Shown here: in pieces, positions 1 to 64,000 of the stretch | Numbering within the stretch: position 1 is the first letter of the stretch | Layout: every line of letters begins with the position of its first letter | Source: an archaeon GW2011_AR15 | GTDB lineage: Archaea > Nanobdellota > Nanobdellia > Woesearchaeales > GW2011-AR15 | Assembly (NCBI GenBank): GCA_000830295.1 | Contig: CP010425.1 | Location: 928,001 to 992,000 of the forward strand | Direction: 5' to 3' | Length of the DNA: 64,000 nucleotides | Position numbers and translations under genes: made by a program | The notes under the pieces: model-generated | The model's database searches: none | Told to the model about the DNA's origin: nothing | What the model saw: only the letters and a program-made list of their open reading frames with translations

Positions 1-292
1 GTGAGCCCGGGGAGATAGTCACAGGATTTCTTGTCATGATAGCAGAAACTTTTGTTTTCTTTGGGTCCTTGCCGGGCAGCACAATTTTTTTTGTGAGATC
101 CCTCTCTGTTACTATCCCGAGGATATGCTTACCCTCAGAAACAACAAGGGTGCTTATTGAATTCTCGCTCATGATTTTGGCTGCTTTGTGCACGCTGTTA
201 TCCCTGTCAATTCCTATGACAGGCGATGACATGATGTCCATAACTACAACATTTCTTTTTATTTTTGACAGGTTTTTCAGCATGTTTTTCAT
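1..292 (-). CDS. CBS-domain protein (3' end runs off the window)
   Basis: Manual minus-strand translation MKNMLKNLSKIKRNVVVMDIMSSPVIGIDRDNSVHKAAKIMSENSISTLVVSEGKHILGIVTERDL...VSAIMTRNPVTISPG shows the tandem CBS pattern (DIMS.PV, GIVTERD, IMT.NPVT). Not in the ORF track. Confidence 0.85.
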   Translation of the reverse strand, partial: MKNMLKNLSKIKRNVVVMDIMSSPVIGIDRDNSVHKAAKIMSENSISTLVVSEGKHILGIVTERDLTKKIVLPGKDPKKTKVSAIMTRNPVTISPGS

Positions 293-367
293 TAGCCATT
301 GTAGGATGTTGTATTATAAAAATCTACCTAAAACTATTTAAACTTTGAAGCCAATATCTGGTCTGTC

Positions 368-1606
368 ATGCAAAAAAGAGGGACTTCTCAGATAGACTGG
401 ATTATGAGCCTCGCTCTCTTCCTTCTTTATATAGGGTGGTTTTTTGTCTTCATAAGCCCGCAGATTTCCCTGGGTGCAAACAAGGACTCCCTGATGATAG
501 TATTGAAAGATAATTTCCATGACCAGTTCAGCTGGGAGCTTGACAAATTCCCTGTCTTTATTGAGTCAGAAAAAAGCGGGCTTTATCCTATAGTATTTGA
601 TTACAATCCTAATAATTCAGATATACGCTTTCTGGATGGTACAGAATTCGTAATCTGGGACAGCAAGCTCATATTCCAGGCGAACCTCACGCCAAACATG
701 ACAACATACTGGGTGACAAAAGGAGGCGGCTACAGCCACAATTATGAGTCCACAGGATTTGACCGTGACGAGGACCAGGCCACAGTGGAGAATATGACTG
801 TAAGATTTGAAAACATGCTCCTGGACTATGTAAATTACAGGAACCAGGAAAAGATAACAGATGTGCAGTACAGGGTAAACAATGAGGCTCTTTTTGCGGA
901 CAATACAAGCTTTGAAGATTATGGCTTTGCCGCCTTTTACAGGTCAAACAGTGAGATAAACCACACGACGATTGTATTCTCAGGCGGGAAAGAGATATAC
1001 AATTTTGTAAACACTGGTGATGCCGAATATACGCTGGCGCTGGATATTGTCCTCGATGATTACCAGTCTTACTACACTGACAATACTTATTTCGGGAACT
1101 TCACGTATGCAGAAGGGAGTGAGATAATAAATTATACAGCGGACCACGTTACTGTATATGACGGGCATGACCTGCTGTCGATATTTTTTGACAACAATGT
1201 ATCCCTTAACTTCTCAGCCTATAACACGACACTTGATCTTGAGGTAAGAATGCCTCTCACGAACGGCTATGAATACAAATATGTATTCCACGAAGGAGAT
1301 TATGAGAATGTCTCAAGAAGGGAATTTGATTACAGGTATGGGGTCAGCGAAGTGATAACAGGGATAAACCTGGACAACATAACTACCGGTTATGCCTCTC
1401 TCAAGGCTGAGTGGCAGTTTCCCAAAGATTTCAATATCAGGGTATATGAGAACAGCTCGGCATTTATCTATGCTGCTGAGCCGACCTATGAGATAGGGAT
1501 AGAAAGCTCAAGCATAACAAATGTCTATGCGGAAACCGAGGATTCGTTTGCGCTCACAGCAAACGGAAGCCTGATACCGATAAGCGTGAACTACAGGATA
1601 TGGTAA
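368..1606 (+). CDS. Secreted/membrane-anchored protein with class III (type IV pilin-like) signal peptide
   Basis: N-terminus MQKRG-TSQIDW followed by a hydrophobic helix. The remainder is Asn/Thr/Tyr-rich with many NxS/T sequons. Confidence 0.55.
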   Translation: MQKRGTSQIDWIMSLALFLLYIGWFFVFISPQISLGANKDSLMIVLKDNFHDQFSWELDKFPVFIESEKSGLYPIVFDYNPNNSDIRFLDGTEFVIWDSKLIFQANLTPNMTTYWVTKGGGYSHNYESTGFDRDEDQATVENMTVRFENMLLDYVNYRNQEKITDVQYRVNNEALFADNTSFEDYGFAAFYRSNSEINHTTIVFSGGKEIYNFVNTGDAEYTLALDIVLDDYQSYYTDNTYFGNFTYAEGSEIINYTADHVTVYDGHDLLSIFFDNNVSLNFSAYNTTLDLEVRMPLTNGYEYKYVFHEGDYENVSRREFDYRYGVSEVITGINLDNITTGYASLKAEWQFPKDFNIRVYENSSAFIYAAEPTYEIGIESSSITNVYAETEDSFALTANGSLIPISVNYRIW

Positions 1607-1989
1607 AAAAAGCATTCATGAAAACAATAGAGATGCTCATAGTTATTGTGCTGAGCGCAATATTCCTTATTATGCTTCTCTCAAAGCCCGCATCTCTAAA
1701 TCAGGCTGAAGTAAAGGACTACTTCATTAAACTTGAGGAAAACGAGGAGTTCCGGCAGTATATCCAGAACACCACAGGATGCTTTAATTCATCAGTGGAT
1801 AGTCCCGCGGCTACGCTTCTCATGAGATATATGACAACAAGCTATGATTATCTCCTCTGCTCTGGCACAGTCGCTACATCTGCACAGCTTCCCCCACAGA
1901 CCGTATATATCGATTCTCTTGTTTTTACTGGCAATTATACAGACACAAGATTCAAGAAACTCTCGTTATATTATTGGCTGAGGCAGTAA
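1600..1989 (+). CDS. Pilin-like protein with class III signal peptide
   Basis: MVKKA|FMKTIE followed by a hydrophobic helix (KKA cleavage motif with a nearby Glu). Overlaps the upstream stop, suggesting an operon. Confidence 0.55.
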   Translation: MVKKAFMKTIEMLIVIVLSAIFLIMLLSKPASLNQAEVKDYFIKLEENEEFRQYIQNTTGCFNSSVDSPAATLLMRYMTTSYDYLLCSGTVATSAQLPPQTVYIDSLVFTGNYTDTRFKKLSLYYWLRQ

Positions 1990-2030
1990 AAAAATAAGAT
2001 TTAAATATCAGGATATCATTGGACAGCAAT

Positions 2031-2195
2031 ATGGAAAAAATAAAATATGTCTGCACAAGCTGCAATTATGACTTCTCAAGGAAAGAGAATATACGGTTTA
2101 GCAAATGCCCGTACTGCGGCAAGGAAGGCACAGTTGAGGTAAAGAAGGACAATTATGCCTCAAGGCTGCTGAATGAAGTTTCTGACAGCGGATAA
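2031..2195 (+). CDS. Small zinc-ribbon protein (54 aa)
   Basis: MEKIKYVCTSCNYDFSRKENIRFSKCPYCGKEG... has CxxC-x14-CxxC. TTTAAATA lies 31 nt upstream of the ATG. Below the ORF-track size cutoff. Confidence 0.75.
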   Translation: MEKIKYVCTSCNYDFSRKENIRFSKCPYCGKEGTVEVKKDNYASRLLNEVSDSG

Positions 2196-2307
2196 TAAAG
2201 TTGCGCGACCCCAGGGGCTATAAGTCTGGTTCTTATGATTATATTGGTAAGATAAAGTATTATATCATAAACACTTAAATATAGGTTTATCCAACTTTCT
2301 GGTTAAG

Positions 2308-3312
2308 ATGGCCAAAATAAAAGCAATAATACCGGTGGCAGGCATAGGCACCAGGCTGAGGCCGCACACGCATACGATTCCCAAGGCATTGCTCCATGTG
2401 GCAGGCAAGCCCATACTCGGCCATATACTTGACCAGGTAAAGGAGCTCGGGATAAAGGAAGTAATACTTATCCTTGGTTATCTTGGAGAGAAGATAGAGG
2501 CGTATGCAAAGAAAGAACACCCAGGGATAAAGTTCCACTTTGCATATCAGGAGAAAGCGCTTGGCCCGGGGCATGCAATATATCTGGCAAAACCCTTTGT
2601 GAAAGATGGGGATCCTCTTCTCATAATTTATGGCGACACTATTTTTGTAGGAGATATGAAGAAATGCCTCAAGACGAAAAAAGACGGGGCAATAGCAGTA
2701 AAGAGGGTCAGTGACCCGAGAAGATTCGGGGTGGTCAGGATGAAAGGCGACAGGGTTGTCGACGTAGTGGAGAAGCCCGATTATGTCAGGCCAATGGATG
2801 CAATGATCGGAATATACTTTATGAGAAACTCAAAGCTGCTGTTTGATGCACTGGATGAGATGGTAGAGACAAAAAGAATGACCAAGGGAGAATTCTATCT
2901 TACAGATGCTTTTAAGATCATGTTGGAGAAAAAAGCCAGCCTCACAACATTCAGGATGGAGGGATGGTTTGACTGCGGGAAGCCGGAAACGCTTCTTTCT
3001 ACGAACAGGTATCTTCTTGGAAAAAAAGGCAATGGGAAGACAAAAGTAGTTGCTGAAAACACTGTCATAATCCCCCCTGTATTCATAGGCAAGAAGGTTA
3101 TGTTAAAGAATTCCATAATAGGACCCTATGTTTCTATTGCCGACGGGGCAATCATAAAAACCTCAATAATAAGGGACAGCATCATAAACAGGAATGCCGT
3201 GATAGAAAATGCCCAGCTTCAGGAGTCCCTGATAGGGGAAAACGCAATTGTCCAGAACATAATAGAGAAGCTCAATGTCGGCGACAATTCAGAAATAAGC
3301 TTTAATTCCTAA
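2308..3312 (+). CDS. Sugar-phosphate nucleotidyltransferase (glucose-1-phosphate thymidylyltransferase-like, long form)
   Basis: AIIPVAGIGTRLRPHT...PKAL motif, GDT, WFDCG, and C-terminal hexapeptide (left-handed beta-helix) repeats. Confidence 0.9.
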   Translation: MAKIKAIIPVAGIGTRLRPHTHTIPKALLHVAGKPILGHILDQVKELGIKEVILILGYLGEKIEAYAKKEHPGIKFHFAYQEKALGPGHAIYLAKPFVKDGDPLLIIYGDTIFVGDMKKCLKTKKDGAIAVKRVSDPRRFGVVRMKGDRVVDVVEKPDYVRPMDAMIGIYFMRNSKLLFDALDEMVETKRMTKGEFYLTDAFKIMLEKKASLTTFRMEGWFDCGKPETLLSTNRYLLGKKGNGKTKVVAENTVIIPPVFIGKKVMLKNSIIGPYVSIADGAIIKTSIIRDSIINRNAVIENAQLQESLIGENAIVQNIIEKLNVGDNSEISFNS

Positions 3313-4253
3313 TATTTCCCAGTTGCCTTCAAATGCTCTATAAATCTTTCTGCTTCTATAGCAGCCATGCATCCTGTTCCTGCTGATGTGACTGCCTGCC
3401 TGAAGACATGGTCCTGGCAGTCGCCGGCAGCATATACTCCCTCAACATTCGTATGGGCCCTCTTATCAGTTATTATGTACCCCATTTCATCAAGCTTGAT
3501 TTTTTTCTCAAATATTTTTGTGTTTGGGATATGGCCGATTGCAAGGAAAAAGCCGTCTGCCTTTATCTCTGCTTCCTGGCCTGTTTTCAGGTTCTTTACT
3601 TTTACTCCTGTGACAAATTTGCCGTCTCCCATAACTTCTTCCACACCAGTGTCCCACTTAATATTCACTTTATCCTTTAGCTTGAATATCCTGTCCTGCA
3701 TTATCTTGCTGGCCCTGAGTGCATCCCTCCTGTGGACCAAGGTAACCTTATCTGCAAACTTGTATAGTGCCATTGCTTCTTCCATTGCAGAATCTCCGCC
3801 GCCAACCAGAACAACCTCTTTCCCTTTATAGAGTGCAGCATCGCACACAGCACATGTTGACACTCCTTTTCCAAAATAAACATCCTCTCCCGGAATCCCC
3901 AAAAGCCTTGGAGAAGCGCCGGTGGATATTATCACTGTCCTTCCCCTGAATTTCCTGTCGTTTGAACCCAGCTCGAAATAATCTTTTTTCTTTTCAAAAG
4001 AATCAACATATACTCCTTCATACTCTGCCCCGAATTTCTGCGCCTGTTTTCGTGTATTCTCCACAAGCACAGGTCCCATTATCCCGTCAGGAAACCCCGG
4101 AAAATTCTCAACTGTGGTTGTCAGGCTCAGCTGGTCAGGGTCATGGCCTGAAAGAACCAGCGGGTTTAATTTTGCCCTTGCAGTATACAATGCTGCAGTA
4201 TGGGCTGATATTCCGCCGCCGATAATTATTACGTCCCTTATTTCTTCTGCCAT
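3309..4253 (-). CDS. trxB: Thioredoxin-disulfide reductase
   Basis: FAD-binding IIGGG, VENFPGF, redox CAVC-D, GGGDSAMEEA, HRRD, AAGD...RQAVTSAG. Confidence 0.95.
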   Translation of the reverse strand: MAEEIRDVIIIGGGISAHTAALYTARAKLNPLVLSGHDPDQLSLTTTVENFPGFPDGIMGPVLVENTRKQAQKFGAEYEGVYVDSFEKKKDYFELGSNDRKFRGRTVIISTGASPRLLGIPGEDVYFGKGVSTCAVCDAALYKGKEVVLVGGGDSAMEEAMALYKFADKVTLVHRRDALRASKIMQDRIFKLKDKVNIKWDTGVEEVMGDGKFVTGVKVKNLKTGQEAEIKADGFFLAIGHIPNTKIFEKKIKLDEMGYIITDKRAHTNVEGVYAAGDCQDHVFRQAVTSAGTGCMAAIEAERFIEHLKATGKY

Positions 4254-4290
4254 AACGACCGAAAATTAAAATCTGTTTAAATATGTTTGG

Positions 4291-4827
4291 TTAGAAAGGG
4301 ACAGCATCGCTGACCATTTTCAGCGCAGAGTAATTTTTTATTCCAGTATGCCTGCCGTAAAAAAATCCTTTCCCTCCAGACTGGCCCAGCACCATACTCT
4401 TAGGGATTTCGCCGGATTTAACAGCGCTTATAACCCCTCTTATGAGTTCAGGCATCCAGAAATCAGCAGGGTGGTCAGAATTCGGCTTTACTTTCCCTAT
4501 TACAGCAGCAAGGACTTCAGCGTCTCTTATGCTTTCCGCCCTTTCTATAATCTCTTCCACAGCATTGTATATCCATTTGTTCCCGTCGTATGTTGTATTC
4601 ATCCCAGGGGTATCGTATTCCGGGAGCCTTATGTCCTTGTTCAGGGAATATGGCTCCAGAAGTTTATCCAGGCTTTCTGTCTCAGCATCAGCTATCGGCA
4701 GCGCCGAATATGTTTCTTCTGTAGAGGATTTGATCATGCTTACCCTGTAGAATCTGTGGTCTACATAAAGGTAAATAGGAAAGTTATTTACAGCATACAG
4801 GTCTGCGACCTGCCATACCTGGGCCAT
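4291..4827 (-). CDS. Hypothetical protein
   Basis: 178-aa ORF filling the gap between genes, with a TATA-like TTTAAATA about 30 nt upstream. No recognisable motif. Confidence 0.55.
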   Translation of the reverse strand: MAQVWQVADLYAVNNFPIYLYVDHRFYRVSMIKSSTEETYSALPIADAETESLDKLLEPYSLNKDIRLPEYDTPGMNTTYDGNKWIYNAVEEIIERAESIRDAEVLAAVIGKVKPNSDHPADFWMPELIRGVISAVKSGEIPKSMVLGQSGGKGFFYGRHTGIKNYSALKMVSDAVPF

Positions 4828-4902
4828 ACTTTTCGAGAAGCAGGACTTATTTAAAAAATTTGAGGCTTATTGGCTATCTTAAACCAAAAATACAGTATGA
4901 TA

Positions 4903-5562
4903 CTAGTTTTTCTCTCCCCACTTTGAAATGCCGTGAAGGGCCTGCAGGGCTTTCATCTGGTCGTCTTCGTTGATTATGAAGATATGTTCGCTTCCGCATA
5001 TTACCCCGTCGATAATGCTTATATCGTTAAGCGCAAGCTCGCTTGTCAGCGCAGCGAAAACCCCGGGAGTTTCCTTTACATCCTCAGAGTAAATAATGCT
5101 TATCTCACCTATTTTCTTCTCAATCTCAACAATATCTTTTTTTGTGAAAAGCTCCTCTACTTTTTTGAGGTTGGCCTCATCTATCACTATTTTTACGAAC
5201 TGGCTCACTTCCAGTATCCTCAGAACTTCGCCTTTTGAGAAATCAATTTTATTATATAATTTTATCAGGGAATTCCTTACGTCCATTTCTTTCCTGAAGA
5301 GCACAGAAGCCATTCTTGTTCTTGAGGAGACTTTTGCTCCTGCAATAAGCTTGTACCTTTTCTTTATATACTCTTTTGGCTCTTCTTTTGTTTCGTATCT
5401 CCTTATCGCGCTTATCACAGCATCTATGGAAGATGAAAGCATAAGGTTCTTGTGGATGTACTTTGCCAGCGCCCTTGTATTGATTATTCCTCTTGTGAGG
5501 CCTCTTCTTATGGAAACGTCCTGCTCGATGAAATTTGTCACTTCATTCTGTATATTTGTCAT
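4903..5562 (-). CDS. Archaeal ACT-domain regulatory protein (N-terminal helical/HTH-like region)
   Basis: GIINTRALAKYI...AVISAIRRY N-terminus and a C-terminal ACT-like TPGVFAALTSELALNDISI. Confidence 0.8.
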   Translation of the reverse strand: MTNIQNEVTNFIEQDVSIRRGLTRGIINTRALAKYIHKNLMLSSSIDAVISAIRRYETKEEPKEYIKKRYKLIAGAKVSSRTRMASVLFRKEMDVRNSLIKLYNKIDFSKGEVLRILEVSQFVKIVIDEANLKKVEELFTKKDIVEIEKKIGEISIIYSEDVKETPGVFAALTSELALNDISIIDGVICGSEHIFIINEDDQMKALQALHGISKWGEKN

Positions 5563-5647
5563 ATTTAATAAAAATGTGTCATGATTTAAATATTTATCTG
5601 ATTTGTGTCGTTGCTTTTAAAAAATCTTTTTCTGTTCCTGAAGTGTT

Positions 5648-6307
5648 ATGGATTACGGCTGTTATTATATCACAGAAAAAGGAGACATACCGAGAAATGC
5701 GGAGTGGCTTGTGTTTGACATGGATGGCACCCTCACGCCAGAGTCACTGGATTATCTTGCAGGATTTTTCGGCCTGGAAAAAGAAATAGCTGAAATAACA
5801 GAGCTTGGCATGCAGGGGAAAATTAGATTTGAGGATTCTGTAAGGCAGAGGCTCGGGATCATGAAAGGCATGCACAGGGAAAAAGTAATCATGGCGGGAT
5901 ATGAGATGCCTCTCCAGCAGGGAGCATTGGAACTTATAAGGGAATTAGGGTATGTGACAGCAATAATTACCGGCGGATTTTCAGATATTGCATACACCGT
6001 AGCAAGGAGACTGGGAGCCGATGTATACTGGGCCAATGAGCTTGTCTATGATAACAACAGGACAACTGAGAAATTCCTTATGAATGTCAACGGGAACAAG
6101 CATGATATTATGGATTATATTCTTATGGCTCATGCGCCTGCAAGAATGATCTATATAGGAGACGGCGCAAATGATGCCAAAGCCCTTGCAAAGGCAGATA
6201 TAAGCATTGCCACATACAATGCAAAACAGCCTGCAGTTGAAATCGCCAGATTCCGGCTCCCTACACCTGATTTATATCAGGCAGCAGAAATAATAAGACA
6301 AAATTAA
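5648..6307 (+). CDS. serB: Phosphoserine phosphatase-like HAD hydrolase
   Basis: FDMDGTL (motif I), ITELGMQGKIRFEDSVRQR cap, TGGF, GDGAND. Confidence 0.8.
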   Translation: MDYGCYYITEKGDIPRNAEWLVFDMDGTLTPESLDYLAGFFGLEKEIAEITELGMQGKIRFEDSVRQRLGIMKGMHREKVIMAGYEMPLQQGALELIRELGYVTAIITGGFSDIAYTVARRLGADVYWANELVYDNNRTTEKFLMNVNGNKHDIMDYILMAHAPARMIYIGDGANDAKALAKADISIATYNAKQPAVEIARFRLPTPDLYQAAEIIRQN

Positions 6308-6316
6308 AATAAAAAA

Positions 6317-6922
6317 TTAAGCCCCGTCAAACCTTCTTGCAACTTCTTCCCAGTTCACTACATTCCAGAATGCCCCGACATAATCCGGCCTCCTGTTCTG
6401 GTAGTTGAGGTAGTAGGCATGCTCCCAGACATCCAGTCCCAACAGTGGCGTTTTGGCTTCCATTAAAGGAGAATCCTGGTTTGCTGTGCTGTATACTTCT
6501 AATTTTCCTTTGCTGACAACAAGCCATGCCCATCCTGAGCCGAATCTTGTTTTTGCAGCATTTGAGAATTTTTCCTTGAAAGCATCAAAGCTTCCAAAGT
6601 CCCTCACAATAGCTTCGTTTAGTTTTCCAGATGGCTCGCCGCCGCCATCAGGGCCCATTATTGCCCAGAAAAGGTTGTGATTAACATATCCCCCGCCATT
6701 GTTCCTGACAACCATCTTTATGTCCTCTGGCAGGCTGTTAAGGTTTCCTACAATCTCCTCAGCAGACCCTGATATGTTTTTTCCCTGCAGGGCATCGTTG
6801 AAATTTTTTGTGTAGGCAGCATGATGCTTGCTGTGATGTATTTCCATGGTCCTTGCATCTATATGCGGCTCAAGCGCATTGTATGCATATGGTAATTTCG
6901 GTAGTTCAAAAATTTTTATCAC
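6317..6922 (-). CDS. sodA: Fe/Mn superoxide dismutase
   Basis: [47 protein letters not shown]. The start codon is uncertain (see findings). Confidence 0.95.
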
Positions 6923-6942
6923 CTCCAGAAATTTTTGAATAT

Positions 6943-6958
6943 TGAAAAGTGGTTTTCA
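6943..6958. promoter_or_regulatory. Palindrome TGAAAA-gtgg-TTTTCA upstream of sod (candidate operator)
   Basis: Perfect 6-bp arms located between a TATA-like element (~6977-6985, minus strand) and the GGAGGTGA Shine-Dalgarno (SD) sequence. Confidence 0.35.
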
Positions 6959-7041
6959 TTTTCATAAGCTCAAACATTTTATATCACCCATAAATGGAAA
7001 ATAAGGCTGCTCTTATAAAAGTTATGGAAAGAACTTGCGGC

Positions 7042-7632
7042 CTAGAACGGCTTGCACTTTTCACAAGGTTTGAACTTACCAGAAGCAGCATATCTTTTTG
7101 AGCCTATAACTTTCGTATCTTTCTCGTCTTTGAGCAGCTCGCATCCTTCAGCATGAATAATGTTATCTTTTGTTGAGATATATGATTTTATCTCAACTTT
7201 TTTCGGCTCTTCTTTTGGTTCTTCTGGCTTAGGGCTGTGCATTGGCAAAGGCTGTCCGCTGTCCTCAAATTCAAAACCGTCCTTAGGGGCATTTTTCGGG
7301 ATATATTCTCCTTCCTTCAATCTCATTCTGTGCGCAATAAAGACCAATAGGATGCCCAGCGATAACGCAGCTATGGCAAGATAGCCTGAATATGCAAGAT
7401 ACCTGTTCAGAAGAATCAGGTCAAGCACGTAAAAAGAGACTCCGGCAATTACCAGATAAACCAGCCATGCCCCGATCTTCCAGTAAGGCTCAAGAGCCAG
7501 GAATACGAAAAGCACAACATTGAGGAACAGCAGCCCAAGGCTAAGAGCTGCAGAATCAAAGCCAGATACAAGCAGCAGGGCTGCAAGAAGCTGCAGTACA
7601 AGCACAACAAGTATCTCCCCGGTCCTTTTCAT
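7042..7632 (-). CDS. Membrane protein (about 4 TM) with C-terminal Ada-like metal-binding tail
   Basis: Hydrophobic N-terminal 100 aa. The C-terminus is IIHAEGC...FKPCEKCKP (H..C...CxxC.P). Confidence 0.6.
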   Translation of the reverse strand: MKRTGEILVVLVLQLLAALLLVSGFDSAALSLGLLFLNVVLFVFLALEPYWKIGAWLVYLVIAGVSFYVLDLILLNRYLAYSGYLAIAALSLGILLVFIAHRMRLKEGEYIPKNAPKDGFEFEDSGQPLPMHSPKPEEPKEEPKKVEIKSYISTKDNIIHAEGCELLKDEKDTKVIGSKRYAASGKFKPCEKCKPF

Positions 7633-7726
7633 GACCAGAGAGCAGAATAATAAGCTAAATTTAAAGATTGTGGATGGCAGCTGAAATTCAAAAACCTTAA
7701 TAACCCATTTTTTTTCTTCTATAGCA

Positions 7727-8749
7727 ATGATTCCGGATTCAGAGATTAAAGAGCTGAGGGAAGCGCTTGTAAATTCTACCCGGCCGCTGGTTTTCTTTGA
7801 TGATGACCCTGACGGCCTGTGCTCTTTCCTCCAGTTCTACAAGCTGAACCCTGAATGCCACGGAGTTGTCTTCAAGAAGGCAGGCTCGCTTGATGCGGAA
7901 TTCCTGAGGAAAGTCGGGGAATATCACCCCGATGCAATATTCATACTTGATATTGCGAATGTTGACCAGGAGTTTCTGGATAAGGTGAAAAACGCATACT
8001 GGCTTGATCACCATTCACCTTCTGAAAGGAAGAATGTGAAATATTACAATCCTATGATAAAAAGTAAGGGAAAGGACAACAAGCCCATAAGCTACTGGGC
8101 GTATAAGATTACAGGGGAGAGCTCATGGCTGGCAATGACAGGCTGCGTGGGAGACTGGTTCCTTCCTCCGGATATAAGGAAAAAATTTGATGAGGAATAT
8201 CCCGGGCTTATTGACAAGAAGATAAAAAAGCCGGAAGATGCCCTGTTCAAAAGCAAAATAGGAACACTCTCAAGGGCGCTTTCATTCATCCTGAAAGGCA
8301 AGACAAAAGAGGTAATGGATTGCGTTAAAGTGCTTACGCGAATCCAGCACCCAAATGATATACTGGAGCAGAGCACTTCCAGAGGTAAGTTTATCTGGAA
8401 AAAATACCTGAAGACCAACAGCATATACAATTTACTGATAAAATCAGTCAAAGTTACTAAGGATAAGATAATCCTGTTTAAATATTCCAGTGATAAAACC
8501 TCATTAACGTCTGAGATGAGCAATGAGCTTCTTTTCAGATATCCGAAAAAGTTTATAATAATTGCAAGGGAAAAGAACGGAGAGATGAAATGCTCACTCA
8601 GGTCATCAAAATACAAGGTCCGCATTATCCTTAAGAAAGCTCTTCAGGGAATTGACGGGTATGGCGGCGGGCACCTGCATGCATGCGGAGCTGCGGTAAA
8701 GGCAACTGATTTTGACAGGTTTCTGGAGAATATAAGGCAGCAATTATAA
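7727..8749 (+). CDS. DHH/DHHA1 family phosphoesterase (RecJ/NrnA-like)
   Basis: DDDPDG, ILD, LDHH, GD, SLRS and GGGH..ACG motifs. Confidence 0.9.
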   Translation: MIPDSEIKELREALVNSTRPLVFFDDDPDGLCSFLQFYKLNPECHGVVFKKAGSLDAEFLRKVGEYHPDAIFILDIANVDQEFLDKVKNAYWLDHHSPSERKNVKYYNPMIKSKGKDNKPISYWAYKITGESSWLAMTGCVGDWFLPPDIRKKFDEEYPGLIDKKIKKPEDALFKSKIGTLSRALSFILKGKTKEVMDCVKVLTRIQHPNDILEQSTSRGKFIWKKYLKTNSIYNLLIKSVKVTKDKIILFKYSSDKTSLTSEMSNELLFRYPKKFIIIAREKNGEMKCSLRSSKYKVRIILKKALQGIDGYGGGHLHACGAAVKATDFDRFLENIRQQL

Positions 8750-8754
8750 TAAAT

Positions 8755-8762
8755 TTTATATA
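8755..8762 (+). promoter_or_regulatory. TATA box for the ileS leader transcript
   Basis: TTTATATA starts 30 nt before ATG 8785. The same spacing occurs for sufB (12083/12114), the 2031 gene (2000/2031) and aIF-1A (26191/26221). Confidence 0.6.
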
Positions 8763-8784
8763 TAGACCCGACCTACTTCTCCCC

Positions 8785-8826
8785 ATGTTTTCAGATAATA
8801 TCGTAGTTTCTATCATTATTATCTAG
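8785..8826 (+). CDS. Putative Ile-rich leader peptide of ileS (MFSDNIVVSIIII)
   Basis: ATG TTT TCA GAT AAT ATC GTA GTT TCT ATC ATT ATT ATC TAG. Four consecutive Ile codons; ends 84 nt upstream of ileS. Confidence 0.6.
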   Translation: MFSDNIVVSIIII

Positions 8827-8910
8827 TTGGGGCTCTGAAAGGGCTCTGGTAATTAATATGATAGAGAGCAAATTATTTAAAACAGAACAAAAATACAGAT
8901 AAGCACGAAG

Positions 8911-11900
8911 ATGGAAAAATACGACCCTGTAACTGAAGAGAAGAAAATTCTTGAATTCTGGGAAAAAGAAAAGATAAGGGAAAAAGCTGTTTCAAAGAAC
9001 AAAGGGAAGAAACCCTTCTATTTTCTTGACGGCCCGCCATATACCTCCGGCAAGATCCATCTTGGAACTGCATGGAACAAGTCTATCAAAGACATGGTCA
9101 CCAGATACAAAAGGATGAGGGGATTTGATGTCTGGGACAGGGCAGGCTATGATATGCACGGCCTTCCTACAGAGGGTAAAGTGCAGGCCAAGCTCGATAT
9201 GAAGACAAAGGAAGAGATCCTCAAATATGGACTTGCAAAGTTCATAAAAGACTGCAGAGAATGGGCTGTTACCAACCTGAAGCAGATGAACAAGGACTTC
9301 AAAAGGCTTGGGGTCTGGCTTGATTTTGACAATGCTTACCAGACAATAGACAATGACTATATTGAGGGAACATGGTGGCTTGTAAAAAAAGCCCATGAAA
9401 AAAACAGGCTGTATGAAGGCCAGATGACAATGACCTGGTGCGGCAGCTGCCAGACAGCCCTTGCAAAGCATGAGCTTGAATACAAGAATGTTGTTGACAA
9501 ATCCCTTTATGTGAAATTCAAGGTAAAGGGCAGAAAAGACGAGTATCTGATTATATGGACAACAACGCCCTGGACAATCCCCTACAACCTGGGAGTCATG
9601 GTCAATCCTGACCTCGTTTATGTAAAAGCAAAAGTGGGCAACGAGACATGGGTCCTTGCAAAAGAGCTTGTGAAAATCATTGAGGAAAAAGCAGGAAAAA
9701 AGTACAGGATAGCTGAGGAATTCAAGGGAAAGGAGCTTGTGGGCACGGAATACATACATCCGATGGAAGATGTCCTGAAGCACCATTTTGATGCATTGAG
9801 GAAGAAAGCAAAAAAGCTTCATGTTGTTGTGCCAAGCACTGAGTATGTCATAACAGATTACGGAACAGGTCTGGTGCACATGGCTCCCGGATGCGGAGGC
9901 GAGGACTATGAAGTCGGCCACAGGGAAGGCCTCCCTCCTTTCAACCAGGTCAATGAAGAAGGATATTATGATAATACAATGGGTCCGTTCTCAGGGTTGC
10001 ATGTAAAGAAAAATAACCTTGTTTTTGTAGAAGACTTAGAGAAAAGAGGCGCAGTTGCAGCCATGGAGGATTATCCACATGATTACGCCCACTGCTGGCG
10101 CTGTAAAAACCCGATATTATACAGGACAACAAGCCAGTGGTTCTTCAGGGTTGAGGACCTTATCCCAAAGATGAGGAAGCTGAATAAGGAGAAGATGTAT
10201 TGGGTGCCTGACTGGGCAGGAAACAGGCAGTTTGACTCATGGCTGGAGAATTTAAGGGATAACGGAATTACAAGGCAGAGATTCTGGGGCTCTCCTCTTC
10301 CTGTCTGGAAATGCGATTCATGTAGCCACTATGTTGTTGCTGAATCCAGGAAAGAGCTGAAAAAACTAGGAGCATCCCATATCCCGGATGACCTTCACAA
10401 GCCCTGGATCGATGAAGTAACACTGCCCTGCGGGAAGTGCAGGGGAACAATGCACAGAAATCCCGATATAATGGATGTCTGGATAGATGCAGGAGTTGAT
10501 TCATGGGCATCACTTGGATATCCGCATGATGACAAGCTATTCAAGAAATTATTCCCTGCTGATTTCATAACAGAAGGGAAAGACCAGATAAGGGGGTGGT
10601 TCAACCTGCTGTTTGTGGCAAGCATGCTGGCGATGGAAGATATATCCTTTAAGGCGTGCTACATGACCGGCTTTGTCAATGATGCAATGGGCAGGAAGAT
10701 GTCAAAGAGCCTTGGCAATGTCATAAGCCCTGATGAGATTACAGAAAAATACGGCGCAGACACTTTCAGGTATTATTCAATAGGCGCAACTGCCCCAGGC
10801 CTGGACCTTAACTATAATTTTGAGGATGTTGAGCTCAAGAGAAGAAACCTGAGCATTTTGTGGAACCTGCACAATTTTGTAATTGACCTGGCAAAAACAA
10901 ATGGCCTCAATCCTGAAAAACTAAAAAGCACAGTTCTGAAAAGCGCAGGTGATGAAGAGCGATATATTTTGTCAAAACTGAATTCAGCAATCGCGCTTGT
11001 GACAGAGAAGCTTGACAACTACAATCTGAATGAAATTCCAATGATTACAGAAGAGCTTTACATGGAGCTGTCAAGGACATACATCCAGCTTGTGAGGGAA
11101 AAGGCAAACGCAGGAACTGATGAGGAGAAGGAAGTAGTGCTTTATACAGTTTACAGTGTGATGAAAAGCCTGCTCATACTGATGGCGCCCGTAACCCCTA
11201 TGATTACTGAAATGATGTACCTCAATATGAAAAAAGAATTTGGCCTGAAAAAAGAGTCCATCCACCTTTATGACTGGCCTGAAGCAGACAGGAAGCTTAT
11301 AGACAAAACCCTTGAAAAAGATATGGAGAATATAAAAGGAGTCATACAGGCAGTGCTGGGTGCAAGAGAGAGAGCGCAAGTGGGCACAAGATGGCCATTG
11401 CAGGAAGTCATAATCGAGACCTCAGATTCAGATGTAAAAAAGGCGGTTGAGGACCTCAAAGGGCTTATATTCTATCAGGCTAATGTAAAATCAGTGAAGC
11501 TTGTCAAGAAATTCGACAAAGCTGACATAACCATAAAGCCTAATTTCAAGACACTCGGCCCAGAATTCGGGAAAGATTCAAAGGAGATAATCAAATACCT
11601 TTCAGAGACGGACAATTCAGCCCTTGTGAGCCAGCTCAAAGACGGCAGGCTGAAAGCAGGAAAGCATGTTCTTGAAGAAAAGCACCTTGTGCTTGAGAAA
11701 ACACTTCCAAAAGGGTATTTTACAGGAGAATTTCCTTTAGGCAATGTCTTCCTGACAGCAGATGTTCCTGACGAGCTTGTTTCAGAGGGGTATTTCAGGG
11801 AAGTGCTGAGAAGGATACAGTCTTTCAGGAAAGATGCAGGCCTGAAGAAAACAGATGACATTGAGCTCTACCTAAAGCTGGACAAAGAGATTTACAGCAG

Positions 11901-12048
11901 GATATTGCCGTTCAAAAAAGAAATCAAAGAGAGGGTCGGAGCAAAATCCCTGGAAATTTCGACTGAGCCTGCAAAAAAGAAATATAAGCACAGCAGCAAG
12001 GACACAATAAAAGGCCTGAATGTCGAAGCAGGGTTTGATGTTGTTTAG
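8911..12048 (+). CDS. ileS: Isoleucine--tRNA ligase (archaeal/eukaryal type)
   Basis: DGPPYTSG..HLGT (HIGH variant), WTTTPWT editing motif, GTGLVHMAP, EGKDQIRGWF, KMSKS. Confidence 0.97.
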   Translation: MEKYDPVTEEKKILEFWEKEKIREKAVSKNKGKKPFYFLDGPPYTSGKIHLGTAWNKSIKDMVTRYKRMRGFDVWDRAGYDMHGLPTEGKVQAKLDMKTKEEILKYGLAKFIKDCREWAVTNLKQMNKDFKRLGVWLDFDNAYQTIDNDYIEGTWWLVKKAHEKNRLYEGQMTMTWCGSCQTALAKHELEYKNVVDKSLYVKFKVKGRKDEYLIIWTTTPWTIPYNLGVMVNPDLVYVKAKVGNETWVLAKELVKIIEEKAGKKYRIAEEFKGKELVGTEYIHPMEDVLKHHFDALRKKAKKLHVVVPSTEYVITDYGTGLVHMAPGCGGEDYEVGHREGLPPFNQVNEEGYYDNTMGPFSGLHVKKNNLVFVEDLEKRGAVAAMEDYPHDYAHCWRCKNPILYRTTSQWFFRVEDLIPKMRKLNKEKMYWVPDWAGNRQFDSWLENLRDNGITRQRFWGSPLPVWKCDSCSHYVVAESRKELKKLGASHIPDDLHKPWIDEVTLPCGKCRGTMHRNPDIMDVWIDAGVDSWASLGYPHDDKLFKKLFPADFITEGKDQIRGWFNLLFVASMLAMEDISFKACYMTGFVNDAMGRKMSKSLGNVISPDEITEKYGADTFRYYSIGATAPGLDLNYNFEDVELKRRNLSILWNLHNFVIDLAKTNGLNPEKLKSTVLKSAGDEERYILSKLNSAIALVTEKLDNYNLNEIPMITEELYMELSRTYIQLVREKANAGTDEEKEVVLYTVYSVMKSLLILMAPVTPMITEMMYLNMKKEFGLKKESIHLYDWPEADRKLIDKTLEKDMENIKGVIQAVLGARERAQVGTRWPLQEVIIETSDSDVKKAVEDLKGLIFYQANVKSVKLVKKFDKADITIKPNFKTLGPEFGKDSKEIIKYLSETDNSALVSQLKDGRLKAGKHVLEEKHLVLEKTLPKGYFTGEFPLGNVFLTADVPDELVSEGYFREVLRRIQSFRKDAGLKKTDDIELYLKLDKEIYSRILPFKKEIKERVGAKSLEISTEPAKKKYKHSSKDTIKGLNVEAGFDVV

Positions 12049-12113
12049 CATCTATTAATCTACTTTTTAGTACTAGCGCAATTTTATAAACCTGTAAAAC
12101 ATACTATCCTCAC

Positions 12114-13520
12114 ATGGGGACCGATAGTGACTTACTGAAAGGTATTGATGAGTATAAATTTGGCTTTAAAGATACCTCTAAGCCTGTCTTCAGGAGCAGG
12201 AAAGGCCTTGATGAGCTGGTTGTCAGGCAGATTTCAGAGCATAAGCATGAGCCTCAGTGGATGCTGGACTTCAGATTAAAGGCGCTGAAGCATTTCGAAA
12301 ACAGGCCAATGCCTGCCTGGGGAGCTGATTTATCGGGACTGAATCTCAATGAGATATATTTCTACACAAAGCCAGCTGGAAAAGAAGGAAAATCCTGGGA
12401 TGATGTTCCTGAAAACATAAAAAAGACATTTGAGAAGCTCGGGATACCAGAGGCAGAGCAGAAATTCCTGGCAGGAGTCGGAGCGCAGTATGAATCAGAG
12501 ATGGTCTACCACAACATAAAAGAGAGCCTTGCAAAGAAGGGCGTCATTTTCAAGAGCATTGAGCAGGGGCTCAGGGACCACCCAGATTTGTTCAGGGAAT
12601 ATTTCGGGAAGATCATTCCAATAGAGGACAACAAGTTTGCATCTCTCAACTCTGCTGTCTGGTCAGGAGGCTCATTTGTATATATCCCGAAAAACGTCAA
12701 GGTTGACCTGCCCCTTCAGGCATATTTCAGGATCAATGACCCGGACATGGGGCAGTTTGAGAGGACACTGATTATAGCAGACGAGGGCTCAGAAGCCCAG
12801 TATGTTGAGGGATGCACTGCACCCATATACACTACAGACTCATTCCACAGCGGAGTCATTGAAATAGTTGTGAAGCCGGGAGCAAGGTTCAGGTACACCA
12901 CAATCCAGAACTGGTCAAATAACATGTATAATCTTGTAACCCAGAGGGCATACGTTTACAGGGATGCAAAAATGGAATGGGTGGATGCGAATATAGGAAG
13001 CAAAGTTACGATGAAATACCCGTCATGCTACCTTCTTGAGGAAAAGGCTCACGGTGAGATACTTTCAATGGGATTTGCCTCAGGGCATCAGCATCAGGAT
13101 ACAGGAGGAAAGATGCTGCATTTTGCCCCGCATACAACAAGCAAGATAACTGCAAAGTCAATAAGCATGAAGGGAGGAAGGGCTTCATACAGGGGCCTGC
13201 TGGATATCAAGGAAAGCGCCTATGGCGCAAAATCAAATGTTGTCTGCGATGCCCTTTTGATGGATGAGGAATCCCGCTCGGATACATACCCCTATATGGA
13301 GATAAACGGGGATGATGCTACTGTCGGCCATGAGGCATCTGTTTCAAAAATAGGGGAGGAGCAGCTGTTTTATCTTACGAGCAAAGGTTTGTCTGCAGAT
13401 GAGGCAAGGTCAATGGTTGTCTCCGGATTCATAGAGCCGCTTGTAAAAGAGCTGCCAATGGAGTATGCAATAGAGATGAACAGGCTTATACAGCTGCAGA
13501 TGGAAGGTTCTGTGGGTTAG
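12114..13520 (+). CDS. sufB: Fe-S cluster assembly protein SufB
   Basis: [57 protein letters not shown]. Confidence 0.95.
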
Positions 13521-13521
13521 T

Positions 13522-14760
13522 TTAATCAGGTATTTTTAGAGGCAGGAAAATTATCAATGCTGCTAGTGCCATAACTGCAAGCGAACCCATTGCTATTCTG
13601 TGGGAAATTTCTGTTCCGAATACTGCCAGCGCGTGTACTGTAACTCCCCAGATCAGAGGCCCTATAATTGATGCAAACCTGCCTAACATCGCATACAGTC
13701 CAAAAAATTCAGTAAGCTGGTTGTGGGGCGAGAGCTTTGTAATAATTATCCTGTCGCCGCTCCAGATGCATCCCTCTATAAGTCCGGACAAAATTCCGAA
13801 TATTATAATTAATGTACGGGATTTCACCAAAGCCAGGCTAAATAAGCAAATTACAAGAAAAAACAGAACAGTTCTCTGAAACTTCTTAACTCCGAGCCTG
13901 TCAATAAGGTGCGCAGACAATAAACCCCCTATAATTGAAAATATTATCAGGAATGCAAAAAGATACTGGACCTCAGTATCTGAAAAGCCAAACACAGATG
14001 TAAAATAGATCGCCAGGAAAAAATATACTGTATGCATTGCATCGCTGTAAAAGAACCTGCTGATGTAATATCTAAGAGTGCCTGGGTATTTCTTTAAATT
14101 TCTGATTGTTTTCAGGACTCTGTTAACAGAATATTTAATGCTGACAGATGTTTTAATACTCCTGTTTTTCTCTTTTAAAAACACTAATGCAGGCAGTGCA
14201 AACATTAAAAATAGAAATGCAATCGGCAAAAAGGCCGCGCCTCTGCCGGATTTTGTAACTACAGGCAATAGGAGCAGGATAATCACTAAATATCCTACCT
14301 GTCCGAATGCAATGCCTATTCCGGATATCAGTCCTCGGTTTTTCTCGGTACTTACCTGAACAAGATATGAATCATATATCACCTGGCTTAGCTGCATTCC
14401 AAGGTATGCCAGCACATAGAATATAATAGAAAACAAAAGCCCGCCAAAGCCAAACAATGCAGTAAATATTACTGCCTGCAATGTGAAATAAACCAGGAAC
14501 CATTTCTTTTTATGGTGTTTATCCAGCAGCGCGCCAACAACAGGAGCAGTCAGGATAATTATTATTTGGGTAAAGACAACAACCCAGCTATAATGCAGTT
14601 CACTTAGGCCCATATCCTGAACAATCCAGAGAGGGAAATACAGCGTTCCGACCCCAAGCTGGAAGAATGAATTGGCAGCATCGTACAATATCCAGCTAAG
14701 CACAGCAGCCAAAGAGAGCTTTCCTTTGTCAGTCAGAGACTGGAATAGTTTATTTGCCAT
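13522..14760 (-). CDS. MFS transporter (UMF1/Atg22-like)
   Basis: About 12 TM. SWILYDAANS, YDSYL...RGLISGIG, EFFGLY..GRFASIIGP. Confidence 0.85.
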   Translation of the reverse strand: MANKLFQSLTDKGKLSLAAVLSWILYDAANSFFQLGVGTLYFPLWIVQDMGLSELHYSWVVVFTQIIIILTAPVVGALLDKHHKKKWFLVYFTLQAVIFTALFGFGGLLFSIIFYVLAYLGMQLSQVIYDSYLVQVSTEKNRGLISGIGIAFGQVGYLVIILLLLPVVTKSGRGAAFLPIAFLFLMFALPALVFLKEKNRSIKTSVSIKYSVNRVLKTIRNLKKYPGTLRYYISRFFYSDAMHTVYFFLAIYFTSVFGFSDTEVQYLFAFLIIFSIIGGLLSAHLIDRLGVKKFQRTVLFFLVICLFSLALVKSRTLIIIFGILSGLIEGCIWSGDRIIITKLSPHNQLTEFFGLYAMLGRFASIIGPLIWGVTVHALAVFGTEISHRIAMGSLAVMALAALIIFLPLKIPD

Positions 14761-14798
14761 CTGCCAGGATTTAATTATTTATTATAAATATGTTTTCA

Positions 14799-15449
14799 TC
14801 AGTAGTCAAATATCTTCTTCTGTGTTTTTTCTTTTTTCATGTTCTTCCATGAGACCCATTCTTTCCTGAAAAAAGTTACCTTATGGTTGTCCCAGTTTTT
14901 CTCAAGGAATTTCTGGGTTTTCTCATCAGACATGTATCCTGAGCCGAAGTCCCCGAACTTTTCCTTAAGGAACTCGATGTATTTGTCCCTGGTTACTTTT
15001 GCGAGGATTGAGGCAGCTCCCACAACAGGATAGTTGAAGTCTGCCTTGTGCTCTGTTACCAGCTCGACTTTTGTTTTTAGATTTTCCTTTATGTAGCCCT
15101 GGTATCTTTTCGGGTTTTTTTCAGGCAGGTCAATTATTGCCCTGTCCGGCTTTAAATGGTTGAGAATTTCTGCGGTTGTTGCAGCCTCCAGCCTGTTTAA
15201 GTTCGTGTTATCTGACTTGAGCGCGTCGTCAATTATATCCGGCGTCAAACTTATTATTTTGTAGTCTTTTGCAACAGCAAGAATTTTTTTGAAAAGCTTT
15301 TCCCTTGTTTCTGGCTCAAGAAGCTTGGAATCCTTTACACCCAGCTTTTTCAGCTTTTCCTCGTCTTTCTCATCAATGAGAACACCGGCCATCACCATCG
15401 GCCCGATTACAGGCCCGCGCCCGGCTTCGTCAATACCGCATATAATCAT
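14799..15449 (-). CDS. rnhB: Ribonuclease HII
   Basis: GIDEAGRGPVIGPMV, DSK, HKAD..YPVVGAASILAKV.RD, GSGY.SD. Confidence 0.97.
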   Translation of the reverse strand: MIICGIDEAGRGPVIGPMVMAGVLIDEKDEEKLKKLGVKDSKLLEPETREKLFKKILAVAKDYKIISLTPDIIDDALKSDNTNLNRLEAATTAEILNHLKPDRAIIDLPEKNPKRYQGYIKENLKTKVELVTEHKADFNYPVVGAASILAKVTRDKYIEFLKEKFGDFGSGYMSDEKTQKFLEKNWDNHKVTFFRKEWVSWKNMKKEKTQKKIFDY

Positions 15450-15498
15450 AAATGAAAAAAAGAGTATTCAAATTATAAACTTTGCTTAACGATGGCCC

Positions 15499-16029
15499 TT
15501 AATTTATTACTGAAGGCAGATGCTCTCTTACTGCTTTTGCCAGCCCTTCATCTCCTGTCAGGGCAGTGATATGTTTTGGAATCTTTCCTTCTTTTGGCAG
15601 GCTTTCCATCATGTACTGAATCCCCCAAAGGCTTTTATCCAGCCCGTTTGGGGTATAACCAGAGGCATCGTATATCATGTTTATTACATAATCTAAAGAA
15701 GGTCTCAGGACAATGGAAGAATTTCCTTTATCCCTTTCAATTTCTATTATCACGATTTTTTCGCCAGATAAGCCATAGCCCAGGCCAATCATAGTCTCAT
15801 CGTCATTTTCCCTGAATTCTTTGTACAGACTCGGGTCGTTCAGCTCTATTGGGTTAATAATGACAGCAGTGTAAGGTTTTTTTTTATCTTTGTTCTGTGT
15901 CCATATCTTTAATTCATAGGCATGCTTGTGGACTACTAATCTTGTTTCTTCATCTGCAGGTGAGATCCCATCTATTTTTGTACTAGCATAATTTCGCCTG
16001 TGATCTATAAGTGGTTGTCTACAATCCAT
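15499..16029 (-). CDS. Hypothetical protein
   Basis: 176-aa ORF with an AAGGT SD-like element upstream. No recognised motif. Confidence 0.55.
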   Translation of the reverse strand: MDCRQPLIDHRRNYASTKIDGISPADEETRLVVHKHAYELKIWTQNKDKKKPYTAVIINPIELNDPSLYKEFRENDDETMIGLGYGLSGEKIVIIEIERDKGNSSIVLRPSLDYVINMIYDASGYTPNGLDKSLWGIQYMMESLPKEGKIPKHITALTGDEGLAKAVREHLPSVIN

Positions 16030-16172
16030 TTTTTTACCTTGTCCTTACTACCAACCAGTTAAGAGGCGGACGTAGTAATAAATAATTAATCCACCTAGTG
16101 TAGGTATACCTATTCTACTTATTTTAAAAAAATAAGACTGAAAAATTAGACAGCGCTGAATGAAAAAAAAGA

Positions 16173-16195
16173 TAGTGGGGAAAGGATCTAGAACC
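16173..16195 (-). repeat. Degenerate copy of the tRNA-iMet 3' end (att-like scar)
   Basis: TAGTGGGGAAAGGATCTAGAACC (16173-16195) versus TAGCGGGGAAAGGATTTGAACC (16268-16289). Both are preceded by an A-run. Confidence 0.6.
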
Positions 16196-16267
16196 AACTG
16201 AGAAATCAGTTGACACTTTGTGAGTTTCCTTTCAGTCAAGCTCACATAGAACTCTTTTATAAAAAAG

Positions 16268-16342
16268 TAGCGGGGAAAGGATTTGAACCTCCGACCTACG
16301 GGTTATGAGCCCGTCGGGCACTCCTGGCTGCCCTACCCCGCT
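16268..16342 (-). tRNA. tRNA-Met(CAT), initiator
   Basis: Reverse complement AGCGGGGTAGGGCAGCCAGGAGTGCCCGACGGGCTCATAACCCGTAGGTCGGAGGTTCAAATCCTTTCCCCGCTA. A1:U72 pair, three G-C pairs closing the CAT anticodon loop, CCA not encoded. Confidence 0.95.
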
Positions 16343-16491
16343 GCATAGGGTTCCAGAAAATTATATCTTTTATAAATGTTGTTCCATTTCTGAGCTTTTT
16401 AATCTCTTATCCTGGAAATAGATTTATATATTAAACCAGGTTTCTGGACATTATTTTATCATTAAAAAGTAGTTACTAGAAGGCGATTGGT

Positions 16492-17733
16492 GTGCTGAAC
16501 CCCTATACTGTAAAAGAACTCTGTAATCTGCCAGCAAATAGGCTGTATGACTTAACTCTGGACCCTAAAGCCAAAATTGCAGCTAATACTCCAAGACCAA
16601 AGGCAGACAGGAATTTCAGCCCAGGCGCACAGGCATATAAATTTACAAACGAAAATCTTGACAGCATAGTAGACGGGCTTAAGAAAGCCGAGATAGATCT
16701 GTCAGGAAAAACAGTTTTCAGTATTGCATGCTCGGGCGACCCTCTTATCCTCTTTTCAGCTCTTGGAGCTGACTACAATATAGCTTTTGATTCTTCATAC
16801 AAAGCTGTGGCCTGGACAGAGTTTAAATGCGCAATGGTTAGAACCCTCACGCATCATGATGCCCTTGCTTCTCTTGGGCAGGTTAACCTATTGAGGAGTT
16901 CAAAGTATTATCTAAAACTCAATAAGCCTAATCTAGGCATAGATGCAAAATCGCAGGGGTTTAAAACCCAATCCGGGATGCCATACATGTCCATAGAAAA
17001 AAACAGTACAGTTGCTGACGCCATCATAAGGCAGATGTCAAAATGGGCCGGTAGCATATTTGAGGAGCTCTTCAGAAACTATACTTTTGACAATATACCG
17101 CAAGGTGCACCTCCCCATTCTTTAAGGCAGGATTATATCTCCTGCATAATCCCGGAAGATGGAACATCACAGTCCTCAGATTTCTTCAGGGGAGGAAGTC
17201 ATGGGTATACAGGTGCATTTCCGGAACTGAATGGCTATCTAAAAGATAGAAGGCTGTATGAATCTGCCAGCAGGAATTTAGAGATGGAAGAGACGGCATT
17301 TATTCCAGGAGATATTTTTAAGATGATAGAAATGCTTCTTGGAGTAAAGCAATATAGGATATTTTCAAAAGATTTTTTTAAGAGGGATAAAAGAAAAGCC
17401 ACGAGATTTCTTGAGCAGTCACTAGATGCAGAGCAGAAAGCAGATCTATTCTATCTTTCAAATGTCCCAGATCACCTGAAAGATTCCAAAGGCAACAAAA
17501 AGTACCATTCTAAAGTATTCGGTCCATTTGCTGATATGGTATGCGGGCTCCTAAATCCCGGAGGGGCACTCATAATAAACCATGAGTGGAACGCTGAAAA
17601 GGAATTTAGGGATAATCCAGACCCGGATTCCAGCTTAGGCGAGTATTTAAAACAAGAGCATGGGCTTGAGAAGACAATATGTAGAGACGGCTCGGGATAT
17701 GGTTGCGAAGTGATATATACAAAGAGAAGGTGA
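16492..17733 (+). CDS. DUF3419/BtaA-like SAM-dependent transferase-fold protein
   Basis: YKFTNENL, LSGKTVFSIACSGD (motif I-like), AFD, GDI, DLFYLSNVPD, LLNPGG. Confidence 0.55.
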   Translation: MLNPYTVKELCNLPANRLYDLTLDPKAKIAANTPRPKADRNFSPGAQAYKFTNENLDSIVDGLKKAEIDLSGKTVFSIACSGDPLILFSALGADYNIAFDSSYKAVAWTEFKCAMVRTLTHHDALASLGQVNLLRSSKYYLKLNKPNLGIDAKSQGFKTQSGMPYMSIEKNSTVADAIIRQMSKWAGSIFEELFRNYTFDNIPQGAPPHSLRQDYISCIIPEDGTSQSSDFFRGGSHGYTGAFPELNGYLKDRRLYESASRNLEMEETAFIPGDIFKMIEMLLGVKQYRIFSKDFFKRDKRKATRFLEQSLDAEQKADLFYLSNVPDHLKDSKGNKKYHSKVFGPFADMVCGLLNPGGALIINHEWNAEKEFRDNPDPDSSLGEYLKQEHGLEKTICRDGSGYGCEVIYTKRR

Positions 17734-18818
17734 GAAAAATTTCAGAAGTCTATTTTATCTGTACAGGAAACACGTGCAGGAGCCCAATGGCTGAGGTCTA
17801 TGCTCAGCACACTTCAAAAGCATATGGCCTTGACAGGATCATTAATTTCCACTCAAGGGCACTAAAGCCCAGAGAGCTGCTCCTTGAAAAATTTTTCGGA
17901 GAGCTCGTCGCCTCTCCTATGAGCGAAACGGCATCTCCCGGGACTATAGAAGTAATATCCAAAAGACTGCCGGAGCAAAATGATGCTATAAGCTCCCATA
18001 GATCAATGGCACTGAAGAGGGAAGAAATTAAATCCGCTGATATAGTCTTAACTATGACAGCATCCCACAAAGATAATATACTGATTTATGCTCAGGATAT
18101 ACCGGATCTCGAAAAGAAGGTATTCACTCTAAAAGAGTATGCAAACTCAGTCAGCCATTACAGCGATTCAGCTGACATTGATGTTGTTGACCCCTATGGC
18201 GCAGGAGCAATACCAAACCTTACCAGTCTACTTTTAAGCAAGACAGACATAGAGATGCAAAAACTGGGAAGAAACTACCTGAAAAAAATAAAAGGTTATT
18301 TTGAAAGCAAGGCAAAAAAAATAAGAGAGAAAAAAGGCAATAGGGGTATTAGTTTCAGAACTAATGAATGGATAGCTAGGAGGGGATTCTCTTTCTGCGT
18401 ATACTCTGAAACCTTGGAAAATGTAACGCTTTCGCAAATCAGGAACCTTCGGTCTAGGCCGAGCCACTTTGTAAAGAGCCCTTTTGAGATATCCATAGAG
18501 ATTGACTCAGAAAGAAAAAAGGCGTATACTGAAACCTTTGATGAAATAAAAGAGGCAATTGACCATATATCCCCATCAGCCGCTCCTTATTCAAGCATAG
18601 GGTTGCCTTATATTATGAGGCCGAGAGCAAATGAAGATAGGCAGATTGTTAAAATGTGGTTAGCAGTAATAGAAAACCTGCTGCCTCAATATACTTCAGA
18701 TGCTGCAGAAGATAATGAAGTGAATAACATGCTGCTTAAGCTGACCAATTCTTCTTTAGACAATCTGCTGGGAAGGGGAAGGACGGAAATTCTGAAAAAG
18801 ATAAAGGGAGAAGAATGA
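17730..18818 (+). CDS. Low-molecular-weight phosphatase (YwlE-like) with internal insertion and C-terminal extension
   Basis: FICTGNTCRSPMAE P-loop, ADIVLTMT..HK, KVFTLKEY, VVDPYG. GTG start overlaps the upstream TGA (GTGA at 17730-17733). Confidence 0.8.
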   Translation: MRKISEVYFICTGNTCRSPMAEVYAQHTSKAYGLDRIINFHSRALKPRELLLEKFFGELVASPMSETASPGTIEVISKRLPEQNDAISSHRSMALKREEIKSADIVLTMTASHKDNILIYAQDIPDLEKKVFTLKEYANSVSHYSDSADIDVVDPYGAGAIPNLTSLLLSKTDIEMQKLGRNYLKKIKGYFESKAKKIREKKGNRGISFRTNEWIARRGFSFCVYSETLENVTLSQIRNLRSRPSHFVKSPFEISIEIDSERKKAYTETFDEIKEAIDHISPSAAPYSSIGLPYIMRPRANEDRQIVKMWLAVIENLLPQYTSDAAEDNEVNNMLLKLTNSSLDNLLGRGRTEILKKIKGEE

Positions 18819-20377
18819 AAGATCTAGAAAAACTGCTTGAAAATGTACTTTTTGTCTGCACAGGAAACACATGCAGAAGCCCAATGGCCGAGGCTATATA
18901 CAGGCAACTTGCTGGGGAATTAAGACCAGATCTAGATACAGAAGTCAAATCAGCAGGCCTTAGTATAGATCCTTATTCACTTGACAGATTTTCAGATATA
19001 CCTTTTTTTGACGGTGAACATATGAGAGAAAGCATAAAGAGACTTGGTCTCGGTATTGGGATATCCGAAGATACGCTAAGCGTCCTTGAAGAATGGAGAG
19101 GGGGAATTTCAGAGGGATACATAAACAGGAAACCAAGGCAGCTTGTAAAAAAAGACCTTAAGGATGCAAGCCTCGTTCTCGTTATGGAAAGGGCACATTA
19201 TACCACCCTAATGAGAGATTTTGGCAAAAAAATAACGGACCTTGAAAAAAAACTTTACCTAATGACAGAATTTGCCAATCTTCCAGGAGAGGTCACAGAT
19301 CCTCTTCGCCTCCCTAAGCAATATATTGTCTGCAGAGAGACTATGATTGAGGCCGTAACCAATATACTTACTGGAAAGATAGCAAAACATAAAGAAATTA
19401 TTGAACACAGGAAGACAGCAAACCTAATAGAAGGGAGATATTCCCGCCAAAGGGAAATATCAGACAGAATGGATATAATGTGGGAGCTTGCAAAGACCCT
19501 GATAGCAGAATATGGCAGCCTAAACGAATCAGGAAAAGGCAGTGCTCTAAATATAATTGATACAATATATTCGTCCAGGCAAATTATACCTCCACTTCCA
19601 GATGAAGCAAATAACATCACATTAAAAAAATGGAGAAAAGATTATGAGAAAATTGAAAGGCATAATGAAGCAATGTGGGAGAGATTTATTTATTCGGCTT
19701 ATTTAAAAGGTGAAACAGGGCATCCAAAGTCAGGAAATAAAAGGATACTTGACATAGTCCAATCGGCACTAGAAAGGAGAAGCTACCGGGAGAACACAGA
19801 AGAGATATTCACAATATACGCGGGCTCAAAATACCTAAGAAAACACAGCAGGGAAATAAAACGCAGCGATTCTAGGAAAGAAGAGATATATGAAGTAACC
19901 AAAGCCTCAGATATGCTGTTTAGGGGCAACAACATAAGAGAAAAAACCGGGCATGATAATATCTCCCTGGATTATGCTTTTCAGTTCTTTGATTTAGTTC
20001 AAAGAAAGCTAAGGGAAGACTCCTTTAGTATTAGTCTTTACAAGATAGCAGGAAGCCTCAATCTAATGGGAATAAACCGTAGAAGTCTGGATAATGTATA
20101 CCATATCTTGGAAGAACAGGGAGAAGCGTCACTGGAAGGACTGATGAGGCTGGCAGAAAAAAAGCTGAAATCATTCAACCCCCCTACCGATGCGATATTG
20201 GCTCTTCTTCAGGAGGGTTATCAGCTGGACGTGAAAAATGAAAATGATATGGTCTCAATCCGTGATGCTTTGCGCAATAGAATGAACAGAGTCGGCATGT
20301 TAGATAAAATTAAGGATGCTTCAGAATATGCCTCCAGAGAATATTTTCTTGATCATAGGAAAACAAATCTAGGTTAA
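18815..20377 (+). CDS. Low-molecular-weight phosphatase (YwlE-like) fused to a ~330-aa helical domain
   Basis: LFVCTGNTCRSPMAE, SAGL, ASLVLVME..H, VTDP. ATGA overlap with the upstream gene. Confidence 0.8.
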   Translation: MKDLEKLLENVLFVCTGNTCRSPMAEAIYRQLAGELRPDLDTEVKSAGLSIDPYSLDRFSDIPFFDGEHMRESIKRLGLGIGISEDTLSVLEEWRGGISEGYINRKPRQLVKKDLKDASLVLVMERAHYTTLMRDFGKKITDLEKKLYLMTEFANLPGEVTDPLRLPKQYIVCRETMIEAVTNILTGKIAKHKEIIEHRKTANLIEGRYSRQREISDRMDIMWELAKTLIAEYGSLNESGKGSALNIIDTIYSSRQIIPPLPDEANNITLKKWRKDYEKIERHNEAMWERFIYSAYLKGETGHPKSGNKRILDIVQSALERRSYRENTEEIFTIYAGSKYLRKHSREIKRSDSRKEEIYEVTKASDMLFRGNNIREKTGHDNISLDYAFQFFDLVQRKLREDSFSISLYKIAGSLNLMGINRRSLDNVYHILEEQGEASLEGLMRLAEKKLKSFNPPTDAILALLQEGYQLDVKNENDMVSIRDALRNRMNRVGMLDKIKDASEYASREYFLDHRKTNLG

Positions 20378-20378
20378 A

Positions 20379-21674
20379 ATGGCATTGACACCAAAACTTG
20401 AAGAGCTGCTCACTGACACCAGATTAATGAACGAGGAGCACGACTTTCTTGTTGAATACATACAACCAAGACTGCATCATTTCTTTTTGAAAGACCAGGA
20501 ACAAATCTTGACAAGATACCGGGCCATTGTAGAGAATAGGCAGAAATTCGAGAGATCATTCCCTGAAGGAGAATACAGCAGGTCAGTTATAGGTCTAGAA
20601 GGGATAGTGCAACTTCCGGAAAGTCCTTATGACATGCTGGGATTATTTTCTAGAGCCATAATAACAATGAATAATAAAACACTACATGAAATGTACAGGT
20701 ATTTTGACAAAAACTCTCTTGATACTATAAGAAGCAACATAAACGGCAGGCGCCTATATTCGAAAATAAGGGCATATCTTAATGGGGATTTGAATAAAGC
20801 CTCAGCAAGAGAACTCATAGCTATATTCAGAGATGGGCTAAACCCTAACAACCGCAAGCTGGAGAGAATCCTGGATTATATCAAGAAAGCCATAGAATCT
20901 GATAAATTTGAAAATGCGTCGTATATTGTAGCAAGAGTAAATACCCCCAGGATAGATTATACCCAGGACAAAGGCAAAACAGGAAGCTGTGCTTTTTTGG
21001 GCATTCTTGAGGGCGGCCATAATCCCCACTATCAGAGGGATCTTAACTCAAGGTACCATGCATCTTTACTCTATATGGCTGATCCTGAAATTGGGATACT
21101 GGCATTGCAGGTTCAGAGAAAAAACAGGCTGGAGCATCCTTCAGGACTGCTTATAATGGCGGATCTGATTGGGAAGAAAACAAAAAACAGCAAAAAAGAG
21201 AGATATCTTCTTGTTGATTCTGTAGAGGCCTACAGACATAGCTATGACACCAGATTTGCAGGAGACATGCCTCTAAGGGAGATGGATAAAAATACATGGA
21301 CCAAAACGCTGAAAGAAGGGCTTCTGAATCTGGCTGCCAGAACAGAGCACGATTATATTTTTTATAATCCAAGATTTTATAATCCGGGAGGAAAAGAATT
21401 TACAAAAAAATTTATAAGCTCTATAAAGGAAAATGGTTACCAAGTTGAGACAAGCACTGTCACTTTCTGGAAAAAACTTGGGGATTCGGCCATACCAAAG
21501 GGATTCAACTATGAGTTTGGATATTACCTTGATGCATTTATGCCATCAGGTAACCCGAGATATTTCAGTGCTGCGGACCCTGAGCACGCAACCCAAGGAA
21601 TTAAGAATATACAGGGAAGAAAGGCAAGAGGGTATGTTATAAGCAGGCCAAAAGGCGGATGGCTTTGTCCTTAA
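20379..21674 (+). CDS. Hypothetical protein (helical N-terminus, possible alpha/beta enzymatic C-terminus)
   Basis: 431-aa ORF tightly coupled to both neighbours. GSCAFL, LYMADPE and YLLVDSVE segments. Confidence 0.65.
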   Translation: MALTPKLEELLTDTRLMNEEHDFLVEYIQPRLHHFFLKDQEQILTRYRAIVENRQKFERSFPEGEYSRSVIGLEGIVQLPESPYDMLGLFSRAIITMNNKTLHEMYRYFDKNSLDTIRSNINGRRLYSKIRAYLNGDLNKASARELIAIFRDGLNPNNRKLERILDYIKKAIESDKFENASYIVARVNTPRIDYTQDKGKTGSCAFLGILEGGHNPHYQRDLNSRYHASLLYMADPEIGILALQVQRKNRLEHPSGLLIMADLIGKKTKNSKKERYLLVDSVEAYRHSYDTRFAGDMPLREMDKNTWTKTLKEGLLNLAARTEHDYIFYNPRFYNPGGKEFTKKFISSIKENGYQVETSTVTFWKKLGDSAIPKGFNYEFGYYLDAFMPSGNPRYFSAADPEHATQGIKNIQGRKARGYVISRPKGGWLCP

Positions 21675-22252
21675 TGCAAGAAGAGATAATAATAAGAAAG
21701 GCAGAGTCAGGAGATTTAGACGGCATAATGAGGGTTGAGGAAGAGTCTTTCCTCCCTGGCGATAGGTATCCAAGGAGGTATATATCTGATGAGATTAAAA
21801 ACCAAGATAGCCAAAGACAGTATTTTGTTGCTGAATATAATAGAAGGATTGTAGGTTACTCGGCTGCCGGCATCCAGGAAAGCGGGACAGCGCTCATGGG
21901 CCCTGTTTCTGATGTTGAAAAAGAACTTGGGATCCATCTGGAAGCAACCAGAGTGGGTGTTCTTATAAGTTTGGGGGTAATAAAGGAAGAAAGAAGGAAA
22001 AATATAGGGGGTATGCTAACGCAGGCCAGGCTGAGATGGATTGAGAATAATCTGGAGGACGATAAAAAGTATGTGTTTGCCCATGCATGGCCGAATGGCG
22101 GATTCAACTACCTAGCAAAAAGCTTCGGTTTCAGGAGAGTAATGAACTGGGATAACAGAGAAGCCTATTCAGATGATAGCCATGCAATATTGTATTTCCT
22201 TGACCTAAACCTGCAAGGTAAAAACGATCTTCAGACTGTTATTATTTTATAG
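21674..22252 (+). CDS. GNAT family N-acetyltransferase (RimI-like)
   Basis: IIRKAESGDLDGIMRVEEESF, FVAEYNRRIVGY, SLGVIKEERRKNIGGML (acetyl-CoA motif A), FGF. TAATG overlap puts the start at 21674. Confidence 0.85.
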   Translation: MQEEIIIRKAESGDLDGIMRVEEESFLPGDRYPRRYISDEIKNQDSQRQYFVAEYNRRIVGYSAAGIQESGTALMGPVSDVEKELGIHLEATRVGVLISLGVIKEERRKNIGGMLTQARLRWIENNLEDDKKYVFAHAWPNGGFNYLAKSFGFRRVMNWDNREAYSDDSHAILYFLDLNLQGKNDLQTVIIL

Positions 22253-22309
22253 TAGTTAAGACTTAGAAAACTTTATATATTTCCGGCAGATACCGAGGAA
22301 AGAGGGGAT

Positions 22310-24784
22310 ATGGCTAAAAGTGTCAATGGATTAGAGGCGATACTTAAGAATACGGCCTCCTCTGATTTGAGAAGAGCCATATCCAAAAGTAAGTTCCCAG
22401 AAAGCACTTCCTTACTCTTTCTTGACGGAAAAAGCATCGGGACAAGCGCCGACCCTGGTAAAATTAAAGCAGGCACTTACAGGATTGAGTTATGGGATGA
22501 AGAACTGGATATAAAATACCCTTTTTCTATCCCTGATATTGGGCTGGATAGTAAAACTCCCGAGGAGCTTACCGAATATGGCATTAGTGCAAATGAAGCA
22601 GCACCCAGACTAGTCAGGCTTGGAGCCTCACTTTACTCTCTTCTTGAGAAAAAACCACTATTTCAAACTACTGCTGAACTGGAGGATAAATCCAGGAATT
22701 ACAAAGAAGAAATCATGAAGAAAGGAGGCACTTACGAGCCGTTTCATATTGCAAGAGAAATAACCCGCGACTATATACCCCAGGATCTTAATTTAAGAGA
22801 TATTCTTGAAGCAATAAGGGAACTATATAAGGGGAGGGATAGGATGGAGACTACAGTATCATATATTCCTTTCTCAATGGATAGCATAAGAGGGAAGGTG
22901 GCTGTTGCTTCTTTCACAGGTGAAAAAGACGGGCTTCATGGGATGATAAGATTTAATGGAGCTGAGCTAAAATTTGGAGATATCGGCCTTGCGAGATATA
23001 AAAAAAAGATAGGTCATTTGTTTGACACAGTCACTAAGCTGGAAAGAGATCTTATGCAGGCTGAAACCAGTTTAGATGACAAGGGATTTATTTATACAAT
23101 CTCCGCTGGAGCAGAAGGGAACTATATCTTTAGAATAAGCAAAAGACCATATACAGAGCCGGAGATTAGGTTAGAAAGACTCATGGGGGCATATAATTCC
23201 AAAAAAATAAGTATTTCTGATTTAATGGGTAAATTAACGCAGGATCTTCTAGTACATTATGAAGAATTTGAAACTAAAGGCATTAAAGGTGTGAAGACAG
23301 GTGCAACTCCGTCAGGAAGCGGCCTTGCAATAGGCACACTAATACTGGATTCTGCTGAAAAAATTAATGAACTGGCTAAGAATCAGGAGTTTATCCTTGT
23401 ATCAAGAAGGGATGATTCGGATATTGGCAAAGCACTTTATGATAAGAGATGCGTAGGCTATATCAACCCTACAGCAAGCAAATCCCACCATTACGTTATT
23501 CTGGCGGGGAATCTTAACATCCCGGTATTGCACAGTAGCCCATCATTAAAAATTGATAATGATGAGATGCAAGTCTCAGAAGGCGAAGAAGAATATTTTA
23601 ATGATTTTGATACTGTCAGCGTTGATTTTGGTAACTCCCTGATATATCCTAAAAAACTCAAGGTTATAAAAAAAGAAAATAAGGGTTTGGAGAAACTGTT
23701 TGAGATTATAAAGGAGAACCAAAGTATTTCCGTATATGTAAACGCAGATTCTCCGAAAAAGATAAGGGAAGCACTTGAGAATGGGGCCAGAGGGATTGGT
23801 CTCTGCAGAACTGAAAGAATGTTTTATCATCCGCCCTATATGCAGATGCTGCAGAGGATTATACTAAGTGCATATAACTGCAATAATGAGAAGCATAAGA
23901 TAGAAAAGCATAGCATGAAAAAAGACCTCTCTCTCTTAGGAAAATACCTCTCAGATGCCTTCCTGGAGATGTACTCTGCAGCAGATGGGCTTCCTGTTGT
24001 TATAAGACTCCTGGATCCACCGCTCCATGAATTTATAAAAAGAGATATCCAGGAGTATGGCTGGAATGAATTCTCGTATAACCTCGGGGTATGTGCCAAG
24101 TGCGACAAGCCGGATTTTAAAACTTTGGAGGAGGCTAATCCAGCACTAGGGCTCAGAGGGGTAAGGGTTGGTATAGAAAGGCCCGAGATATACAAAGCCC
24201 AGATTGGCGCTATAATGACTGCAGCCGCAAGAGCAAAAAAAGAAGGCAAAAAAGTTATTCCCCAGATTTTAATACCTTTTGTTAATTCCACTGAAGAGAT
24301 TAATATTATAAGGGGCTATATTGAAGAAATGAGGCAGACAGCGGAATCTAGCTACGGAATTCATATAGATTATAAGATAAGGGCAATGATTGAGACTCCA
24401 GCAGCATTATCTAGGATGCCTCAGATAGCTGAAGCAGTAGACGGGATAAGCTTTGGAACAAATGACCTTACCCAGGCATGGATGGGACTTGACAGGGAAA
24501 CAGCAGACAGCATAGGCAGCATATACTCTTCAAGGGGAATCAGCATAGGAGAGCCGTTTTCAAGACTCGATGAGGGGCTTATCCGGGAGATGGAGCTAAG
24601 AATAGATGAGACAAGAGAAAAAATTAAAAAATCAGGCAGGGAATTTACAATATCAGTCTGCGGTGAGCAGGCAGCGCATGAGATAGGAAGATTGCACAAT
24701 ATCGGCATAGATTATGTAAGTATTTCCCCGGGGAAATTAGATTTATCAATTATAGAAAGTGTAAAGTTGAGGTATCATGGCTAA
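22310..24784 (+). CDS. PEP-utilising enzyme, PPDK-derived (phospho-His swivel plus PEP-binding barrel; N-terminal ATP domain degenerate)
   Basis: NADSP, GARGIGLCRTERMF, IRLLDPPLHEF, EANPALGLRGVR, MIETP, SFGTNDLTQ, CGE. Swivel SHHYVILAGNLNIP aligns to TSHAAVVARxLGIP. Confidence 0.8.
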   Translation: MAKSVNGLEAILKNTASSDLRRAISKSKFPESTSLLFLDGKSIGTSADPGKIKAGTYRIELWDEELDIKYPFSIPDIGLDSKTPEELTEYGISANEAAPRLVRLGASLYSLLEKKPLFQTTAELEDKSRNYKEEIMKKGGTYEPFHIAREITRDYIPQDLNLRDILEAIRELYKGRDRMETTVSYIPFSMDSIRGKVAVASFTGEKDGLHGMIRFNGAELKFGDIGLARYKKKIGHLFDTVTKLERDLMQAETSLDDKGFIYTISAGAEGNYIFRISKRPYTEPEIRLERLMGAYNSKKISISDLMGKLTQDLLVHYEEFETKGIKGVKTGATPSGSGLAIGTLILDSAEKINELAKNQEFILVSRRDDSDIGKALYDKRCVGYINPTASKSHHYVILAGNLNIPVLHSSPSLKIDNDEMQVSEGEEEYFNDFDTVSVDFGNSLIYPKKLKVIKKENKGLEKLFEIIKENQSISVYVNADSPKKIREALENGARGIGLCRTERMFYHPPYMQMLQRIILSAYNCNNEKHKIEKHSMKKDLSLLGKYLSDAFLEMYSAADGLPVVIRLLDPPLHEFIKRDIQEYGWNEFSYNLGVCAKCDKPDFKTLEEANPALGLRGVRVGIERPEIYKAQIGAIMTAAARAKKEGKKVIPQILIPFVNSTEEINIIRGYIEEMRQTAESSYGIHIDYKIRAMIETPAALSRMPQIAEAVDGISFGTNDLTQAWMGLDRETADSIGSIYSSRGISIGEPFSRLDEGLIREMELRIDETREKIKKSGREFTISVCGEQAAHEIGRLHNIGIDYVSISPGKLDLSIIESVKLRYHG

Positions 24785-26138
24785 AAAAAAACCAGGCAGG
24801 CTTTCTATAGAAGATAAGGTGGCGCTATTCAAAAATCTGAACAATTATAACGAGATTGCCCTGGATAGTATGGAGATGCCAATAGAGATTTTAGAGCGCG
24901 GATATCTTTTTTATTCTCCCGGGAGCATATCTGCTAGTGTTACCCGCAGCATACAGGGTATTGGGGGGATGATAGATACATATGAGAGAGTTTCGCGGAA
25001 AAAACTCGAGAAGGAAGAGAAAAGGCACATCAGCAAAGTCCAGAGCATAGCAGCAGAAATTGCTGCAGAGCTTGACCAAGCCGTGTTTTCTGAAAATCAG
25101 GAAAAAATCAACCAAGAATATAAAAGGTATATAACAGGAGTCAGGGATATCAGGGAGAAGTTTTCCGATTCCGGAGCAGAGTCTATAATTGAAACCAAAA
25201 CAATCCATGAGTTAATCCGTGTTCTCCATCAGCTTGGAATAAAAAATGCTTTTAAGCTGCCAAAAGCACCTACTTCAAAAAAGCGTTCCATGGGAGATTT
25301 TCACCATACCGCTGCAGCCCTTTATATCATAGACATAGGCGGGGCAATAAGAAAAGGCGCCCAAGATAAGTATTATAATCTTAGCATAGAAGATGTGGTA
25401 AATCCGCAGCTTGCAAAAATAGCCTCTATATATTCATCAATAGAGAAAAGGAATGAAGGAAGGGAAGACGGCAACCTTTTTGTTTCAGGAAAAGAACTTC
25501 TTGGTAGCATATCTCTTGGGGCTCATGCGTTTGAAATAGTAACCTCATTTGAATCCGGCCAGCAAATGATACTAATCAGATATAAAGACACTTCACCAGG
25601 CTCCTACAAATATGCAGGGCACAGAATAAAAGCATTCAGTCAGGCACTTTTAGATCTTGGATTCAAGAGCAGCACCGACCGGCAATTCCTGAAAGCGCAT
25701 TACTACGGGGAAAACCTTGAAAGCTCAATTGAAAAGTTCGGAAAACTCTGGACAATAGCTATGTCAACTAAGGACCTTGATGTAGATGAGTCACCAATAG
25801 GTAAGGCATATCACTTTGTAGTTCAGTCCTTTAAAGAAGGGATACTGAATGTTGAGGCTCTGGCAAAGTTTTATGTTAATGTAAGAAAAAAGATGAACAA
25901 CGCCAATAGTGATAAGAAGATGAATATTCTAATGGATGAGCTTAAAAAATCAGCATCTAAGTATAGTGTAACAGAAAATGAATTCGCATTTGCAATAAGA
26001 TATACTGCTATGCTGCTTGAGCGTGAAATAAAAAAAGAACTAGGAAAAAAAGCTTTGAATGAAAAAATGGCAGGAAGATTTGCAGCACTATATGCAGAAA
26101 TAGATAAACGAGGCCAGGATAACTATCTGAAGCCATAG
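24777..26138 (+). CDS. Hypothetical protein, possibly a PEP-synthase-associated domain
   Basis: 453-aa ORF overlapping the upstream stop. KTIHELIRVLHQ, LYIIDIGG, LGAH and KDLD segments. Confidence 0.6.
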   Translation: MAKKKPGRLSIEDKVALFKNLNNYNEIALDSMEMPIEILERGYLFYSPGSISASVTRSIQGIGGMIDTYERVSRKKLEKEEKRHISKVQSIAAEIAAELDQAVFSENQEKINQEYKRYITGVRDIREKFSDSGAESIIETKTIHELIRVLHQLGIKNAFKLPKAPTSKKRSMGDFHHTAAALYIIDIGGAIRKGAQDKYYNLSIEDVVNPQLAKIASIYSSIEKRNEGREDGNLFVSGKELLGSISLGAHAFEIVTSFESGQQMILIRYKDTSPGSYKYAGHRIKAFSQALLDLGFKSSTDRQFLKAHYYGENLESSIEKFGKLWTIAMSTKDLDVDESPIGKAYHFVVQSFKEGILNVEALAKFYVNVRKKMNNANSDKKMNILMDELKKSASKYSVTENEFAFAIRYTAMLLEREIKKELGKKALNEKMAGRFAALYAEIDKRGQDNYLKP

Positions 26139-26220
26139 CTTCTTTATGGTATAAATATCAATACTCTTCTCATGTTTTTCTACCGCCAAACTTATAAATA
26201 GCACGGGATTTCAGCTACAT

Positions 26221-26568
26221 ATGGGTAAAAAAGAAAGAGAAGAGCAGGCAGCCCAGGAAGCATTTCAGGAAGAGCTTAGAAGAATCAAGCTGCCAAGAGG
26301 AATCCAGGTAATAGGTGTGCTTGACCAAAGGGTCGGAGGCTCGCGTTCTTTAGTAAGGTGCATGGATGGAAAAACAAGAAACTGCAGGATTCCCGGAAGG
26401 TTGAAAAGAAGCCTATGGGTAAGGCCCGGAGATGTTGTGCTTGTTGAGCCATGGGAGCTTAACCAGGATGACAAGGGGGATATTATTTTCAAATACTCCA
26501 AGGCCCAGATAAACCTTCTTAAGAAAAGAGGGTTGCTCAAGGAAATGGATGAATTTAGCGGGTTCTAA
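26221..26568 (+). CDS. eif1a: Translation initiation factor aIF-1A
   Basis: RIKLPR, VRCMDGKTRNCRIPGRLKRSLWVRPGDVVLVEPWE, KGDIIFKY. Confidence 0.95.
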   Translation: MGKKEREEQAAQEAFQEELRRIKLPRGIQVIGVLDQRVGGSRSLVRCMDGKTRNCRIPGRLKRSLWVRPGDVVLVEPWELNQDDKGDIIFKYSKAQINLLKKRGLLKEMDEFSGF

Positions 26569-26645
26569 TTATATTACTTATTAGTAGTAACAAAACAGAA
26601 AGCTTTATATATAGGCAGCTGCTCACATCTATAAAGGTGAGCCTA

Positions 26646-27035
26646 ATGTTGGAAACAATTAGAAAACTTGACTCAAAGATAAGACACGCTTTTATACTTG
26701 CAAAAAGGGATATTTATGACCTGAGGGCAGCTGTAAAGATGCAGCAGGAAGTCATAAAGAAGCTAAGCGACAGCCAGAAAACACTGCTGGCCAGAATAGA
26801 GAAGCTGGAAAAAGCCAGGACAGTTGTTAAAACAATCAAAGTTGCGCAGCCAAAAGTTATTAGGACAAAGGTAATAAGGGCAAAAAAGACATATGTTGGA
26901 GCTAAGACAACACAGAAAGTCCACAGCATGGACTGTCCGTTCGGAAAGAACATAAAGCCAAAGAACAAGGTAATCTTTAGGACAAAGACAAAGGCTTTCA
27001 ATGAAGGTTTCAGCGCATGCGACTGCCTGCGTTAA
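26646..27035 (+). CDS. Coiled-coil protein with C-terminal Ada-like metal-binding tail
   Basis: SD GGTGA 5 nt before ATG 26646. YVGAK..KVHSMDCPF...GFSACDC. Confidence 0.7.
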   Translation: MLETIRKLDSKIRHAFILAKRDIYDLRAAVKMQQEVIKKLSDSQKTLLARIEKLEKARTVVKTIKVAQPKVIRTKVIRAKKTYVGAKTTQKVHSMDCPFGKNIKPKNKVIFRTKTKAFNEGFSACDCLR

Positions 27036-27036
27036 A

Positions 27037-27267
27037 TCAGTAGAACATAGGTTTTATTTTCATATCTTCTTTTTCTTCTTCATCCTCATCAGAGTCTAGA
27101 TTGTTATTGTCGTTATTATCATCTTTGGAGAATATGTCCATAGTGCCGGGCGCTATACTATCATAGCTGCCTGATGATCCTGGCTCAAGGAACTTCTGCA
27201 GGAACTCTATTGTCTTTTTTATATCATCAGCAGAATCTTTTTTTGTGTCTATCTTAATTACAACCAT
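27037..27267 (-). CDS. Small acidic hypothetical protein
   Basis: 76-aa ORF MVVIKIDTKKDS...; TATA TTTATA about 30 nt upstream on the minus strand. Confidence 0.65.
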   Translation of the reverse strand: MVVIKIDTKKDSADDIKKTIEFLQKFLEPGSSGSYDSIAPGTMDIFSKDDNNDNNNLDSDEDEEEKEDMKIKPMFY

Positions 27268-27350
27268 GATTATTGTTGTTTGGTTTTGAGTATAAATAAC
27301 TTTTCATTCAAAACACAACCTTTATAAAAAATCCCCCCATCTCCAAATTA

Positions 27351-27641
27351 ATGGCTACAAAAGAACAGATCATTGAAGTCCTGAAAAAAGTCGATGACCC
27401 TGAGCTTAATATGGATGTATGGAGCCTCGGTCTCATATATGAGATAAATGTTGACAAGGCCAATGTCGGGATCCTGATGACATTCACGACTCCGATGTGC
27501 CCTTATGGTCCCATGCTTCTTGAGATGATTGAGGATGCTATAAAAGACAAGCACAAGGACATCAAGAAAGTAAAGATAGATGTTACATTTGACCCGCCTT
27601 GGGAGCCTTCTGAAGAGCTCAAAGCCATGTTTGGCGTCTAA
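27351..27641 (+). CDS. DUF59/SufT-like metal-sulfur cluster assembly factor
   Basis: DPEL...LGLIY, MTFTTPMCP, FDPPW. Confidence 0.9.
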   Translation: MATKEQIIEVLKKVDDPELNMDVWSLGLIYEINVDKANVGILMTFTTPMCPYGPMLLEMIEDAIKDKHKDIKKVKIDVTFDPPWEPSEELKAMFGV

Positions 27642-27752
27642 AAACTTCTCTTATTACCAAATTATTATATATTATTTATAAACGAAATATTTATATATTG
27701 GTATACATATTCATATACTGAGATATATTTAATAAAAAGGGGCAAAGACCAG

Positions 27753-27830
27753 ATGTTAAACAGAAAAATACCACCAACAGCACTTGTTGTCAAAGACTTG
27801 AACGGCAACATACTGGGGATAATAGAATAA
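27753..27830 (+). CDS. Candidate 25-aa microprotein
   Basis: MLNRKIPPTALVVKDLNGNILGIIE*, preceded by an AAGGGG SD-like element and an AT-rich promoter-like region. Confidence 0.35.
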   Translation: MLNRKIPPTALVVKDLNGNILGIIE

Positions 27831-27870
27831 ACCCATACTAGTTTTCTGAATTTTTTATTATAATTAATTA

Positions 27871-30800
27871 CTATATCTTCAGGCTGACTACCTTGCTTAT
27901 CCCATGCTCGTTCATGGATACTCCATAAAGGTTGTCTGCCTCAGAAATAACATTGTCATTATGGCTGATTATTACATACTGGGCTTTTGATACATACTGC
28001 CTCACGAGCTGCGCCAGCTTCTCTGAATTTCTCTTGTCAAGGGCTGCATCAACCTCGTCCAGCACATAGAACGGAGCAGGTTCGTGGTCCTGGACAGCGA
28101 ACAGGAAGGCAAGTGCAGTCATTGTCTTTTCCCCGCCTGAAAGGCTCCTTATGTCCAGGAATTTTTTTCCTGTCAGCTTTACTTTTATGTTCAGCCCGCC
28201 TTCAAACACCGTCTCAGGCTCCTCAAGCTCCATTGTTGCCTCCCCCTTTGTTGAAAGCAGCGAGAATTTATTCTGGAAGTTCTTGTTTATCTGGTCATAT
28301 GTTTCCATGAACAGGTCCTTTTTCTTTGTCTCAATCTCATTCATCATCAGAAGGACATCATGCCTTTCTTTTACAAGCTTGGCTTTCTTCTCCACTACCT
28401 CATTATATTCCTTCTCAACAGCATCGTATATCTCCAGGGCTTTCATATTGACGGCTCCCATATCCTTTACCATCTTCTCGAATTCCCATATCTCTTTCTT
28501 TATCTGTTCAAAGTCCTTGTCCTTGTATATCTGGACGCCTTCATATTCCTTGTATTCTTCCCTGACCCCTTCAAGCTCTGCTGTTATCTTTGCATTGTCA
28601 AGCGAGATAACATTCCTCTTCTGCTCCTCATCCCTCCTGTCACTCTCTTTCTTGTATATCTTATTCTCCAGCTTATTGACTTCATCATTGACCGCATCCC
28701 TTTTCTTGAACAATCCCTTGAACTTTGAATAAAACTCTTTTTGGGTGCTTTCTTTCTCTTTCAGCTCTTTTTCATTGTTCTTTATCAGAGCCTCAAGCTT
28801 CTTAATCTCATTTCTGAAATCCAGCTCCTCTTTTTCATGCTGCTTTAATATTCTTCTGGTGTTTCCTTCTTCAGGCTCAAGTATTGTTGATATCTGGACA
28901 TCTATATTCTTCATATCAGCCTTTACCTGCATGATTTCCTCTTTTAGCTCTCCTTTCTTCTGCTCAAAGGTGTTGAGCTCTGCTAAAAGTGCAGGGTTCT
29001 TCAGGGCATTTATCCTGTCTCTCAATGCCTGCTTGCCTGATTTCACATTTGCAAGTTCCATGTTCGCCTTTGTTATGCCTGTATTAAGCTCCCTAAGCTC
29101 CTTGTCCATCTCCGTAACTTTTGATTCAAGCTCTTTTTTCTGGTTCTTTGTAATATCAAGGTCAGAATCCTCAAGATGTAGGGATTTTTCCAGCTTTATT
29201 ATTTCAGCCTCAAGCTCAGCTTTCAGGTGCCTAAGCCTTGTTATCTCAGCTTCATTGTCATTTTTCCTGCTTTCAAGGTTTGAGACAACAGCCTCAAGGT
29301 CCAGCTCTTCTTTTTCAAACTCCTCTATTTTGGCAGCAATCTCCTTCTCCTGGAATGCCTGGCCGGCAGCCTTTTTTCTGTATCCGCCGTGCATTGCTCC
29401 GCTCATCTCTGTAAGATCGCCGTCAAGTGTAACCATCCTGACCCTACCCACGCCTATTTTTCTTGCAGTGTCTATATCAGAGACAACAACAGTATTCCCG
29501 AAAACATATGAAAATGCGCTTTTGTATTTTGCATCAAACTTAACAAGGTCAATCGCCCTGCCCTTCACTCCTGACTCATTCAGGATTTTTGTTATTTCAG
29601 GGTTTGGTTTTGCTGACTTTATCTTGTTGAGAGGGAGGAAGCTCGCGCTGCCGAACTTGTTTGTCTTGAGATATTTTATGCACTCGGCAGCAATCTTGTC
29701 AGATTCAACAACAATGCTTTTCACTCTCGATCCTGCTGCAACCTCAAGTGCCACAGCATACTCTGAGCTTACCTGGCCGAGGTCTGAAATTGTTCCGTAT
29801 ATCCCTTTCAGCTTTTTCTTCAGCTCAAGGATTTTCTGGATTGCAATGTCCCTTGCATTATCCTTCATTCCCGACTGCTTTGCGCTCAGCCTTGCCAGCT
29901 CTTCTTTGGCTTTAAGCAGCCGCGAGCGAGCATTTGCAAGCTGGGCAGTTATTGAAGAATCGTCATTCAGCCTTTTGTTAAGCTCGAGAGTGGAGCTTTT
30001 GAATTCCTGCCTCTTCTGCTTCAGCGTGTCAAGGTCCTTGCTGTGCTCTTTCTTTATCTCAAGGACTTTGGTTATTTTTTCTTCAAATGTGCTTATCTGG
30101 TACTCATGCCTGTCCTTTTCCCTGAGAAGGTTCTGCTGTTTCTCTCTTAATGCATGTATCTCTGCCAGCTTTTCCTCTGCTTTTTTGTCAAGCTCTTCCA
30201 GCTCTTTTTCAAGGTTCTCTGAATCTTTCAGCTCGTGCTTTGATTTGAACTTCGCTATCTTCTCCTCAATTTCAGCCATCTGCTTTTCTTTGGCTGACGC
30301 AGATTTTTCCAACTCCTGCTTTTCTTTTTTCAGCCTTTCTATCTTTTCGCTCAATTCAGCGAATCCCTGCTCAAGCCCTGCTTTTCTTTCAGATATCTTC
30401 AGGAGACTGTCTTCAATAGAGCTTATCCTTGTCCTGCTGGTTCCTATAGAAACTCTCAGCTCTTCTATCTGCTTCTGTATCTCAACCTGGTCCTTATCGC
30501 CTTTTTTCTCTATCTCTTTGTTTATCTCCTCAATCTCTTTCTTCCTGTCTTCAAGCTCTTTCTTCAGCCCTGCTATTTCCCCCTCTATATTCTTTATCTC
30601 GTCTTCCTTCTTTTTTATGTCCCTGTCCAGCTGGTCTTTCTTTTTCTCTCTTGAAGACAGTTTATCATATGTCACACTCGCCTTGTTTCTCTTTATCTTG
30701 TCATCAAGCTCCCTGAATTTCATGGCCTGGTTTCTTTCCTTTTTCAGCTCTCTCAGATAAACATCTCTCTCAGCAAGTATGATATCCGATTCTTTCAGTT

Positions 30801-31362
30801 TTTCCTCGACCTTGTTGAGCTCATTTATAGCTCTCTGCTTTTTCTCTTCATATATGGATATTCCTGCAATCTCCTCTATTATTCTTCTTCTCTCAAGAAG
30901 AGACATCTCCACGATCCTTACGATATCTCCCTGCAGAATAATATTATACCCGTCGGGGTTGATTCTTGAATTTGTAAGAAGCTCGGCCACCTGGTTTCTT
31001 GTGACAGTTTCGTTGTTTATCCTGTAGGTGCTGCTTCCGGAAGCCTTTACAGTTCTTGAAAGCTTTATTTCTTCCTGCTCAAGAGGAAACACTTTGTCTT
31101 TATTGTCAAAATATATGGTGACTTCAGCGCTCTTGGCAGGGTTTTTTTTCTTTCCGCCGTTATATATCAGGTTGGCTGACTTTTCAGCCCTTAATGATTT
31201 GACAGAAGTCTTTCCAAGGACAAAGCACAGCGCATCAAGGACGTTTGATTTTCCTGAACCGTTCGGGCCAAGGACACAGTTGAACCCATCTCCAAGTATT
31301 ATTTCTGTCTTGTTCGCAAAGCTCTTGAACCCCTGCATCACAATCTTGTTTATCTTAGTCAA
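27871..31362 (-). CDS. smc: Chromosome segregation protein SMC
   Basis: GFKSF, GPNGSGKSN Walker A, hinge domain, LSGGEK signature, LDEVDAALD. Likely TTG start at 31362 after AAGGGG (the ORF track extends to 31392). Confidence 0.97.
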   Translation of the reverse strand: MTKINKIVMQGFKSFANKTEIILGDGFNCVLGPNGSGKSNVLDALCFVLGKTSVKSLRAEKSANLIYNGGKKKNPAKSAEVTIYFDNKDKVFPLEQEEIKLSRTVKASGSSTYRINNETVTRNQVAELLTNSRINPDGYNIILQGDIVRIVEMSLLERRRIIEEIAGISIYEEKKQRAINELNKVEEKLKESDIILAERDVYLRELKKERNQAMKFRELDDKIKRNKASVTYDKLSSREKKKDQLDRDIKKKEDEIKNIEGEIAGLKKELEDRKKEIEEINKEIEKKGDKDQVEIQKQIEELRVSIGTSRTRISSIEDSLLKISERKAGLEQGFAELSEKIERLKKEKQELEKSASAKEKQMAEIEEKIAKFKSKHELKDSENLEKELEELDKKAEEKLAEIHALREKQQNLLREKDRHEYQISTFEEKITKVLEIKKEHSKDLDTLKQKRQEFKSSTLELNKRLNDDSSITAQLANARSRLLKAKEELARLSAKQSGMKDNARDIAIQKILELKKKLKGIYGTISDLGQVSSEYAVALEVAAGSRVKSIVVESDKIAAECIKYLKTNKFGSASFLPLNKIKSAKPNPEITKILNESGVKGRAIDLVKFDAKYKSAFSYVFGNTVVVSDIDTARKIGVGRVRMVTLDGDLTEMSGAMHGGYRKKAAGQAFQEKEIAAKIEEFEKEELDLEAVVSNLESRKNDNEAEITRLRHLKAELEAEIIKLEKSLHLEDSDLDITKNQKKELESKVTEMDKELRELNTGITKANMELANVKSGKQALRDRINALKNPALLAELNTFEQKKGELKEEIMQVKADMKNIDVQISTILEPEEGNTRRILKQHEKEELDFRNEIKKLEALIKNNEKELKEKESTQKEFYSKFKGLFKKRDAVNDEVNKLENKIYKKESDRRDEEQKRNVISLDNAKITAELEGVREEYKEYEGVQIYKDKDFEQIKKEIWEFEKMVKDMGAVNMKALEIYDAVEKEYNEVVEKKAKLVKERHDVLLMMNEIETKKKDLFMETYDQINKNFQNKFSLLSTKGEATMELEEPETVFEGGLNIKVKLTGKKFLDIRSLSGGEKTMTALAFLFAVQDHEPAPFYVLDEVDAALDKRNSEKLAQLVRQYVSKAQYVIISHNDNVISEADNLYGVSMNEHGISKVVSLKI

Positions 31363-31455
31363 TGTCTGCCCCTTCGAGATTATATACGACAATATACAGA
31401 TAACTGTCTGTTTTTATACTTATTGGTCTGATTTTTATATTTTACTCTGGCAGAA

Positions 31456-32700
31456 TTATGTAAGCTGAGCCTCAATCCTCAGCAGCTGATTGTACTTCGC
31501 AACTCTTTCTCCCCTGCATGGCGCCCCTGCTTTTATCTGGCCGCAGCCAAGGCCGACAGCAAGGTCCGCTATAAAGGTATCCTCAGTCTCCCCGCTCCTG
31601 TGGCTTACCATAACCTTCCAGTTGTTTCCAAAAGCGAGCTTGGCTGCCTGTATTGCTTCAGTCACTGTGCCGATCTGGTTGATTTTCAGGAGAAGGGCAT
31701 TGCAGGCATTTTTTTCCAGAGCCAGCTTTATCCTTTCGATATTTGTGACAAGTAGGTCATCTCCGATAACAGTGACTCCTGCTTTTTTCATGAAATAGCT
31801 CCAGGATTCAAAATCATCTTCTGCAAATGGGTCCTCTATAGAGAGTATGGGGTATTTGACAAGAAGCTTCATATAATAGGCCGCAAGCTCTTTTCCGTCA
31901 AGCTCTTTCTGTCCTGCCTTTGCTTTGCTTCCAAGCACATATTTTCCTCCCCTGTAAAACTCAGATGCAGCGCAGTCCAGCGCAATTTTTATTTTTCCCC
32001 TGTATCCAGACTGCCTTATTGCTTCCTCTATAAGCAGCAGAGGGGCCTCGTTGTCTTTTATTGGAGGGGCAAATCCGCCTTCATCACCTACATTGACAGC
32101 ATCAATCCCATATCTCTCTTCCAGGATTTTTTTCAGGGCATGATAAACCTCTGAACCCATCATCAGGGCCTCTTTGAAATCTTCTGCTCCGACAGGAACA
32201 ATCATATACTCCTGTATGTCAAGGAGGTTGCCTGCATGCTTCCCTCCGTTTATTATATTGAAATATGGAATAGGCATTTTTGGGGTTGTCTCGGCAAGCT
32301 CGCTTAGATAATTATAGAGCTTCATGTTCTTTGCCTTTGCGCCTGCCCTGCAGACTGCCAGGCTCACAGCCAGCACTGCATTTGCACCAAGCTTTGCCTT
32401 ATTTGGGGTTGAATCAAGCCTTGTCATCAGTACATCTATGAATTGCTGCTGTGTAACATCAAGGCCTATAAGCTTCGGGGCAATCCTCATATTAATATTC
32501 TCAATCGCCCTTAAAACCCCTTTCCCTCTGTATCTTTTTCCTCCGTCACGGAGTTCAACAGCCTCATGCTTTCCTGTTGATGCCCCTGACGGCACAGCTG
32601 CCCTGACAGAAAATTCCTTAGTAAATAACTCAACCTCAACAGTAGGGTCTCCCCTGGAATCAAGGATTTCTCTTGGCACTATTCTTACAATTTCAGACAT
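31456..32700 (-). CDS. eno: Enolase
   Basis: [54 protein letters not shown]. Confidence 0.98.
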
Positions 32701-32797
32701 GTTTCACCCCGTTATGTAAAGTAAAGCCCCCAGAATAAAAATATTTCTATAAACTTTATAAAGAACGTGGATTTCTTTTGTTTCAAGTACTAACAAT

Positions 32798-32962
32798 GCC
32801 ACGGTGGCACAATCTGGTACTGCGCAGGATTGGAATGCTAAAAAATCAAAGATTTTTGGCACATCAGAAACCTTTGGTTTCCAATGATCCTGTCCCTTTG
32901 GGATTCCCGGTTCAAAAGCCAAGGAGGTTAGTTCCTCCGGCATGAAATTCCGGGCCGTGGCG
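32798..32962 (+). tRNA. tRNA-Ser(GGA) with two introns (exons 32798-32835, 32887-32916, 32949-32962)
   Basis: Acceptor GCCACGG/CCGTGGC plus G73, anticodon stem CAGGA/TCCTG with loop TT-GGA-A^A, variable arm TCCC-TTT-GGGA, T-arm CCCGG-TTCAAA^T-CCGGG. Spliced length 82 nt, followed by a T-run. Confidence 0.9.
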
Positions 32963-33032
32963 TTTTTCTTCTCGTGAAAACTATAGCTTAACCAAAAAGC
33001 TTTTATATTTGAGAGTAAATGGTAATTTCAAT

Positions 33033-33659
33033 ATGTTTGATATGTTTAAGCGCCTGTTAGATAGCTTCTTTAACAGACTTTTTAAAGGGAAGAAGAAGGC
33101 TAAATTAGGGCTTTACGGGCCTCCAAACGGAGGCAAGACAACTCTGGCAAACAAAATATGCCAGGACTGGCTTGGCGAAGATATGGGAACGACTTCTCCG
33201 ATAGCCCATGAGACAAGAGAAATCCAGATAAAAGAACAGATAACAATAAAATCAAAGGGCAAGGAGCTTACATTTAACCTTGTGGATACTCCCGGGATTG
33301 CTACAAAGATTGATTACGAGGACTTCCTGAAATACATGGATGCCAAGTCAGCCAAGAAAAGGGCTAAGGAGGCAACAAAGGGAGTTATTGATGCCATAAA
33401 ATGGCTGGATGATATGGATGTTGTGATAGTTGTGCTTGATGCAACACTGGACCCTTACAGCCAGGTTAATATAACTATAATAGGCAACCTGCAGGCAAGG
33501 AACATACCTGTAATAATAGCTGCCAATAAGATTGACCTTAAGAAGGCAAGCATAAAAAGAATTGAATCAGCATTCCCACAGTACAAGGTTTTAGGGATAT
33601 CAGCCAAATTCGGCACGCATATGGATGAGTTTTACGAAGAATTAATTAAGGTTTCATAA
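33033..33659 (+). CDS. Era-like GTP-binding protein (OapA-like)
   Basis: GPPNGGKTT, HETR, DTPG, NKID, SAK. First gene of the conserved archaeal three-gene operon. Confidence 0.85.
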   Translation: MFDMFKRLLDSFFNRLFKGKKKAKLGLYGPPNGGKTTLANKICQDWLGEDMGTTSPIAHETREIQIKEQITIKSKGKELTFNLVDTPGIATKIDYEDFLKYMDAKSAKKRAKEATKGVIDAIKWLDDMDVVIVVLDATLDPYSQVNITIIGNLQARNIPVIIAANKIDLKKASIKRIESAFPQYKVLGISAKFGTHMDEFYEELIKVS

Positions 33660-33723
33660 AAAGAGGTTGAAAAACAATGGAGCATTCAGGGTTTGGTGTA
33701 TTGGCCATTGGGGGTCTTTGCTT

Positions 33724-34125
33724 ATGCTGACACTGGAATTTATACCGTATACGGAAATTGCAGGCCTTGACTCTGAGGCACGCATAAAGAAACTGATAAA
33801 TGTCGTGAAGCAGGAGAAGATAGTCCTTCTGGAAGGCAGGCTCAAGGAAGAGGAAGAAGGAGAACTGATAAAGAAAACAATGGAATCAATAAACGACAAG
33901 TTCACAGGAATTGAACTTGGGGTAATAAACCCTGCAGAAAATGATACTTCTTTTTATAAGATAGTGCAGACCATGCTTGCCAGGATTCTTCTTGGCAAAA
34001 GGGAAGGGTTTACAATAATCGGCCCTGCGAATGTAGTCAAGCAGATAAAAAAAGATCCAAATAAGATACAGCTGTTTACAAAAGACAGTACAAGAAGGAA
34101 GAAAAGAGCTTCTGGGAGAAAATAA
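33724..34125 (+). CDS. DUF2073 (OapB-like) protein
   Basis: KIVLLEGRL..EEE..LI..TM..I...F.GIE and GFTIIGPAN. Likely start MLTLEF at 33724. Confidence 0.8.
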   Translation: MLTLEFIPYTEIAGLDSEARIKKLINVVKQEKIVLLEGRLKEEEEGELIKKTMESINDKFTGIELGVINPAENDTSFYKIVQTMLARILLGKREGFTIIGPANVVKQIKKDPNKIQLFTKDSTRRKKRASGRK

Positions 34126-34506
34126 ATGCCTCACCAATGCGTAAGATGCGGAAAATTCTATGATGATGGCAGCAAAGAGATTATGTCAGGCTGCGACTGC
34201 GGGGGCAGATTATTCTTTTTTGTAAAGAAAGAAAGGCTTCAGGAGATTCAGGCGGCCCAGTATAAGCTTACAAAAAGCGAGAAGAAACAGATTGAGGAGG
34301 ATGTGTTTGACTTAATCGGGGTTTCAGACAGCCTGAGCAAACCTGTTATTCTTGATTTTGAGTCAATAAGGGTACTGAAACCAGGGAAATATGAGCTTGA
34401 CCTTGTAAACCTTTTCAGGGACAGGCCTTTGGTCTACAAGCTTGATGAAGGAAAGTATGTGATAGATTTGCCTGAAACATTTAAGACAGAGCTCAAAAAG
34501 AAATAA
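34126..34506 (+). CDS. Zn-ribbon DUF2072 (OapC-like) protein
   Basis: MPHQCVRCG..Y.DGS...SGC.CGG..F, ESIRVLKPGKYELDL. Confidence 0.85.
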   Translation: MPHQCVRCGKFYDDGSKEIMSGCDCGGRLFFFVKKERLQEIQAAQYKLTKSEKKQIEEDVFDLIGVSDSLSKPVILDFESIRVLKPGKYELDLVNLFRDRPLVYKLDEGKYVIDLPETFKTELKKK

Positions 34507-34511
34507 TTCTT

Positions 34512-37118
34512 CTAATTTTCATGCTTCATGTATTTCCATATTTCTATAAACACTGCCCCTGAGCTTGAAAGCAGGAGTATTGCGAGCAGTTCTGTGGTAT
34601 GGAGAGGGACAATCCCTATTATGCTTCCCAGAGCAGGGATAAACACCAATGCCCCGGTTATGGCCAGTGAAACAGCTACTGCTGCAATAAGCCATATGTT
34701 TTTGAAAATCCCGACCTTGAAGACAGGGTAGATGATTGACCTGCATGTAAAAGAAAGGTAGAGCTCAAACAGGCTTATTGTTACAAATGTCGCTGTCTGC
34801 GCCTTAAGCAGGTCGCCAGAACCAAAGTATATCCATGCGAATATAGACATGGCTACAATAGTCAGTATAATTGGTGCGTAGAGTATGAAAGGGGTAAGGT
34901 CTGCATAGATTGATTCATTCTTCTTCCTTGGCTTCCTGTTCATTGCATTAGGCTCAAATGGGTCAGCACTCAGGGCAACAGCAGGCAGGCCGTCTGTTAC
35001 AAGGTTTATAAGAAGTATCTGTGTTGCAGTCAGGATCAATGGCCAGCCAAGCAGGATTCCAAGTGTTATTATCAGGACCTCTCCTACATTCCCTGACATC
35101 AGCAGGCTAAAATATTTTCTTATGTTGTCATAAACTCCCCTGCCTTCTTCCACTGCATTGACTATACTGGTGAAATTGTCGTCTGTTAGTATCATATCAG
35201 AGGCTTCCTTGGCAACATCTGTGCCCGTTATCCCCATTGATATTCCTATATCAGAGGCTTTGAGGGCGGGTGCGTCATTGACGCCGTCTCCGGTCATGGC
35301 CACAACATGTCCCCTTTTTTTCAGGGCGCTTACAATATGCATCTTGTGCTCAGGGTCAACCCTTGCATAGACACCTATATTTTCAACCTCTTTCTCAAGA
35401 TCTATATCCTTGATTTCCGCTCCTGTTATAGCTTTCCCTTCTATCCCGAGCTCTTTTGCAATTGCCACAGCAGTCCCCCTGTAATCCCCTGTTATCATGA
35501 TGACCTTTATTCCTGCTGTTTTGCATTTCCTGATAGCTTCTTTTACTTCCTCTCTTGGCGGGTCAATCATTCCCTGCAGCCCGACAAAAGTCAGCCCTGA
35601 CTCATAATCTTTTCCTGAGACTTCCCTGTAGGCGAATCCCAGGACTCTCAAAGCCTGGGATGAAAACTCCTCATTTGCCTTCAGGACTTTTTTCTTTGAT
35701 ATATCATCAAGCTTCTTTACTCTGCCGTCTACTATTATACTGTCGCAGAGATTCAGGATTATGTCAGGAGCCCCTTTTACATAAGATACTTTTTTCCCTT
35801 CTATCTTGTGCACTGTAGTCATCCTCTTCCTTGTTGAGTCAAACAATATCTCATCGATTCTCGGATTTTCTCTTGAAAGGGCATGGTAATCTATGCCTGC
35901 CTTGCCTGCCGAGACAAGAAGGCATCCCTCAGTGGGGTCCCCCATAACAGAATATTTCCCGTCTTCAGACACAAGCTTGGCGTCATTATTGAGCGCTCCA
36001 ATTTCCAGAAGAAGGTCGAGGTCTTTTGTCTTTTCCGAAAACTTTCCTGAAGGCTCATAGCCTGAGCCTGAGACTTCAATTGTCTTCCCGTCAACATATA
36101 TCTTCCTGACAGTCATCTCGTTTTTTGTCAGGGTCCCTGTTTTGTCTGTGCATATGACATCGGTGCTTCCGAGAGTTTCAACAGAGGGAAGTTTTCTGAC
36201 AAGAGCATTTCTCTTTATCATTTTCCTCACTCCGAGGGCAAGCGATACAGTCACCACAACAGGGAGGCCTTCGGGTATTGCAGCCACAGCAAGGCTGGCA
36301 GCAGTCTCTATTGCAACCAGAAATGTTTCTTTCCTGAGGAAAAGAATTACAAACAGCACGCTGCATATTCCGAGGATAAGCTTTGTTAGGAATTTTCCGA
36401 GGTTTTCGAGCTTTATCTGAAGAGGGGTCATGGTTTCCTCAGCAGTCTCAATTAAAGTGGCAATTTTCCCGATTTCAGTTTTCATTCCTGTCCTGACAAC
36501 GATTGCCTCTGCCTTGCCTTCAGTGATGATAGTTCCTGAAAAGACCATATTTTTAATGTCGCCAAGCTGCAGCTCTCTTTTATAGGTAGCAATCTCTTTT
36601 TTTACAGGCAGTGATTCTCCTGTAAGGGAAGCTTCCTGGGCCTGGAGATTGTTCAGGCTGATGAGCCTTGCGTCAGCCGGCACCTTTGCCCCTGCATGCA
36701 GTATTATTATGTCCCCCGGCACAAGCTCCTCTGCATTTATCTCCTTTTCCTCACCGTCTCTTACCACAATGGCCTTTAGTGATGCCATTTTTTTCAGTGC
36801 CTCAATGGCCTTTTCTGCCTTGTATTCCTGTATGAACCCTATGACTGCGTTTGCCATAAGAATGGCCAGAATAACATAGAGGTCTATGGTCTCGCCGAGA
36901 ATCCCAGAGATTATGGCAGCCCCTATAAGCACCCAGATGACAGGGTCATTGAACTGCTGGAGAAATAATATAAAAGGATTTATTCCCTTTTTGCCTTCTA
37001 TCCTGTTATAGCCGTATTTCTCAAGCCTGGCTTTTGCTTCAGAAGCAGAGAGTCCTTTCTCTCCAGAGCCTAATTCCTTATAGATTTCCCCCAAATCCAC
37101 CCTGTAAAAGTCCATCAT
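34512..37118 (-). CDS. Cation-transporting P-type ATPase (type II, Ca2+-like)
   Basis: LTGES, PEGL, DKTGTLT, KGA, MITGD, TGDGVND, INLVTDG. Confidence 0.95.
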   Translation of the reverse strand: MMDFYRVDLGEIYKELGSGEKGLSASEAKARLEKYGYNRIEGKKGINPFILFLQQFNDPVIWVLIGAAIISGILGETIDLYVILAILMANAVIGFIQEYKAEKAIEALKKMASLKAIVVRDGEEKEINAEELVPGDIIILHAGAKVPADARLISLNNLQAQEASLTGESLPVKKEIATYKRELQLGDIKNMVFSGTIITEGKAEAIVVRTGMKTEIGKIATLIETAEETMTPLQIKLENLGKFLTKLILGICSVLFVILFLRKETFLVAIETAASLAVAAIPEGLPVVVTVSLALGVRKMIKRNALVRKLPSVETLGSTDVICTDKTGTLTKNEMTVRKIYVDGKTIEVSGSGYEPSGKFSEKTKDLDLLLEIGALNNDAKLVSEDGKYSVMGDPTEGCLLVSAGKAGIDYHALSRENPRIDEILFDSTRKRMTTVHKIEGKKVSYVKGAPDIILNLCDSIIVDGRVKKLDDISKKKVLKANEEFSSQALRVLGFAYREVSGKDYESGLTFVGLQGMIDPPREEVKEAIRKCKTAGIKVIMITGDYRGTAVAIAKELGIEGKAITGAEIKDIDLEKEVENIGVYARVDPEHKMHIVSALKKRGHVVAMTGDGVNDAPALKASDIGISMGITGTDVAKEASDMILTDDNFTSIVNAVEEGRGVYDNIRKYFSLLMSGNVGEVLIITLGILLGWPLILTATQILLINLVTDGLPAVALSADPFEPNAMNRKPRKKNESIYADLTPFILYAPIILTIVAMSIFAWIYFGSGDLLKAQTATFVTISLFELYLSFTCRSIIYPVFKVGIFKNIWLIAAVAVSLAITGALVFIPALGSIIGIVPLHTTELLAILLLSSSGAVFIEIWKYMKHEN

Positions 37119-37159
37119 TTTATAGGTTAAACCAGGTCATTTATATTTGTTTTTCTTTA

Positions 37160-38407
37160 TTAGTCGTTTTTTATTATCCTGTCAGGGCTTATGTCATTGT
37201 TCAGTGCATAGAACCCGGCATTTACGCTATCCTCAGCAATCTTGCAGTCACAGTTTGAGATAAGGTTGACAGGTATTGGATTCCCCACATAGCCTCTCTC
37301 AAGCAAGATTTTTCCTCTTCTTATCATTTCTGCAATCCCCTTTGCAAGTTTTTCCCCCCTGCCTGCTGACAGGCTGTACCACTGGCTGAATTTCAGATGG
37401 TTTTTTGACCAGTCAAAATTTCCGTAGCATATTTTTCCAGAGGTGTAGACAAATGGGTGCTTATACGGAACATTGAGCACTCTTGGGGGTTCAAGCACCA
37501 TGACTCTGTGCCCATCTGACCTTACAGGCATTCCAAGCTCAGCTTCTCTAAAATAATAATATCTGCTGTCTTTCTCTATTATATATGGCGGGACAGACAA
37601 GAGGACCATATATTCATCCATACCCAGCTTCCTTACTTTTATGCTTCCGTCTCCTTTTCCTGCAAATTTTTTATAGTTTTTCTGCATGTCTATCCCTTTT
37701 TCAACATTCTCTTTTTTTCTGTTTATGGCATCAAGGACATTAAGAAGCTTGTTTTCTTCTGCCATCATTTTTGATGAAATATGAGTCCTAAGGACTTCAT
37801 TATATTCCTCGCAGAGCTGCTTAAGGCTCTTATAAGGCTTGAGTGAATATTTCCTGCTGCTTACACGCAGGTGCTTTTTTCCTCCGTTATATTTTTCCAG
37901 GGAAAAAGTCTTTCCTTTATGTGCAGCAATCCCGGCTTTATTGCCAAAGAGGGAAGCTATATGATTTTTAGGTGCAAAATCTTCAGGCTTCGGCATGGCA
38001 AGGCTTATTTCCTGAAGGATATCAATTCCTGCTTTCCCTGTTCTGTGGTTATAGGCATTCAGCACATCAATCATTATGAATTTCTCAACTGAATAATCGG
38101 AAATAGAGAGGTAGGCATCTTCTGCTGATTTAAGCTGCCCCCTTAGTTTCTCTATATCTCCTATGATAAAATTAAATCCAGCCACAAGATAATCCGCAAA
38201 TTCTCTGTCTGCTCTGAAAAGCATTTTTTCAAGTTCTGAAACTTCCTCAGATTCATGAAGGGAAAATGTTCCTTCCTCCAGAGAGATATGCCTGCCTGTA
38301 TTTTCAGATTTATCGCCGAAAGTGTACAGCCTGTTATTGGCAACTGCAAAAGACTCCCCGGAATAATAAAAATTCTTTAGGAAATTCGGGACAGGTAGTT
38401 CTGCCAT
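37160..38407 (-). CDS. Hypothetical protein with a C-terminal E2/UBC-like motif
   Basis: 415-aa ORF. PPRV...HPFVYTSGKICYG resembles HPN(V/I)xxxGxICL. Confidence 0.55.
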   Translation of the reverse strand: MAELPVPNFLKNFYYSGESFAVANNRLYTFGDKSENTGRHISLEEGTFSLHESEEVSELEKMLFRADREFADYLVAGFNFIIGDIEKLRGQLKSAEDAYLSISDYSVEKFIMIDVLNAYNHRTGKAGIDILQEISLAMPKPEDFAPKNHIASLFGNKAGIAAHKGKTFSLEKYNGGKKHLRVSSRKYSLKPYKSLKQLCEEYNEVLRTHISSKMMAEENKLLNVLDAINRKKENVEKGIDMQKNYKKFAGKGDGSIKVRKLGMDEYMVLLSVPPYIIEKDSRYYYFREAELGMPVRSDGHRVMVLEPPRVLNVPYKHPFVYTSGKICYGNFDWSKNHLKFSQWYSLSAGRGEKLAKGIAEMIRRGKILLERGYVGNPIPVNLISNCDCKIAEDSVNAGFYALNNDISPDRIIKND

Positions 38408-38424
38408 TCTCTAATCCACATTCT

Positions 38425-39477
38425 CTAATCCATGTACTGGAGGGAATTCCTGAGGCTGCCTGAGTTGACGTCATTTACAAGCAACCTCAGCTCATCATTG
38501 GTCTCTGCAATAAGGGCTACACCCGGGTGGCTGTCCACTACCTCTGATATTTCCCTCACAGCACTTACATATGCACTGTTCAGCTGCCTGTTGTATTCTG
38601 AAAGAGAGGCTATCCCGTCGCTCACAACCCCCACCACCTTTGCCAGGTCTATTATAGGCTGCCATGCTACAAAATTATTGTCAAGCGCCTGCTGGTAGAA
38701 CTCTGTCTTCACAGCCATCTCCATTACCCTGTAGAGCGTCATCTCGAACAGTGCTTTCTGCAGTTTCAGGTTTTCCACCTGGCTTTCATAATGCTTCTTC
38801 CCGAATGAGCTCCTGTTGTAGTTGAACCCCTGCTTTCTTACAGCTGCCTCAACATCTATAAGTTTTTTCATAAGCCCGTAATATTCTTCAGGCTGCTCAT
38901 CCCTGCTGATCTCCTGAAGCTTTGTTTTTACTGCATCATACCGGCTAATCTCCTGGGGGATTATGGTCTTCAGCTCGTTCCTCTTCAGCGTCTCATTTGC
39001 GGCATCTCCAAGGATATTGTAAAGCCTTGATTCGATATCCTCCAGGTTGGAGCTGTAGGATTTTATCATTGATGCAAGGTTGTGGTTCAGGCTTCTGACA
39101 TTTCCCTGCTGCTGCACAAAAAGGTCATATATCCCCTGCCTCAGCGGTTTCCTTCCGAAAAGTCCGAGAACAGCATCAGACAAAGTGACCATGCCCCTGT
39201 AGACAGCAGACCTGCTCATCCTTGCAACTTTTTCAAGCTGCTTCTGGTTCTCATTTATCCTCTTTACATAATGATCAATAGCCATAAGGCCGTAGTATTC
39301 CCCGCTATTCTGGGAGGTGACGCTGTGTACTCTTCTGACCAGGGTATTACCGGGGTTTTCCTTTTCCAGGCTGAAATTATCATCCCGCAGATTAAGATTA
39401 TTATGTGTGTTTTGAGAAACAGCAGTTTCCAAACTGCGGCGCTTCTTTTTTAATCTCTGTCTTATGGTGTCGTGCAT
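38425..39477 (-). CDS. Coiled-coil hypothetical protein
   Basis: 350-aa mostly helical/heptad ORF, 17 nt upstream of the previous gene on the same strand. Confidence 0.65.
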   Translation of the reverse strand: MHDTIRQRLKKKRRSLETAVSQNTHNNLNLRDDNFSLEKENPGNTLVRRVHSVTSQNSGEYYGLMAIDHYVKRINENQKQLEKVARMSRSAVYRGMVTLSDAVLGLFGRKPLRQGIYDLFVQQQGNVRSLNHNLASMIKSYSSNLEDIESRLYNILGDAANETLKRNELKTIIPQEISRYDAVKTKLQEISRDEQPEEYYGLMKKLIDVEAAVRKQGFNYNRSSFGKKHYESQVENLKLQKALFEMTLYRVMEMAVKTEFYQQALDNNFVAWQPIIDLAKVVGVVSDGIASLSEYNRQLNSAYVSAVREISEVVDSHPGVALIAETNDELRLLVNDVNSGSLRNSLQYMD

Positions 39478-39539
39478 TGCTATCTATATCAGATTATCTT
39501 TAATATCCGTTGTCCTGAAGAAAGCGGAAGATTTACGGC

Positions 39540-40331
39540 TTAAGCATCAAAAAAGAGTATCTCGCAGTTTCTGTTTATCATTGTTGAGACATCTATTTCA
39601 GGCAGCCTTTTCAATTCTGATATTTTTTTTACTGTTTCTGTTATGAAGCTCGGCTCGTTTTTCCTGTCTTTGAAAGGGCTCAGGAACGGCGAGTCTGTCT
39701 CAAGCAGAAGCTGCCTCAGCTGTGTTTCCTTCACTATCTTCTGGAAATGCTCGTCCCTCACAATAGAGGTTGGGATGGAGAAATACCAGTTGTTCTCCCT
39801 TATCCTCCTCACCTGTGAATGCTTTCCGCCGAAGCAGTGCATTATCACCTTGCTATAATTGTATTCTTCCAAAATGTCGATGACTTTTGACTCTGCTTTT
39901 CTTGAGTGGATAATTATAGGCTTTTTTATTCTCATGGCCAGCTCAATCATCTTCCTGAAAGTTTTCTCCTGCATCTCAAAGTCAGTGCCGTCCTTGAAAT
40001 CCATTCCGACCTCCCCGACAGCCACAATATTGTCCTTGTTTTTCTCTATGAATTCTATTTCCCTGTCTATGTCATAGTCGAGGTTCAGCTTATTTTCTGA
40101 TCCCTCGGTCTCTTTTTTCAGTGCGTCAGGAGGATATATGCCAAGGCTTGCATGGACCACATCAGGGTATTTTTTTTTCAGCATCAGCACATTCCTGTTT
40201 GTGCCGGGATTTACTCCTGCTGCCACAGCAGACACATTATTCTGCCGGCATCTATCAATGACTTCATCAATATCCTCTTTGTAGAAGAACTCGTCAAGAT
40301 GGCAGTGGACATCCAAAAGTTTCATACGCAT
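39540..40331 (-). CDS. tatD: TatD family hydrolase
   Basis: DVHCHL, VGEVGMD, IHSR, MHCF, LETDSPF. Confidence 0.93.
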   Translation of the reverse strand: MRMKLLDVHCHLDEFFYKEDIDEVIDRCRQNNVSAVAAGVNPGTNRNVLMLKKKYPDVVHASLGIYPPDALKKETEGSENKLNLDYDIDREIEFIEKNKDNIVAVGEVGMDFKDGTDFEMQEKTFRKMIELAMRIKKPIIIHSRKAESKVIDILEEYNYSKVIMHCFGGKHSQVRRIRENNWYFSIPTSIVRDEHFQKIVKETQLRQLLLETDSPFLSPFKDRKNEPSFITETVKKISELKRLPEIDVSTMINRNCEILFFDA

Positions 40332-40502
40332 TAGAAAATCCCAATTATTATATAAATCTTATACTGAAAAAAATAGACAGATACTACTCTAAAGTTAAAT
40401 CAAAATAATTAAATAGGCATTATAGCATTAAAATTAGAGTTATATTAATTTGGGCCTTACAAAGGCTTTGTGGGCAACCGGGAGGATTAGCGTACACATA
40501 CA

Positions 40503-43500
40503 ATGAAATTTAAAACAGCTGTTTTGATTTTAGTATCGCTGCTTTCTCTCTCCATCTTCTCAAGTTTTTCTGTAGCTGAAACCCAATGCTGGAACTATGA
40601 TGATAACCAGACAGGATGTGAAGCAGCAGCTGACTGTGACTGGGTAGAAGACCCGTGGGGAAGCTGGTGCCAGCAAAAAAGTTGCTGGAACATGTGGAGC
40701 CAAAATGATTGTAACCAAGCTTCCAATTCATCTAATTCTGCTTTTATAAATAAAACATGCAACTGGCGAACAAGCGGTTCAGGTTCTAGTGGGTGGTGTG
40801 GTCAAGTAAGTTGTTGGTCATTTGACGGCACAGATGCAAACTCATGTGTAAATAATTCCGTGGGTGTATCATGCGAATGGATTGATGAATATAATGCTTC
40901 AGAGTATGATTTTCCATGTTCTGGTCCAAGTTCAAAACAATGCTGGACATATACAGACTCTTCTGCATGCCAGGCAGTAGCGGGATGCAGCTGGGGTATG
41001 TGTGAAGAGCAGGGATGCTGGGATTCGAATTCTAAAACAGAGTGTGAAGCCTCAACAGAACAGAACACCACCTGTAAATGGAATACGCAGTACAATTATT
41101 GTTATAAGCCGGGGTGCTGGGATTACACTGATAAATCAACCTGTGAAGCTAACAGCTGCAAATGGGATAACCAGTACTGCAGCAATAAATGGTGCTCAGA
41201 TTTTTCAGGAAAAAATGAGTCCTTCTGTGTGAATAATACAGCTTCTTTGAATTGCAAATATGAGGCCGCCGGCAACACATGCACAGACAACGGCTGCTGG
41301 AATGTGAACAATGAGGCATCCTGCAATGCAACCTCTTCATGCATCTGGGAAACATATGATGAGACTGGATGGTGTGAAGAAGTGAGGTGTTGGTCATTTG
41401 ACGGAACAGATAATTCAACATGTGTGGGTAATAATGCAGGTCTTCGTTGCACATGGGACAACAGCACAGGAAATGAATGGTGTTATGAAGATTTTAGTGC
41501 TAAGAGCTGTACTAATTACCTGTCAGAAAAACAGTGCCTTGACACTTTCTATTGTATGTGGAACACGACAAATTGTCTAGAGCCGGGTTTCGCAGGCATT
41601 ACAACAGACTTTAATCAATGGAATCCAGGATGCTATATATTTGATGGAAATGAGACACTATGCAATTCTACACTGGGATGCACATGGGATAATCCAACCC
41701 TAGACTGCAATGGAAATTCAACAATACAACAAAACGGTTTATCATGTGGAAATGTAAATAGTGCAAATCTATGCAATACAATCCCTGCCTTGGGCAGCTG
41801 CTGTTCATGGGTGAATAACACCTGCCAGACTGATAGGTATAAGACAACATGCTGGGATTCTATTGAGGAGCCTCCTGCAGGAGCAGCCTTCTGTGAAGAT
41901 TATAAGGCTTTTACTGATGACGACCTATGTGCGAAGATAGCCGGAAGCCCATGGTTCATGCCTTGCAGGTGGAACAACGGAACAGCTAGATGTGAGGCAA
42001 AACTGGATAAGATATTTACAGAAGGCAAGGAAAACATTATGCTTATAGACAATAAACAGAATTGTGAATATGCAGGAGGCAAATGGATAACTGAAAGCTA
42101 TTGTGAAGGCGCTACAGCAGTTCCTACAGGAAGGTGCGAATTAAAGTTTGATGAAGAGAGAAATTGTGATAAATCCTGTTTTGCGTGTGAATATAAGACA
42201 GATGGCACTAACTGGAGCACTGTCCAGAAGGCAAAGGATGCATGTACAGCTTCAAAACTTGGAGTGTGTGAATTTACAGAAAACTCAGGTGCACCTAATG
42301 GGTTAGGATCTTGCAATATCAAACAGGGATTTAAGAACTTAGGCGGGAAAACCTGTGATGATGATTGTGGTGCTTGCGCATATACAGGAGACCCTACATC
42401 ATCAGATCCTACTAATAGACCCTCTGCTTATTGTGCAGAGAGCGCGAAAGGATGCAAATGGCTGCCCGACCCTTTATACCCGACAGACGAGAGCAAAGGA
42501 AAATGCACTGGGTTGTCAGAAAAAACATGCAATGACAAATGTGATAAATGCATTGAAACTAATTGTGAGGATGTAGGAGCCAAAAAAGGTGATTCTTCTC
42601 TATCAAAACAATGTAGCTGGAGCGCAACTGAGAACAAATGTAATCCTTTAAGTGGCGGCGATCAGATGGAGACTTGTTTTGATGGTATAGATAATAACAA
42701 TAATGGAGACGTAGATTGTGCTGATTCAATGTGTTTTTCAGATCCTTTTTGTGGCGGCGACTTTTTTTCAACTAATAATAATTGCTGGAACTATAACAAT
42801 GATAATGAGACTTGTATAGCGAATGATTGTAATTGGGTAGAAGAGGCATGGGGCAGCTGGTGTGATATACCCGGAGCAAATTGCTGGAAATTTGACACTA
42901 CAAATGAATCAGTATGTGAGGGCCAGTCAGGCTGCCAGTGGTATCCGTTCTCAGGAAATGGACAATGCGAAGAAAACTGGGAAAAAGAAGAGTTCAATAC
43001 ATGCTTTAATTTTAATAACCAAAGCGACTGCACAGGCAACTGTACATGGATAGTTGATACATGGTGCCAGGAGGTTGGTGGAAGGTGTGAAACAAACTGG
43101 AATTCTACAGGGAATGACTGGAAAGACTGTTGGCAGGTTTACGGGCAATGGGGACAGGAAGACAAAGCTGGGTGTATAGCTGATCCTGCATGCAATTGGG
43201 TTAATGATACCTGGTGCCAATCCCAGGGAGTGAATACAGGATGGTGCGACCATGTTAAGTTTTCATGCTGGAATTATAAAAATGAAACATCATGCACTGA
43301 TGTAGTGGATTCTGTTAACAGGTCTGAATGGTGTGAATGGCGTTCAGATGAATGGGGCGATTGGTGTCAAAGCAAATCTGAGGGAGGATCATCATGTTGG
43401 AATGTTGAAAATGAATCAACCTGTACAAGTCAAGGGTGTAATTGGTTAGTAGGACTTTGTGATCCAATAGGATTTGGCGGTCAAGGTGGCAGTGGAGGAG

Positions 43501-46358
43501 GATTTGCGCAGACCTGCTTTAAGTATACAGGCAATGAGACAGCATGCACAAATACCACAGGATGCGGCTGGTTCCCTGAACCTCAGCCGTTCTGCGATGT
43601 TGATTTCAGCAGTGATTGCCCACAATACTGGAATGATAATACCAGCTGTATAAACAACCCTCAATGTGAATGGAAAACTGATGGATTTGGAGGAGGATGG
43701 TGTGATTCAAAAATATTTAATTGTTTCCAATTAAATGACAACGCATCATGTACAAACTCAACACATTGTACTTGGTCTGGATATAGTTGTGAGCCTAGCT
43801 GTTTTGTTGGAAATAAAGACGAATCTGCCTGTGGAGCTGTCTTATTAAATAGTTCAAGTGTACCTGCATGCAGATGGACTTCAGGTTGGTGCGATTCTGG
43901 GTTGAATACACAGTTCTTTAAAGATATGGAGGGAGGAGAGCCTGTAATGCTTGGAGTTGACCCTGTAGGAGATGCAAGCACCAATGAGACTGATATTATT
44001 GGACTGGGAATGAAAGATATGGGCAATGCATTTGGATTTGGCATCCCAGTTGTTGATTTGGCCAATGCAGCTGTATGTAATAATATGAATCTGCGAAACG
44101 GAGGCAAGGGGGCCGGAAAAAACACAACAAAATTCTTCTGGTATCTTGATGCAGATGGTGATAAAACAAATAATTGTGCAGCTAAACATAATATCTCAGA
44201 TACAGGATATGAATTTTACTTTACTTATGCTGTCGGATGGGACCAGCAGAGCAATGATATAAGCGAGAATATGACCTCATTTAAATGCTCATCAGGAAGC
44301 TTTGTTGCTACAGACATTAAATTAAGCGTATTTAGGAACATGTTATGCAATGAGATTGGCGGAGGCATGGTAGCTGTTGAAAAAACAGATTTAGAAAAAT
44401 TCACAATATTATATAATGCAAGCGCAGATTTGAGAGTTAGTGCAGCAACAGCCGGAGATGGGAATAATATCACTTCTGTAAGTGATTACATAAGCCCAGG
44501 ATTCGCTACTCCGGGAGCAATTGATTTCTCACTTGATTCCTTTGACCTATTTAAAATGCAGGGTAATAATTCAAATAATAAAGGCCAGGACAATGCTTTC
44601 AAAGGCTTTGTACAGTATGATGCAGATTGCTGGACGTCATCAGGATGTTCAGATTATTCATGTATGAACCATCCTTATTGTGTTGCTAACTCTTTAGGCG
44701 TGCATGCTGCAGGATTTGAGGATACAAGAATGCCTAAGATAAAGGCAATTACAAGAGAAACCTACAGGGATGCTGCACTGATAAACTATTTCACAGATAA
44801 GCCAGCTAACGGAACATTGCACTTCTATAGCACAGACAGCACATGCACAACAGAGAATGCTACAATATACGATACAGGAATTAACAATTCATATGTGAGA
44901 GATTACAGACTGCCGCACGTAGCTGAGATATATAACGATGGCGGGGCAGATTCACTGCCATACGCTCTTTCAGAAGATACAAAATATTACTTTAAGTTAG
45001 AAATATGTGATGAGGACGGAAAATGCGGAAAAAGTGCCTGCTCATCATTTAAGACAGAAACTACAGCATCATGCGGTTTCTGTAACTTTGTTACAAGGCT
45101 GCAGACGCCAGCAGGATGGGTTGTAAGCTATGACCTTGACCAGGACGGCACATATGAACATGTCCAGGGTGAAGTATGCGGTGTTAATGCGGGTATGAAG
45201 ACTAATTATAGCACAGGTAGAGCAGCAAATATACTGCTTAAACAATCAGATAACACCTCCTGGATTGAATTTAAAGATGCCAGATTGACAAAAACAGGAC
45301 TTGGCAGTAAGATAAGCAATATACAATCAACATCAGCTCTTGCACAGGGAACCACAACAGATGCATCAGGAAATAACATAGGCTATGTTGGTATGGTATC
45401 TGACACAAGAGATAAAATCATAAATAATCTATATCCGGAACAATGCCTGATAAAGATACCCGGGACAGGAAGCTGTACAGAATTATGGCACTGCAACGAC
45501 GAGTTAACTACTTGCGTAGACAGGACAGATGAAGCAACATTAAATGAAACAGGCAGCGATTACTGCATCTGGGAGATACCTTTCTGTGAATTCTCTGTCT
45601 GGGCAGGAGGCCAGCCAAGCACCAATGAAGATAATGGCGGTGGAGGCAGCGGTGGCGGAGGCGGCGGAGGCGGGGGCGGCAGCTCAGGCGGAGGAGGGGG
45701 AAGTTCTGCGGCTTCAGATAAAACTTCAAGGAAAATGACATGGACGGCTGTCAGAGCCGGGCAGGTGCTGACTTTTAAACCAAACAGCATCAGTATACCT
45801 GTTGATGACGTAGTGTTTACTTCAAAAAATGATATCTCCCTAATGGTTCTGGAAGTGATTGTACATGAAATAAAGCCAGGCAGCATAACTGAGCTTGAAA
45901 ATTCATTTAATTATCTTGAATTTCAACCTGAGAATTTCACTCAGTCAGATATTGAAGGTGATGTTGAAATAAAATTCTCTATAGAAAAATCATGGGTAGA
46001 TGAAAACGCGAAGGACAAAAATTCTGTTTACCTATACAAGTATTTTGGTGATACCTGGAATAGGCTTGAGACAGGGCTGATAAACGAAAGCGAAGAAAAA
46101 TACACCTACAAAGCCACAACAGCATTTTTCAGTTATTATGCTATTGCTGCAGATGAAAAGCCGGAAGAGCAGGCAGAAGATGAACCTGAAGCTGCAGATA
46201 ATGGTGAGGGGGAAGAAATCACATTCAATAAGATTATTGAGCCTATTGTAGAAAAAATTTCTGAGTTTAGATGGTGGATCGTGGGAGCAGGAATGATTGT
46301 GTTTGTTATATTATTACTGGTATTTCACAATCCGCATAAACATGTTGATAAGAAATAA
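40503..46358 (+). CDS. Giant Cys/Trp-repeat cell-surface protein with PGF-pre-PGF-like domain and C-terminal TM anchor
   Basis: Signal peptide; many CW-x(6-9)-C-x(4-7)-C-x-W...WC repeats; E.CFDGIDNNNNGDVDCAD.C motif; Gly linker; IKFSIEKSW...WNRLET...FSYYAI; terminal TM plus basic tail. Confidence 0.85.
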   Translation: MKFKTAVLILVSLLSLSIFSSFSVAETQCWNYDDNQTGCEAAADCDWVEDPWGSWCQQKSCWNMWSQNDCNQASNSSNSAFINKTCNWRTSGSGSSGWCGQVSCWSFDGTDANSCVNNSVGVSCEWIDEYNASEYDFPCSGPSSKQCWTYTDSSACQAVAGCSWGMCEEQGCWDSNSKTECEASTEQNTTCKWNTQYNYCYKPGCWDYTDKSTCEANSCKWDNQYCSNKWCSDFSGKNESFCVNNTASLNCKYEAAGNTCTDNGCWNVNNEASCNATSSCIWETYDETGWCEEVRCWSFDGTDNSTCVGNNAGLRCTWDNSTGNEWCYEDFSAKSCTNYLSEKQCLDTFYCMWNTTNCLEPGFAGITTDFNQWNPGCYIFDGNETLCNSTLGCTWDNPTLDCNGNSTIQQNGLSCGNVNSANLCNTIPALGSCCSWVNNTCQTDRYKTTCWDSIEEPPAGAAFCEDYKAFTDDDLCAKIAGSPWFMPCRWNNGTARCEAKLDKIFTEGKENIMLIDNKQNCEYAGGKWITESYCEGATAVPTGRCELKFDEERNCDKSCFACEYKTDGTNWSTVQKAKDACTASKLGVCEFTENSGAPNGLGSCNIKQGFKNLGGKTCDDDCGACAYTGDPTSSDPTNRPSAYCAESAKGCKWLPDPLYPTDESKGKCTGLSEKTCNDKCDKCIETNCEDVGAKKGDSSLSKQCSWSATENKCNPLSGGDQMETCFDGIDNNNNGDVDCADSMCFSDPFCGGDFFSTNNNCWNYNNDNETCIANDCNWVEEAWGSWCDIPGANCWKFDTTNESVCEGQSGCQWYPFSGNGQCEENWEKEEFNTCFNFNNQSDCTGNCTWIVDTWCQEVGGRCETNWNSTGNDWKDCWQVYGQWGQEDKAGCIADPACNWVNDTWCQSQGVNTGWCDHVKFSCWNYKNETSCTDVVDSVNRSEWCEWRSDEWGDWCQSKSEGGSSCWNVENESTCTSQGCNWLVGLCDPIGFGGQGGSGGGFAQTCFKYTGNETACTNTTGCGWFPEPQPFCDVDFSSDCPQYWNDNTSCINNPQCEWKTDGFGGGWCDSKIFNCFQLNDNASCTNSTHCTWSGYSCEPSCFVGNKDESACGAVLLNSSSVPACRWTSGWCDSGLNTQFFKDMEGGEPVMLGVDPVGDASTNETDIIGLGMKDMGNAFGFGIPVVDLANAAVCNNMNLRNGGKGAGKNTTKFFWYLDADGDKTNNCAAKHNISDTGYEFYFTYAVGWDQQSNDISENMTSFKCSSGSFVATDIKLSVFRNMLCNEIGGGMVAVEKTDLEKFTILYNASADLRVSAATAGDGNNITSVSDYISPGFATPGAIDFSLDSFDLFKMQGNNSNNKGQDNAFKGFVQYDADCWTSSGCSDYSCMNHPYCVANSLGVHAAGFEDTRMPKIKAITRETYRDAALINYFTDKPANGTLHFYSTDSTCTTENATIYDTGINNSYVRDYRLPHVAEIYNDGGADSLPYALSEDTKYYFKLEICDEDGKCGKSACSSFKTETTASCGFCNFVTRLQTPAGWVVSYDLDQDGTYEHVQGEVCGVNAGMKTNYSTGRAANILLKQSDNTSWIEFKDARLTKTGLGSKISNIQSTSALAQGTTTDASGNNIGYVGMVSDTRDKIINNLYPEQCLIKIPGTGSCTELWHCNDELTTCVDRTDEATLNETGSDYCIWEIPFCEFSVWAGGQPSTNEDNGGGGSGGGGGGGGGGSSGGGGGSSAASDKTSRKMTWTAVRAGQVLTFKPNSISIPVDDVVFTSKNDISLMVLEVIVHEIKPGSITELENSFNYLEFQPENFTQSDIEGDVEIKFSIEKSWVDENAKDKNSVYLYKYFGDTWNRLETGLINESEEKYTYKATTAFFSYYAIAADEKPEEQAEDEPEAADNGEGEEITFNKIIEPIVEKISEFRWWIVGAGMIVFVILLLVFHNPHKHVDKK
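45636..45701 (+). repeat. GGN low-complexity tract (Gly/Ser linker)
   Basis: Encodes GGGGSGGGGGGGGGGSSGGGGG between the extracellular body and the PGF-pre-PGF-like domain. Confidence 0.8.
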
Positions 46359-46383
46359 CTTTTTATTCTAATTATAAATTATA

Positions 46384-47097
46384 GTGAATATGGAGATATA
46401 TGACCATATTGAGATGCTTGACCTTGGGCTTTACCTGAAGGATTACGGGATTCTTGCTATTTCAGACACGCAGATAGGCTATGAGGAGTCTCTTAACAAG
46501 CAGGGGATCATGCTTCCGAGGTTCCAGCATAAGGACCTTATGAAAAGGGTAAAGAAACTTGTGGAGATATGCAGGCCCGGGAAAATAATCATAAACGGAG
46601 ACCTGAAGCACGAGTTCGGCAGGGTTAGCGGGACAGAGTGGAGATATACGCTTGAGCTTATAGACTTCCTTGGAGAGAAAGCAGAGCTGGTGCTGGTAAG
46701 GGGAAACCATGACAAGACTCTCGGGCCGATTGCTGAGAAAAAAAACCTTGAGATTGTGGATTACTATGTCGTGGGGGATATTTATTTCTGCCACGGCCAC
46801 GAAATCCCGGAAAACAGCGATTTCAAAAAAGCAAAGGCAGTCATCATAGGCCATGAGCATCCTGCAATAGGATTAAGAGAGAATGGCAGAGTTGAGAGAT
46901 TCAAATGCTTTCTCAGAGGGAAGTATAAGAACAAAACACTCTTGGTGCTGCCGTCATTCAACCTGCTTACAGAAGGCACTGATGTGCTCAGCGAAAAACT
47001 TTTGAGCCCGTTCCTGAAGCAGAATATTAAAGACTTTGAGGTTTTTGTGGCTGCGGATAGAATAAGGAGTTTTGGAAAAATAAAAGAGCTGCTGTAA
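46384..47097 (+). CDS. Metallophosphoesterase (ICC-like, archaeal)
   Basis: ISDTQIGYE, NGDLKH, GNHD, HGH, GHEHP, LPSFN. Confidence 0.9.
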   Translation: MNMEIYDHIEMLDLGLYLKDYGILAISDTQIGYEESLNKQGIMLPRFQHKDLMKRVKKLVEICRPGKIIINGDLKHEFGRVSGTEWRYTLELIDFLGEKAELVLVRGNHDKTLGPIAEKKNLEIVDYYVVGDIYFCHGHEIPENSDFKKAKAVIIGHEHPAIGLRENGRVERFKCFLRGKYKNKTLLVLPSFNLLTEGTDVLSEKLLSPFLKQNIKDFEVFVAADRIRSFGKIKELL

Positions 47098-47643
47098 TCA
47101 GCTGCTGTAAAGCACCTTGAGAAGATCAGCCTTGGTTATGACGCCAAGCAGCTCTCCCCTTTCTTCTATAAGGACAAGGGGAAAATCCTTCAGCAGATTT
47201 CCTATAACTTCCTGCGAAGTGTAGGGCGGCATTACAGGAGGGTTGCCTTTCATGACCTCACGGACAAGGGAAAGAGATTTACCCTCTATTACTTTATCAA
47301 GGAGAAGGGATTCGGATATATAGCCTACAACCTTATTCTGCTTTACAACAGGCATCTGTGAAATGTTTTTCTGCCTCATCTTCAGTATAGTATCCTTTAT
47401 TGTGTCTGACTCCTTTGCGGATATGATTTTCCTGTACATTATGTCTTTTGCAGTGAGCCCGCTGCCCTTATCCATGCCCCTCAGGGTCTCAAATATCTTC
47501 TTTGCGTTGGTATAGCTGGGGTCGATTTTCCCTGACTCAATCTTTGCAATCAGGGACTGGGATACACCTGATTTATAAGCCAGTTCAGACTGGGTCAGCC
47601 CAATTTTTTTTCTCATTCTCTTTATCTCTGAAATATCTTCCAT
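47098..47643 (-). CDS. Transcriptional regulator, XRE-type HTH plus CBS pair
   Basis: IKRMRKKIGLTQSELAYKSGVSQSLIAKIESGKIDPSY then AKDIM...ISQMPV...GVITKADLL. Likely start MEDIS at 47643. Confidence 0.9.
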   Translation of the reverse strand: MEDISEIKRMRKKIGLTQSELAYKSGVSQSLIAKIESGKIDPSYTNAKKIFETLRGMDKGSGLTAKDIMYRKIISAKESDTIKDTILKMRQKNISQMPVVKQNKVVGYISESLLLDKVIEGKSLSLVREVMKGNPPVMPPYTSQEVIGNLLKDFPLVLIEERGELLGVITKADLLKVLYSS

Positions 47644-47734
47644 AGTCCAGGTTAATCTTGGTTTATTTATTAATTTTCTGTTTTTATTCATAGCGGAATG
47701 AAATGTTTCTCAGAGGGCAGTTTTTTTCGTTGTT

Positions 47735-47778
47735 CTGAAAATAACCATTTAATATTCTAATAGGAATATTATTTTCAG
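47735..47778. promoter_or_regulatory. Nested inverted repeat between the HTH-CBS gene and metK (candidate operator)
   Basis: CTGAAAATAA (47735-44) / TTATTTTCAG (47769-78) and inner AATATTC-taatag-GAATATT (47751-70), immediately upstream of the metK TATA (TTTATAA, 47784). Confidence 0.5.
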
Positions 47779-47829
47779 TAAGCTTTATAACTAAAAGCGG
47801 GGAACCAGAACCCAATAGGAGGGATCATC

Positions 47830-48996
47830 ATGATAAACAACAAGAAGAAATTTTTATTCACATCAGAGAGCGTTACAGAAGGCCACCCTGACAAGATATG
47901 CGACCAGATAAGCGACGGAATACTTGATGCCATATACAGGGAAGACCCCAATGGCAGGGTTGCTGTTGAGTGCCTTACAAAGACAGGCAGTGTCATGATA
48001 GGGGGAGAAGTCACTACCTCCACTTATGTTGAGATGCAGGATATTGCCCGCAATGTGCTGAAGAGGATAGGGTATGACAAGCACCATTACGGATTTGAGT
48101 CAGAGACAGTGGGCGTCTGGATCAATATAAGCAAACAGAGCCCTGAGATAGCTCAGGGAGTTAATGAATCCGGCAATCATGAGCAGGGTGCAGGAGACCA
48201 GGGCATGATGTTCGGGTTTGCCACAAACGAGACTGCTGAGCTGATGCCTCTCACTATATTGCTTGCCCACAGGCTTACACATAAGCTTGCGGAGGTAAGG
48301 AAAAACAAGAAACTGCCATATCTGAGGCCGGACGGCAAGTCGCAGGTTACAGTTGAATATGAGAACGGAGAGCCGAAAAGGGTGCATACGGTCGTGATTG
48401 CTGCACAGCATGATGAAGAGGCCACACTGGAGCAGATAAGGAAGGATGTGATAGAGCATGTCATAAAGCCTGTCTGCGGGAAATGGATTGATGCCAAAAC
48501 AATCTATCATGTCAACGGCACAGGAAAGTTTGTCATCGGAGGCCCTGTTGCTGATGCAGGCTGCACAGGAAGGAAAATAATCGTTGACTCATATGGCGGA
48601 GTCGGAAGGCACGGAGGAGGGGCGTTCTCAGGGAAGGATCCGAGCAAGGTTGACAGAAGCGGAGCCTACTTCGGCAGGTATGTGGCAAAGAACATTGTCG
48701 CAGCAGGGCTTGCAGATGTCTGCGAGGTCCAGGTTGCATACTGCATCGGAGTTGCACAGCCTGTTTCAGTCATGGTTGAAACTTTCGGGACTAATAAAAT
48801 TCCCGAAGAGAAGATTGAGAGCCTTGTCAAAAAGCACTTTGACTTCAGGCCTGCCAGGATAATTGAGAAGCTGAAATTAAGGAGGCCAATATACGAGAAA
48901 ACTGCCTCATACGGTCATTTCGGCCGCAATGACCCGGATTTCACATGGGAAAAGACAGATATGGCTGCTCTGCTGAAAAAAGAAGCAGGCCATTAG
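47830..48996 (+). CDS. metK: S-adenosylmethionine synthetase (bacterial/eukaryal type)
   Basis: [58 protein letters not shown]. Confidence 0.97.
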
Positions 48997-49041
48997 GTTT
49001 TTTAAATTAGATTTAAATATAAGCTGTTCCTCCGTTGATAA

Positions 49042-50370
49042 ATGCAGCGGATTGATGAGAACACAGTGATGTTTGATAACGGGGTAATGGCGGTTGCTGA
49101 CCCGACTAAAGACCCGGAAATAAAATATTCTGCAACAACAGTGGGAATACATGTCGGCGCTAACGGGGACAAGATTGAAGGGGAAGCGCATGCCCTGGAG
49201 CATATGGTTCTGAATGAGGATGGCATAAGAAAAGATCCTATCTCACTTGCAAGGTATCTGGAGTTTAAAGGATTTAATTTCAACGCCCATACTTCTAATG
49301 ACTATACGACTTATGAGGTGCAATGCCTTCCTGAGCTGCTTCATACGGGTATTGATTTCCTTGATAATACTATAAGAAACGAGAATTACAGCTATGAGGA
49401 GACAACAAGGGAAGTCAGGGGAGTAATAGGCTCTGAGCTTGAGACATATGATAAAGACCCTGTGCAGAGGTTTGGTTCAAGGGTTGTAACTTCAAGAGTT
49501 TTTGACGGGACAGGATATGCACACGATGAAGTAGGCACCCATAAATCACTGGCTCAGATGACCATACCAACGTTTATAGATTTTAAGAGGAGAAATTATA
49601 AGACAAAGGCAAAGCAGGGGGAAAGCAACATCATAATAGCTTCAGCCGGCAGAGTCAATAAGGATGAATTCTTCAATTACGCTGAGGAAGTATTCGGCAA
49701 AATGAAAGATGAGAGGGCGGTTGAGATAGAGGAAAACTGGAATTTCAGGCCTGGAGTTAAGTATGTAGAATACGATGAACTCATTGTCAGAAGCAGGGAG
49801 GATTTTGACCAGGCACTGCTTTCGGTTTCATACAGGATTCCGCCTGTCAGCCATCCTGACAGCTTCGGGCTTGAATTTATTGAATTTATGTTTGGAGAGG
49901 GCTTTACTTCAAGGATGATGGAAGAGATAAGAGTGAGAAGGGGACTTACATATGACGCAGGATCCACTTATCTTTCCATGGGGAACTGCGGAGTTATGGA
50001 GCTCCATGTTACAATGTTCCCGGCAAAAAAGATTGACCAGACTGTTGGACTGGTTCTTGACGTTATTGAAAGCTTTCCTAAAAAGATAAAGGAAGATAAG
50101 GAGTTATTTGAAGGCAAACTTACGCACTATAAGTCAACAATTGCGCAGAAGACATACGCCCCTGACGAATTATGCGAAGAATGGATACTGCATTATTTTG
50201 GTAAATATCCTTACTCTTTTAAGGAGGAATTTGAACTTGCCAGCAGAATAAACAAGGATATGATCCTTGACATTTATGAGAGGAATTTTGCCAATGCAGA
50301 GCCCATAATAGCAATTGCAGCTGCTCCGGGCTACAAGAACAATTATTCTAAATACCTTAACCAAAAATAG
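49042..50370 (+). CDS. M16 family (insulinase-like) zinc peptidase
   Basis: AHALEHM (HxxEH), FNAHTS.DYT.Y, SRMMEEIRVRRGLTY. Confidence 0.85.
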   Translation: MQRIDENTVMFDNGVMAVADPTKDPEIKYSATTVGIHVGANGDKIEGEAHALEHMVLNEDGIRKDPISLARYLEFKGFNFNAHTSNDYTTYEVQCLPELLHTGIDFLDNTIRNENYSYEETTREVRGVIGSELETYDKDPVQRFGSRVVTSRVFDGTGYAHDEVGTHKSLAQMTIPTFIDFKRRNYKTKAKQGESNIIIASAGRVNKDEFFNYAEEVFGKMKDERAVEIEENWNFRPGVKYVEYDELIVRSREDFDQALLSVSYRIPPVSHPDSFGLEFIEFMFGEGFTSRMMEEIRVRRGLTYDAGSTYLSMGNCGVMELHVTMFPAKKIDQTVGLVLDVIESFPKKIKEDKELFEGKLTHYKSTIAQKTYAPDELCEEWILHYFGKYPYSFKEEFELASRINKDMILDIYERNFANAEPIIAIAAAPGYKNNYSKYLNQK

Positions 50371-50908
50371 GCAGCAGGTCCCTTATGCTCTGCGAGAATA
50401 GGCCGAGGAACTTGGCAAGTGCTTCCAGCATACTCATTTTAAATCTCAGCCATCCTGAAGTTATCTCATAGATGATATTCCCATCTCCGACTTCAGCAGC
50501 AGCCTGCTTTGCCCCGTTTTCAGATTCAAATACCCTGAGCGCAGAAGCCTCGGATGCAAGGATTATGACATCCGGCTCTTCATCCAGCATTTCGCCTTCC
50601 TTTATGGATTTCAGCCTGCTTGACTTTGTCTCCGCTATAATTGCATAAGTAAATGTTTTGTTTTCCCAACTGACAAATGATATCGGGTCATCATCAAGCT
50701 TTGCAGCATAGTCAGAATAGTATTCTTCCGGCACTATGTATGCCTGTATTGTGCTTCCGCTAAGAATAAGGGAAACTCCTGAAGGCAGCTTCTCATCTGA
50801 GCCGTCTTTTGCAAGAAGCTCATTCATATGCTCGTCAAGGGTCTTTGCAGTTACTGAAGACACAAGAAGCAGCATTGCGAGAACAATCAACAGAAGTTTC
50901 AATTTCAT
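50357..50908 (-). CDS. Secreted hypothetical protein
   Basis: Signal peptide MKLKLLLIVLAMLLLVSSVTA. Confidence 0.65.
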   Translation of the reverse strand: MKLKLLLIVLAMLLLVSSVTAKTLDEHMNELLAKDGSDEKLPSGVSLILSGSTIQAYIVPEEYYSDYAAKLDDDPISFVSWENKTFTYAIIAETKSSRLKSIKEGEMLDEEPDVIILASEASALRVFESENGAKQAAAEVGDGNIIYEITSGWLRFKMSMLEALAKFLGLFSQSIRDLLPIFG

Positions 50909-50981
50909 TTAGGGAACTGATGGATAGCCGGTATATAAATTTTTCTGTAAGGTTAATTTAATAAAAAATAAAAGAAAAAAA

Positions 50982-53900
50982 CTATTCTTTTGCTTTACGG
51001 ACTTTCATGTAAAGCAGCAGCCCGCCTACTATTATGGCAAATACAATCAGGTATGTAGCAAGGTTTGCTCCTGCTCCCCCTGTTACTGCTCCTGTAATTC
51101 CTGTAAGGCCAGTATCAGGTGTTTCTGTGGTTCCTGCTGGTGCTGTTTCTTCAGCTGGTGCTGCCTCTTCTGCAGCAGGTGCTTCTTCCTCACCAGATTC
51201 GCCATATGAGAATGCAGTTCCTCCGCTGTTTGAGCCTCCGCCTGATGTTGATCCTGCAGAGCCACTGTCACTCGGATTTGAATTCAGGTTTCCGTATGAT
51301 GTGAAGTGGTAGGTCACAATCTTTGTATTGGTGCCGTCTGTTATGTAACATTCTCCTGGGAAAGTTGGGTTTTCAGGCGCATCATATGTTCCGCCGCACA
51401 CAGTTGTTATCTGCACCCACTGTGATGATCCGGCCGGCTTGTATCCGACAGAACCAGTGACGCCGTTCAGCATGATTGTTACTGCAGTATCAAATATCAA
51501 TACTGAGCTGGATGAGCCGACTTCAATCACAGTTCCGCCTACTGAGAACCCTGATGGCGCAGTGCCATTGCTGGTGCCGCTTGTCGGAGGCAACAGTATT
51601 CCGTCCCATGAAGATGAGGCAAGTATTGTTGTGCCGTTAGGTATGGATACGGTTACACCTGTAAGGTTGGCATTTGTCAGATTTATTGTAGCCCCTGATG
51701 ATGTTGTCAGCTGCACTGCCTTATCTATGCTGACGTTTACATCCCCTATTGTCTCTAAGCTCACGTTAGTGTTATTGAGGTCTCCGCCTGTGTAATCTTC
51801 AATATCTTTTACTTCTCCCCCTATAACAATGCTGCCGTCTGTTGCGTTGTTTGTCTGGTTATTCAGGTCAAGCTCTTCTTCTATCTCTTCATCTACTGTT
51901 GTCTGCCCCTCTTCTTCTGTTGCAGAGCAGCTGGAATCTGTGCAGTATGGTGAGTAGTCGACATTTCCCTCAACATTATCGCTTGGCTCTGTGTCGCCCC
52001 ACCAGTTGCTTGTTGCGTCAATCTCGTTGTCTGTATCCTCAACAATCAAACCTTTGCTGTCATCAGTAATTGAGTTTTGATTGATAGAGACGTCTGCACT
52101 TTCAACATACAGGAGGTGAATACCGGTTCTCTCAGACTCCCCGCCATTGTCTGAGATGGTGTTTTCTTCAATCGTAAGAGTTGCAGGGAGCTCTTCATCA
52201 CCCTCAATGTATTCAACATAGATGCCGGCTTGTCCGTTATCCTCAATAGTGTTGTTTCCGGAAATCGTCACTAGGGCATCGATTGAATAAATATAGATTC
52301 CCTTTCCTATATTGCCGGAAATCGCAGGGTTATCAGTAATATTAAGTGTGCTTCCCTCACCACTTACATATTCGACATAAATGCCGTCGCCCCATCCATC
52401 TTCATTGCCGTTATCTTCAATTCTATTCCTGGAAAATGTGGCCTCTGCGCCCTCACTAACTTCATATACATATATGCCGCCTTCGCTGTTTCCTGAAATA
52501 GTGTTTTCTGAGAAGGTAAGTATATCAAAGTAGGTATCGCTGAGATAGACTCCCGAATAATCATTGTCTTCAATGATGTTCCCTGAAATGTTAATGGTCT
52601 CGTAGGAAACAGAGTCATCTTTTCCGGCATAGATACCATAGCCTTCAGTTGTGACATTGTTGTCGGCAATTGTAAGCTCAAAGCCATCTTCAGCAGAGCC
52701 GATAACAATTCCGTCACCTGTTATACCAGCCAACGCATTATTGCGAATACTGACTTGGTTGGCTCCATAAATGAAGATGCCGTCTCCCTCGTCTTCCCCA
52801 ATATTGTTCATGAGGGTATTCTCTACTGTAAAGACACCCCCTGCATAGTCATCTTCCAGCCAAACAGCACCTCCGGTTATATCCTGAAATACTGTCCCGC
52901 CCGGCACATCAGCCGTAACAGTAATGCGCTCTGTGTAACAGCAGGAATAAACGCCGTAATAAAGGTCAAAGAAGCCGCTGTTGGAAATAATGATGTTGTC
53001 AAGTGCTTCTTCCCCTTCATAGTTAATCTCTACGCCTGTACCTGTTCCATCATCCCCTTCAAATCTAAAACCATCAATAGTTATGTTTGAAGAAAAAATG
53101 CTGAAACCATAGCCATCTTCTGTAATATCAATCACTGTTGTTTCCTCAAACCCGGAACCCTGCAGGGTTATGTCGGATGTTTCAATATCAATGCCTCCTT
53201 CATAGGTGCCGTCGGCAACATTTATTGTATCTCCCTCAAATGCAGCATCTATAGCTTTTTGTATTGTTGCCGGGGATTCGACATTGAATGTATTCCCTGT
53301 TCCGGTTGCATCTGATGCTGCTGTTCCGCCGATAACTTCCTCTGTATCTTCAGTCATTTCAAATGTGTTTGAATTGATTTCTATGCTACTTATTATGCCA
53401 TCTCCGTTTCCAGCACCGACTCTTATAGCCCTTAATCCCCAATTGCTGAATGTATTGTTTTCAAATGAAACCCCGGAAATATCGTAATCTGTTTCTGTCT
53501 CGATAAAGTTTGTAAGCACCGCTACTTCACTTCCACTTGAGCCGCTAACAGTATTGTGTTCAAAAGCAAGATTGCTTAAATCTGATAATTCAGCTGTCCA
53601 GAGGACGTTTGTGCTCTTTGTTGGATCATTTAGGGTTATTTCGTTATAGCTCACTTCAGACTCTGAAACATCATGCAGATCAAGGCCGTCTCCTGTTCCA
53701 CCTTCGCCGTCATTTATTGTAATGAAATTTCCATGTTCTGAGCCTCCTATTAACCAGCCTGTGTGAGGAGAACTTACTTGTTCAGCATATATTCCTGTGG
53801 AGTATCCATCAACAACTATTATAGTATCTTGTACTGTTAGACCTGTTGTTGCTCCATACTCGTTTGGCGTTCCGCCAACCCAGATTCCGTGCGAATCTGT

Positions 53901-54260
53901 TCCTGTAGTGTGTATCTTCAGATTTGCTATTGTTATATCTGAGGAATCTGTTATTGCAAACCCTATTCCTAAGGAAGGTTCAATCAGTGTAGTATCTCCA
54001 ACACCCTGTATTGTCAAATCTGTTTTAGAATCTATAACAATATTTTCATCATAAGTCCCAGCAGCGATAATTATTGTATCCCCGGGGTTTGCAGCATCAA
54101 TTGCAGTTTGAATTGTTGCATACTCTCCAGGTACATTTCTAATCGTAGGATCAGGAACAACAGCAAAAACAGACGCGAGGGTTAAAAGGAATATAAGAGA
54201 AAGAACAGCGAACTTAATCGTGTCGTTGTAAATAGAATCCAAGTTAATAGTGGTTTTCAT
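50982..54260 (-). CDS. Right-handed beta-helix (pectin lyase-like/NosD-type) surface protein with C-terminal TM anchor
   Basis: Signal peptide; YATIQTAIDAANPGDTI..AAGTY.E and a second TIQKAIDAAFEGDTINVADGTY; repeated I..N.I..N...GIY; GITGAV plus TM plus basic tail. Confidence 0.85.
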   Translation of the reverse strand: MKTTINLDSIYNDTIKFAVLSLIFLLTLASVFAVVPDPTIRNVPGEYATIQTAIDAANPGDTIIIAAGTYDENIVIDSKTDLTIQGVGDTTLIEPSLGIGFAITDSSDITIANLKIHTTGTDSHGIWVGGTPNEYGATTGLTVQDTIIVVDGYSTGIYAEQVSSPHTGWLIGGSEHGNFITINDGEGGTGDGLDLHDVSESEVSYNEITLNDPTKSTNVLWTAELSDLSNLAFEHNTVSGSSGSEVAVLTNFIETETDYDISGVSFENNTFSNWGLRAIRVGAGNGDGIISSIEINSNTFEMTEDTEEVIGGTAASDATGTGNTFNVESPATIQKAIDAAFEGDTINVADGTYEGGIDIETSDITLQGSGFEETTVIDITEDGYGFSIFSSNITIDGFRFEGDDGTGTGVEINYEGEEALDNIIISNSGFFDLYYGVYSCCYTERITVTADVPGGTVFQDITGGAVWLEDDYAGGVFTVENTLMNNIGEDEGDGIFIYGANQVSIRNNALAGITGDGIVIGSAEDGFELTIADNNVTTEGYGIYAGKDDSVSYETINISGNIIEDNDYSGVYLSDTYFDILTFSENTISGNSEGGIYVYEVSEGAEATFSRNRIEDNGNEDGWGDGIYVEYVSGEGSTLNITDNPAISGNIGKGIYIYSIDALVTISGNNTIEDNGQAGIYVEYIEGDEELPATLTIEENTISDNGGESERTGIHLLYVESADVSINQNSITDDSKGLIVEDTDNEIDATSNWWGDTEPSDNVEGNVDYSPYCTDSSCSATEEEGQTTVDEEIEEELDLNNQTNNATDGSIVIGGEVKDIEDYTGGDLNNTNVSLETIGDVNVSIDKAVQLTTSSGATINLTNANLTGVTVSIPNGTTILASSSWDGILLPPTSGTSNGTAPSGFSVGGTVIEVGSSSSVLIFDTAVTIMLNGVTGSVGYKPAGSSQWVQITTVCGGTYDAPENPTFPGECYITDGTNTKIVTYHFTSYGNLNSNPSDSGSAGSTSGGGSNSGGTAFSYGESGEEEAPAAEEAAPAEETAPAGTTETPDTGLTGITGAVTGGAGANLATYLIVFAIIVGGLLLYMKVRKAKE

Positions 54261-54394
54261 TCTAGTAACCCCCGATAAATTAAGTAGAGGTAGCCTAAGT
54301 TTATTTATAAATATATGCCCTAAAAGTTATTTTGCAGAACAAGCTAATCCAGAAATTAAAAAACCTTAAATATCTGTTCCATATAAGATAGGCC

Positions 54395-55084
54395 ATGAGA
54401 ATCAAAGAATTTGTATTCCTGTTCGTGAAGTCCCTGAGCCCGCAGCAGTACACCATGCTGATAACCAGGAAAAAAAGGGATGCCGCCCTTTACTTTACTT
54501 ACCTTATGATACTGTTTGTTCTCATATCAGCGGTAATCAATATCCCCTCTTTTTACGATTTTCCACAGACAATCCAGAAATTCAACTTTACAGGCATAGG
54601 TGAGAAGACAACAGTCCTCCAGCAGCCGAAAGTAGTGCTGGATTTCACGCCAGGGGAAAAGGACCTCACAAACGAGGCGCTTATAATCACAGAAGAGAAG
54701 ATTGTGCAGTGGAAATTCCAGCCTAATATCTCCACATTCAGATTATTCGAGCAGGAAACAAAAGAGATCCCCGGATACTTTTACTGGATACTGCTTTTGT
54801 TCCTGCTGCCCTCATACTTCTTTGTGGCATTTGTGATGACCTCAGTAAAATACCTCCTATTAGGCCTTCTTTTTGTAGCAATAGGAATTATATTTGACCT
54901 GATACTGAAAAGGAAAGCAGGAGTGTTCAAGCTTGCAAGGGCAGCAGCATTCTCACTTACCATTCCTGTCCTGCTGGCCTCGGCATCAATCCTGCTGGGA
55001 ATCAATCTTTATCCGGTGTTATTCTACCTTGTTTTCTCTGTCATAATCCTTTTAGTAATAACAAAAAAGCCAATGCTTGGATAA
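54395..55084 (+). CDS. Membrane protein (DUF1189-like)
   Basis: One N-terminal TM, an extracellular loop and 3-4 C-terminal TMs. KSLSP..Y and AFSLTIP motifs. Confidence 0.6.
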   Translation: MRIKEFVFLFVKSLSPQQYTMLITRKKRDAALYFTYLMILFVLISAVINIPSFYDFPQTIQKFNFTGIGEKTTVLQQPKVVLDFTPGEKDLTNEALIITEEKIVQWKFQPNISTFRLFEQETKEIPGYFYWILLLFLLPSYFFVAFVMTSVKYLLLGLLFVAIGIIFDLILKRKAGVFKLARAAAFSLTIPVLLASASILLGINLYPVLFYLVFSVIILLVITKKPMLG

Positions 55085-55085
55085 A

Positions 55086-55244
55086 ATGCCTAAAAAAACA
55101 GATATTCTCTACGAAGAGATAAAGAGAAAAGATGAAATAATCAGGAGGCTAAAGGAGGAAAACATGCTCCTGATGAAGGCAGCCCTGAAAGCCTCTGAAA
55201 GGCAGAAAAAGGCTGAGGAAGAACTCATGAGGCAGGCTAAATAA
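55086..55244 (+). CDS. Small coiled-coil protein (52 aa)
   Basis: MPKKTDILYEEIKRKDEIIRRLKEENMLLMKAALKASERQ...; starts 1 nt after the upstream stop. Not in the ORF track. Confidence 0.6.
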   Translation: MPKKTDILYEEIKRKDEIIRRLKEENMLLMKAALKASERQKKAEEELMRQAK

Positions 55245-55701
55245 GCTTTTTTTCAATCTCTTTTTTTAAAGCATTGATGTGAAGCTCAAATTTCAATTTT
55301 AGAATTTTCCAGTCCCGATATCTCAGCAGCTGCCCCATATAATTTATCGCGTTCCTTTTTAGCCTGATTATTTCTAAAAAATCCCAGTCCAGCTCTAATT
55401 CAGGATGCTTAAAGCAGAGATAAGCATTCTTGCACTGGTGATTATCTGCTTTTATACCGTCAAAGAGGAGATAAGCCTCAATCAGCCCTCTTAATGATTC
55501 ATAATGCTCCCTGAATACAAATGTCCAGTCTGTGCTGCTTTCTGGGATGCCTTTTGATTTGCTATTGATGAATTCAAGCCCCTTTTCAGCAACAGTCCTC
55601 AGCGATTTTATAAGCTCAATATCTACAGATTTTTCCTTTATTATTCCAGTGCTTATGCACTGCATGTATGTTTTTTCAAGGTTATCCACTCTGGCTTTCA
55701 T
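55237..55701 (-). CDS. HEPN-like protein (toxin partner of MNT)
   Basis: YES.R.LIEA.L..G....NH and R..RNAINY. Directly follows the MNT gene. Confidence 0.7.
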   Translation of the reverse strand: MKARVDNLEKTYMQCISTGIIKEKSVDIELIKSLRTVAEKGLEFINSKSKGIPESSTDWTFVFREHYESLRGLIEAYLLFDGIKADNHQCKNAYLCFKHPELELDWDFLEIIRLKRNAINYMGQLLRYRDWKILKLKFELHINALKKEIEKKLI

Positions 55702-56253
55702 CTATGCAACCTCTGCAATATCATGTATTTGTCCTTTTATTACATATCCATTGATGATATTTTTCATAAGTCCTGTCCTAACTTGATCGATTTCTTTTTT
55801 GCTTTCAAAGACATGCATCTCTATATTTCTCCGCAGCCTTTTTTCATAAAGATTTTTGTCAAAATCCGAAACATTTCCGAAAACAAAAATGTCGACATCA
55901 GAATCTTTATACCAGTCTCCCTTTGCAATGCTTCCAAAAAGTATTATTGTTCTCGCTGATTTCAGCGACAAAAGCTTTGGTATAAGCCCGCTTTTGTGAA
56001 GCTGCTCCAGAGCATAAATTCTTTTTAGAGAGTAATAAATGTGATTATTGCTTCCGGCTGTAAAATAAGGGAATTTTCCTTTTTCCTTTGTGTAATTAAG
56101 CAGCCCTTCAGCAGTATATTTCCTTAGCCATTTATTAGCAACTGCTTTTGTAACCCCTGCTTTCCTGACTATTTCCTGGAAGTGCCATTCTTTTAACGGG
56201 CTGTCCTCTAAAATTAATTTCAGCACGTTTTCTTCTTTGCTCGGGCTTGCCAT
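55702..56253 (-). CDS. HTH plus minimal nucleotidyltransferase (MNT) protein
   Basis: N-terminal wHTH. IILFGSIAKGD...SDVDIFV (GS-x10-DxD). Confidence 0.9.
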   Translation of the reverse strand: MASPSKEENVLKLILEDSPLKEWHFQEIVRKAGVTKAVANKWLRKYTAEGLLNYTKEKGKFPYFTAGSNNHIYYSLKRIYALEQLHKSGLIPKLLSLKSARTIILFGSIAKGDWYKDSDVDIFVFGNVSDFDKNLYEKRLRRNIEMHVFESKKEIDQVRTGLMKNIINGYVIKGQIHDIAEVA

Positions 56254-56254
56254 A

Positions 56255-56281
56255 AAATAGTATAACTGAGATATACTATTT
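56255..56281. promoter_or_regulatory. Perfect 10-bp inverted repeat at the MNT-HEPN promoter (autoregulatory operator candidate)
   Basis: AAATAGTATA-actgaga-TATACTATTT between the TATA (TTTAAATA on the minus strand) and the start codon at 56253. Confidence 0.6.
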
Positions 56282-56369
56282 AAATATTTGTATCTTTATT
56301 CAATACTAAGCATTGCACTATAGAATTTGAGCATCATATTTATAAATAACTTTTCACTACTCATTAGTA

Positions 56370-57059
56370 ATGGTAAAAAAAGTATTTTGGGGAGACTACG
56401 GAAACTCTGCTGTGAGGGATGAGGGAACTCTAAAACTGCAGAAGCTTGTAGAGGAGAAGGCAGAGCTTACATATTCAAAAGATCCCGCTTCAATAGAAGA
56501 GCTGCTTGAAGGGGAATTTGATTTTGTAATACTAACTCCGTACTGGCCTCCGTTAGCAGGGACTGGAGAAGATATATCCGAAAAAATCTACCCATATGAA
56601 GCAATCTTCGGAAAAGGAAAATTCAGGGAATTCCAGACAGAAAGAAACATGCTTATGCTTGGTATGCTCCTATATGACCAGCCAGGCTTATCCAGGTTAA
56701 GTATAGAGGAGCTTCCTGATGAAATAAGGTCAGAGTTGGAAAATGCGAATTATGATGCGGGCACAAGAAGATTCCCGGATATGAATTCGCTTTCAAAGGC
56801 CCTGGAAAGGATAGAAACACTGATAGACTATGTGAAGCTCCCATTAAGTGTAAAGGCAAAGCTTGATGAGCACGGCCTGTATTCCACGTCAGGGTTCTAT
56901 GTTGCTGACAGGCTCAGGAAAAAAAGCGATTCTCCTATAGTTTTTCTCACATATAATGATTATGACGAGAAAGCTGCCGGCGCAATAGGGAATGTATTTT
57001 TTGTAAAGGAATCTGAAATATACAGCGGCTTCCAAAAACTCCTGGACGCACTGAATTAA
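56370..57059 (+). CDS. Hypothetical protein, receiver(REC)-like fold with insertion
   Basis: KKVFWGD, FDFVILT, SGFYVADRLRKKSDSPIVFLT, FFVK. Confidence 0.55.
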   Translation: MVKKVFWGDYGNSAVRDEGTLKLQKLVEEKAELTYSKDPASIEELLEGEFDFVILTPYWPPLAGTGEDISEKIYPYEAIFGKGKFREFQTERNMLMLGMLLYDQPGLSRLSIEELPDEIRSELENANYDAGTRRFPDMNSLSKALERIETLIDYVKLPLSVKAKLDEHGLYSTSGFYVADRLRKKSDSPIVFLTYNDYDEKAAGAIGNVFFVKESEIYSGFQKLLDALN

Positions 57060-57125
57060 TTCTCAGAGAAAAGTTTAAATACCGCAAAGCCAATTGAATC
57101 TTAAAATTAATCTGAGGTATAAAAA

Positions 57126-57344
57126 ATGGCGAAATCCAAAAAAGTTTCTAAAAAATCAAAAGCAAAAATTCCTGCTGAAGAATTGTACGAGCTGGAGCAC
57201 GCGGCAAAGGTCTATCTTTCATTCGTGCTTGAATACGCTGAAATTCTTGATCCGAAAAAAGGGGTGTCTAAAATAAAAAAGCATGCCTTGGCAATTGCCA
57301 GGGGCGTGGATGAACTGGCTGCTGAGGCCGGAAAGGTGAGATAA
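57126..57344 (+). CDS. Small hypothetical protein
   Basis: 72-aa ORF with a GAGGT SD, coupled to the next gene. Confidence 0.6.
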   Translation: MAKSKKVSKKSKAKIPAEELYELEHAAKVYLSFVLEYAEILDPKKGVSKIKKHALAIARGVDELAAEAGKVR

Positions 57345-57345
57345 A

Positions 57346-58011
57346 ATGGGAGTTGGAGACTGGCTTAACAGGAAACTTACAGGAAAGGCCCCTGCAGCTG
57401 TAAAAGCTATGGAACAGGTAAAGCATGATGAGATGGAACTAAATAAGCTTATCCAGGCTGAGGGAGAGCTTGTGAGCGGCCTGAGGCTTATGTATGCAAA
57501 CAAGGCAGGGCTTACAGAGAAGCTTGTAGCAGTGGTTGACTGGGAAATTAAAAGAGATGCTATTGGGCTGGAAAGACTGAAGGCATGGAAAGCCAGGCAG
57601 GCAGGAGCATTCAGGAAATGGAGAACAAGAATCGGCTCAATGAGAACCGCATTTAAGGAAGGCAAGGCAGATATCACAAAAGACATAGCAAGTCTTGAAA
57701 ATGAGCTCAGGACCATTGAACTGCAGAAAAATCAGACAATTCATGCACTGGATCCGACAAGGGCAAGAGTTTCAAGGAATCTTGCGCAGGTCACAGACCA
57801 GCTCAGGCAGGCAGAGGCCCTTGTAAAGAACCTGAAGATGCAGAAAACAAAGCTTACCAATGTCCAGAGGGATATGGGAAGAGTAGTGACAAGAGATGTC
57901 AATCCTGATGATATCCACAGGCAGGTGCTTCAGCTTGCAGCATCCATGAATCAGTTACAGGCAGCAAGGAGCCCGGCAGAGGTTCAGGAAGCAGTAAAAA
58001 GAATTAAATAA
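57346..58011 (+). CDS. Coiled-coil hypothetical protein
   Basis: 221-aa all-helical ORF with a GGTGA SD and amphipathic N-terminus MGVGDWLNRKL. Confidence 0.65.
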   Translation: MGVGDWLNRKLTGKAPAAVKAMEQVKHDEMELNKLIQAEGELVSGLRLMYANKAGLTEKLVAVVDWEIKRDAIGLERLKAWKARQAGAFRKWRTRIGSMRTAFKEGKADITKDIASLENELRTIELQKNQTIHALDPTRARVSRNLAQVTDQLRQAEALVKNLKMQKTKLTNVQRDMGRVVTRDVNPDDIHRQVLQLAASMNQLQAARSPAEVQEAVKRIK

Positions 58012-58083
58012 TTTTTTCTTTTATTTACTATAAAGTAGTGAAAAATAGAAACATTTATAAGCCATGCAGAAGTTTCTCTGCTT

Positions 58084-58857
58084 ATGGGCTTAGGAAGCAT
58101 TATAAAGGCAGCCGCAGGAGGCCTATTGGCATTCTCAGTCTGCGGAATGGTATATTATGGGTTTATGCAGCCGGCCGACAGCATGCCTGCAGCCAAGGCA
58201 GCAGAGCCACAGCCAGTCTATGCTGAAGCATCAGTGGATGAAGCAAATCAGCAATCTGGTGTTTTATGCTATACTGTTCAGCCCGGAGACACGCTTTCTG
58301 AAATAACTGTCAACACGCTCGGCTATGATCATACTCTGGTAGATGTCATTGCAGGGCTCAGCAATATTAAAAACTCGGGCATCATTGAAGCAGGCCAGCA
58401 GATTTACTGCCCCGATAATAATTTTAATATTAATCAGGATGCCCCTGAAGAAGAACCGGCTTATGATGCACAAAGCAGCCCTGAAGAGCAAAGCCCTGCA
58501 GAAAATCCCGCGGTTCCAGAGTACTCAAAAAATTTGTCAATGGAAGAAATAAGGGAAGTTGCGTTCCAGGTATTTCCTGCTAATGTGGCAGAATATTTTG
58601 CAAGGCTTAGCAGTGAATGCGAAGTAAAAGATGGGAATACAGGAGCCATAGGCGGGGCAGGGGAAAGAGGGCTGTGGCAGATTCATCCGGTCCACGCAGC
58701 AACTTTCCCTGAACTTTGGGAAGACTGGCAGAACCCGTACAGCAATGCGCAGATGGCTTATATTGTAAGCACGCAGTATATGCCTGACGGTGTTTTTGAT
58801 CTAAGTCCCTGGACATGCCAGGCAGTATTAGGTCTGCCAGCACAGGTCACAGAATAA
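58084..58857 (+). CDS. Membrane-anchored LysM plus lysozyme-like (lytic transglycosylase) protein
   Basis: N-terminal TM. LysM YTVQPGDTLSEI...NI.N...I.AGQ.I..P. C-terminal CE...N..A...GERGLWQI...NP..NA..A......SPW. Confidence 0.75.
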   Translation: MGLGSIIKAAAGGLLAFSVCGMVYYGFMQPADSMPAAKAAEPQPVYAEASVDEANQQSGVLCYTVQPGDTLSEITVNTLGYDHTLVDVIAGLSNIKNSGIIEAGQQIYCPDNNFNINQDAPEEEPAYDAQSSPEEQSPAENPAVPEYSKNLSMEEIREVAFQVFPANVAEYFARLSSECEVKDGNTGAIGGAGERGLWQIHPVHAATFPELWEDWQNPYSNAQMAYIVSTQYMPDGVFDLSPWTCQAVLGLPAQVTE

Positions 58858-59310
58858 TCATTTCTGGCCGAAGTAGAAGTATTTCTCTATTGAGAAATCA
58901 TCATTCTTGAACTTTTCCCTGCTGACAGCCAGCTCAACCTTCTCTTCTTTTTTCTTTTCCTGGACAAGCTGTGTCTGCGGCTCTTCCCTCTGCACAGGCC
59001 TTTCAACATAGACCGGCTTGGCGTTCACCCTTACATCATTAATTTCCCTTTCAAGCTTTCCGACTTTTAGTTTAAGGTCTTTTATTTCAAGAATAGCATC
59101 CTTAAGCGCAAATGTCAGTTTCCTTACATCCTTCTTGAGCTCGGCGCTGTCATCAAAATGCTCCTCGTCAGCGAACTCAGTTGAGAAATTATTTTCATTC
59201 CCATATATCCTTTCGGCGTGGGAGAGCGCGTCTTCTTTGTTGAAGACGAGATTGTGTCTTTTCAACTCTACAGCAAGATTGTTCAGCTTTTGTACTTTTG
59301 CGATATCCAT
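58858..59310 (-). CDS. Hypothetical coiled-coil protein
   Basis: MDIAKVQKLNNLAVELKRH...DFSIEKYFYFG; TATA TTTATATA about 30 nt upstream. Confidence 0.7.
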   Translation of the reverse strand: MDIAKVQKLNNLAVELKRHNLVFNKEDALSHAERIYGNENNFSTEFADEEHFDDSAELKKDVRKLTFALKDAILEIKDLKLKVGKLEREINDVRVNAKPVYVERPVQREEPQTQLVQEKKKEEKVELAVSREKFKNDDFSIEKYFYFGQK

Positions 59311-59371
59311 GCCCGATTTTATGATATAATTAGTATATAAATATATCGTTTTTTGATATTAGTATAGTAAA

Positions 59372-59390
59372 AAGTATATTAATTATACTT
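59372..59390. promoter_or_regulatory. Palindrome AAGTATA-ttaat-TATACTT upstream of the GH29 promoter
   Basis: Perfect 7-bp arms about 15 nt upstream of the TTTTTATATA box. Confidence 0.35.
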
Positions 59391-59433
59391 ACTCCTCCAA
59401 GAAATTTTTATATATGCCTAACTCAAAAGAAGT

Positions 59434-61442
<2,009 letters not shown>

Positions 61443-61456
61443 TTAGCTTATAAAAC

Positions 61457-61927
61457 TTATTTAACATCCGTCACCAGGCTCAGCAGATCAGGCTCTGCCA
61501 TAAACTCCTCTTTTTTTATGTCCTCAACAATATAGTATGTCTCTTTTTCCTCAATCTTGAATTTCTGGTCCAGCTTCTCGATAAAACCCTCAAGCTCCAC
61601 TATGCTCCTGAAAACAGCCTCGAACATATAGTCAAAGCCGTTGTTTATCCTGAAGACAGAATTTATGTTAGGATGCTTCTGGAGATAATTCCCTGCTTCT
61701 GCCCTGAACTCTCTGCTTACTTTTACAAGGATATGTGCCCTTGTGTGGAAGCCGAGGGTGCTGAAATCTATAAGAGTTGTATGCCTGACAATAATATTCT
61801 CCTCATTTGCCTTTATCCTGTCAAATATTGTAGAAACCGGTATGCTTGTCTCCCTGCTCAGCTTTGTCAGCGGCACTCTTGCATTTTTCCTGAGGTGCGA
61901 TATAATCCGGTAATCTTTTGATTTCAT
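61457..61927 (-). CDS. Lrp/AsnC family transcriptional regulator
   Basis: KDYRIISHLRKNARVPLTKLSRETSIPVSTIFDRI HTH plus RAM domain (HPNINSVFRINNGFD). Confidence 0.9.
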   Translation of the reverse strand: MKSKDYRIISHLRKNARVPLTKLSRETSIPVSTIFDRIKANEENIIVRHTTLIDFSTLGFHTRAHILVKVSREFRAEAGNYLQKHPNINSVFRINNGFDYMFEAVFRSIVELEGFIEKLDQKFKIEEKETYYIVEDIKKEEFMAEPDLLSLVTDVK

Positions 61928-61963
61928 GCAGAAACGCTAATTGGAATGTTTTAAAATAGATTG

Positions 61964-62023
61964 TTCCCGTGATAATGGAGATTATCCGTGTTTTATGGAA
62001 ATCATTTAGGGGTGATGGAAAGA
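61964..62023. promoter_or_regulatory. Three ~20-bp-spaced imperfect repeats upstream of the Lrp gene
   Basis: ATGGA at 61975, 61995 and 62015. The first two units share CCGTG...ATGGA. Confidence 0.4.
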
Positions 62024-62069
62024 TTTCGGAAAATTAAAAAGATGTAGAAAATCCTACATTATAGCTGAA

Positions 62070-62855
62070 CTATCCAAACCTCCCGGTCACATAATCCTCA
62101 AGAGTCTTGTCCTTTGGATTGACAAATGTATCTTCCCTGGTTCCAAAATGATGGAGGTATCCTTTCCTGCTGCCGTCGCTGTCATCAACATTGAGGAAGA
62201 TTACCCAGTCAGCAATCCTTGCAGCCTGCTGTATGTTGTGCGTCACAAGCACGATTGTCCTTTCTTTTTTGAACTCATTGATAAGGTCCTCAATCCTTTT
62301 TGTTGCAATCGGGTCGAGCGCAGAGCACGGCTCATCCATTAAGATAACATCAGGGTTCACTGCAAGCGCCCTGGCAATGCAGAGCCTCTGCTGCTGCCCT
62401 CCTGATAATGCATAAGCTGATTTTTTTAAATTATCTTTAACTTCATCCCATAATGCAGATTTCTTCAGTATGTATTCAACGTGCTCGTCCATATTTCCTC
62501 TATAGCCATTTATTCTCGCTCCCCATGCAACATTTTCATATATGGATTTCGGAAAAGGGTTCGGCTTCTGGAATACCATGCCTATGTGCCTTCTTACCTC
62601 CACAGGGTCAACTGATTTACTGTCAGGATTGTATATATTCAGTCCCCTGTATAGCACTTGGCCCTCTGTTTTGCTGTGCGGGATAAGCTCGTTCATCCTG
62701 TTCATTGCCCTTATGAATGTAGATTTTCCGGAGCCGGATGAACCGATTATGGCAGTAACCTGATTCTCATATATATCAACACTAACAGGTTTAAGAACAC
62801 TCCTGCCGTTGTAAGAAACAGAGACATCTCTTAACTCGATGATGGGGTTCATCAC
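62070..62855 (-). CDS. pstB: Phosphate ABC transporter ATP-binding protein
   Basis: [59 protein letters not shown]. Confidence 0.95.
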
Positions 62856-62972
62856 TATTATGCAGAAACCCTTTGTTTTATTAATTTTTACTATAACTCT
62901 GGGGAGGCTGGGAGCAGGACTTTTGGTTTTTCAAGGCAAAATTTTAAATACAAACCTGAATTAAGCATTCTT

Positions 62973-64000
62973 ATGGGTATTTTTGACAGGATGCTTGGGG
63001 ATTCTGAATCGCTGTTCATGGACCCTGTTCCACTTGACTATGATTTCATGCCTAAACTTGTGCCGTACAGGGAGAAAGAGCAGCAACAGATAGCTGTTGC
63101 TATAAAGCCTCTTTTTTCAAACAGGAACGGGAAGAACATACTTATCCATGGTCCGCCGGGAGTGGGAAAGACCGTTGCAGTGCGCCATGTCCTCAATGAG
63201 CTTGGCGAGAAGACAGACGATATTATCCCCATCTACATAAACACCTGGCAGAAGAACACCACATTTAAGATAGTGATTGAGCTGTGCGACCAGCTGGACT
63301 ATAAATTCACGCATAACAAGAAGACAGAAGAGCTTTTCAACATAGTCCAGAAGGACCTTAACAAGAAATCCGTGGTGTTCTGTTTTGATGAGATAGACAA
63401 GGTGGAAGACCTTGATTTCCTCTATATGCTGCTGGAGCAGATATACAGGAAGACCATAATCATGATAACAAACTACAAGTCATGGGCAATTGAGATGGAT
63501 GAGAGGATAAAATCCAGGCTCTCCCTTGAATTTCTCGAGTTCAGGAAGTACACACCTGCCGAAGTTACAGGGATACTGAAGGAGAGGCTCAGGTATGCGT
63601 TTGTCCCTGATGTCTGGCAGCCTGAGGCATTCAATATTGCAGCAGAGAAGACAGCTGAGATAGGCGACATCAGGACAGGGCTCTACATACTCAGGGAAGC
63701 AGGCAATATTGCAGAGAACAGGGCATCAAGGAAAATAGAGTCTAAAGACACAGAAGAAGCCATTAAAAAAATTTCTGAGATGAAGGTTAAAAAGACAGCA
63801 GAGCTTAAGGATGACGAGCAGGCAATACTTGACCTTATAAAAAACAATTCAGGAAAGAAAATAGGAGACCTTTTCAGCATCTACAAGGAAAAGGGAGGGG
63901 AGGGAGTGTACAAGACATTCCAGAGAAAAATAGAATTCCTCAGCAGGAACAAGTTCATCTCAACAGAAAAACAGCTCGGCGGAACAGAGGGCACGACCAC
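62973..64000 (+). CDS. cdc6: Orc1/Cdc6-like AAA+ ATPase (3' end runs off the window)
   Basis: Manual translation: SLF.D...LDYDFMPKLVPYRE, GPPGVGKT, YIN, FDEID, RIKSRL, GDIR.GL..L..AG..AE. No stop before 64000, so absent from the ORF track. Confidence 0.9.
   Translation, partial: MGIFDRMLGDSESLFMDPVPLDYDFMPKLVPYREKEQQQIAVAIKPLFSNRNGKNILIHGPPGVGKTVAVRHVLNELGEKTDDIIPIYINTWQKNTTFKIVIELCDQLDYKFTHNKKTEELFNIVQKDLNKKSVVFCFDEIDKVEDLDFLYMLLEQIYRKTIIMITNYKSWAIEMDERIKSRLSLEFLEFRKYTPAEVTGILKERLRYAFVPDVWQPEAFNIAAEKTAEIGDIRTGLYILREAGNIAENRASRKIESKDTEEAIKKISEMKVKKTAELKDDEQAILDLIKNNSGKKIGDLFSIYKEKGGEGVYKTFQRKIEFLSRNKFISTEKQLGGTEGTT

Follow-up and report, generated by a model that had tools for sequence, protein, structure and literature searches.

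Leader-peptide attenuation is a textbook bacterial mechanism which depends on coupled transcription and translation, and its known leaders include trpL, pheL, ilvL and thrL and, as an example for a synthetase, pheM, which stands before pheST in E. coli. The usual form of synthetase control in Firmicutes is the T-box riboswitch, for which ileS is a classical target. A further relevant system is the Rho-dependent attenuation of E. coli tnaC, where free tryptophan is sensed via the nascent peptide; in archaea, the counterpart of the termination factor would be FttA/aCPSF1. We know of no established case of leader-peptide attenuation in archaea. A search of the main text of openly accessible articles returned bacterial systems only and no archaeal leader-peptide attenuator, and the accessible text of a 2010 survey of bacterial attenuation has archaea in its reference list only (PMC2965389). 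In mycobacteria, leaderless short ORFs with polycysteine runs have been described as a 'Cys ribulon' by Canestrari et al., in which, according to the accessible part of that report, ribosome pausing acts at several loci and for one amino acid (10.1101/834739).

Here we analyse a short ORF that lies upstream of ileS in the archaeon GW2011_AR15. An initial annotation of this DNA had read the ORF as an isoleucine-sensing leader, and this reading is supported by the conservation of Ile-run ORFs in related genomes, by a helix that covaries and by cognate leaders elsewhere. We propose that the ileS mRNA of this DPANN archaeon (Woesearchaeota/Nanoarchaeota) carries in its 5' leader what is likely to be an isoleucine sensor that acts in cis and depends on translation.

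The leader ORF and its relatives

The host genome is a single 1.158-Mb contig of 42.5% GC that carries an archaeal SSU rRNA (1426 bits against the archaeal model), and the nearest relatives of its IleRS are from Candidatus Woesearchaeota or Nanoarchaeota, i.e. DPANN archaea. Within the window, by which we mean the whole 64,000-nucleotide stretch of this genome that was analysed and on whose + strand the leader elements and ileS lie, ileS (isoleucine--tRNA ligase), the gene proposed to be regulated, occupies 8911-12048 and encodes 1045 aa (TIGR00392, 812 bits against a cut-off of 621); the gene calls used for the host genome were simple ORF calls. The leader and ileS have a DHH gene upstream and a SufBD gene downstream.

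The leader promoter is marked by a TATA box, TTTTATATATA (8754-8764), in which TTTATATA starts at 8755 and is followed 30 nt later by an ATG at 8785. This ATG opens the leader ORF, MFSDNIVVSIIII* (8785-8826), which has 13 codons and a TAG stop (8824-8826), leaving 84 nt between the stop and the ATG of ileS at 8911. The sensor codons (8809-8823) are TCT for Ser (8809-8811), followed by ATC ATT ATT ATC, four Ile codons (8812-8823), and include a conserved Ser-Ile-Ile core. TATA-like motifs across the host genome have a sharp peak at -30 of start codons (98 at -30, 47 at -31 and 30 at -32, over 1172 genes), which indicates that leaderless mRNAs are the rule in this genome. From the promoter geometry we infer that the leader ORF is itself leaderless, with the mRNA starting at its AUG. 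The same register recurs in relatives, as 16 of 20 ileS leaders have a TATA at -28 to -32 of their in-frame ATG, and so do 6 of 6 matches to our covariance model R1 that lie outside the set from which it was built, which gives 22 of 26 leaders in total; R1 spans neither the leader ATG nor the TATA. Moreover, the leader reading frame is unbroken in all of the ileS leaders, which differ in length and N-terminal sequence. Translation of the leader ORF is predicted from the TATA-to-ATG register, the intact frames and the synonymous Ile codons, which lend it indirect support.

The sensor codons are also part of an RNA helix, P1, for which folding and model alignment give a 5' arm, TTTCTATCAT (8807-8816), and a 3' arm, ATGATAGAGA (8858-8867), that lies 35 nt past the leader stop. 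Within these arms, TCTATCAT (8809-8816) is complementary to ATGATAGA (8858-8865). P1 encloses a hairpin, P2, GGGGCTCT-GAA-AGGGCTCT (8829-8847), which begins 3 nt past the stop codon, and is followed by an A/U-rich tract (8870-8885) that includes a TATA-like TTTAAAA (8876-8882) and is a candidate for a second promoter, a termination or pause zone, or a spacer. The initial annotation had located the TATA box, the ATG, the ORF, the repeats and TTTAAAA, as well as GCTCT (8832-36 and 8843-47) and AGAGC (8865-69), all of them correctly; the competing fold that it drew between GCTCT and AGAGC has no counterpart in the relatives' sequences that were inspected. Most ileS loci have no U tract after P1. 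An Rfam cmscan of 8000-9600, taken up to E = 10, gave seven chance-level matches to unrelated families, all far below their gathering scores, and over the same interval there was no Rfam match to the T-box model (Stem I, specifier, T-box sequence).

In the host genome, ATG-started short ORFs (4-35 aa) with three consecutive Ile are found in 4 of 824 upstream regions, and the leader is beyond chance because it is conserved in relatives, not on the strength of its single sequence. The earlier caveat was that Ile codons are common in AT-rich DNA; with its 42.5% GC, the genome is not very AT-rich. Related loci were scored by a fixed rule, which called for an ORF of no more than 30 aa that starts with ATG and has three or more Ile in its seven C-terminal residues, and at least 200 nt of upstream sequence was required. 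By this rule, Ile-run ORFs lie upstream of ileS at 13 of 28 usable loci, drawn from 41 related genomes, and a total of 23 loci were flagged once 80 loci from named public genomes had been added and duplicates removed. Three flagged loci (L074, L083 and L116) were rejected, all being without a hairpin or arm, L083 and L116 also without a TATA, and L116 being bacterial. Among the bacterial-titled ileS loci, 1 of 31 was flagged, without TATA or hairpin, and the other 30 were unflagged. The leader is present in 12 of the 18 assessable genomes of the host family. In all, there are 26 homologous ileS leaders, of 11-24 aa, in related Woesearchaeota/Nanoarchaeota genomes, and since these genomes are related, the leader counts overstate independence.

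Thus, the short Ile-run ORF upstream of ileS is kept in relatives, its Ile codons vary synonymously (ATT 79, ATC 44 and ATA 5 in the last eight positions of the 26 leaders), and the helix of which it is part covaries, as detailed below. The Ile runs comprise 2-7 codons and are separated from the stop by 0 codons in 18 leaders and by 1 in 8, and the stop itself is TAG in 11, TAA in 10 and TGA in 5. The common plan consists of a TATA, about 30 nt, an ATG, a variable N-terminus, Ser, the Ile run, the stop, a GC hairpin that begins 3-8 nt past the stop, and a 3' arm of the type RRUAGAGA; conservation of the peptide is limited to Ser and the Ile run. A variant group (L093, L094 and L097, one of them titled Pacearchaeota) has the leader and a GCGAGA...UCUCGC hairpin, without a clear 3' arm. 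The DHH and SufBD neighbours seen in the window are kept in 0 of 19 other leader loci, within the available flanks, and since neighbours differ between the loci, the element travels with ileS.

The covariance model R1, built from 13 leaders and comprising 10 pairs for P1 and 6 for P2, finds 15 distinct leaders among the assembled loci, together with a reverse-strand echo of one. Across the order, R1 has exactly one match per genome in 8 of 151 evenly drawn genomes (7 families), and all 8 matches lie upstream of ileS and on its strand. Two of these precede an IleRS only 37-40% identical to that of the host, and two others are ~300-350 nt from ileS. On 151 genomes from the phylum, R1 recovers 4 of 5 family members as well as the host genome, and 0 of 146 others.

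Helix P1, hairpin P2 and the tract that follows

Folded alone, the host leader has an MFE of -28.2 kcal/mol (z = -1.84, with 7 of 200 shuffles equally stable), and this single-sequence prediction is by itself weak evidence. The per-sequence folds of relatives are modestly better than shuffles, with a mean z of -1.2 for P1 and -1.5 for P2, where the per-locus shuffles, like those used for 5'-end pairing below, keep mononucleotide content only. The alignment of leaders to R1 is more informative for P1, with 90% of cells paired over its 10 pairs compared to 44-56% when the partner columns are slid, although these numbers lean towards the structure, since the alignment is fitted to the model structure and the sequences are related. 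The P1 cells comprise 127 Watson-Crick, 17 U.G, 0 A.C or C.A and 16 other. Every C of the 5' arm is opposite a G, and where ATC changes synonymously to ATT the partner is A or G. Three P1 pairs are changed on both sides, and in L006/L068 an additional ATT is matched by an additional AAT, which is a compensatory change. In a DNA palindrome undergoing decay, A.C and U.G cells would be equally frequent; given the count of 17 U.G against 0 A.C, P1 is therefore selected as sense-strand RNA.

These observations bear on the possibility that the inverted repeat TCTATCAT...ATGATAGA is a DNA operator for a transcription factor beside the promoter, with the short ORF incidental. Such an arrangement would be in keeping with the position of the 3' arm directly 5' of a purine-rich stretch and the TATA-like tract. 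However, every mismatch in the repeat is a U.G one when the sense strand is read, the inner hairpin is conserved in pairing and not in sequence, and an operator leaves unexplained the ATG register, the frame and the cognate rule at five other synthetase genes described below. We therefore regard an operator as highly implausible.

The P2 region is a direct repeat when read as DNA and a hairpin as RNA via G.U pairs, and being G.U-rich it can form only in sense-strand RNA. At the position of P2, relatives have a stable hairpin made of unrelated stems, such as GAGACC/GGUCUC, CCCCAU/AUGGGG and CCAGCUUC/GAAGUUGG. The P2 columns are poorly aligned in R1 and 59% paired, and thus P2 is characterised here from per-sequence folds. 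Likewise, RNAalifold on MAFFT alignments gives only 6 pairs for the ileS leaders and none for the valS leaders, because the hairpins are not aligned by sequence.

Beyond P1, the TTTAAAA at 8876 lies 35 nt upstream of the ileS ATG, which is off the genome-wide TATA peak at -30. A AAAUAUAUAAA-like tract is found 3' of the P1 3' arm in most relatives, including two in which ileS is ~300 nt further on. The tract does not fit the strict TATA pattern. It may act as a weak second promoter, in which case ileS would be partly independent of the leader, as a zone of pausing or termination, or as the place where a termination factor lands. The core loci have no strict TATA consensus before the main ileS ATG, and in L103, L070, L028 and L020 the leader stop and ileS are no more than 50-59 nt apart. 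Both points speak in favour of the leader and ileS being on one transcript, as judged from sequence.

Cognate runs at other genes

The 824 upstream regions of the host genome contain 884 short ORFs, 55 of which have a run of at least three identical residues, and among 55 short ORFs that follow a TATA in register, just three have four or more residues of one kind in their final eight positions. These are the Ile run before ileS, a Tyr run, MHKPAAQSKYSYYYYC, before a Biopterin_H protein, and a Phe run, MAYTESVSGFFFFN, before a Pterin_4a operon; the next candidate is a Val run, MYSIWKTLSVVVAN, before valS. The gene behind the Tyr-run leader is that of a Phe-4-hydroxylase and the operon behind the Phe-run leader is a pterin-dehydratase operon. 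A search of 40 other genomes yielded neither the Phe-4-hydroxylase nor the 192-aa protein behind these two leaders, and one metagenomic homologue was found.

In the host lineage, cognate-run leaders occur at valS, leuS, thrS, serS and metS. The two computational tests suggested with the initial annotation, the comparison of relatives and the scan of other synthetase genes, thus had positive outcomes. When ileS, valS and leuS upstream regions are scored for runs of each residue, Ile runs are found at 13/28, 1/29 and 0/20 loci respectively, Val runs at 0/28, 10/29 and 0/20, and Leu runs at 2/28, 3/29 and 15/20. The table is thus diagonal, and all other residues score at most 2. For Leu runs before leuS, the count is 15/20 by the common rule and 16/21 by inspection; the leuS of the host genome is without a Leu leader. 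Thr runs precede thrS in 5 of 5 congeners, the host version being weak with two Thr codons only, Ser runs lie upstream of 2 of 9 serS-sized genes, and a Met run is found upstream of 1 of 5 metS genes. There were no cognate leaders before the 15 Asp/Asn/Lys, 5 Arg and 11 Trp/Tyr synthetase loci of five congeners.

The diagonal pattern bears on whether the Ile run might be low-complexity sequence arising by chance, or the ORF a free-standing micropeptide gene with the hydrophobic peptide as its product. Ile makes up 8% of residues in the host genome, and the Ile run of L069 is a slippage-prone (ATT)7 repeat, which shows how a run can grow by slippage. However, neither chance nor a micropeptide accounts for a cross table that is diagonal, for R1 matches that lie solely upstream of ileS, for neighbours that vary between loci, or for a peptide of 11-24 aa in which only Ser and the Ile run are conserved, and we give this explanation almost no credence.

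The Val, Leu and Thr leaders follow a plan of their own, in which a 5' arm early in the ORF, including the AUG itself in the leuS leaders, pairs with a post-stop UUCAKUGGC, so that the run and the stop are in the loop. In the valS, leuS and thrS leaders, a U-rich tract comes after the post-stop arm of the helix. The basis for these structures is single-sequence folds and inspection; a structure drawn by hand on the valS alignment had register shifts, and no pair count was taken from it. In the valS leader of L061 the nucleotide motif is kept, but an in-frame stop precedes the Val run. The predicted geometry of the Val, Leu and Thr leaders fits with a ribosome blocking a terminator-like helix.

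These leaders are also relevant to a possible autoregulation by IleRS, for which there is a precedent in E. coli ThrRS, which binds its operator. The U-GAU-A of the P1 3' arm resembles the anticodon loop of tRNA-Ile(GAU) and might bind IleRS, and it may be consistent with this that the 3' arm almost always contains UGAUA or UGGUA and that the sequence of both arms is conserved beyond the need for pairing. However, the valS, leuS and thrS leaders carry cognate codons and not anticodon mimics, with their runs in a loop or without a complementary arm, so the element common to the leaders is the translated run. Neither the TATA-to-ATG register nor the intact frames would be explained by binding of IleRS, and we consider it very unlikely.

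On balance, we favour the view that the leaders belong to a DPANN 'ribulon', in which leaderless cognate-run leaders would control the Ile, Val, Leu and Thr synthetase genes, sometimes those for Ser and Met, and, in the host, acquired aromatic amino-acid genes, and in which a helix across the stop, when not occluded by a ribosome, would shut the transcript down.

A proposed mechanism and its likeness to known systems

We propose that RNA would start about 30 nt past the TATA, so that the mRNA would begin with the AUG of the 13-codon leaderless ORF. When charged tRNA-Ile is plentiful, the first ribosome would reach the stop and depart, allowing P1 and P2 to fold. When charged tRNA-Ile is scarce, the ribosome would stall on the Ile run and cover the 5' arm, and P1 would be kept open. 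This sensor part of the mechanism, in which a ribosome stalled on cognate codons may be expected to prevent the helix, is well supported by the comparison of sequences. As for the output, P1 and P2 would end or inactivate the leader transcript before ileS, through premature termination or factor-dependent release in the unstructured A/U-rich tract, and stalling of the ribosome would let RNA polymerase read on and so raise IleRS. That starvation would raise expression is an assumption carried over from bacteria.

Conditional premature termination or release before ileS is the output that we prefer, albeit tentatively. Archaeal intrinsic termination is, according to the accessible part of one report, poly-U-driven and hairpin-independent (PMC7289017), and this, together with the lack of a U tract after the ileS P1, counts against a classical terminator. 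No FttA/aCPSF1 binding site is recognisable from the sequence. Nor is there a conserved alternative (antiterminator) helix, as constrained folds show no common alternative and only P1 and P2 are conserved.

With the same sensor, the state of P1 could instead control initiation at ileS, either by the 3' arm masking the ribosome binding site or via a short frame that begins at an AUG or GUG in the 3' arm and stops close to the start of ileS. The Ile codons of L028 pair best with the SD/AUG region of ileS, and in L103 and L070 16-18 nt lie between the end of the 3' arm and the ileS ATG. An AUG or GUG is present in the 3' arm in 13 of 16 alignment rows (columns 141-143), and the second-frame ATG/GTG is complementary to the CAT that the Ile codons contain. 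In the window, it would open a second short ORF (8858-8902), which is speculative, running from the ATG within the P1 3' arm for 14 codons to a TAA at 8900-8902 and ending 8 nt before the ileS ATG. The mycobacterial poly-Cys system works through its ribosome binding site, as far as the accessible text goes (10.1101/834739). However, in 20 loci the predicted probability that the ileS start region is unpaired is the same with and without masking of the Ile run, which counts against masking of the ileS ribosome binding site, and in core loci the 3' arm is 35-54 nt from the ileS ATG. In relatives, the second frame has 3 to about 20 codons and ends at a variable distance, so the ORF is not conserved, and the second short ORF was dropped as a general mechanism because its length varies. 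An output at the level of ileS translation is thus, in our view, unlikely.

A third possible output is mRNA stability, in that a ribosome stalled ~30 nt from the 5' end, or P1/P2, might protect the message from 5'-to-3' decay. The promoter geometry places the leader at the extreme 5' end of the mRNA, and the 5' AUG is predicted to pair locally or with the tract past the 3' arm, significantly so in 4 of 14 loci. This 5'-end pairing is not general (mean z -0.66 over the 14 loci), however, and protection from decay would leave the strict conservation of P1 unexplained, so that we judge it quite improbable.

If the proposal is true, Archaea would have their first case of ribosome-mediated attenuation. 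There would then be functional evidence, in these symbionts, of communication between the first ribosome on a leaderless mRNA and the machinery of transcription or RNA processing, and it would mean that archaea evolved the same logic on a different chassis of leaderless mRNAs, TATA promoters and hairpin-independent termination. The leaders would offer a compact, sequence-defined system for the influence of the archaeal ribosome on transcript fate, would reveal which amino acids (branched-chain, Thr, Ser, Met and aromatic) are monitored by these uncultivated and biosynthetically poor symbionts, and could serve as portable amino-acid sensors in archaeal genetics. Screening by the cognate-run rule is simple and can be extended to all archaeal genomes.

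Among the known systems, the ileS leader shares with bacterial attenuators a short ORF in the 5' leader that is rich in codons for the amino acid of the downstream gene, a run near the C-terminus of the peptide, sensor codons that pair, so that a stalled ribosome would alter the fold, and a synthetase gene as possible target. It differs from them in its archaeal host, in being leaderless, without a Shine-Dalgarno sequence and with the AUG at the 5' end of the RNA, in having neither a hairpin-plus-U-tract terminator nor a recognisable antiterminator, and in a switch helix that runs from within the ORF across the stop codon. In addition, no requirement for hairpins is known for termination by archaeal RNA polymerase, as stated in the accessible part of the report (PMC7289017).

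As in the Cys ribulon, insofar as the accessible text describes it, the first cistron is a predicted leaderless sensory short ORF that carries a homopolymeric cognate run, and a stalled ribosome would block a leader duplex. Unlike the Cys ribulon so described, each archaeal leader would sense an amino acid of its own and act on the synthetase gene that matches it; furthermore, RBS masking is not predicted at ileS, where only the arm of L028 overlaps the SD/AUG. The coupling of synthetase expression to the charging of the cognate tRNA is a likeness to the T-box, but the T-box senses uncharged tRNA directly, without an ORF, and none was detected here by Rfam. With tnaC, the ileS leader has in common a ribosome that would be arrested at the very end of the leader ORF, a spacer without structure that leads from the stop to the structural gene, and factor-dependent termination as a possible output; it would read codon supply, in contrast to the sensing of tryptophan by the nascent peptide.

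Since the ileS leader has the sensor features of bacterial attenuators and of poly-Cys ORFs and is without the output features of both classes, it would work like them while being a member of neither. It appears to be the first counterpart in archaea to the leader-peptide attenuators of bacteria.

Leaderless transcription and leaders of synthetase genes

Across the whole genome of GW2011_AR15, TATA-like motifs are concentrated precisely at positions -30 to -32 relative to the start codon, so that the mRNAs of this organism are probably mostly leaderless. Long 5' leaders are confined to few genes, among them ileS, valS and thrS. Upstream of valS and outside the window lies the short ORF MYSIWKTLSVVVAN (G000:C1:672608-672652; locus L031/L037), which is leaderless as judged by its promoter geometry, with a TATA at -31, and which lies 94 nt before valS. 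Its Val codons are enclosed by a helix formed between codons 4-6 and the post-stop sequence, and a second helix, of GGCUUUUUCUUCU with AGAAGAGAAAGC, is followed by UUUUUAU. Homologous Val-run leaders were found at 10 of the 29 valS loci of relatives. At the valS locus of another genome (L061, G009) the leader retains GTTAGTAGTGGTG as a nucleotide motif, along with the helices further downstream, but an in-frame TAG stops the ORF ahead of the Val run; either the assembly is in error here or the leader has decayed.

Leaderless Leu-run leaders, such as MKSGLLLL, MERLLLL and MKHELLLLL, precede leuS at 16 of 21 loci (L164-L183 from relatives and L163 from GW2011_AR15), and nine of these 16 leader-bearing loci have a strict TATA between leader and leuS. 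Genome G009 carries leuS in two copies, with a Leu leader before each. There is no Leu-run leader upstream of leuS in GW2011_AR15 (L163), where a TATA-like motif stands in the leaderless register of leuS itself. Thr-run leaders of the type ...EEFILLILN..TTTTTTC occur before thrS in all five congeners compared (thrS loci L193 and L195-L199), and the thrS leader of GW2011_AR15, MIANNLLDYLHLILMPRTATY, has just two Thr left. Two serS-sized genes (L185, L191) are preceded by the Ser-run leaders MRSTSSSIS and MKFKTSISS, and one metS (L246) by the Met-rich leader MNMTNHFNMSMMMR.

Short ORFs upstream of other genes

Two further leaderless short ORFs of GW2011_AR15 were observed. The first, MHKPAAQSKYSYYYYC (G000:C1:241553-241603; locus L033), is upstream of a Biopterin_H (Phe-4-hydroxylase-like) gene that is absent from all 40 other genomes searched. 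A 63% identical homologue is found on two nearly identical metagenome contigs (L157, L158); upstream of it lies a YYYY-containing short ORF together with a GC hairpin and a U tract (530-620 in L157; also in L158). The second, MAYTESVSGFFFFN (G000:C1:165204-165248; locus L032), lies 122 nt before an operon encoding a 192-aa protein and a 154-aa protein, both lacking a Pfam match, together with a pterin-4a-carbinolamine dehydratase; the 192-aa protein had no match in the 40 other genomes searched.

Other upstream ORFs were also noted. In G004 (L235) and G003 (L239), a TATA-preceded conserved short ORF, MVRIGTLIFGERI and MIRVGTKIFGERK respectively, has no homopolymer run, and the gene downstream encodes an unusually long class Ib synthetase-like protein (tRNA-synt_1b, about 593 aa). 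A very Met/Thr-rich 35-codon ORF, MTIMMMTTMMIMITTMMNGRF..., is located on the minus strand of GW2011_AR15 (G000:C1, about 782,500-782,610; locus L034), 178-286 nt before the gene of a 157-aa membrane-like protein.

A post-stop motif of the leaders

The valS, leuS, thrS and serS leaders have in common the motif UUCAKUGGC, which lies 0-15 nt beyond the stop codon of the leader ORF, with a U-rich tract after it. In the Ile leaders the shared part is limited to UGGCY, which stands where the inner hairpin P2 begins. The post-stop motif may be a common output module of the leaders.

Follow-up and report, generated by a model that had tools for sequence, protein, structure and literature searches.

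Several described enzyme families come close to the products of the seven-gene locus analyzed here (proteins p1 to p7) in the genome of the archaeon GW2011_AR15. PPDK (TIGR01828; structures 1kbl, 5jvl and 1vbg) has the same three-domain order as p6, with ~870-900 aa compared to 824 aa in p6. The invariant barrel residues and the catalytic His (H394 in p6) are common to both, and PPDK structures are the best fold matches of p6 in Foldseek (TMq up to 0.73). However, p6 has no PPDK_N and no PEP-utilizers mobile domain (PF00391) detectable with Pfam, has lost the ATP-grasp motifs and has an ORFan as its coupled partner. Enzyme I (PtsI; TIGR01417), in which a PEP barrel and a swivel His pass phosphate to a protein acceptor, offers a working analogy. 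The p6 barrel reaches 107 bits against TIGR01417, but p6 is clearly nearer to PPDK. It lacks any match to the EIN/HPr-binding domain, and its N-terminus derives from an ATP-grasp. One report (PMC12167813) describes how His-swivel enzymes (HpeHI, RPH) were re-tooled as two-component phosphotransferases with non-nucleotide acceptors; the small-molecule dikinases and rifampin phosphotransferase of this kind (HpeHI, PpsAB, RPH) show that such enzymes can be split over two polypeptides, a precedent for a two-protein phosphotransferase p6-p7. They keep the ATP-grasp and have the PEP barrel swapped for a substrate-binding domain, whereas p6 is the opposite, and none of their components resembles p7.

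The nearest solved relatives of the catalytic domains of p2 and p3 are the YwlE-type arginine phosphatases (YwlE, 1zgg/4kk3; 4pic; DARP), with which they share the CTGNTCRS P-loop, a following PMAE and a DP general acid. The known members are single-domain proteins of ~150 aa that counteract the kinase McsB, whereas p2 and p3 carry insertions and C-terminal extensions (190 and 340 aa) for which no relatives were found, and the GW2011_AR15 genome has no McsB-type (ATP:guanido phosphotransferase) domain at E≤0.1 in a search for which the B. subtilis control was positive. The best sequence matches of p5 are protein N-alpha-acetyltransferases (Naa60, SSO0209/Ard1, RimI), with 20 bits against the RimI equivalog (cut-off 86) and a variant acetyl-CoA loop (RKNIGG versus RKHGIG in the alignment with solved chains). 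The fold matches listed for p4 are likewise all GNATs, but at the sequence level p4 resembles none of them.

A strain-specific island beside an initiator tRNA gene

The window, a stretch of 64,000 nucleotides of contig CP010425.1, contains the following features at this locus.

16267..16342, minus strand: tRNA-Met (CAT), initiator-type, left landmark (ARAGORN; Rfam RF00005, 60 bits)
16381..26190, no strand: inserted segment of ~9.8 kb, approximate extent relative to the same-genus genome G003
16492..17733, plus strand: p1, 413 aa, divergent DUF3419/BtaA-like Rossmann (SAM-type) transferase with extra insertions (predicted)
17730 (GTG)..18818, plus strand: p2, 362 aa, YwlE-type LMW Cys phosphatase with C-terminal extension
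18815..20377, plus strand: p3, 520 aa, second YwlE-type phosphatase with internal insertion and C-terminal extension
20379..21674, plus strand: p4, 431 aa, helical N-terminal part and probable GNAT-fold C-terminal domain
21659..22252, plus strand: p5, 197 aa, GNAT acetyltransferase of protein N-alpha-acetyltransferase type
22268..22284, plus strand: TATA-like box TTTATATA, located in the 57 nt that separate p5 and p6 (read from the sequence)
22310..24784, plus strand: p6, 824 aa, PPDK-derived PEP-utilising enzyme
24777..26138, plus strand: p7, 453 aa, basic ORFan
26221..26568, plus strand: aIF-1A, right landmark outside the island (Pfam eIF-1a, E 1.4e-18)

The seven closely spaced ORFs all lie on the plus strand between tRNA-iMet and aIF-1A, and ORF calls, ARAGORN, Rfam and Pfam agree on the co-oriented arrangement that had been described in an earlier note made from the sequence alone. 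The tRNA has an A1:U72 pair and a GGG/CCC anticodon stem, which are initiator features in archaeal tRNA; its 5' (promoter) side is directed toward the island and its 3' end points away. The junctions are those given in the earlier note, namely a GTGA overlap between p1 and p2 (17730-17733), a 4-nt ATGA overlap between p2 and p3 (18815-18818), a single-nucleotide spacer between p3 and p4 (20378), a TAATG overlap between p4 and p5 (21672-21676), and the p7 start inside the end of p6 (8-nt overlap). Alternative starts exist for p2 (TTG 17703, 371 aa) and p5 (ATG 21674, 192 aa). The TTTATATA boxes are located ~60 nt upstream of p1 and ~30 nt upstream of p6; the latter corresponds to the second TATA noted before, and probably serves as the promoter of a p6-p7 operon. 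The genes form two operons, p1-p5 and p6-p7, and a hairpin and T-run are found at the p7 stop. A 41-nt stretch at 22240-22280 is similar to the sequence that precedes another gene (26637).

Comparison with the same genus indicates an insertion. In G003 (locus L015) the tRNA-Met (4883-4958) and aIF-1A (from 5030) are separated by 72 nt, and the sequence flanking the insertion point is recognisably conserved on both sides. The distance from rnhB to aIF-1A is 0.3-1.5 kb in three of four same-genus loci, and aIF-1A itself is 76-83% identical across four same-genus genomes. With tblastn, p1-p7 were unmatched in the 12-19 kb around aIF-1A in four of these genomes. Genome-wide searches took in p1, the p3 extension, p4, p6 and p7; a p6 orthologue was absent from all five same-genus genomes, p4 and p7 had no match in the three sampled, and the single genome searched with p1 and with the p3 extension gave no match to either. 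A homologous gene cluster was found in no genome searched, and neither flanking direct repeats nor an integrase were found at the island.

The composition points in the same direction as the claim that the region is AT-rich and biased toward CTA and TTA codons. The comparison set consisted of 732 reference ORFs of the genome with 200 aa or more. Measured against it, the six island genes that reach this length lie at percentiles 7-14 in GC3 and 11-27 in codon fit. Of the Leu codons in the island, 14.7% are CTA versus 4.8% in the genome, an approximately threefold enrichment, and 11.9% are TTA versus 8.7%, and GC is 0.404 versus 0.434 for all coding sequence. The insertion relative to G003, this deviant codon usage and a very long p6 branch bear out the suggestion of a horizontally acquired or fast-evolving module. 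We therefore regard the seven genes, with high confidence (probability about 0.9), as an inserted, strain-specific island with the domain identities stated here. It is a lineage-specific accessory block in one population of a DPANN archaeon with a 1.16-Mb genome, placed between the divergent tRNA-iMet and aIF-1A promoters.

The island is identical in contigs from three other runs, which span both of its borders, and no contig joint bypassing it was seen across the four runs. All four coding single-base differences between contigs are synonymous, although these are too few to indicate purifying selection, given that 11 amino-acid substitutions and an in-frame gap are present in public protein variants from this population. 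With seven long coupled frames that are maintained across runs, the island genes look functional.

Domain identities of the island proteins

The domain classes proposed in the earlier note stand, with corrections at p4 and at the swivel domain of p6. The latter protein consists of a degenerate ATP-grasp (residues 1-~330), a divergent swivel domain with His394 (~330-455) and an intact PEP/pyruvate barrel (456-809; PEP-utilizers_C, E 1e-57). Its match to TIGR01828 is confined to positions 375-855 and reaches 290 bits (equivalog cut-off 843). In an alignment of 61 PPDK sequences p6 keeps all 31 invariant columns, including H394 and the barrel residues R500, E502, R566, D569, E695, N718, D719 and C784. 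Of the conserved positions, the barrel keeps 76 of 113, whereas the N domain keeps only 8 of 26 and the central region only 9 of 38. The N-domain value is the lowest among the 61 sequences, other PPDK_N-negative proteins keeping 60-68%, and the GGKGANL, VRSGA and QGEDVV stretches are unrecognisable. Alignment, Pfam and TIGR01828 thus agree with a PPDK derivative in which the PEP barrel and the catalytic His are intact and the ATP domain is eroded, but the erosion also extends to the central swivel domain, which is the most eroded part. A MAFFT alignment of nine sequences identified a few ATP-grasp relics (a Lys near the N-terminus and R-x-x-K-R at ~residues 275-279), so that residual nucleotide chemistry is conceivable. 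In the AF2 model (pLDDT 76.7 overall) residues 1-56 are below 50 and residues 57-280 at ~50-70. No orthologue was found among 1.84 billion representative proteins, and in the phylogeny p6 has a terminal branch of 3.7 times the median and does not group with the PPDKs from its order.

Direct comparison of p1 with DUF3419 gave 16.8 bits, under the cut-off of 28.2. A remote homologue in another genome (G021, E 2.7e-6) reaches 41.4 bits, and the predicted link of p1 to DUF3419, judged from these profile scores, runs solely via this intermediate. The proposed BtaA/DUF3419-like SAM enzyme is thus retained as to family, but with a direct score below cut-off. CSGD and LSNVPD motifs are common to p1 and its remote homologues.

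The two phosphatases with large extra domains were confirmed by LMWPc matches (p2, 64 bits, E 1.9e-17; p3, 55 bits, E 9e-15) and by extensions of ~190 aa in p2 and 340 aa in p3; the latter had no counterpart in any of 300 other genomes of the order. The two proteins are paralogues with 26% identity. The solved chains nearest to p2 are 4egs, 1zgg, 4kk3 and 4pic, its general-acid motif DPYG aligns with those of solved phosphatases, and the DP acid aligns in both proteins. YwlE-type phosphatases are common in organisms without McsB, and the Thr at position 5 of both P-loops is therefore by itself no proof of phosphoarginine substrates. According to another report (PMC7772506), the specificity of YwlE and DARP for phosphoarginine depends critically on this Thr.

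The p5 GNAT assignment was upheld by Acetyltransf_1 (27.3 bits, cut-off 20.7), and among solved chains Naa60 and SSO0209, an archaeal NAT, come nearest to it. The view of p4 as an orphan holds in so far as it has no Pfam or NCBIfam match, but remote DPANN homologues exist in three genomes (G199, G280, G323), with conserved Cys-Ala-Phe and LLVDSVE motifs in the family. While the AF2 model of p4 was poor (pLDDT 49), residues 180-390 of the ESM Atlas model (pTM 0.57) align to GNATs, and all 50 VIA matches listed are GNAT-fold proteins (Z 7.3-8.7). According to this modelling, the C-terminal domain (~residues 180-431) probably has a GNAT fold.

The ORFan status of the partner p7 was substantiated. 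It forms only its own cluster among 5.8e9 clusters, has no credible match across 400 further genomes from the order and none in viral contigs, plasmids, PDB, Pfam, PHROGs or PADLOC, and its ESM model was poor.

Possible functions of the island

The island enzymes are soluble, intact and extremely diverged group-transfer enzymes. By analogy, we tentatively consider them a toolkit for group transfer in the cytoplasm, where p6 would be an enzyme-I-like PEP:His phosphocarrier (probability about 0.3). Because all PEP-barrel catalytic motifs and the His are kept, p6 would accept the phosphoryl group of PEP on His394, and because the ATP-grasp motifs are lost, it would no longer transfer this group to AMP/PPi. 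These two properties combined suggest that p6 may work like PTS enzyme I, as a PEP-charged phospho-His carrier with a non-nucleotide acceptor. The first candidate acceptor would be the translationally coupled p7, or a partner bound by p7. The phosphatases p2 and p3 might strip N- or O-linked phosphate, either from the same targets or from different ones, guided by their unique extensions, and the acyl and SAM-dependent transferases might attach further groups. That the swivel domain, which is needed to carry phosphate, appears the most eroded part of p6 counts against this mechanism. Since orthologues are lacking, co-occurrence cannot support the idea of one system, and as far as this check was applicable it turned out negative: the p1 homologues in G021 and G102 adjoin radical-SAM/ATP-grasp or APH-kinase/SDR genes, the three p4 homologues lie among unrelated genes, and none of these neighbourhoods contains a phosphatase, PPDK-like or GNAT partner. 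The host manipulation considered in the earlier note finds no backing either, as membrane or signal-like segments are absent from all seven proteins and no secretion signals were found.

It is rather unlikely, in our view, that p6 is an acquired, fast-evolving but working PPDK and that the other six genes are unrelated neighbours without a common pathway. The genome has no second PPDK, its only other PEP-utiliser being a PEP-synthase-like gene (C1:198121), the full-length AF2 model of p6 can be superposed on structures of PPDK across ~800-840 columns, and the possible ATP-grasp relics align. Moreover, four of ten top PPDK-like public matches, picked because they were short or aligned over a long N-terminal stretch, likewise have no detectable PPDK_N, and the promoter-like box of p6-p7 is separate from that of p1-p5. 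However, the N-domain retention of p6 is far from that of such PPDK_N-negative proteins, three ATP-grasp stretches are unrecognisable, and residues 1-56 are modelled with low confidence even with a PPDK alignment. None of the five same-genus genomes searched carries a PPDK, which implies that this function is dispensable in the genus. An unlikely reading is small-molecule or cell-envelope tailoring, in which p6 and p7 would make a PEP-derived or phosphorylated intermediate, which the phosphatases would trim and the GNAT-fold and DUF3419 proteins would acylate or alkylate. All recognisable domains belong to families that have small-molecule members too: LMW-PTP models of the arsenate-reductase type score on p2 and p3, GNATs acting on sugars and amines are among the p4 fold matches listed, and BtaA-type DUF3419 enzymes are reported to act on lipids. 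The neighbourhoods of the p1 homologues look biosynthetic as well. Yet the nearest relatives of p5 and of p2/p3 act on proteins, the island has no transporter, glycosyltransferase or other scaffold enzyme, and a homologous cluster was found nowhere.

Less likely again is mobile-element cargo or an antiviral or conflict system (defence or counter-defence) acting via protein modification. A strain-specific insertion beside a tRNA gene with deviant codon usage, ORFans and extreme divergence, which are typical of conflict genes, the GNAT-fold toxins 7byy, TacT2 and AtaT among the p4 fold matches listed, and rearranged or truncated p7 in public variants would all suit it. On the other hand, PADLOC, which bears on the antiviral role suggested earlier, gave no match for any of the seven proteins at E≤0.01 (a lone match at 0.031 was chance-like), and PHROGs matches were limited to families of a generic kind, phosphatases and acetyltransferases. 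Neither an integrase or transposase nor a terminal repeat was found, relatives in viral contigs were absent, the island is at the 5' and not the 3' side of the tRNA, and no joint omitting it was seen in four runs. Finally, the genes may be decaying, functionless remnants of acquired DNA whose frames are open by chance or recency, as could be suspected from the missing relatives and deviant composition, the erosion of two of three p6 domains, the low-confidence AF2/ESM models of p4 and p7, and the amino-acid variants and in-frame deletion in the population. This is improbable in view of seven unbroken frames of 197-824 aa with coupled starts and stops in a genome of 42% GC, of the intact catalytic motifs of p2, p3 and the p6 barrel, of the few contig differences being silent, and of an island that is unchanged across several samples.

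The seven-gene block and its chromosomal setting

The genome of origin is a single contig of 1.158 Mb, and the island considered here is a block of about 9.8 kb, of which positions 16492-26138 are occupied by seven plus-strand ORFs. The genes and their immediate neighbours are listed here, with the encoded proteins numbered p1 to p7 in gene order.

16267-16342, minus strand, tRNA-Met(CAT)
16492-17733, plus strand, p1, DUF3419-like protein
17730-18818, plus strand, p2, putative LMW-PTP phosphatase
18815-20377, plus strand, p3, putative LMW-PTP phosphatase
20379-21674, plus strand, p4, candidate GNAT-fold protein
21659 or 21674-22252, plus strand, p5, putative GNAT
22310-24784, plus strand, p6, 824-aa PPDK derivative
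24777-26138, plus strand, p7, ORFan
26221-26568, aIF-1A

ORF calls, together with tRNA and Pfam landmarks, confirmed the description in the earlier note of seven co-oriented genes between tRNA-iMet and aIF-1A. All of the junctions claimed for these genes are present, namely GTGA at 17730, a 4-nt overlap at 18815, a 1-nt spacer at 20378, TAATG at 21672 and an 8-nt overlap between p6 and p7. TATA-like boxes lie upstream of p1 and of p6, and a hairpin with a T-run is found at the end of p7. The left neighbour, which was the sole match in an Rfam scan, has A1:U72 and a GGG/CCC anticodon stem, which we take to be features of an initiator tRNA; the right neighbour is aIF-1A. The deviant codon use proposed for the region also holds in comparison with 732 reference ORFs of the genome, since the six island genes of at least 200 aa fall between the 7th and 14th percentiles for GC3 and between the 11th and 27th percentiles for codon fit; CTA makes up 14.7% of the Leu codons in the island compared to 4.8% genome-wide. 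None of p1-p7 contains membrane- or signal-like segments (the top 19-residue hydropathy is at most 1.57, compared to 2.61 for a neighbouring transporter), and an all-against-all BLASTP of the island protein parts revealed no paralogy besides p2N-p3N. A separate 41-nt likeness was observed between 22240-22280, which includes the TATA box before p6, and 26572-26612, upstream of a small gene at 26637 and downstream of aIF-1A. The two stretches are 76% identical, which could mean that both genes use one type of promoter or that the insertion left a trace here.

In the same-genus genome G003, the gene order is ileS, rnhB, a 350-aa ORF, tRNA-Met (minus strand) and aIF-1A (plus strand), with 72 nt between the tRNA and aIF-1A. 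Relative to G003, the block is an insertion. Because the tRNA-adjacent sequence and the TATA box and leader of aIF-1A are recognisably conserved between the window and G003, the extra DNA can be placed at about 16381-26190. The distance from rnhB to aIF-1A is 0.3-1.5 kb in three of the four same-genus loci taken, and p1-p7 had no match in four such loci of 12-19 kb. In whole-genome searches, a p6 orthologue was absent from all five same-genus genomes, p7 and p4 had no match in the three sampled, and p1 and the p3 extension had none in the one sampled. Both island borders are bridged by contigs of other runs, and no contig joint skipping the island was found in four other runs. As regards a tRNA-targeting integrative element, it is the 5' side of the tRNA that faces the island, and neither an integrase domain nor a repeat pair bracketing 16381-26190 was detected. 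The 3' end of tRNA-iMet (16261-16282) is echoed at 16166-16187, 95 nt downstream on the tRNA strand, with 86% identity over 22 nt; this echo lies on the side opposite to the island, within a 65-aa ORF. The surroundings of the island are variable too (12114-14760, 15499-16245 and 26637-27035). Neither a 176-aa gene to the left of the tRNA nor a 132-aa gene to the right of aIF-1A was matched in any of the four same-genus loci, and sufB and an MFS transporter gene lie between ileS and rnhB in the window, while ileS and rnhB are adjacent in the same-genus genome G004.

All 20 runs listed as containing DNA of the island organism are represented by DNA contigs from groundwater or soil, and there was no RNA run among the matches listed. 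In contigs from other samples the island sequence is identical save for 4 SNPs, all of which are synonymous. The 13 database variants of the same population, which are protein sequences in which synonymous changes are not visible, display 11 amino-acid differences, one in-frame gap and one chimeric N-terminus. At 22260, a short distance before the TATA-like box between p5 and p6, two other runs have contigs that show a one-base deletion polymorphism.

The PPDK-derived protein p6 and its neighbour p7

The PEP/pyruvate TIM barrel of p6 is present (PF02896, E 1.1e-57) and was the only Pfam match of this protein; no N-terminal ATP-grasp match to PPDK_N (PF01326) was obtained. p6 scored 290.1 bits against the PPDK equivalog TIGR01828 (cut-off 843.45) over model positions 375-855 only. 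This alignment takes in the swivel, where H394 is invariant and PF00391 was undetected at E<=0.1. In an alignment of 61 sequences, comprising same-order PPDKs and the best database matches, p6 keeps all 31 invariant columns, among them H394 and the barrel residues R500, E502, R566, D569, E695, N718, D719 and C784. At well-conserved positions the retention is uneven: the barrel keeps 76 of 113, the linker/swivel 9 of 38 and the ATP-grasp region 8 of 26, the last being the lowest value of the 61 sequences. The GGKGANL, VRSGA and QGEDVV stretches are unrecognisable, and a nine-sequence MAFFT alignment places an R-x-x-K-R relic near residues 275-279, a placement that depends on the alignment. An AF2 model built with a PPDK alignment was confident for the C-terminal two-thirds, with pLDDT values below 50 for residues 1-56 and of about 50-70 for residues 57-280. 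Foldseek searches with this model returned PPDK structures first (approximately 800-840 columns), a result that cannot be separated from the alignment behind the model.

A HMMER search of p6 against 1.84 billion representatives gave 10,211 relatives at E<=0.001 and no orthologue. When a 412-aa fragment of p6 itself is set aside, the best match is 32% identical (E 5e-63), and in none of the best 150 matches does the best-scoring stretch begin before query residue 227; a homologue search with residues 1-330 returned no match, self included. In a FastTree analysis of 481 C-terminal columns, p6 falls outside the clade of its own order's PPDKs, on a terminal branch of 2.34 compared to a median of 0.63. 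The sole other PEP-utiliser of the genome is PEP-synthase-like. In contrast to PTS enzyme I, which has an N-terminal HPr-binding domain, p6 lacks PEP-utilisers_N among its Pfam matches at E<=0.1, and it matches only the barrel of the enzyme I model TIGR01417 (107 bits, cut-off 341). We found no paper on PPDK derivatives without the ATP domain in the main texts of the open-access papers searched.

The 453-aa p7, whose gene overlaps the stop of p6, has no relatives in Pfam, PADLOC, homologue clusters, the ESM Atlas, viral contigs, same-order genomes, PDB, PHROGs or plasmids. A homologue search retrieved its own cluster only, tblastn against plasmids gave no match, and the PDB sequence search yielded chance-level rows only. 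The ESM Atlas model is poor (pLDDT 0.42) and has no usable neighbours. For p7 and p4, no confirmed relatives were found among viral contigs by a method that detects close relatives only. Of 400 further same-order genomes, four had a p7 match at E<=0.01 (best 7e-4 per genome); these matches were treated as chance after 400 tests. A complex prediction for p7 with residues 1-460 of p6, run with an alignment, scored 0.00, which is evidence neither for nor against an interaction. In one member of a pair of public p7 variants (P0181/P0182), the first ~103 residues are swapped for a Cys-rich N-terminus of 33 aa that is encoded nowhere in the genome, and the other lacks about 15 residues in one in-frame gap. 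Both variants stem either from rearrangement of the p6/p7 junction in the population or from chimeric assembly.

Phosphatases and putative transferases

p2 and p3 scored 64 and 55 bits, respectively, against LMWPc (cut-off 23.2). Both contain CTGNTCRS, which conforms to the P-loop pattern C-X5-R-S/T, and their DP general-acid motifs align with those of 4egs and YwlE. As judged from sequence comparisons, they are LMW-PTP-fold phosphatases with YwlE-type enzymes as closest solved relatives. Position 5 of the P-loop reads as Thr in both; in YwlE and DARP, specificity for phosphoarginine is described as depending critically on a Thr at this position (PMC7772506). As for a cognate arginine kinase, no PF00217 (McsB-type) domain was detected in the genome at E<=0.1, and the B. 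subtilis control was positive. The two proteins are only 26% identical and carry extensions of about 190 aa (p2) and 340 aa (p3), the latter having no match in 300 further same-order genomes. Within the P-loop DNA, 17753-17796 and 18850-18893 are 89% identical over 44 nt while the proteins are 26% identical overall; strong constraint or local gene conversion could account for this likeness. A third LMW-PTP elsewhere in the genome is short and has a different loop. An LMW-PTP of 398 aa with an extension, from another genome (G011), was rejected as unrelated to p2 and p3, its extension being N-terminal and its loop ArsC-like.

p5 scored 27.3 bits against PF00583 (cut-off 20.7) and is, by sequence similarity, a GNAT closest to protein N-terminal acetyltransferases; the alignment with Naa60 spans the acetyl-CoA loop, where the p5 motif is a variant. 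Three other GNATs are encoded elsewhere in the genome. p1 reached 16.8 bits against PF11899 (DUF3419), below the cut-off of 28.2. A remote p1 homologue in genome G021 (E 2.7e-6 per genome) scored 41.4 bits on the same model and shares only the N-terminal ~100 residues with p1, and it is via this homologue only that p1 may be linked to DUF3419. A class D beta-lactamase identity for p1 (12-18 bits over 45 residues) was rejected as chance. The PDB sequence search with p1 gave chance-level rows only, and no confirmed relatives were found in genome contigs by a method that detects close relatives only. No paper on DUF3419 in archaea was found in the main texts of the open-access papers searched.

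The view of p4 as a true orphan had to be abandoned, since G199 and G280, out of 400 further same-order genomes, gave significant matches and a profile confirms a third genome (G323). In these relatives, HEAT-like repeats are followed by a C-terminal domain of ~270 aa with conserved Cys-Ala-Phe and LLVDSVE motifs. Structure comparisons point to a GNAT fold for this domain in p4: all 50 rows listed by VIA were GNAT-fold, with Z values of only 7.3-8.7 over 122-177 aligned residues for an AF2 model that is poor overall (pLDDT 49) and of which the confident core gave this indication, and the ESM Atlas rows agree. Foldseek with the same poor model gave no match at E<=0.001. No GNAT sequence match of p4 was found in Pfam, a family-profile PDB search gave chance-level rows only, and a homologue search retrieved its own cluster only.

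Readings of the locus

The known kinds to which the island belongs are the PEP-utilising/His-swivel enzymes and the LMW-PTP fusions. One feature of the p6 sequence, the retention of the PEP site and His together with the loss of the nucleotide site, argues for a changed function over plain drift, and we therefore tentatively favour, with a probability of about 0.3, a reading in which p6 would be an enzyme-I-like PEP:His phosphocarrier. It would pass its phosphate to p7 or to a molecule that p7 binds, p2 and p3 would act as erasers in the form of phosphoarginine-type phosphatases, and further modification of cytoplasmic targets would fall to the acyl and SAM-dependent transferases. As described for the HpeHI/RPH family (PMC12167813), swivel-His enzymes can be re-tooled and split; the re-tooling reported there runs in the opposite direction from that proposed for p6. 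A more specific reading, which we regard as very improbable, is an archaeal PEP:protein N-phosphotransferase module, in which PEP, in place of ATP, would drive the phosphorylation of protein Arg or His through p6, p7 serving as its adaptor or first acceptor, and p2 and p3 would erase the mark by means of targeting domains. With such a module, a PEP-driven protein kinase-like writer would be known outside the PTS for the first time, as would phosphoarginine signalling in Archaea.

A p6 that is still a functional, divergent PPDK amid unrelated neighbours is an explanation that we consider possible, if rather doubtful. Remote homologues of p1 and p4 sit in neighbourhoods unrelated to the island: lamin-tail, PIN, nucleotidyltransferase and ThiI genes or nucleoside-salvage genes for the p4 family, and radical-SAM/ATP-grasp or APH-kinase/SDR genes for p1-like genes. 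Because no orthologues exist in the data searched, the island genes cannot be seen to co-occur in other genomes. Acquisition, fast evolution and the domain calls of the earlier note stand, while its system-level mechanism is unsupported. A small-molecule tailoring cluster appears unlikely. Conflict or mobile cargo, for which the insertion itself might speak, is judged slightly more unlikely: the suggested role in defence was not borne out, as none of the seven proteins matched PADLOC-DB 2.0 at E<=0.01 (a single p4 match had E 0.031), and PHROGs gave no specific match for p1-p7. Decaying DNA, with which the eroded N-terminal part of p6 could be reconciled, is highly unlikely; the long coupled frames, intact catalytic motifs and identity across samples with only synonymous SNPs are indirect signs that the genes are alive. 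The amino-acid changes, the gap and the chimeric N-terminus of the database variants speak against this view, and the diversity of 4 synonymous SNPs and 11 amino-acid differences is too small to demonstrate purifying selection.

If p6 is a PEP-charged phospho-His enzyme devoid of nucleotide chemistry, dikinases would have given rise to an enzyme-I-like phosphocarrier twice and independently, the PTS being the first case. Combined with the presence of two phosphoarginine-type phosphatases in a McsB-less genome, this phosphocarrier reading would suggest that N-phosphorylation plays a part in the biology of DPANN archaea. The locus in addition shows cleanly how a 1.16-Mb symbiont-type genome acquires a set of extremely diverged enzymes in the intergenic hot spot between a tRNA gene and aIF-1A. 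The biological reach of the island is probably narrow, because it is known from one population only.

Two observations may be of more general importance. An unannotated DPANN protein family (loci L033:136-2346, L032:1311-3170 and L042:8088-10220) combines HEAT-like repeats of ~38 aa with a terminal GNAT-like domain of ~270 aa, a domain that p4 shares; the two members scanned against Pfam (L033 and L032) had no match. Furthermore, public metagenomes contain PPDK-like proteins in which an ATP-grasp is not detectable. Four database proteins of 809-839 aa (P0017, P0015, P0009 and P0107), out of 10 p6 matches that had been picked for short length or long alignment, have normal swivel and PEP domains and no detectable Pfam PPDK_N, and they keep 60-68% of the conserved N-domain positions.
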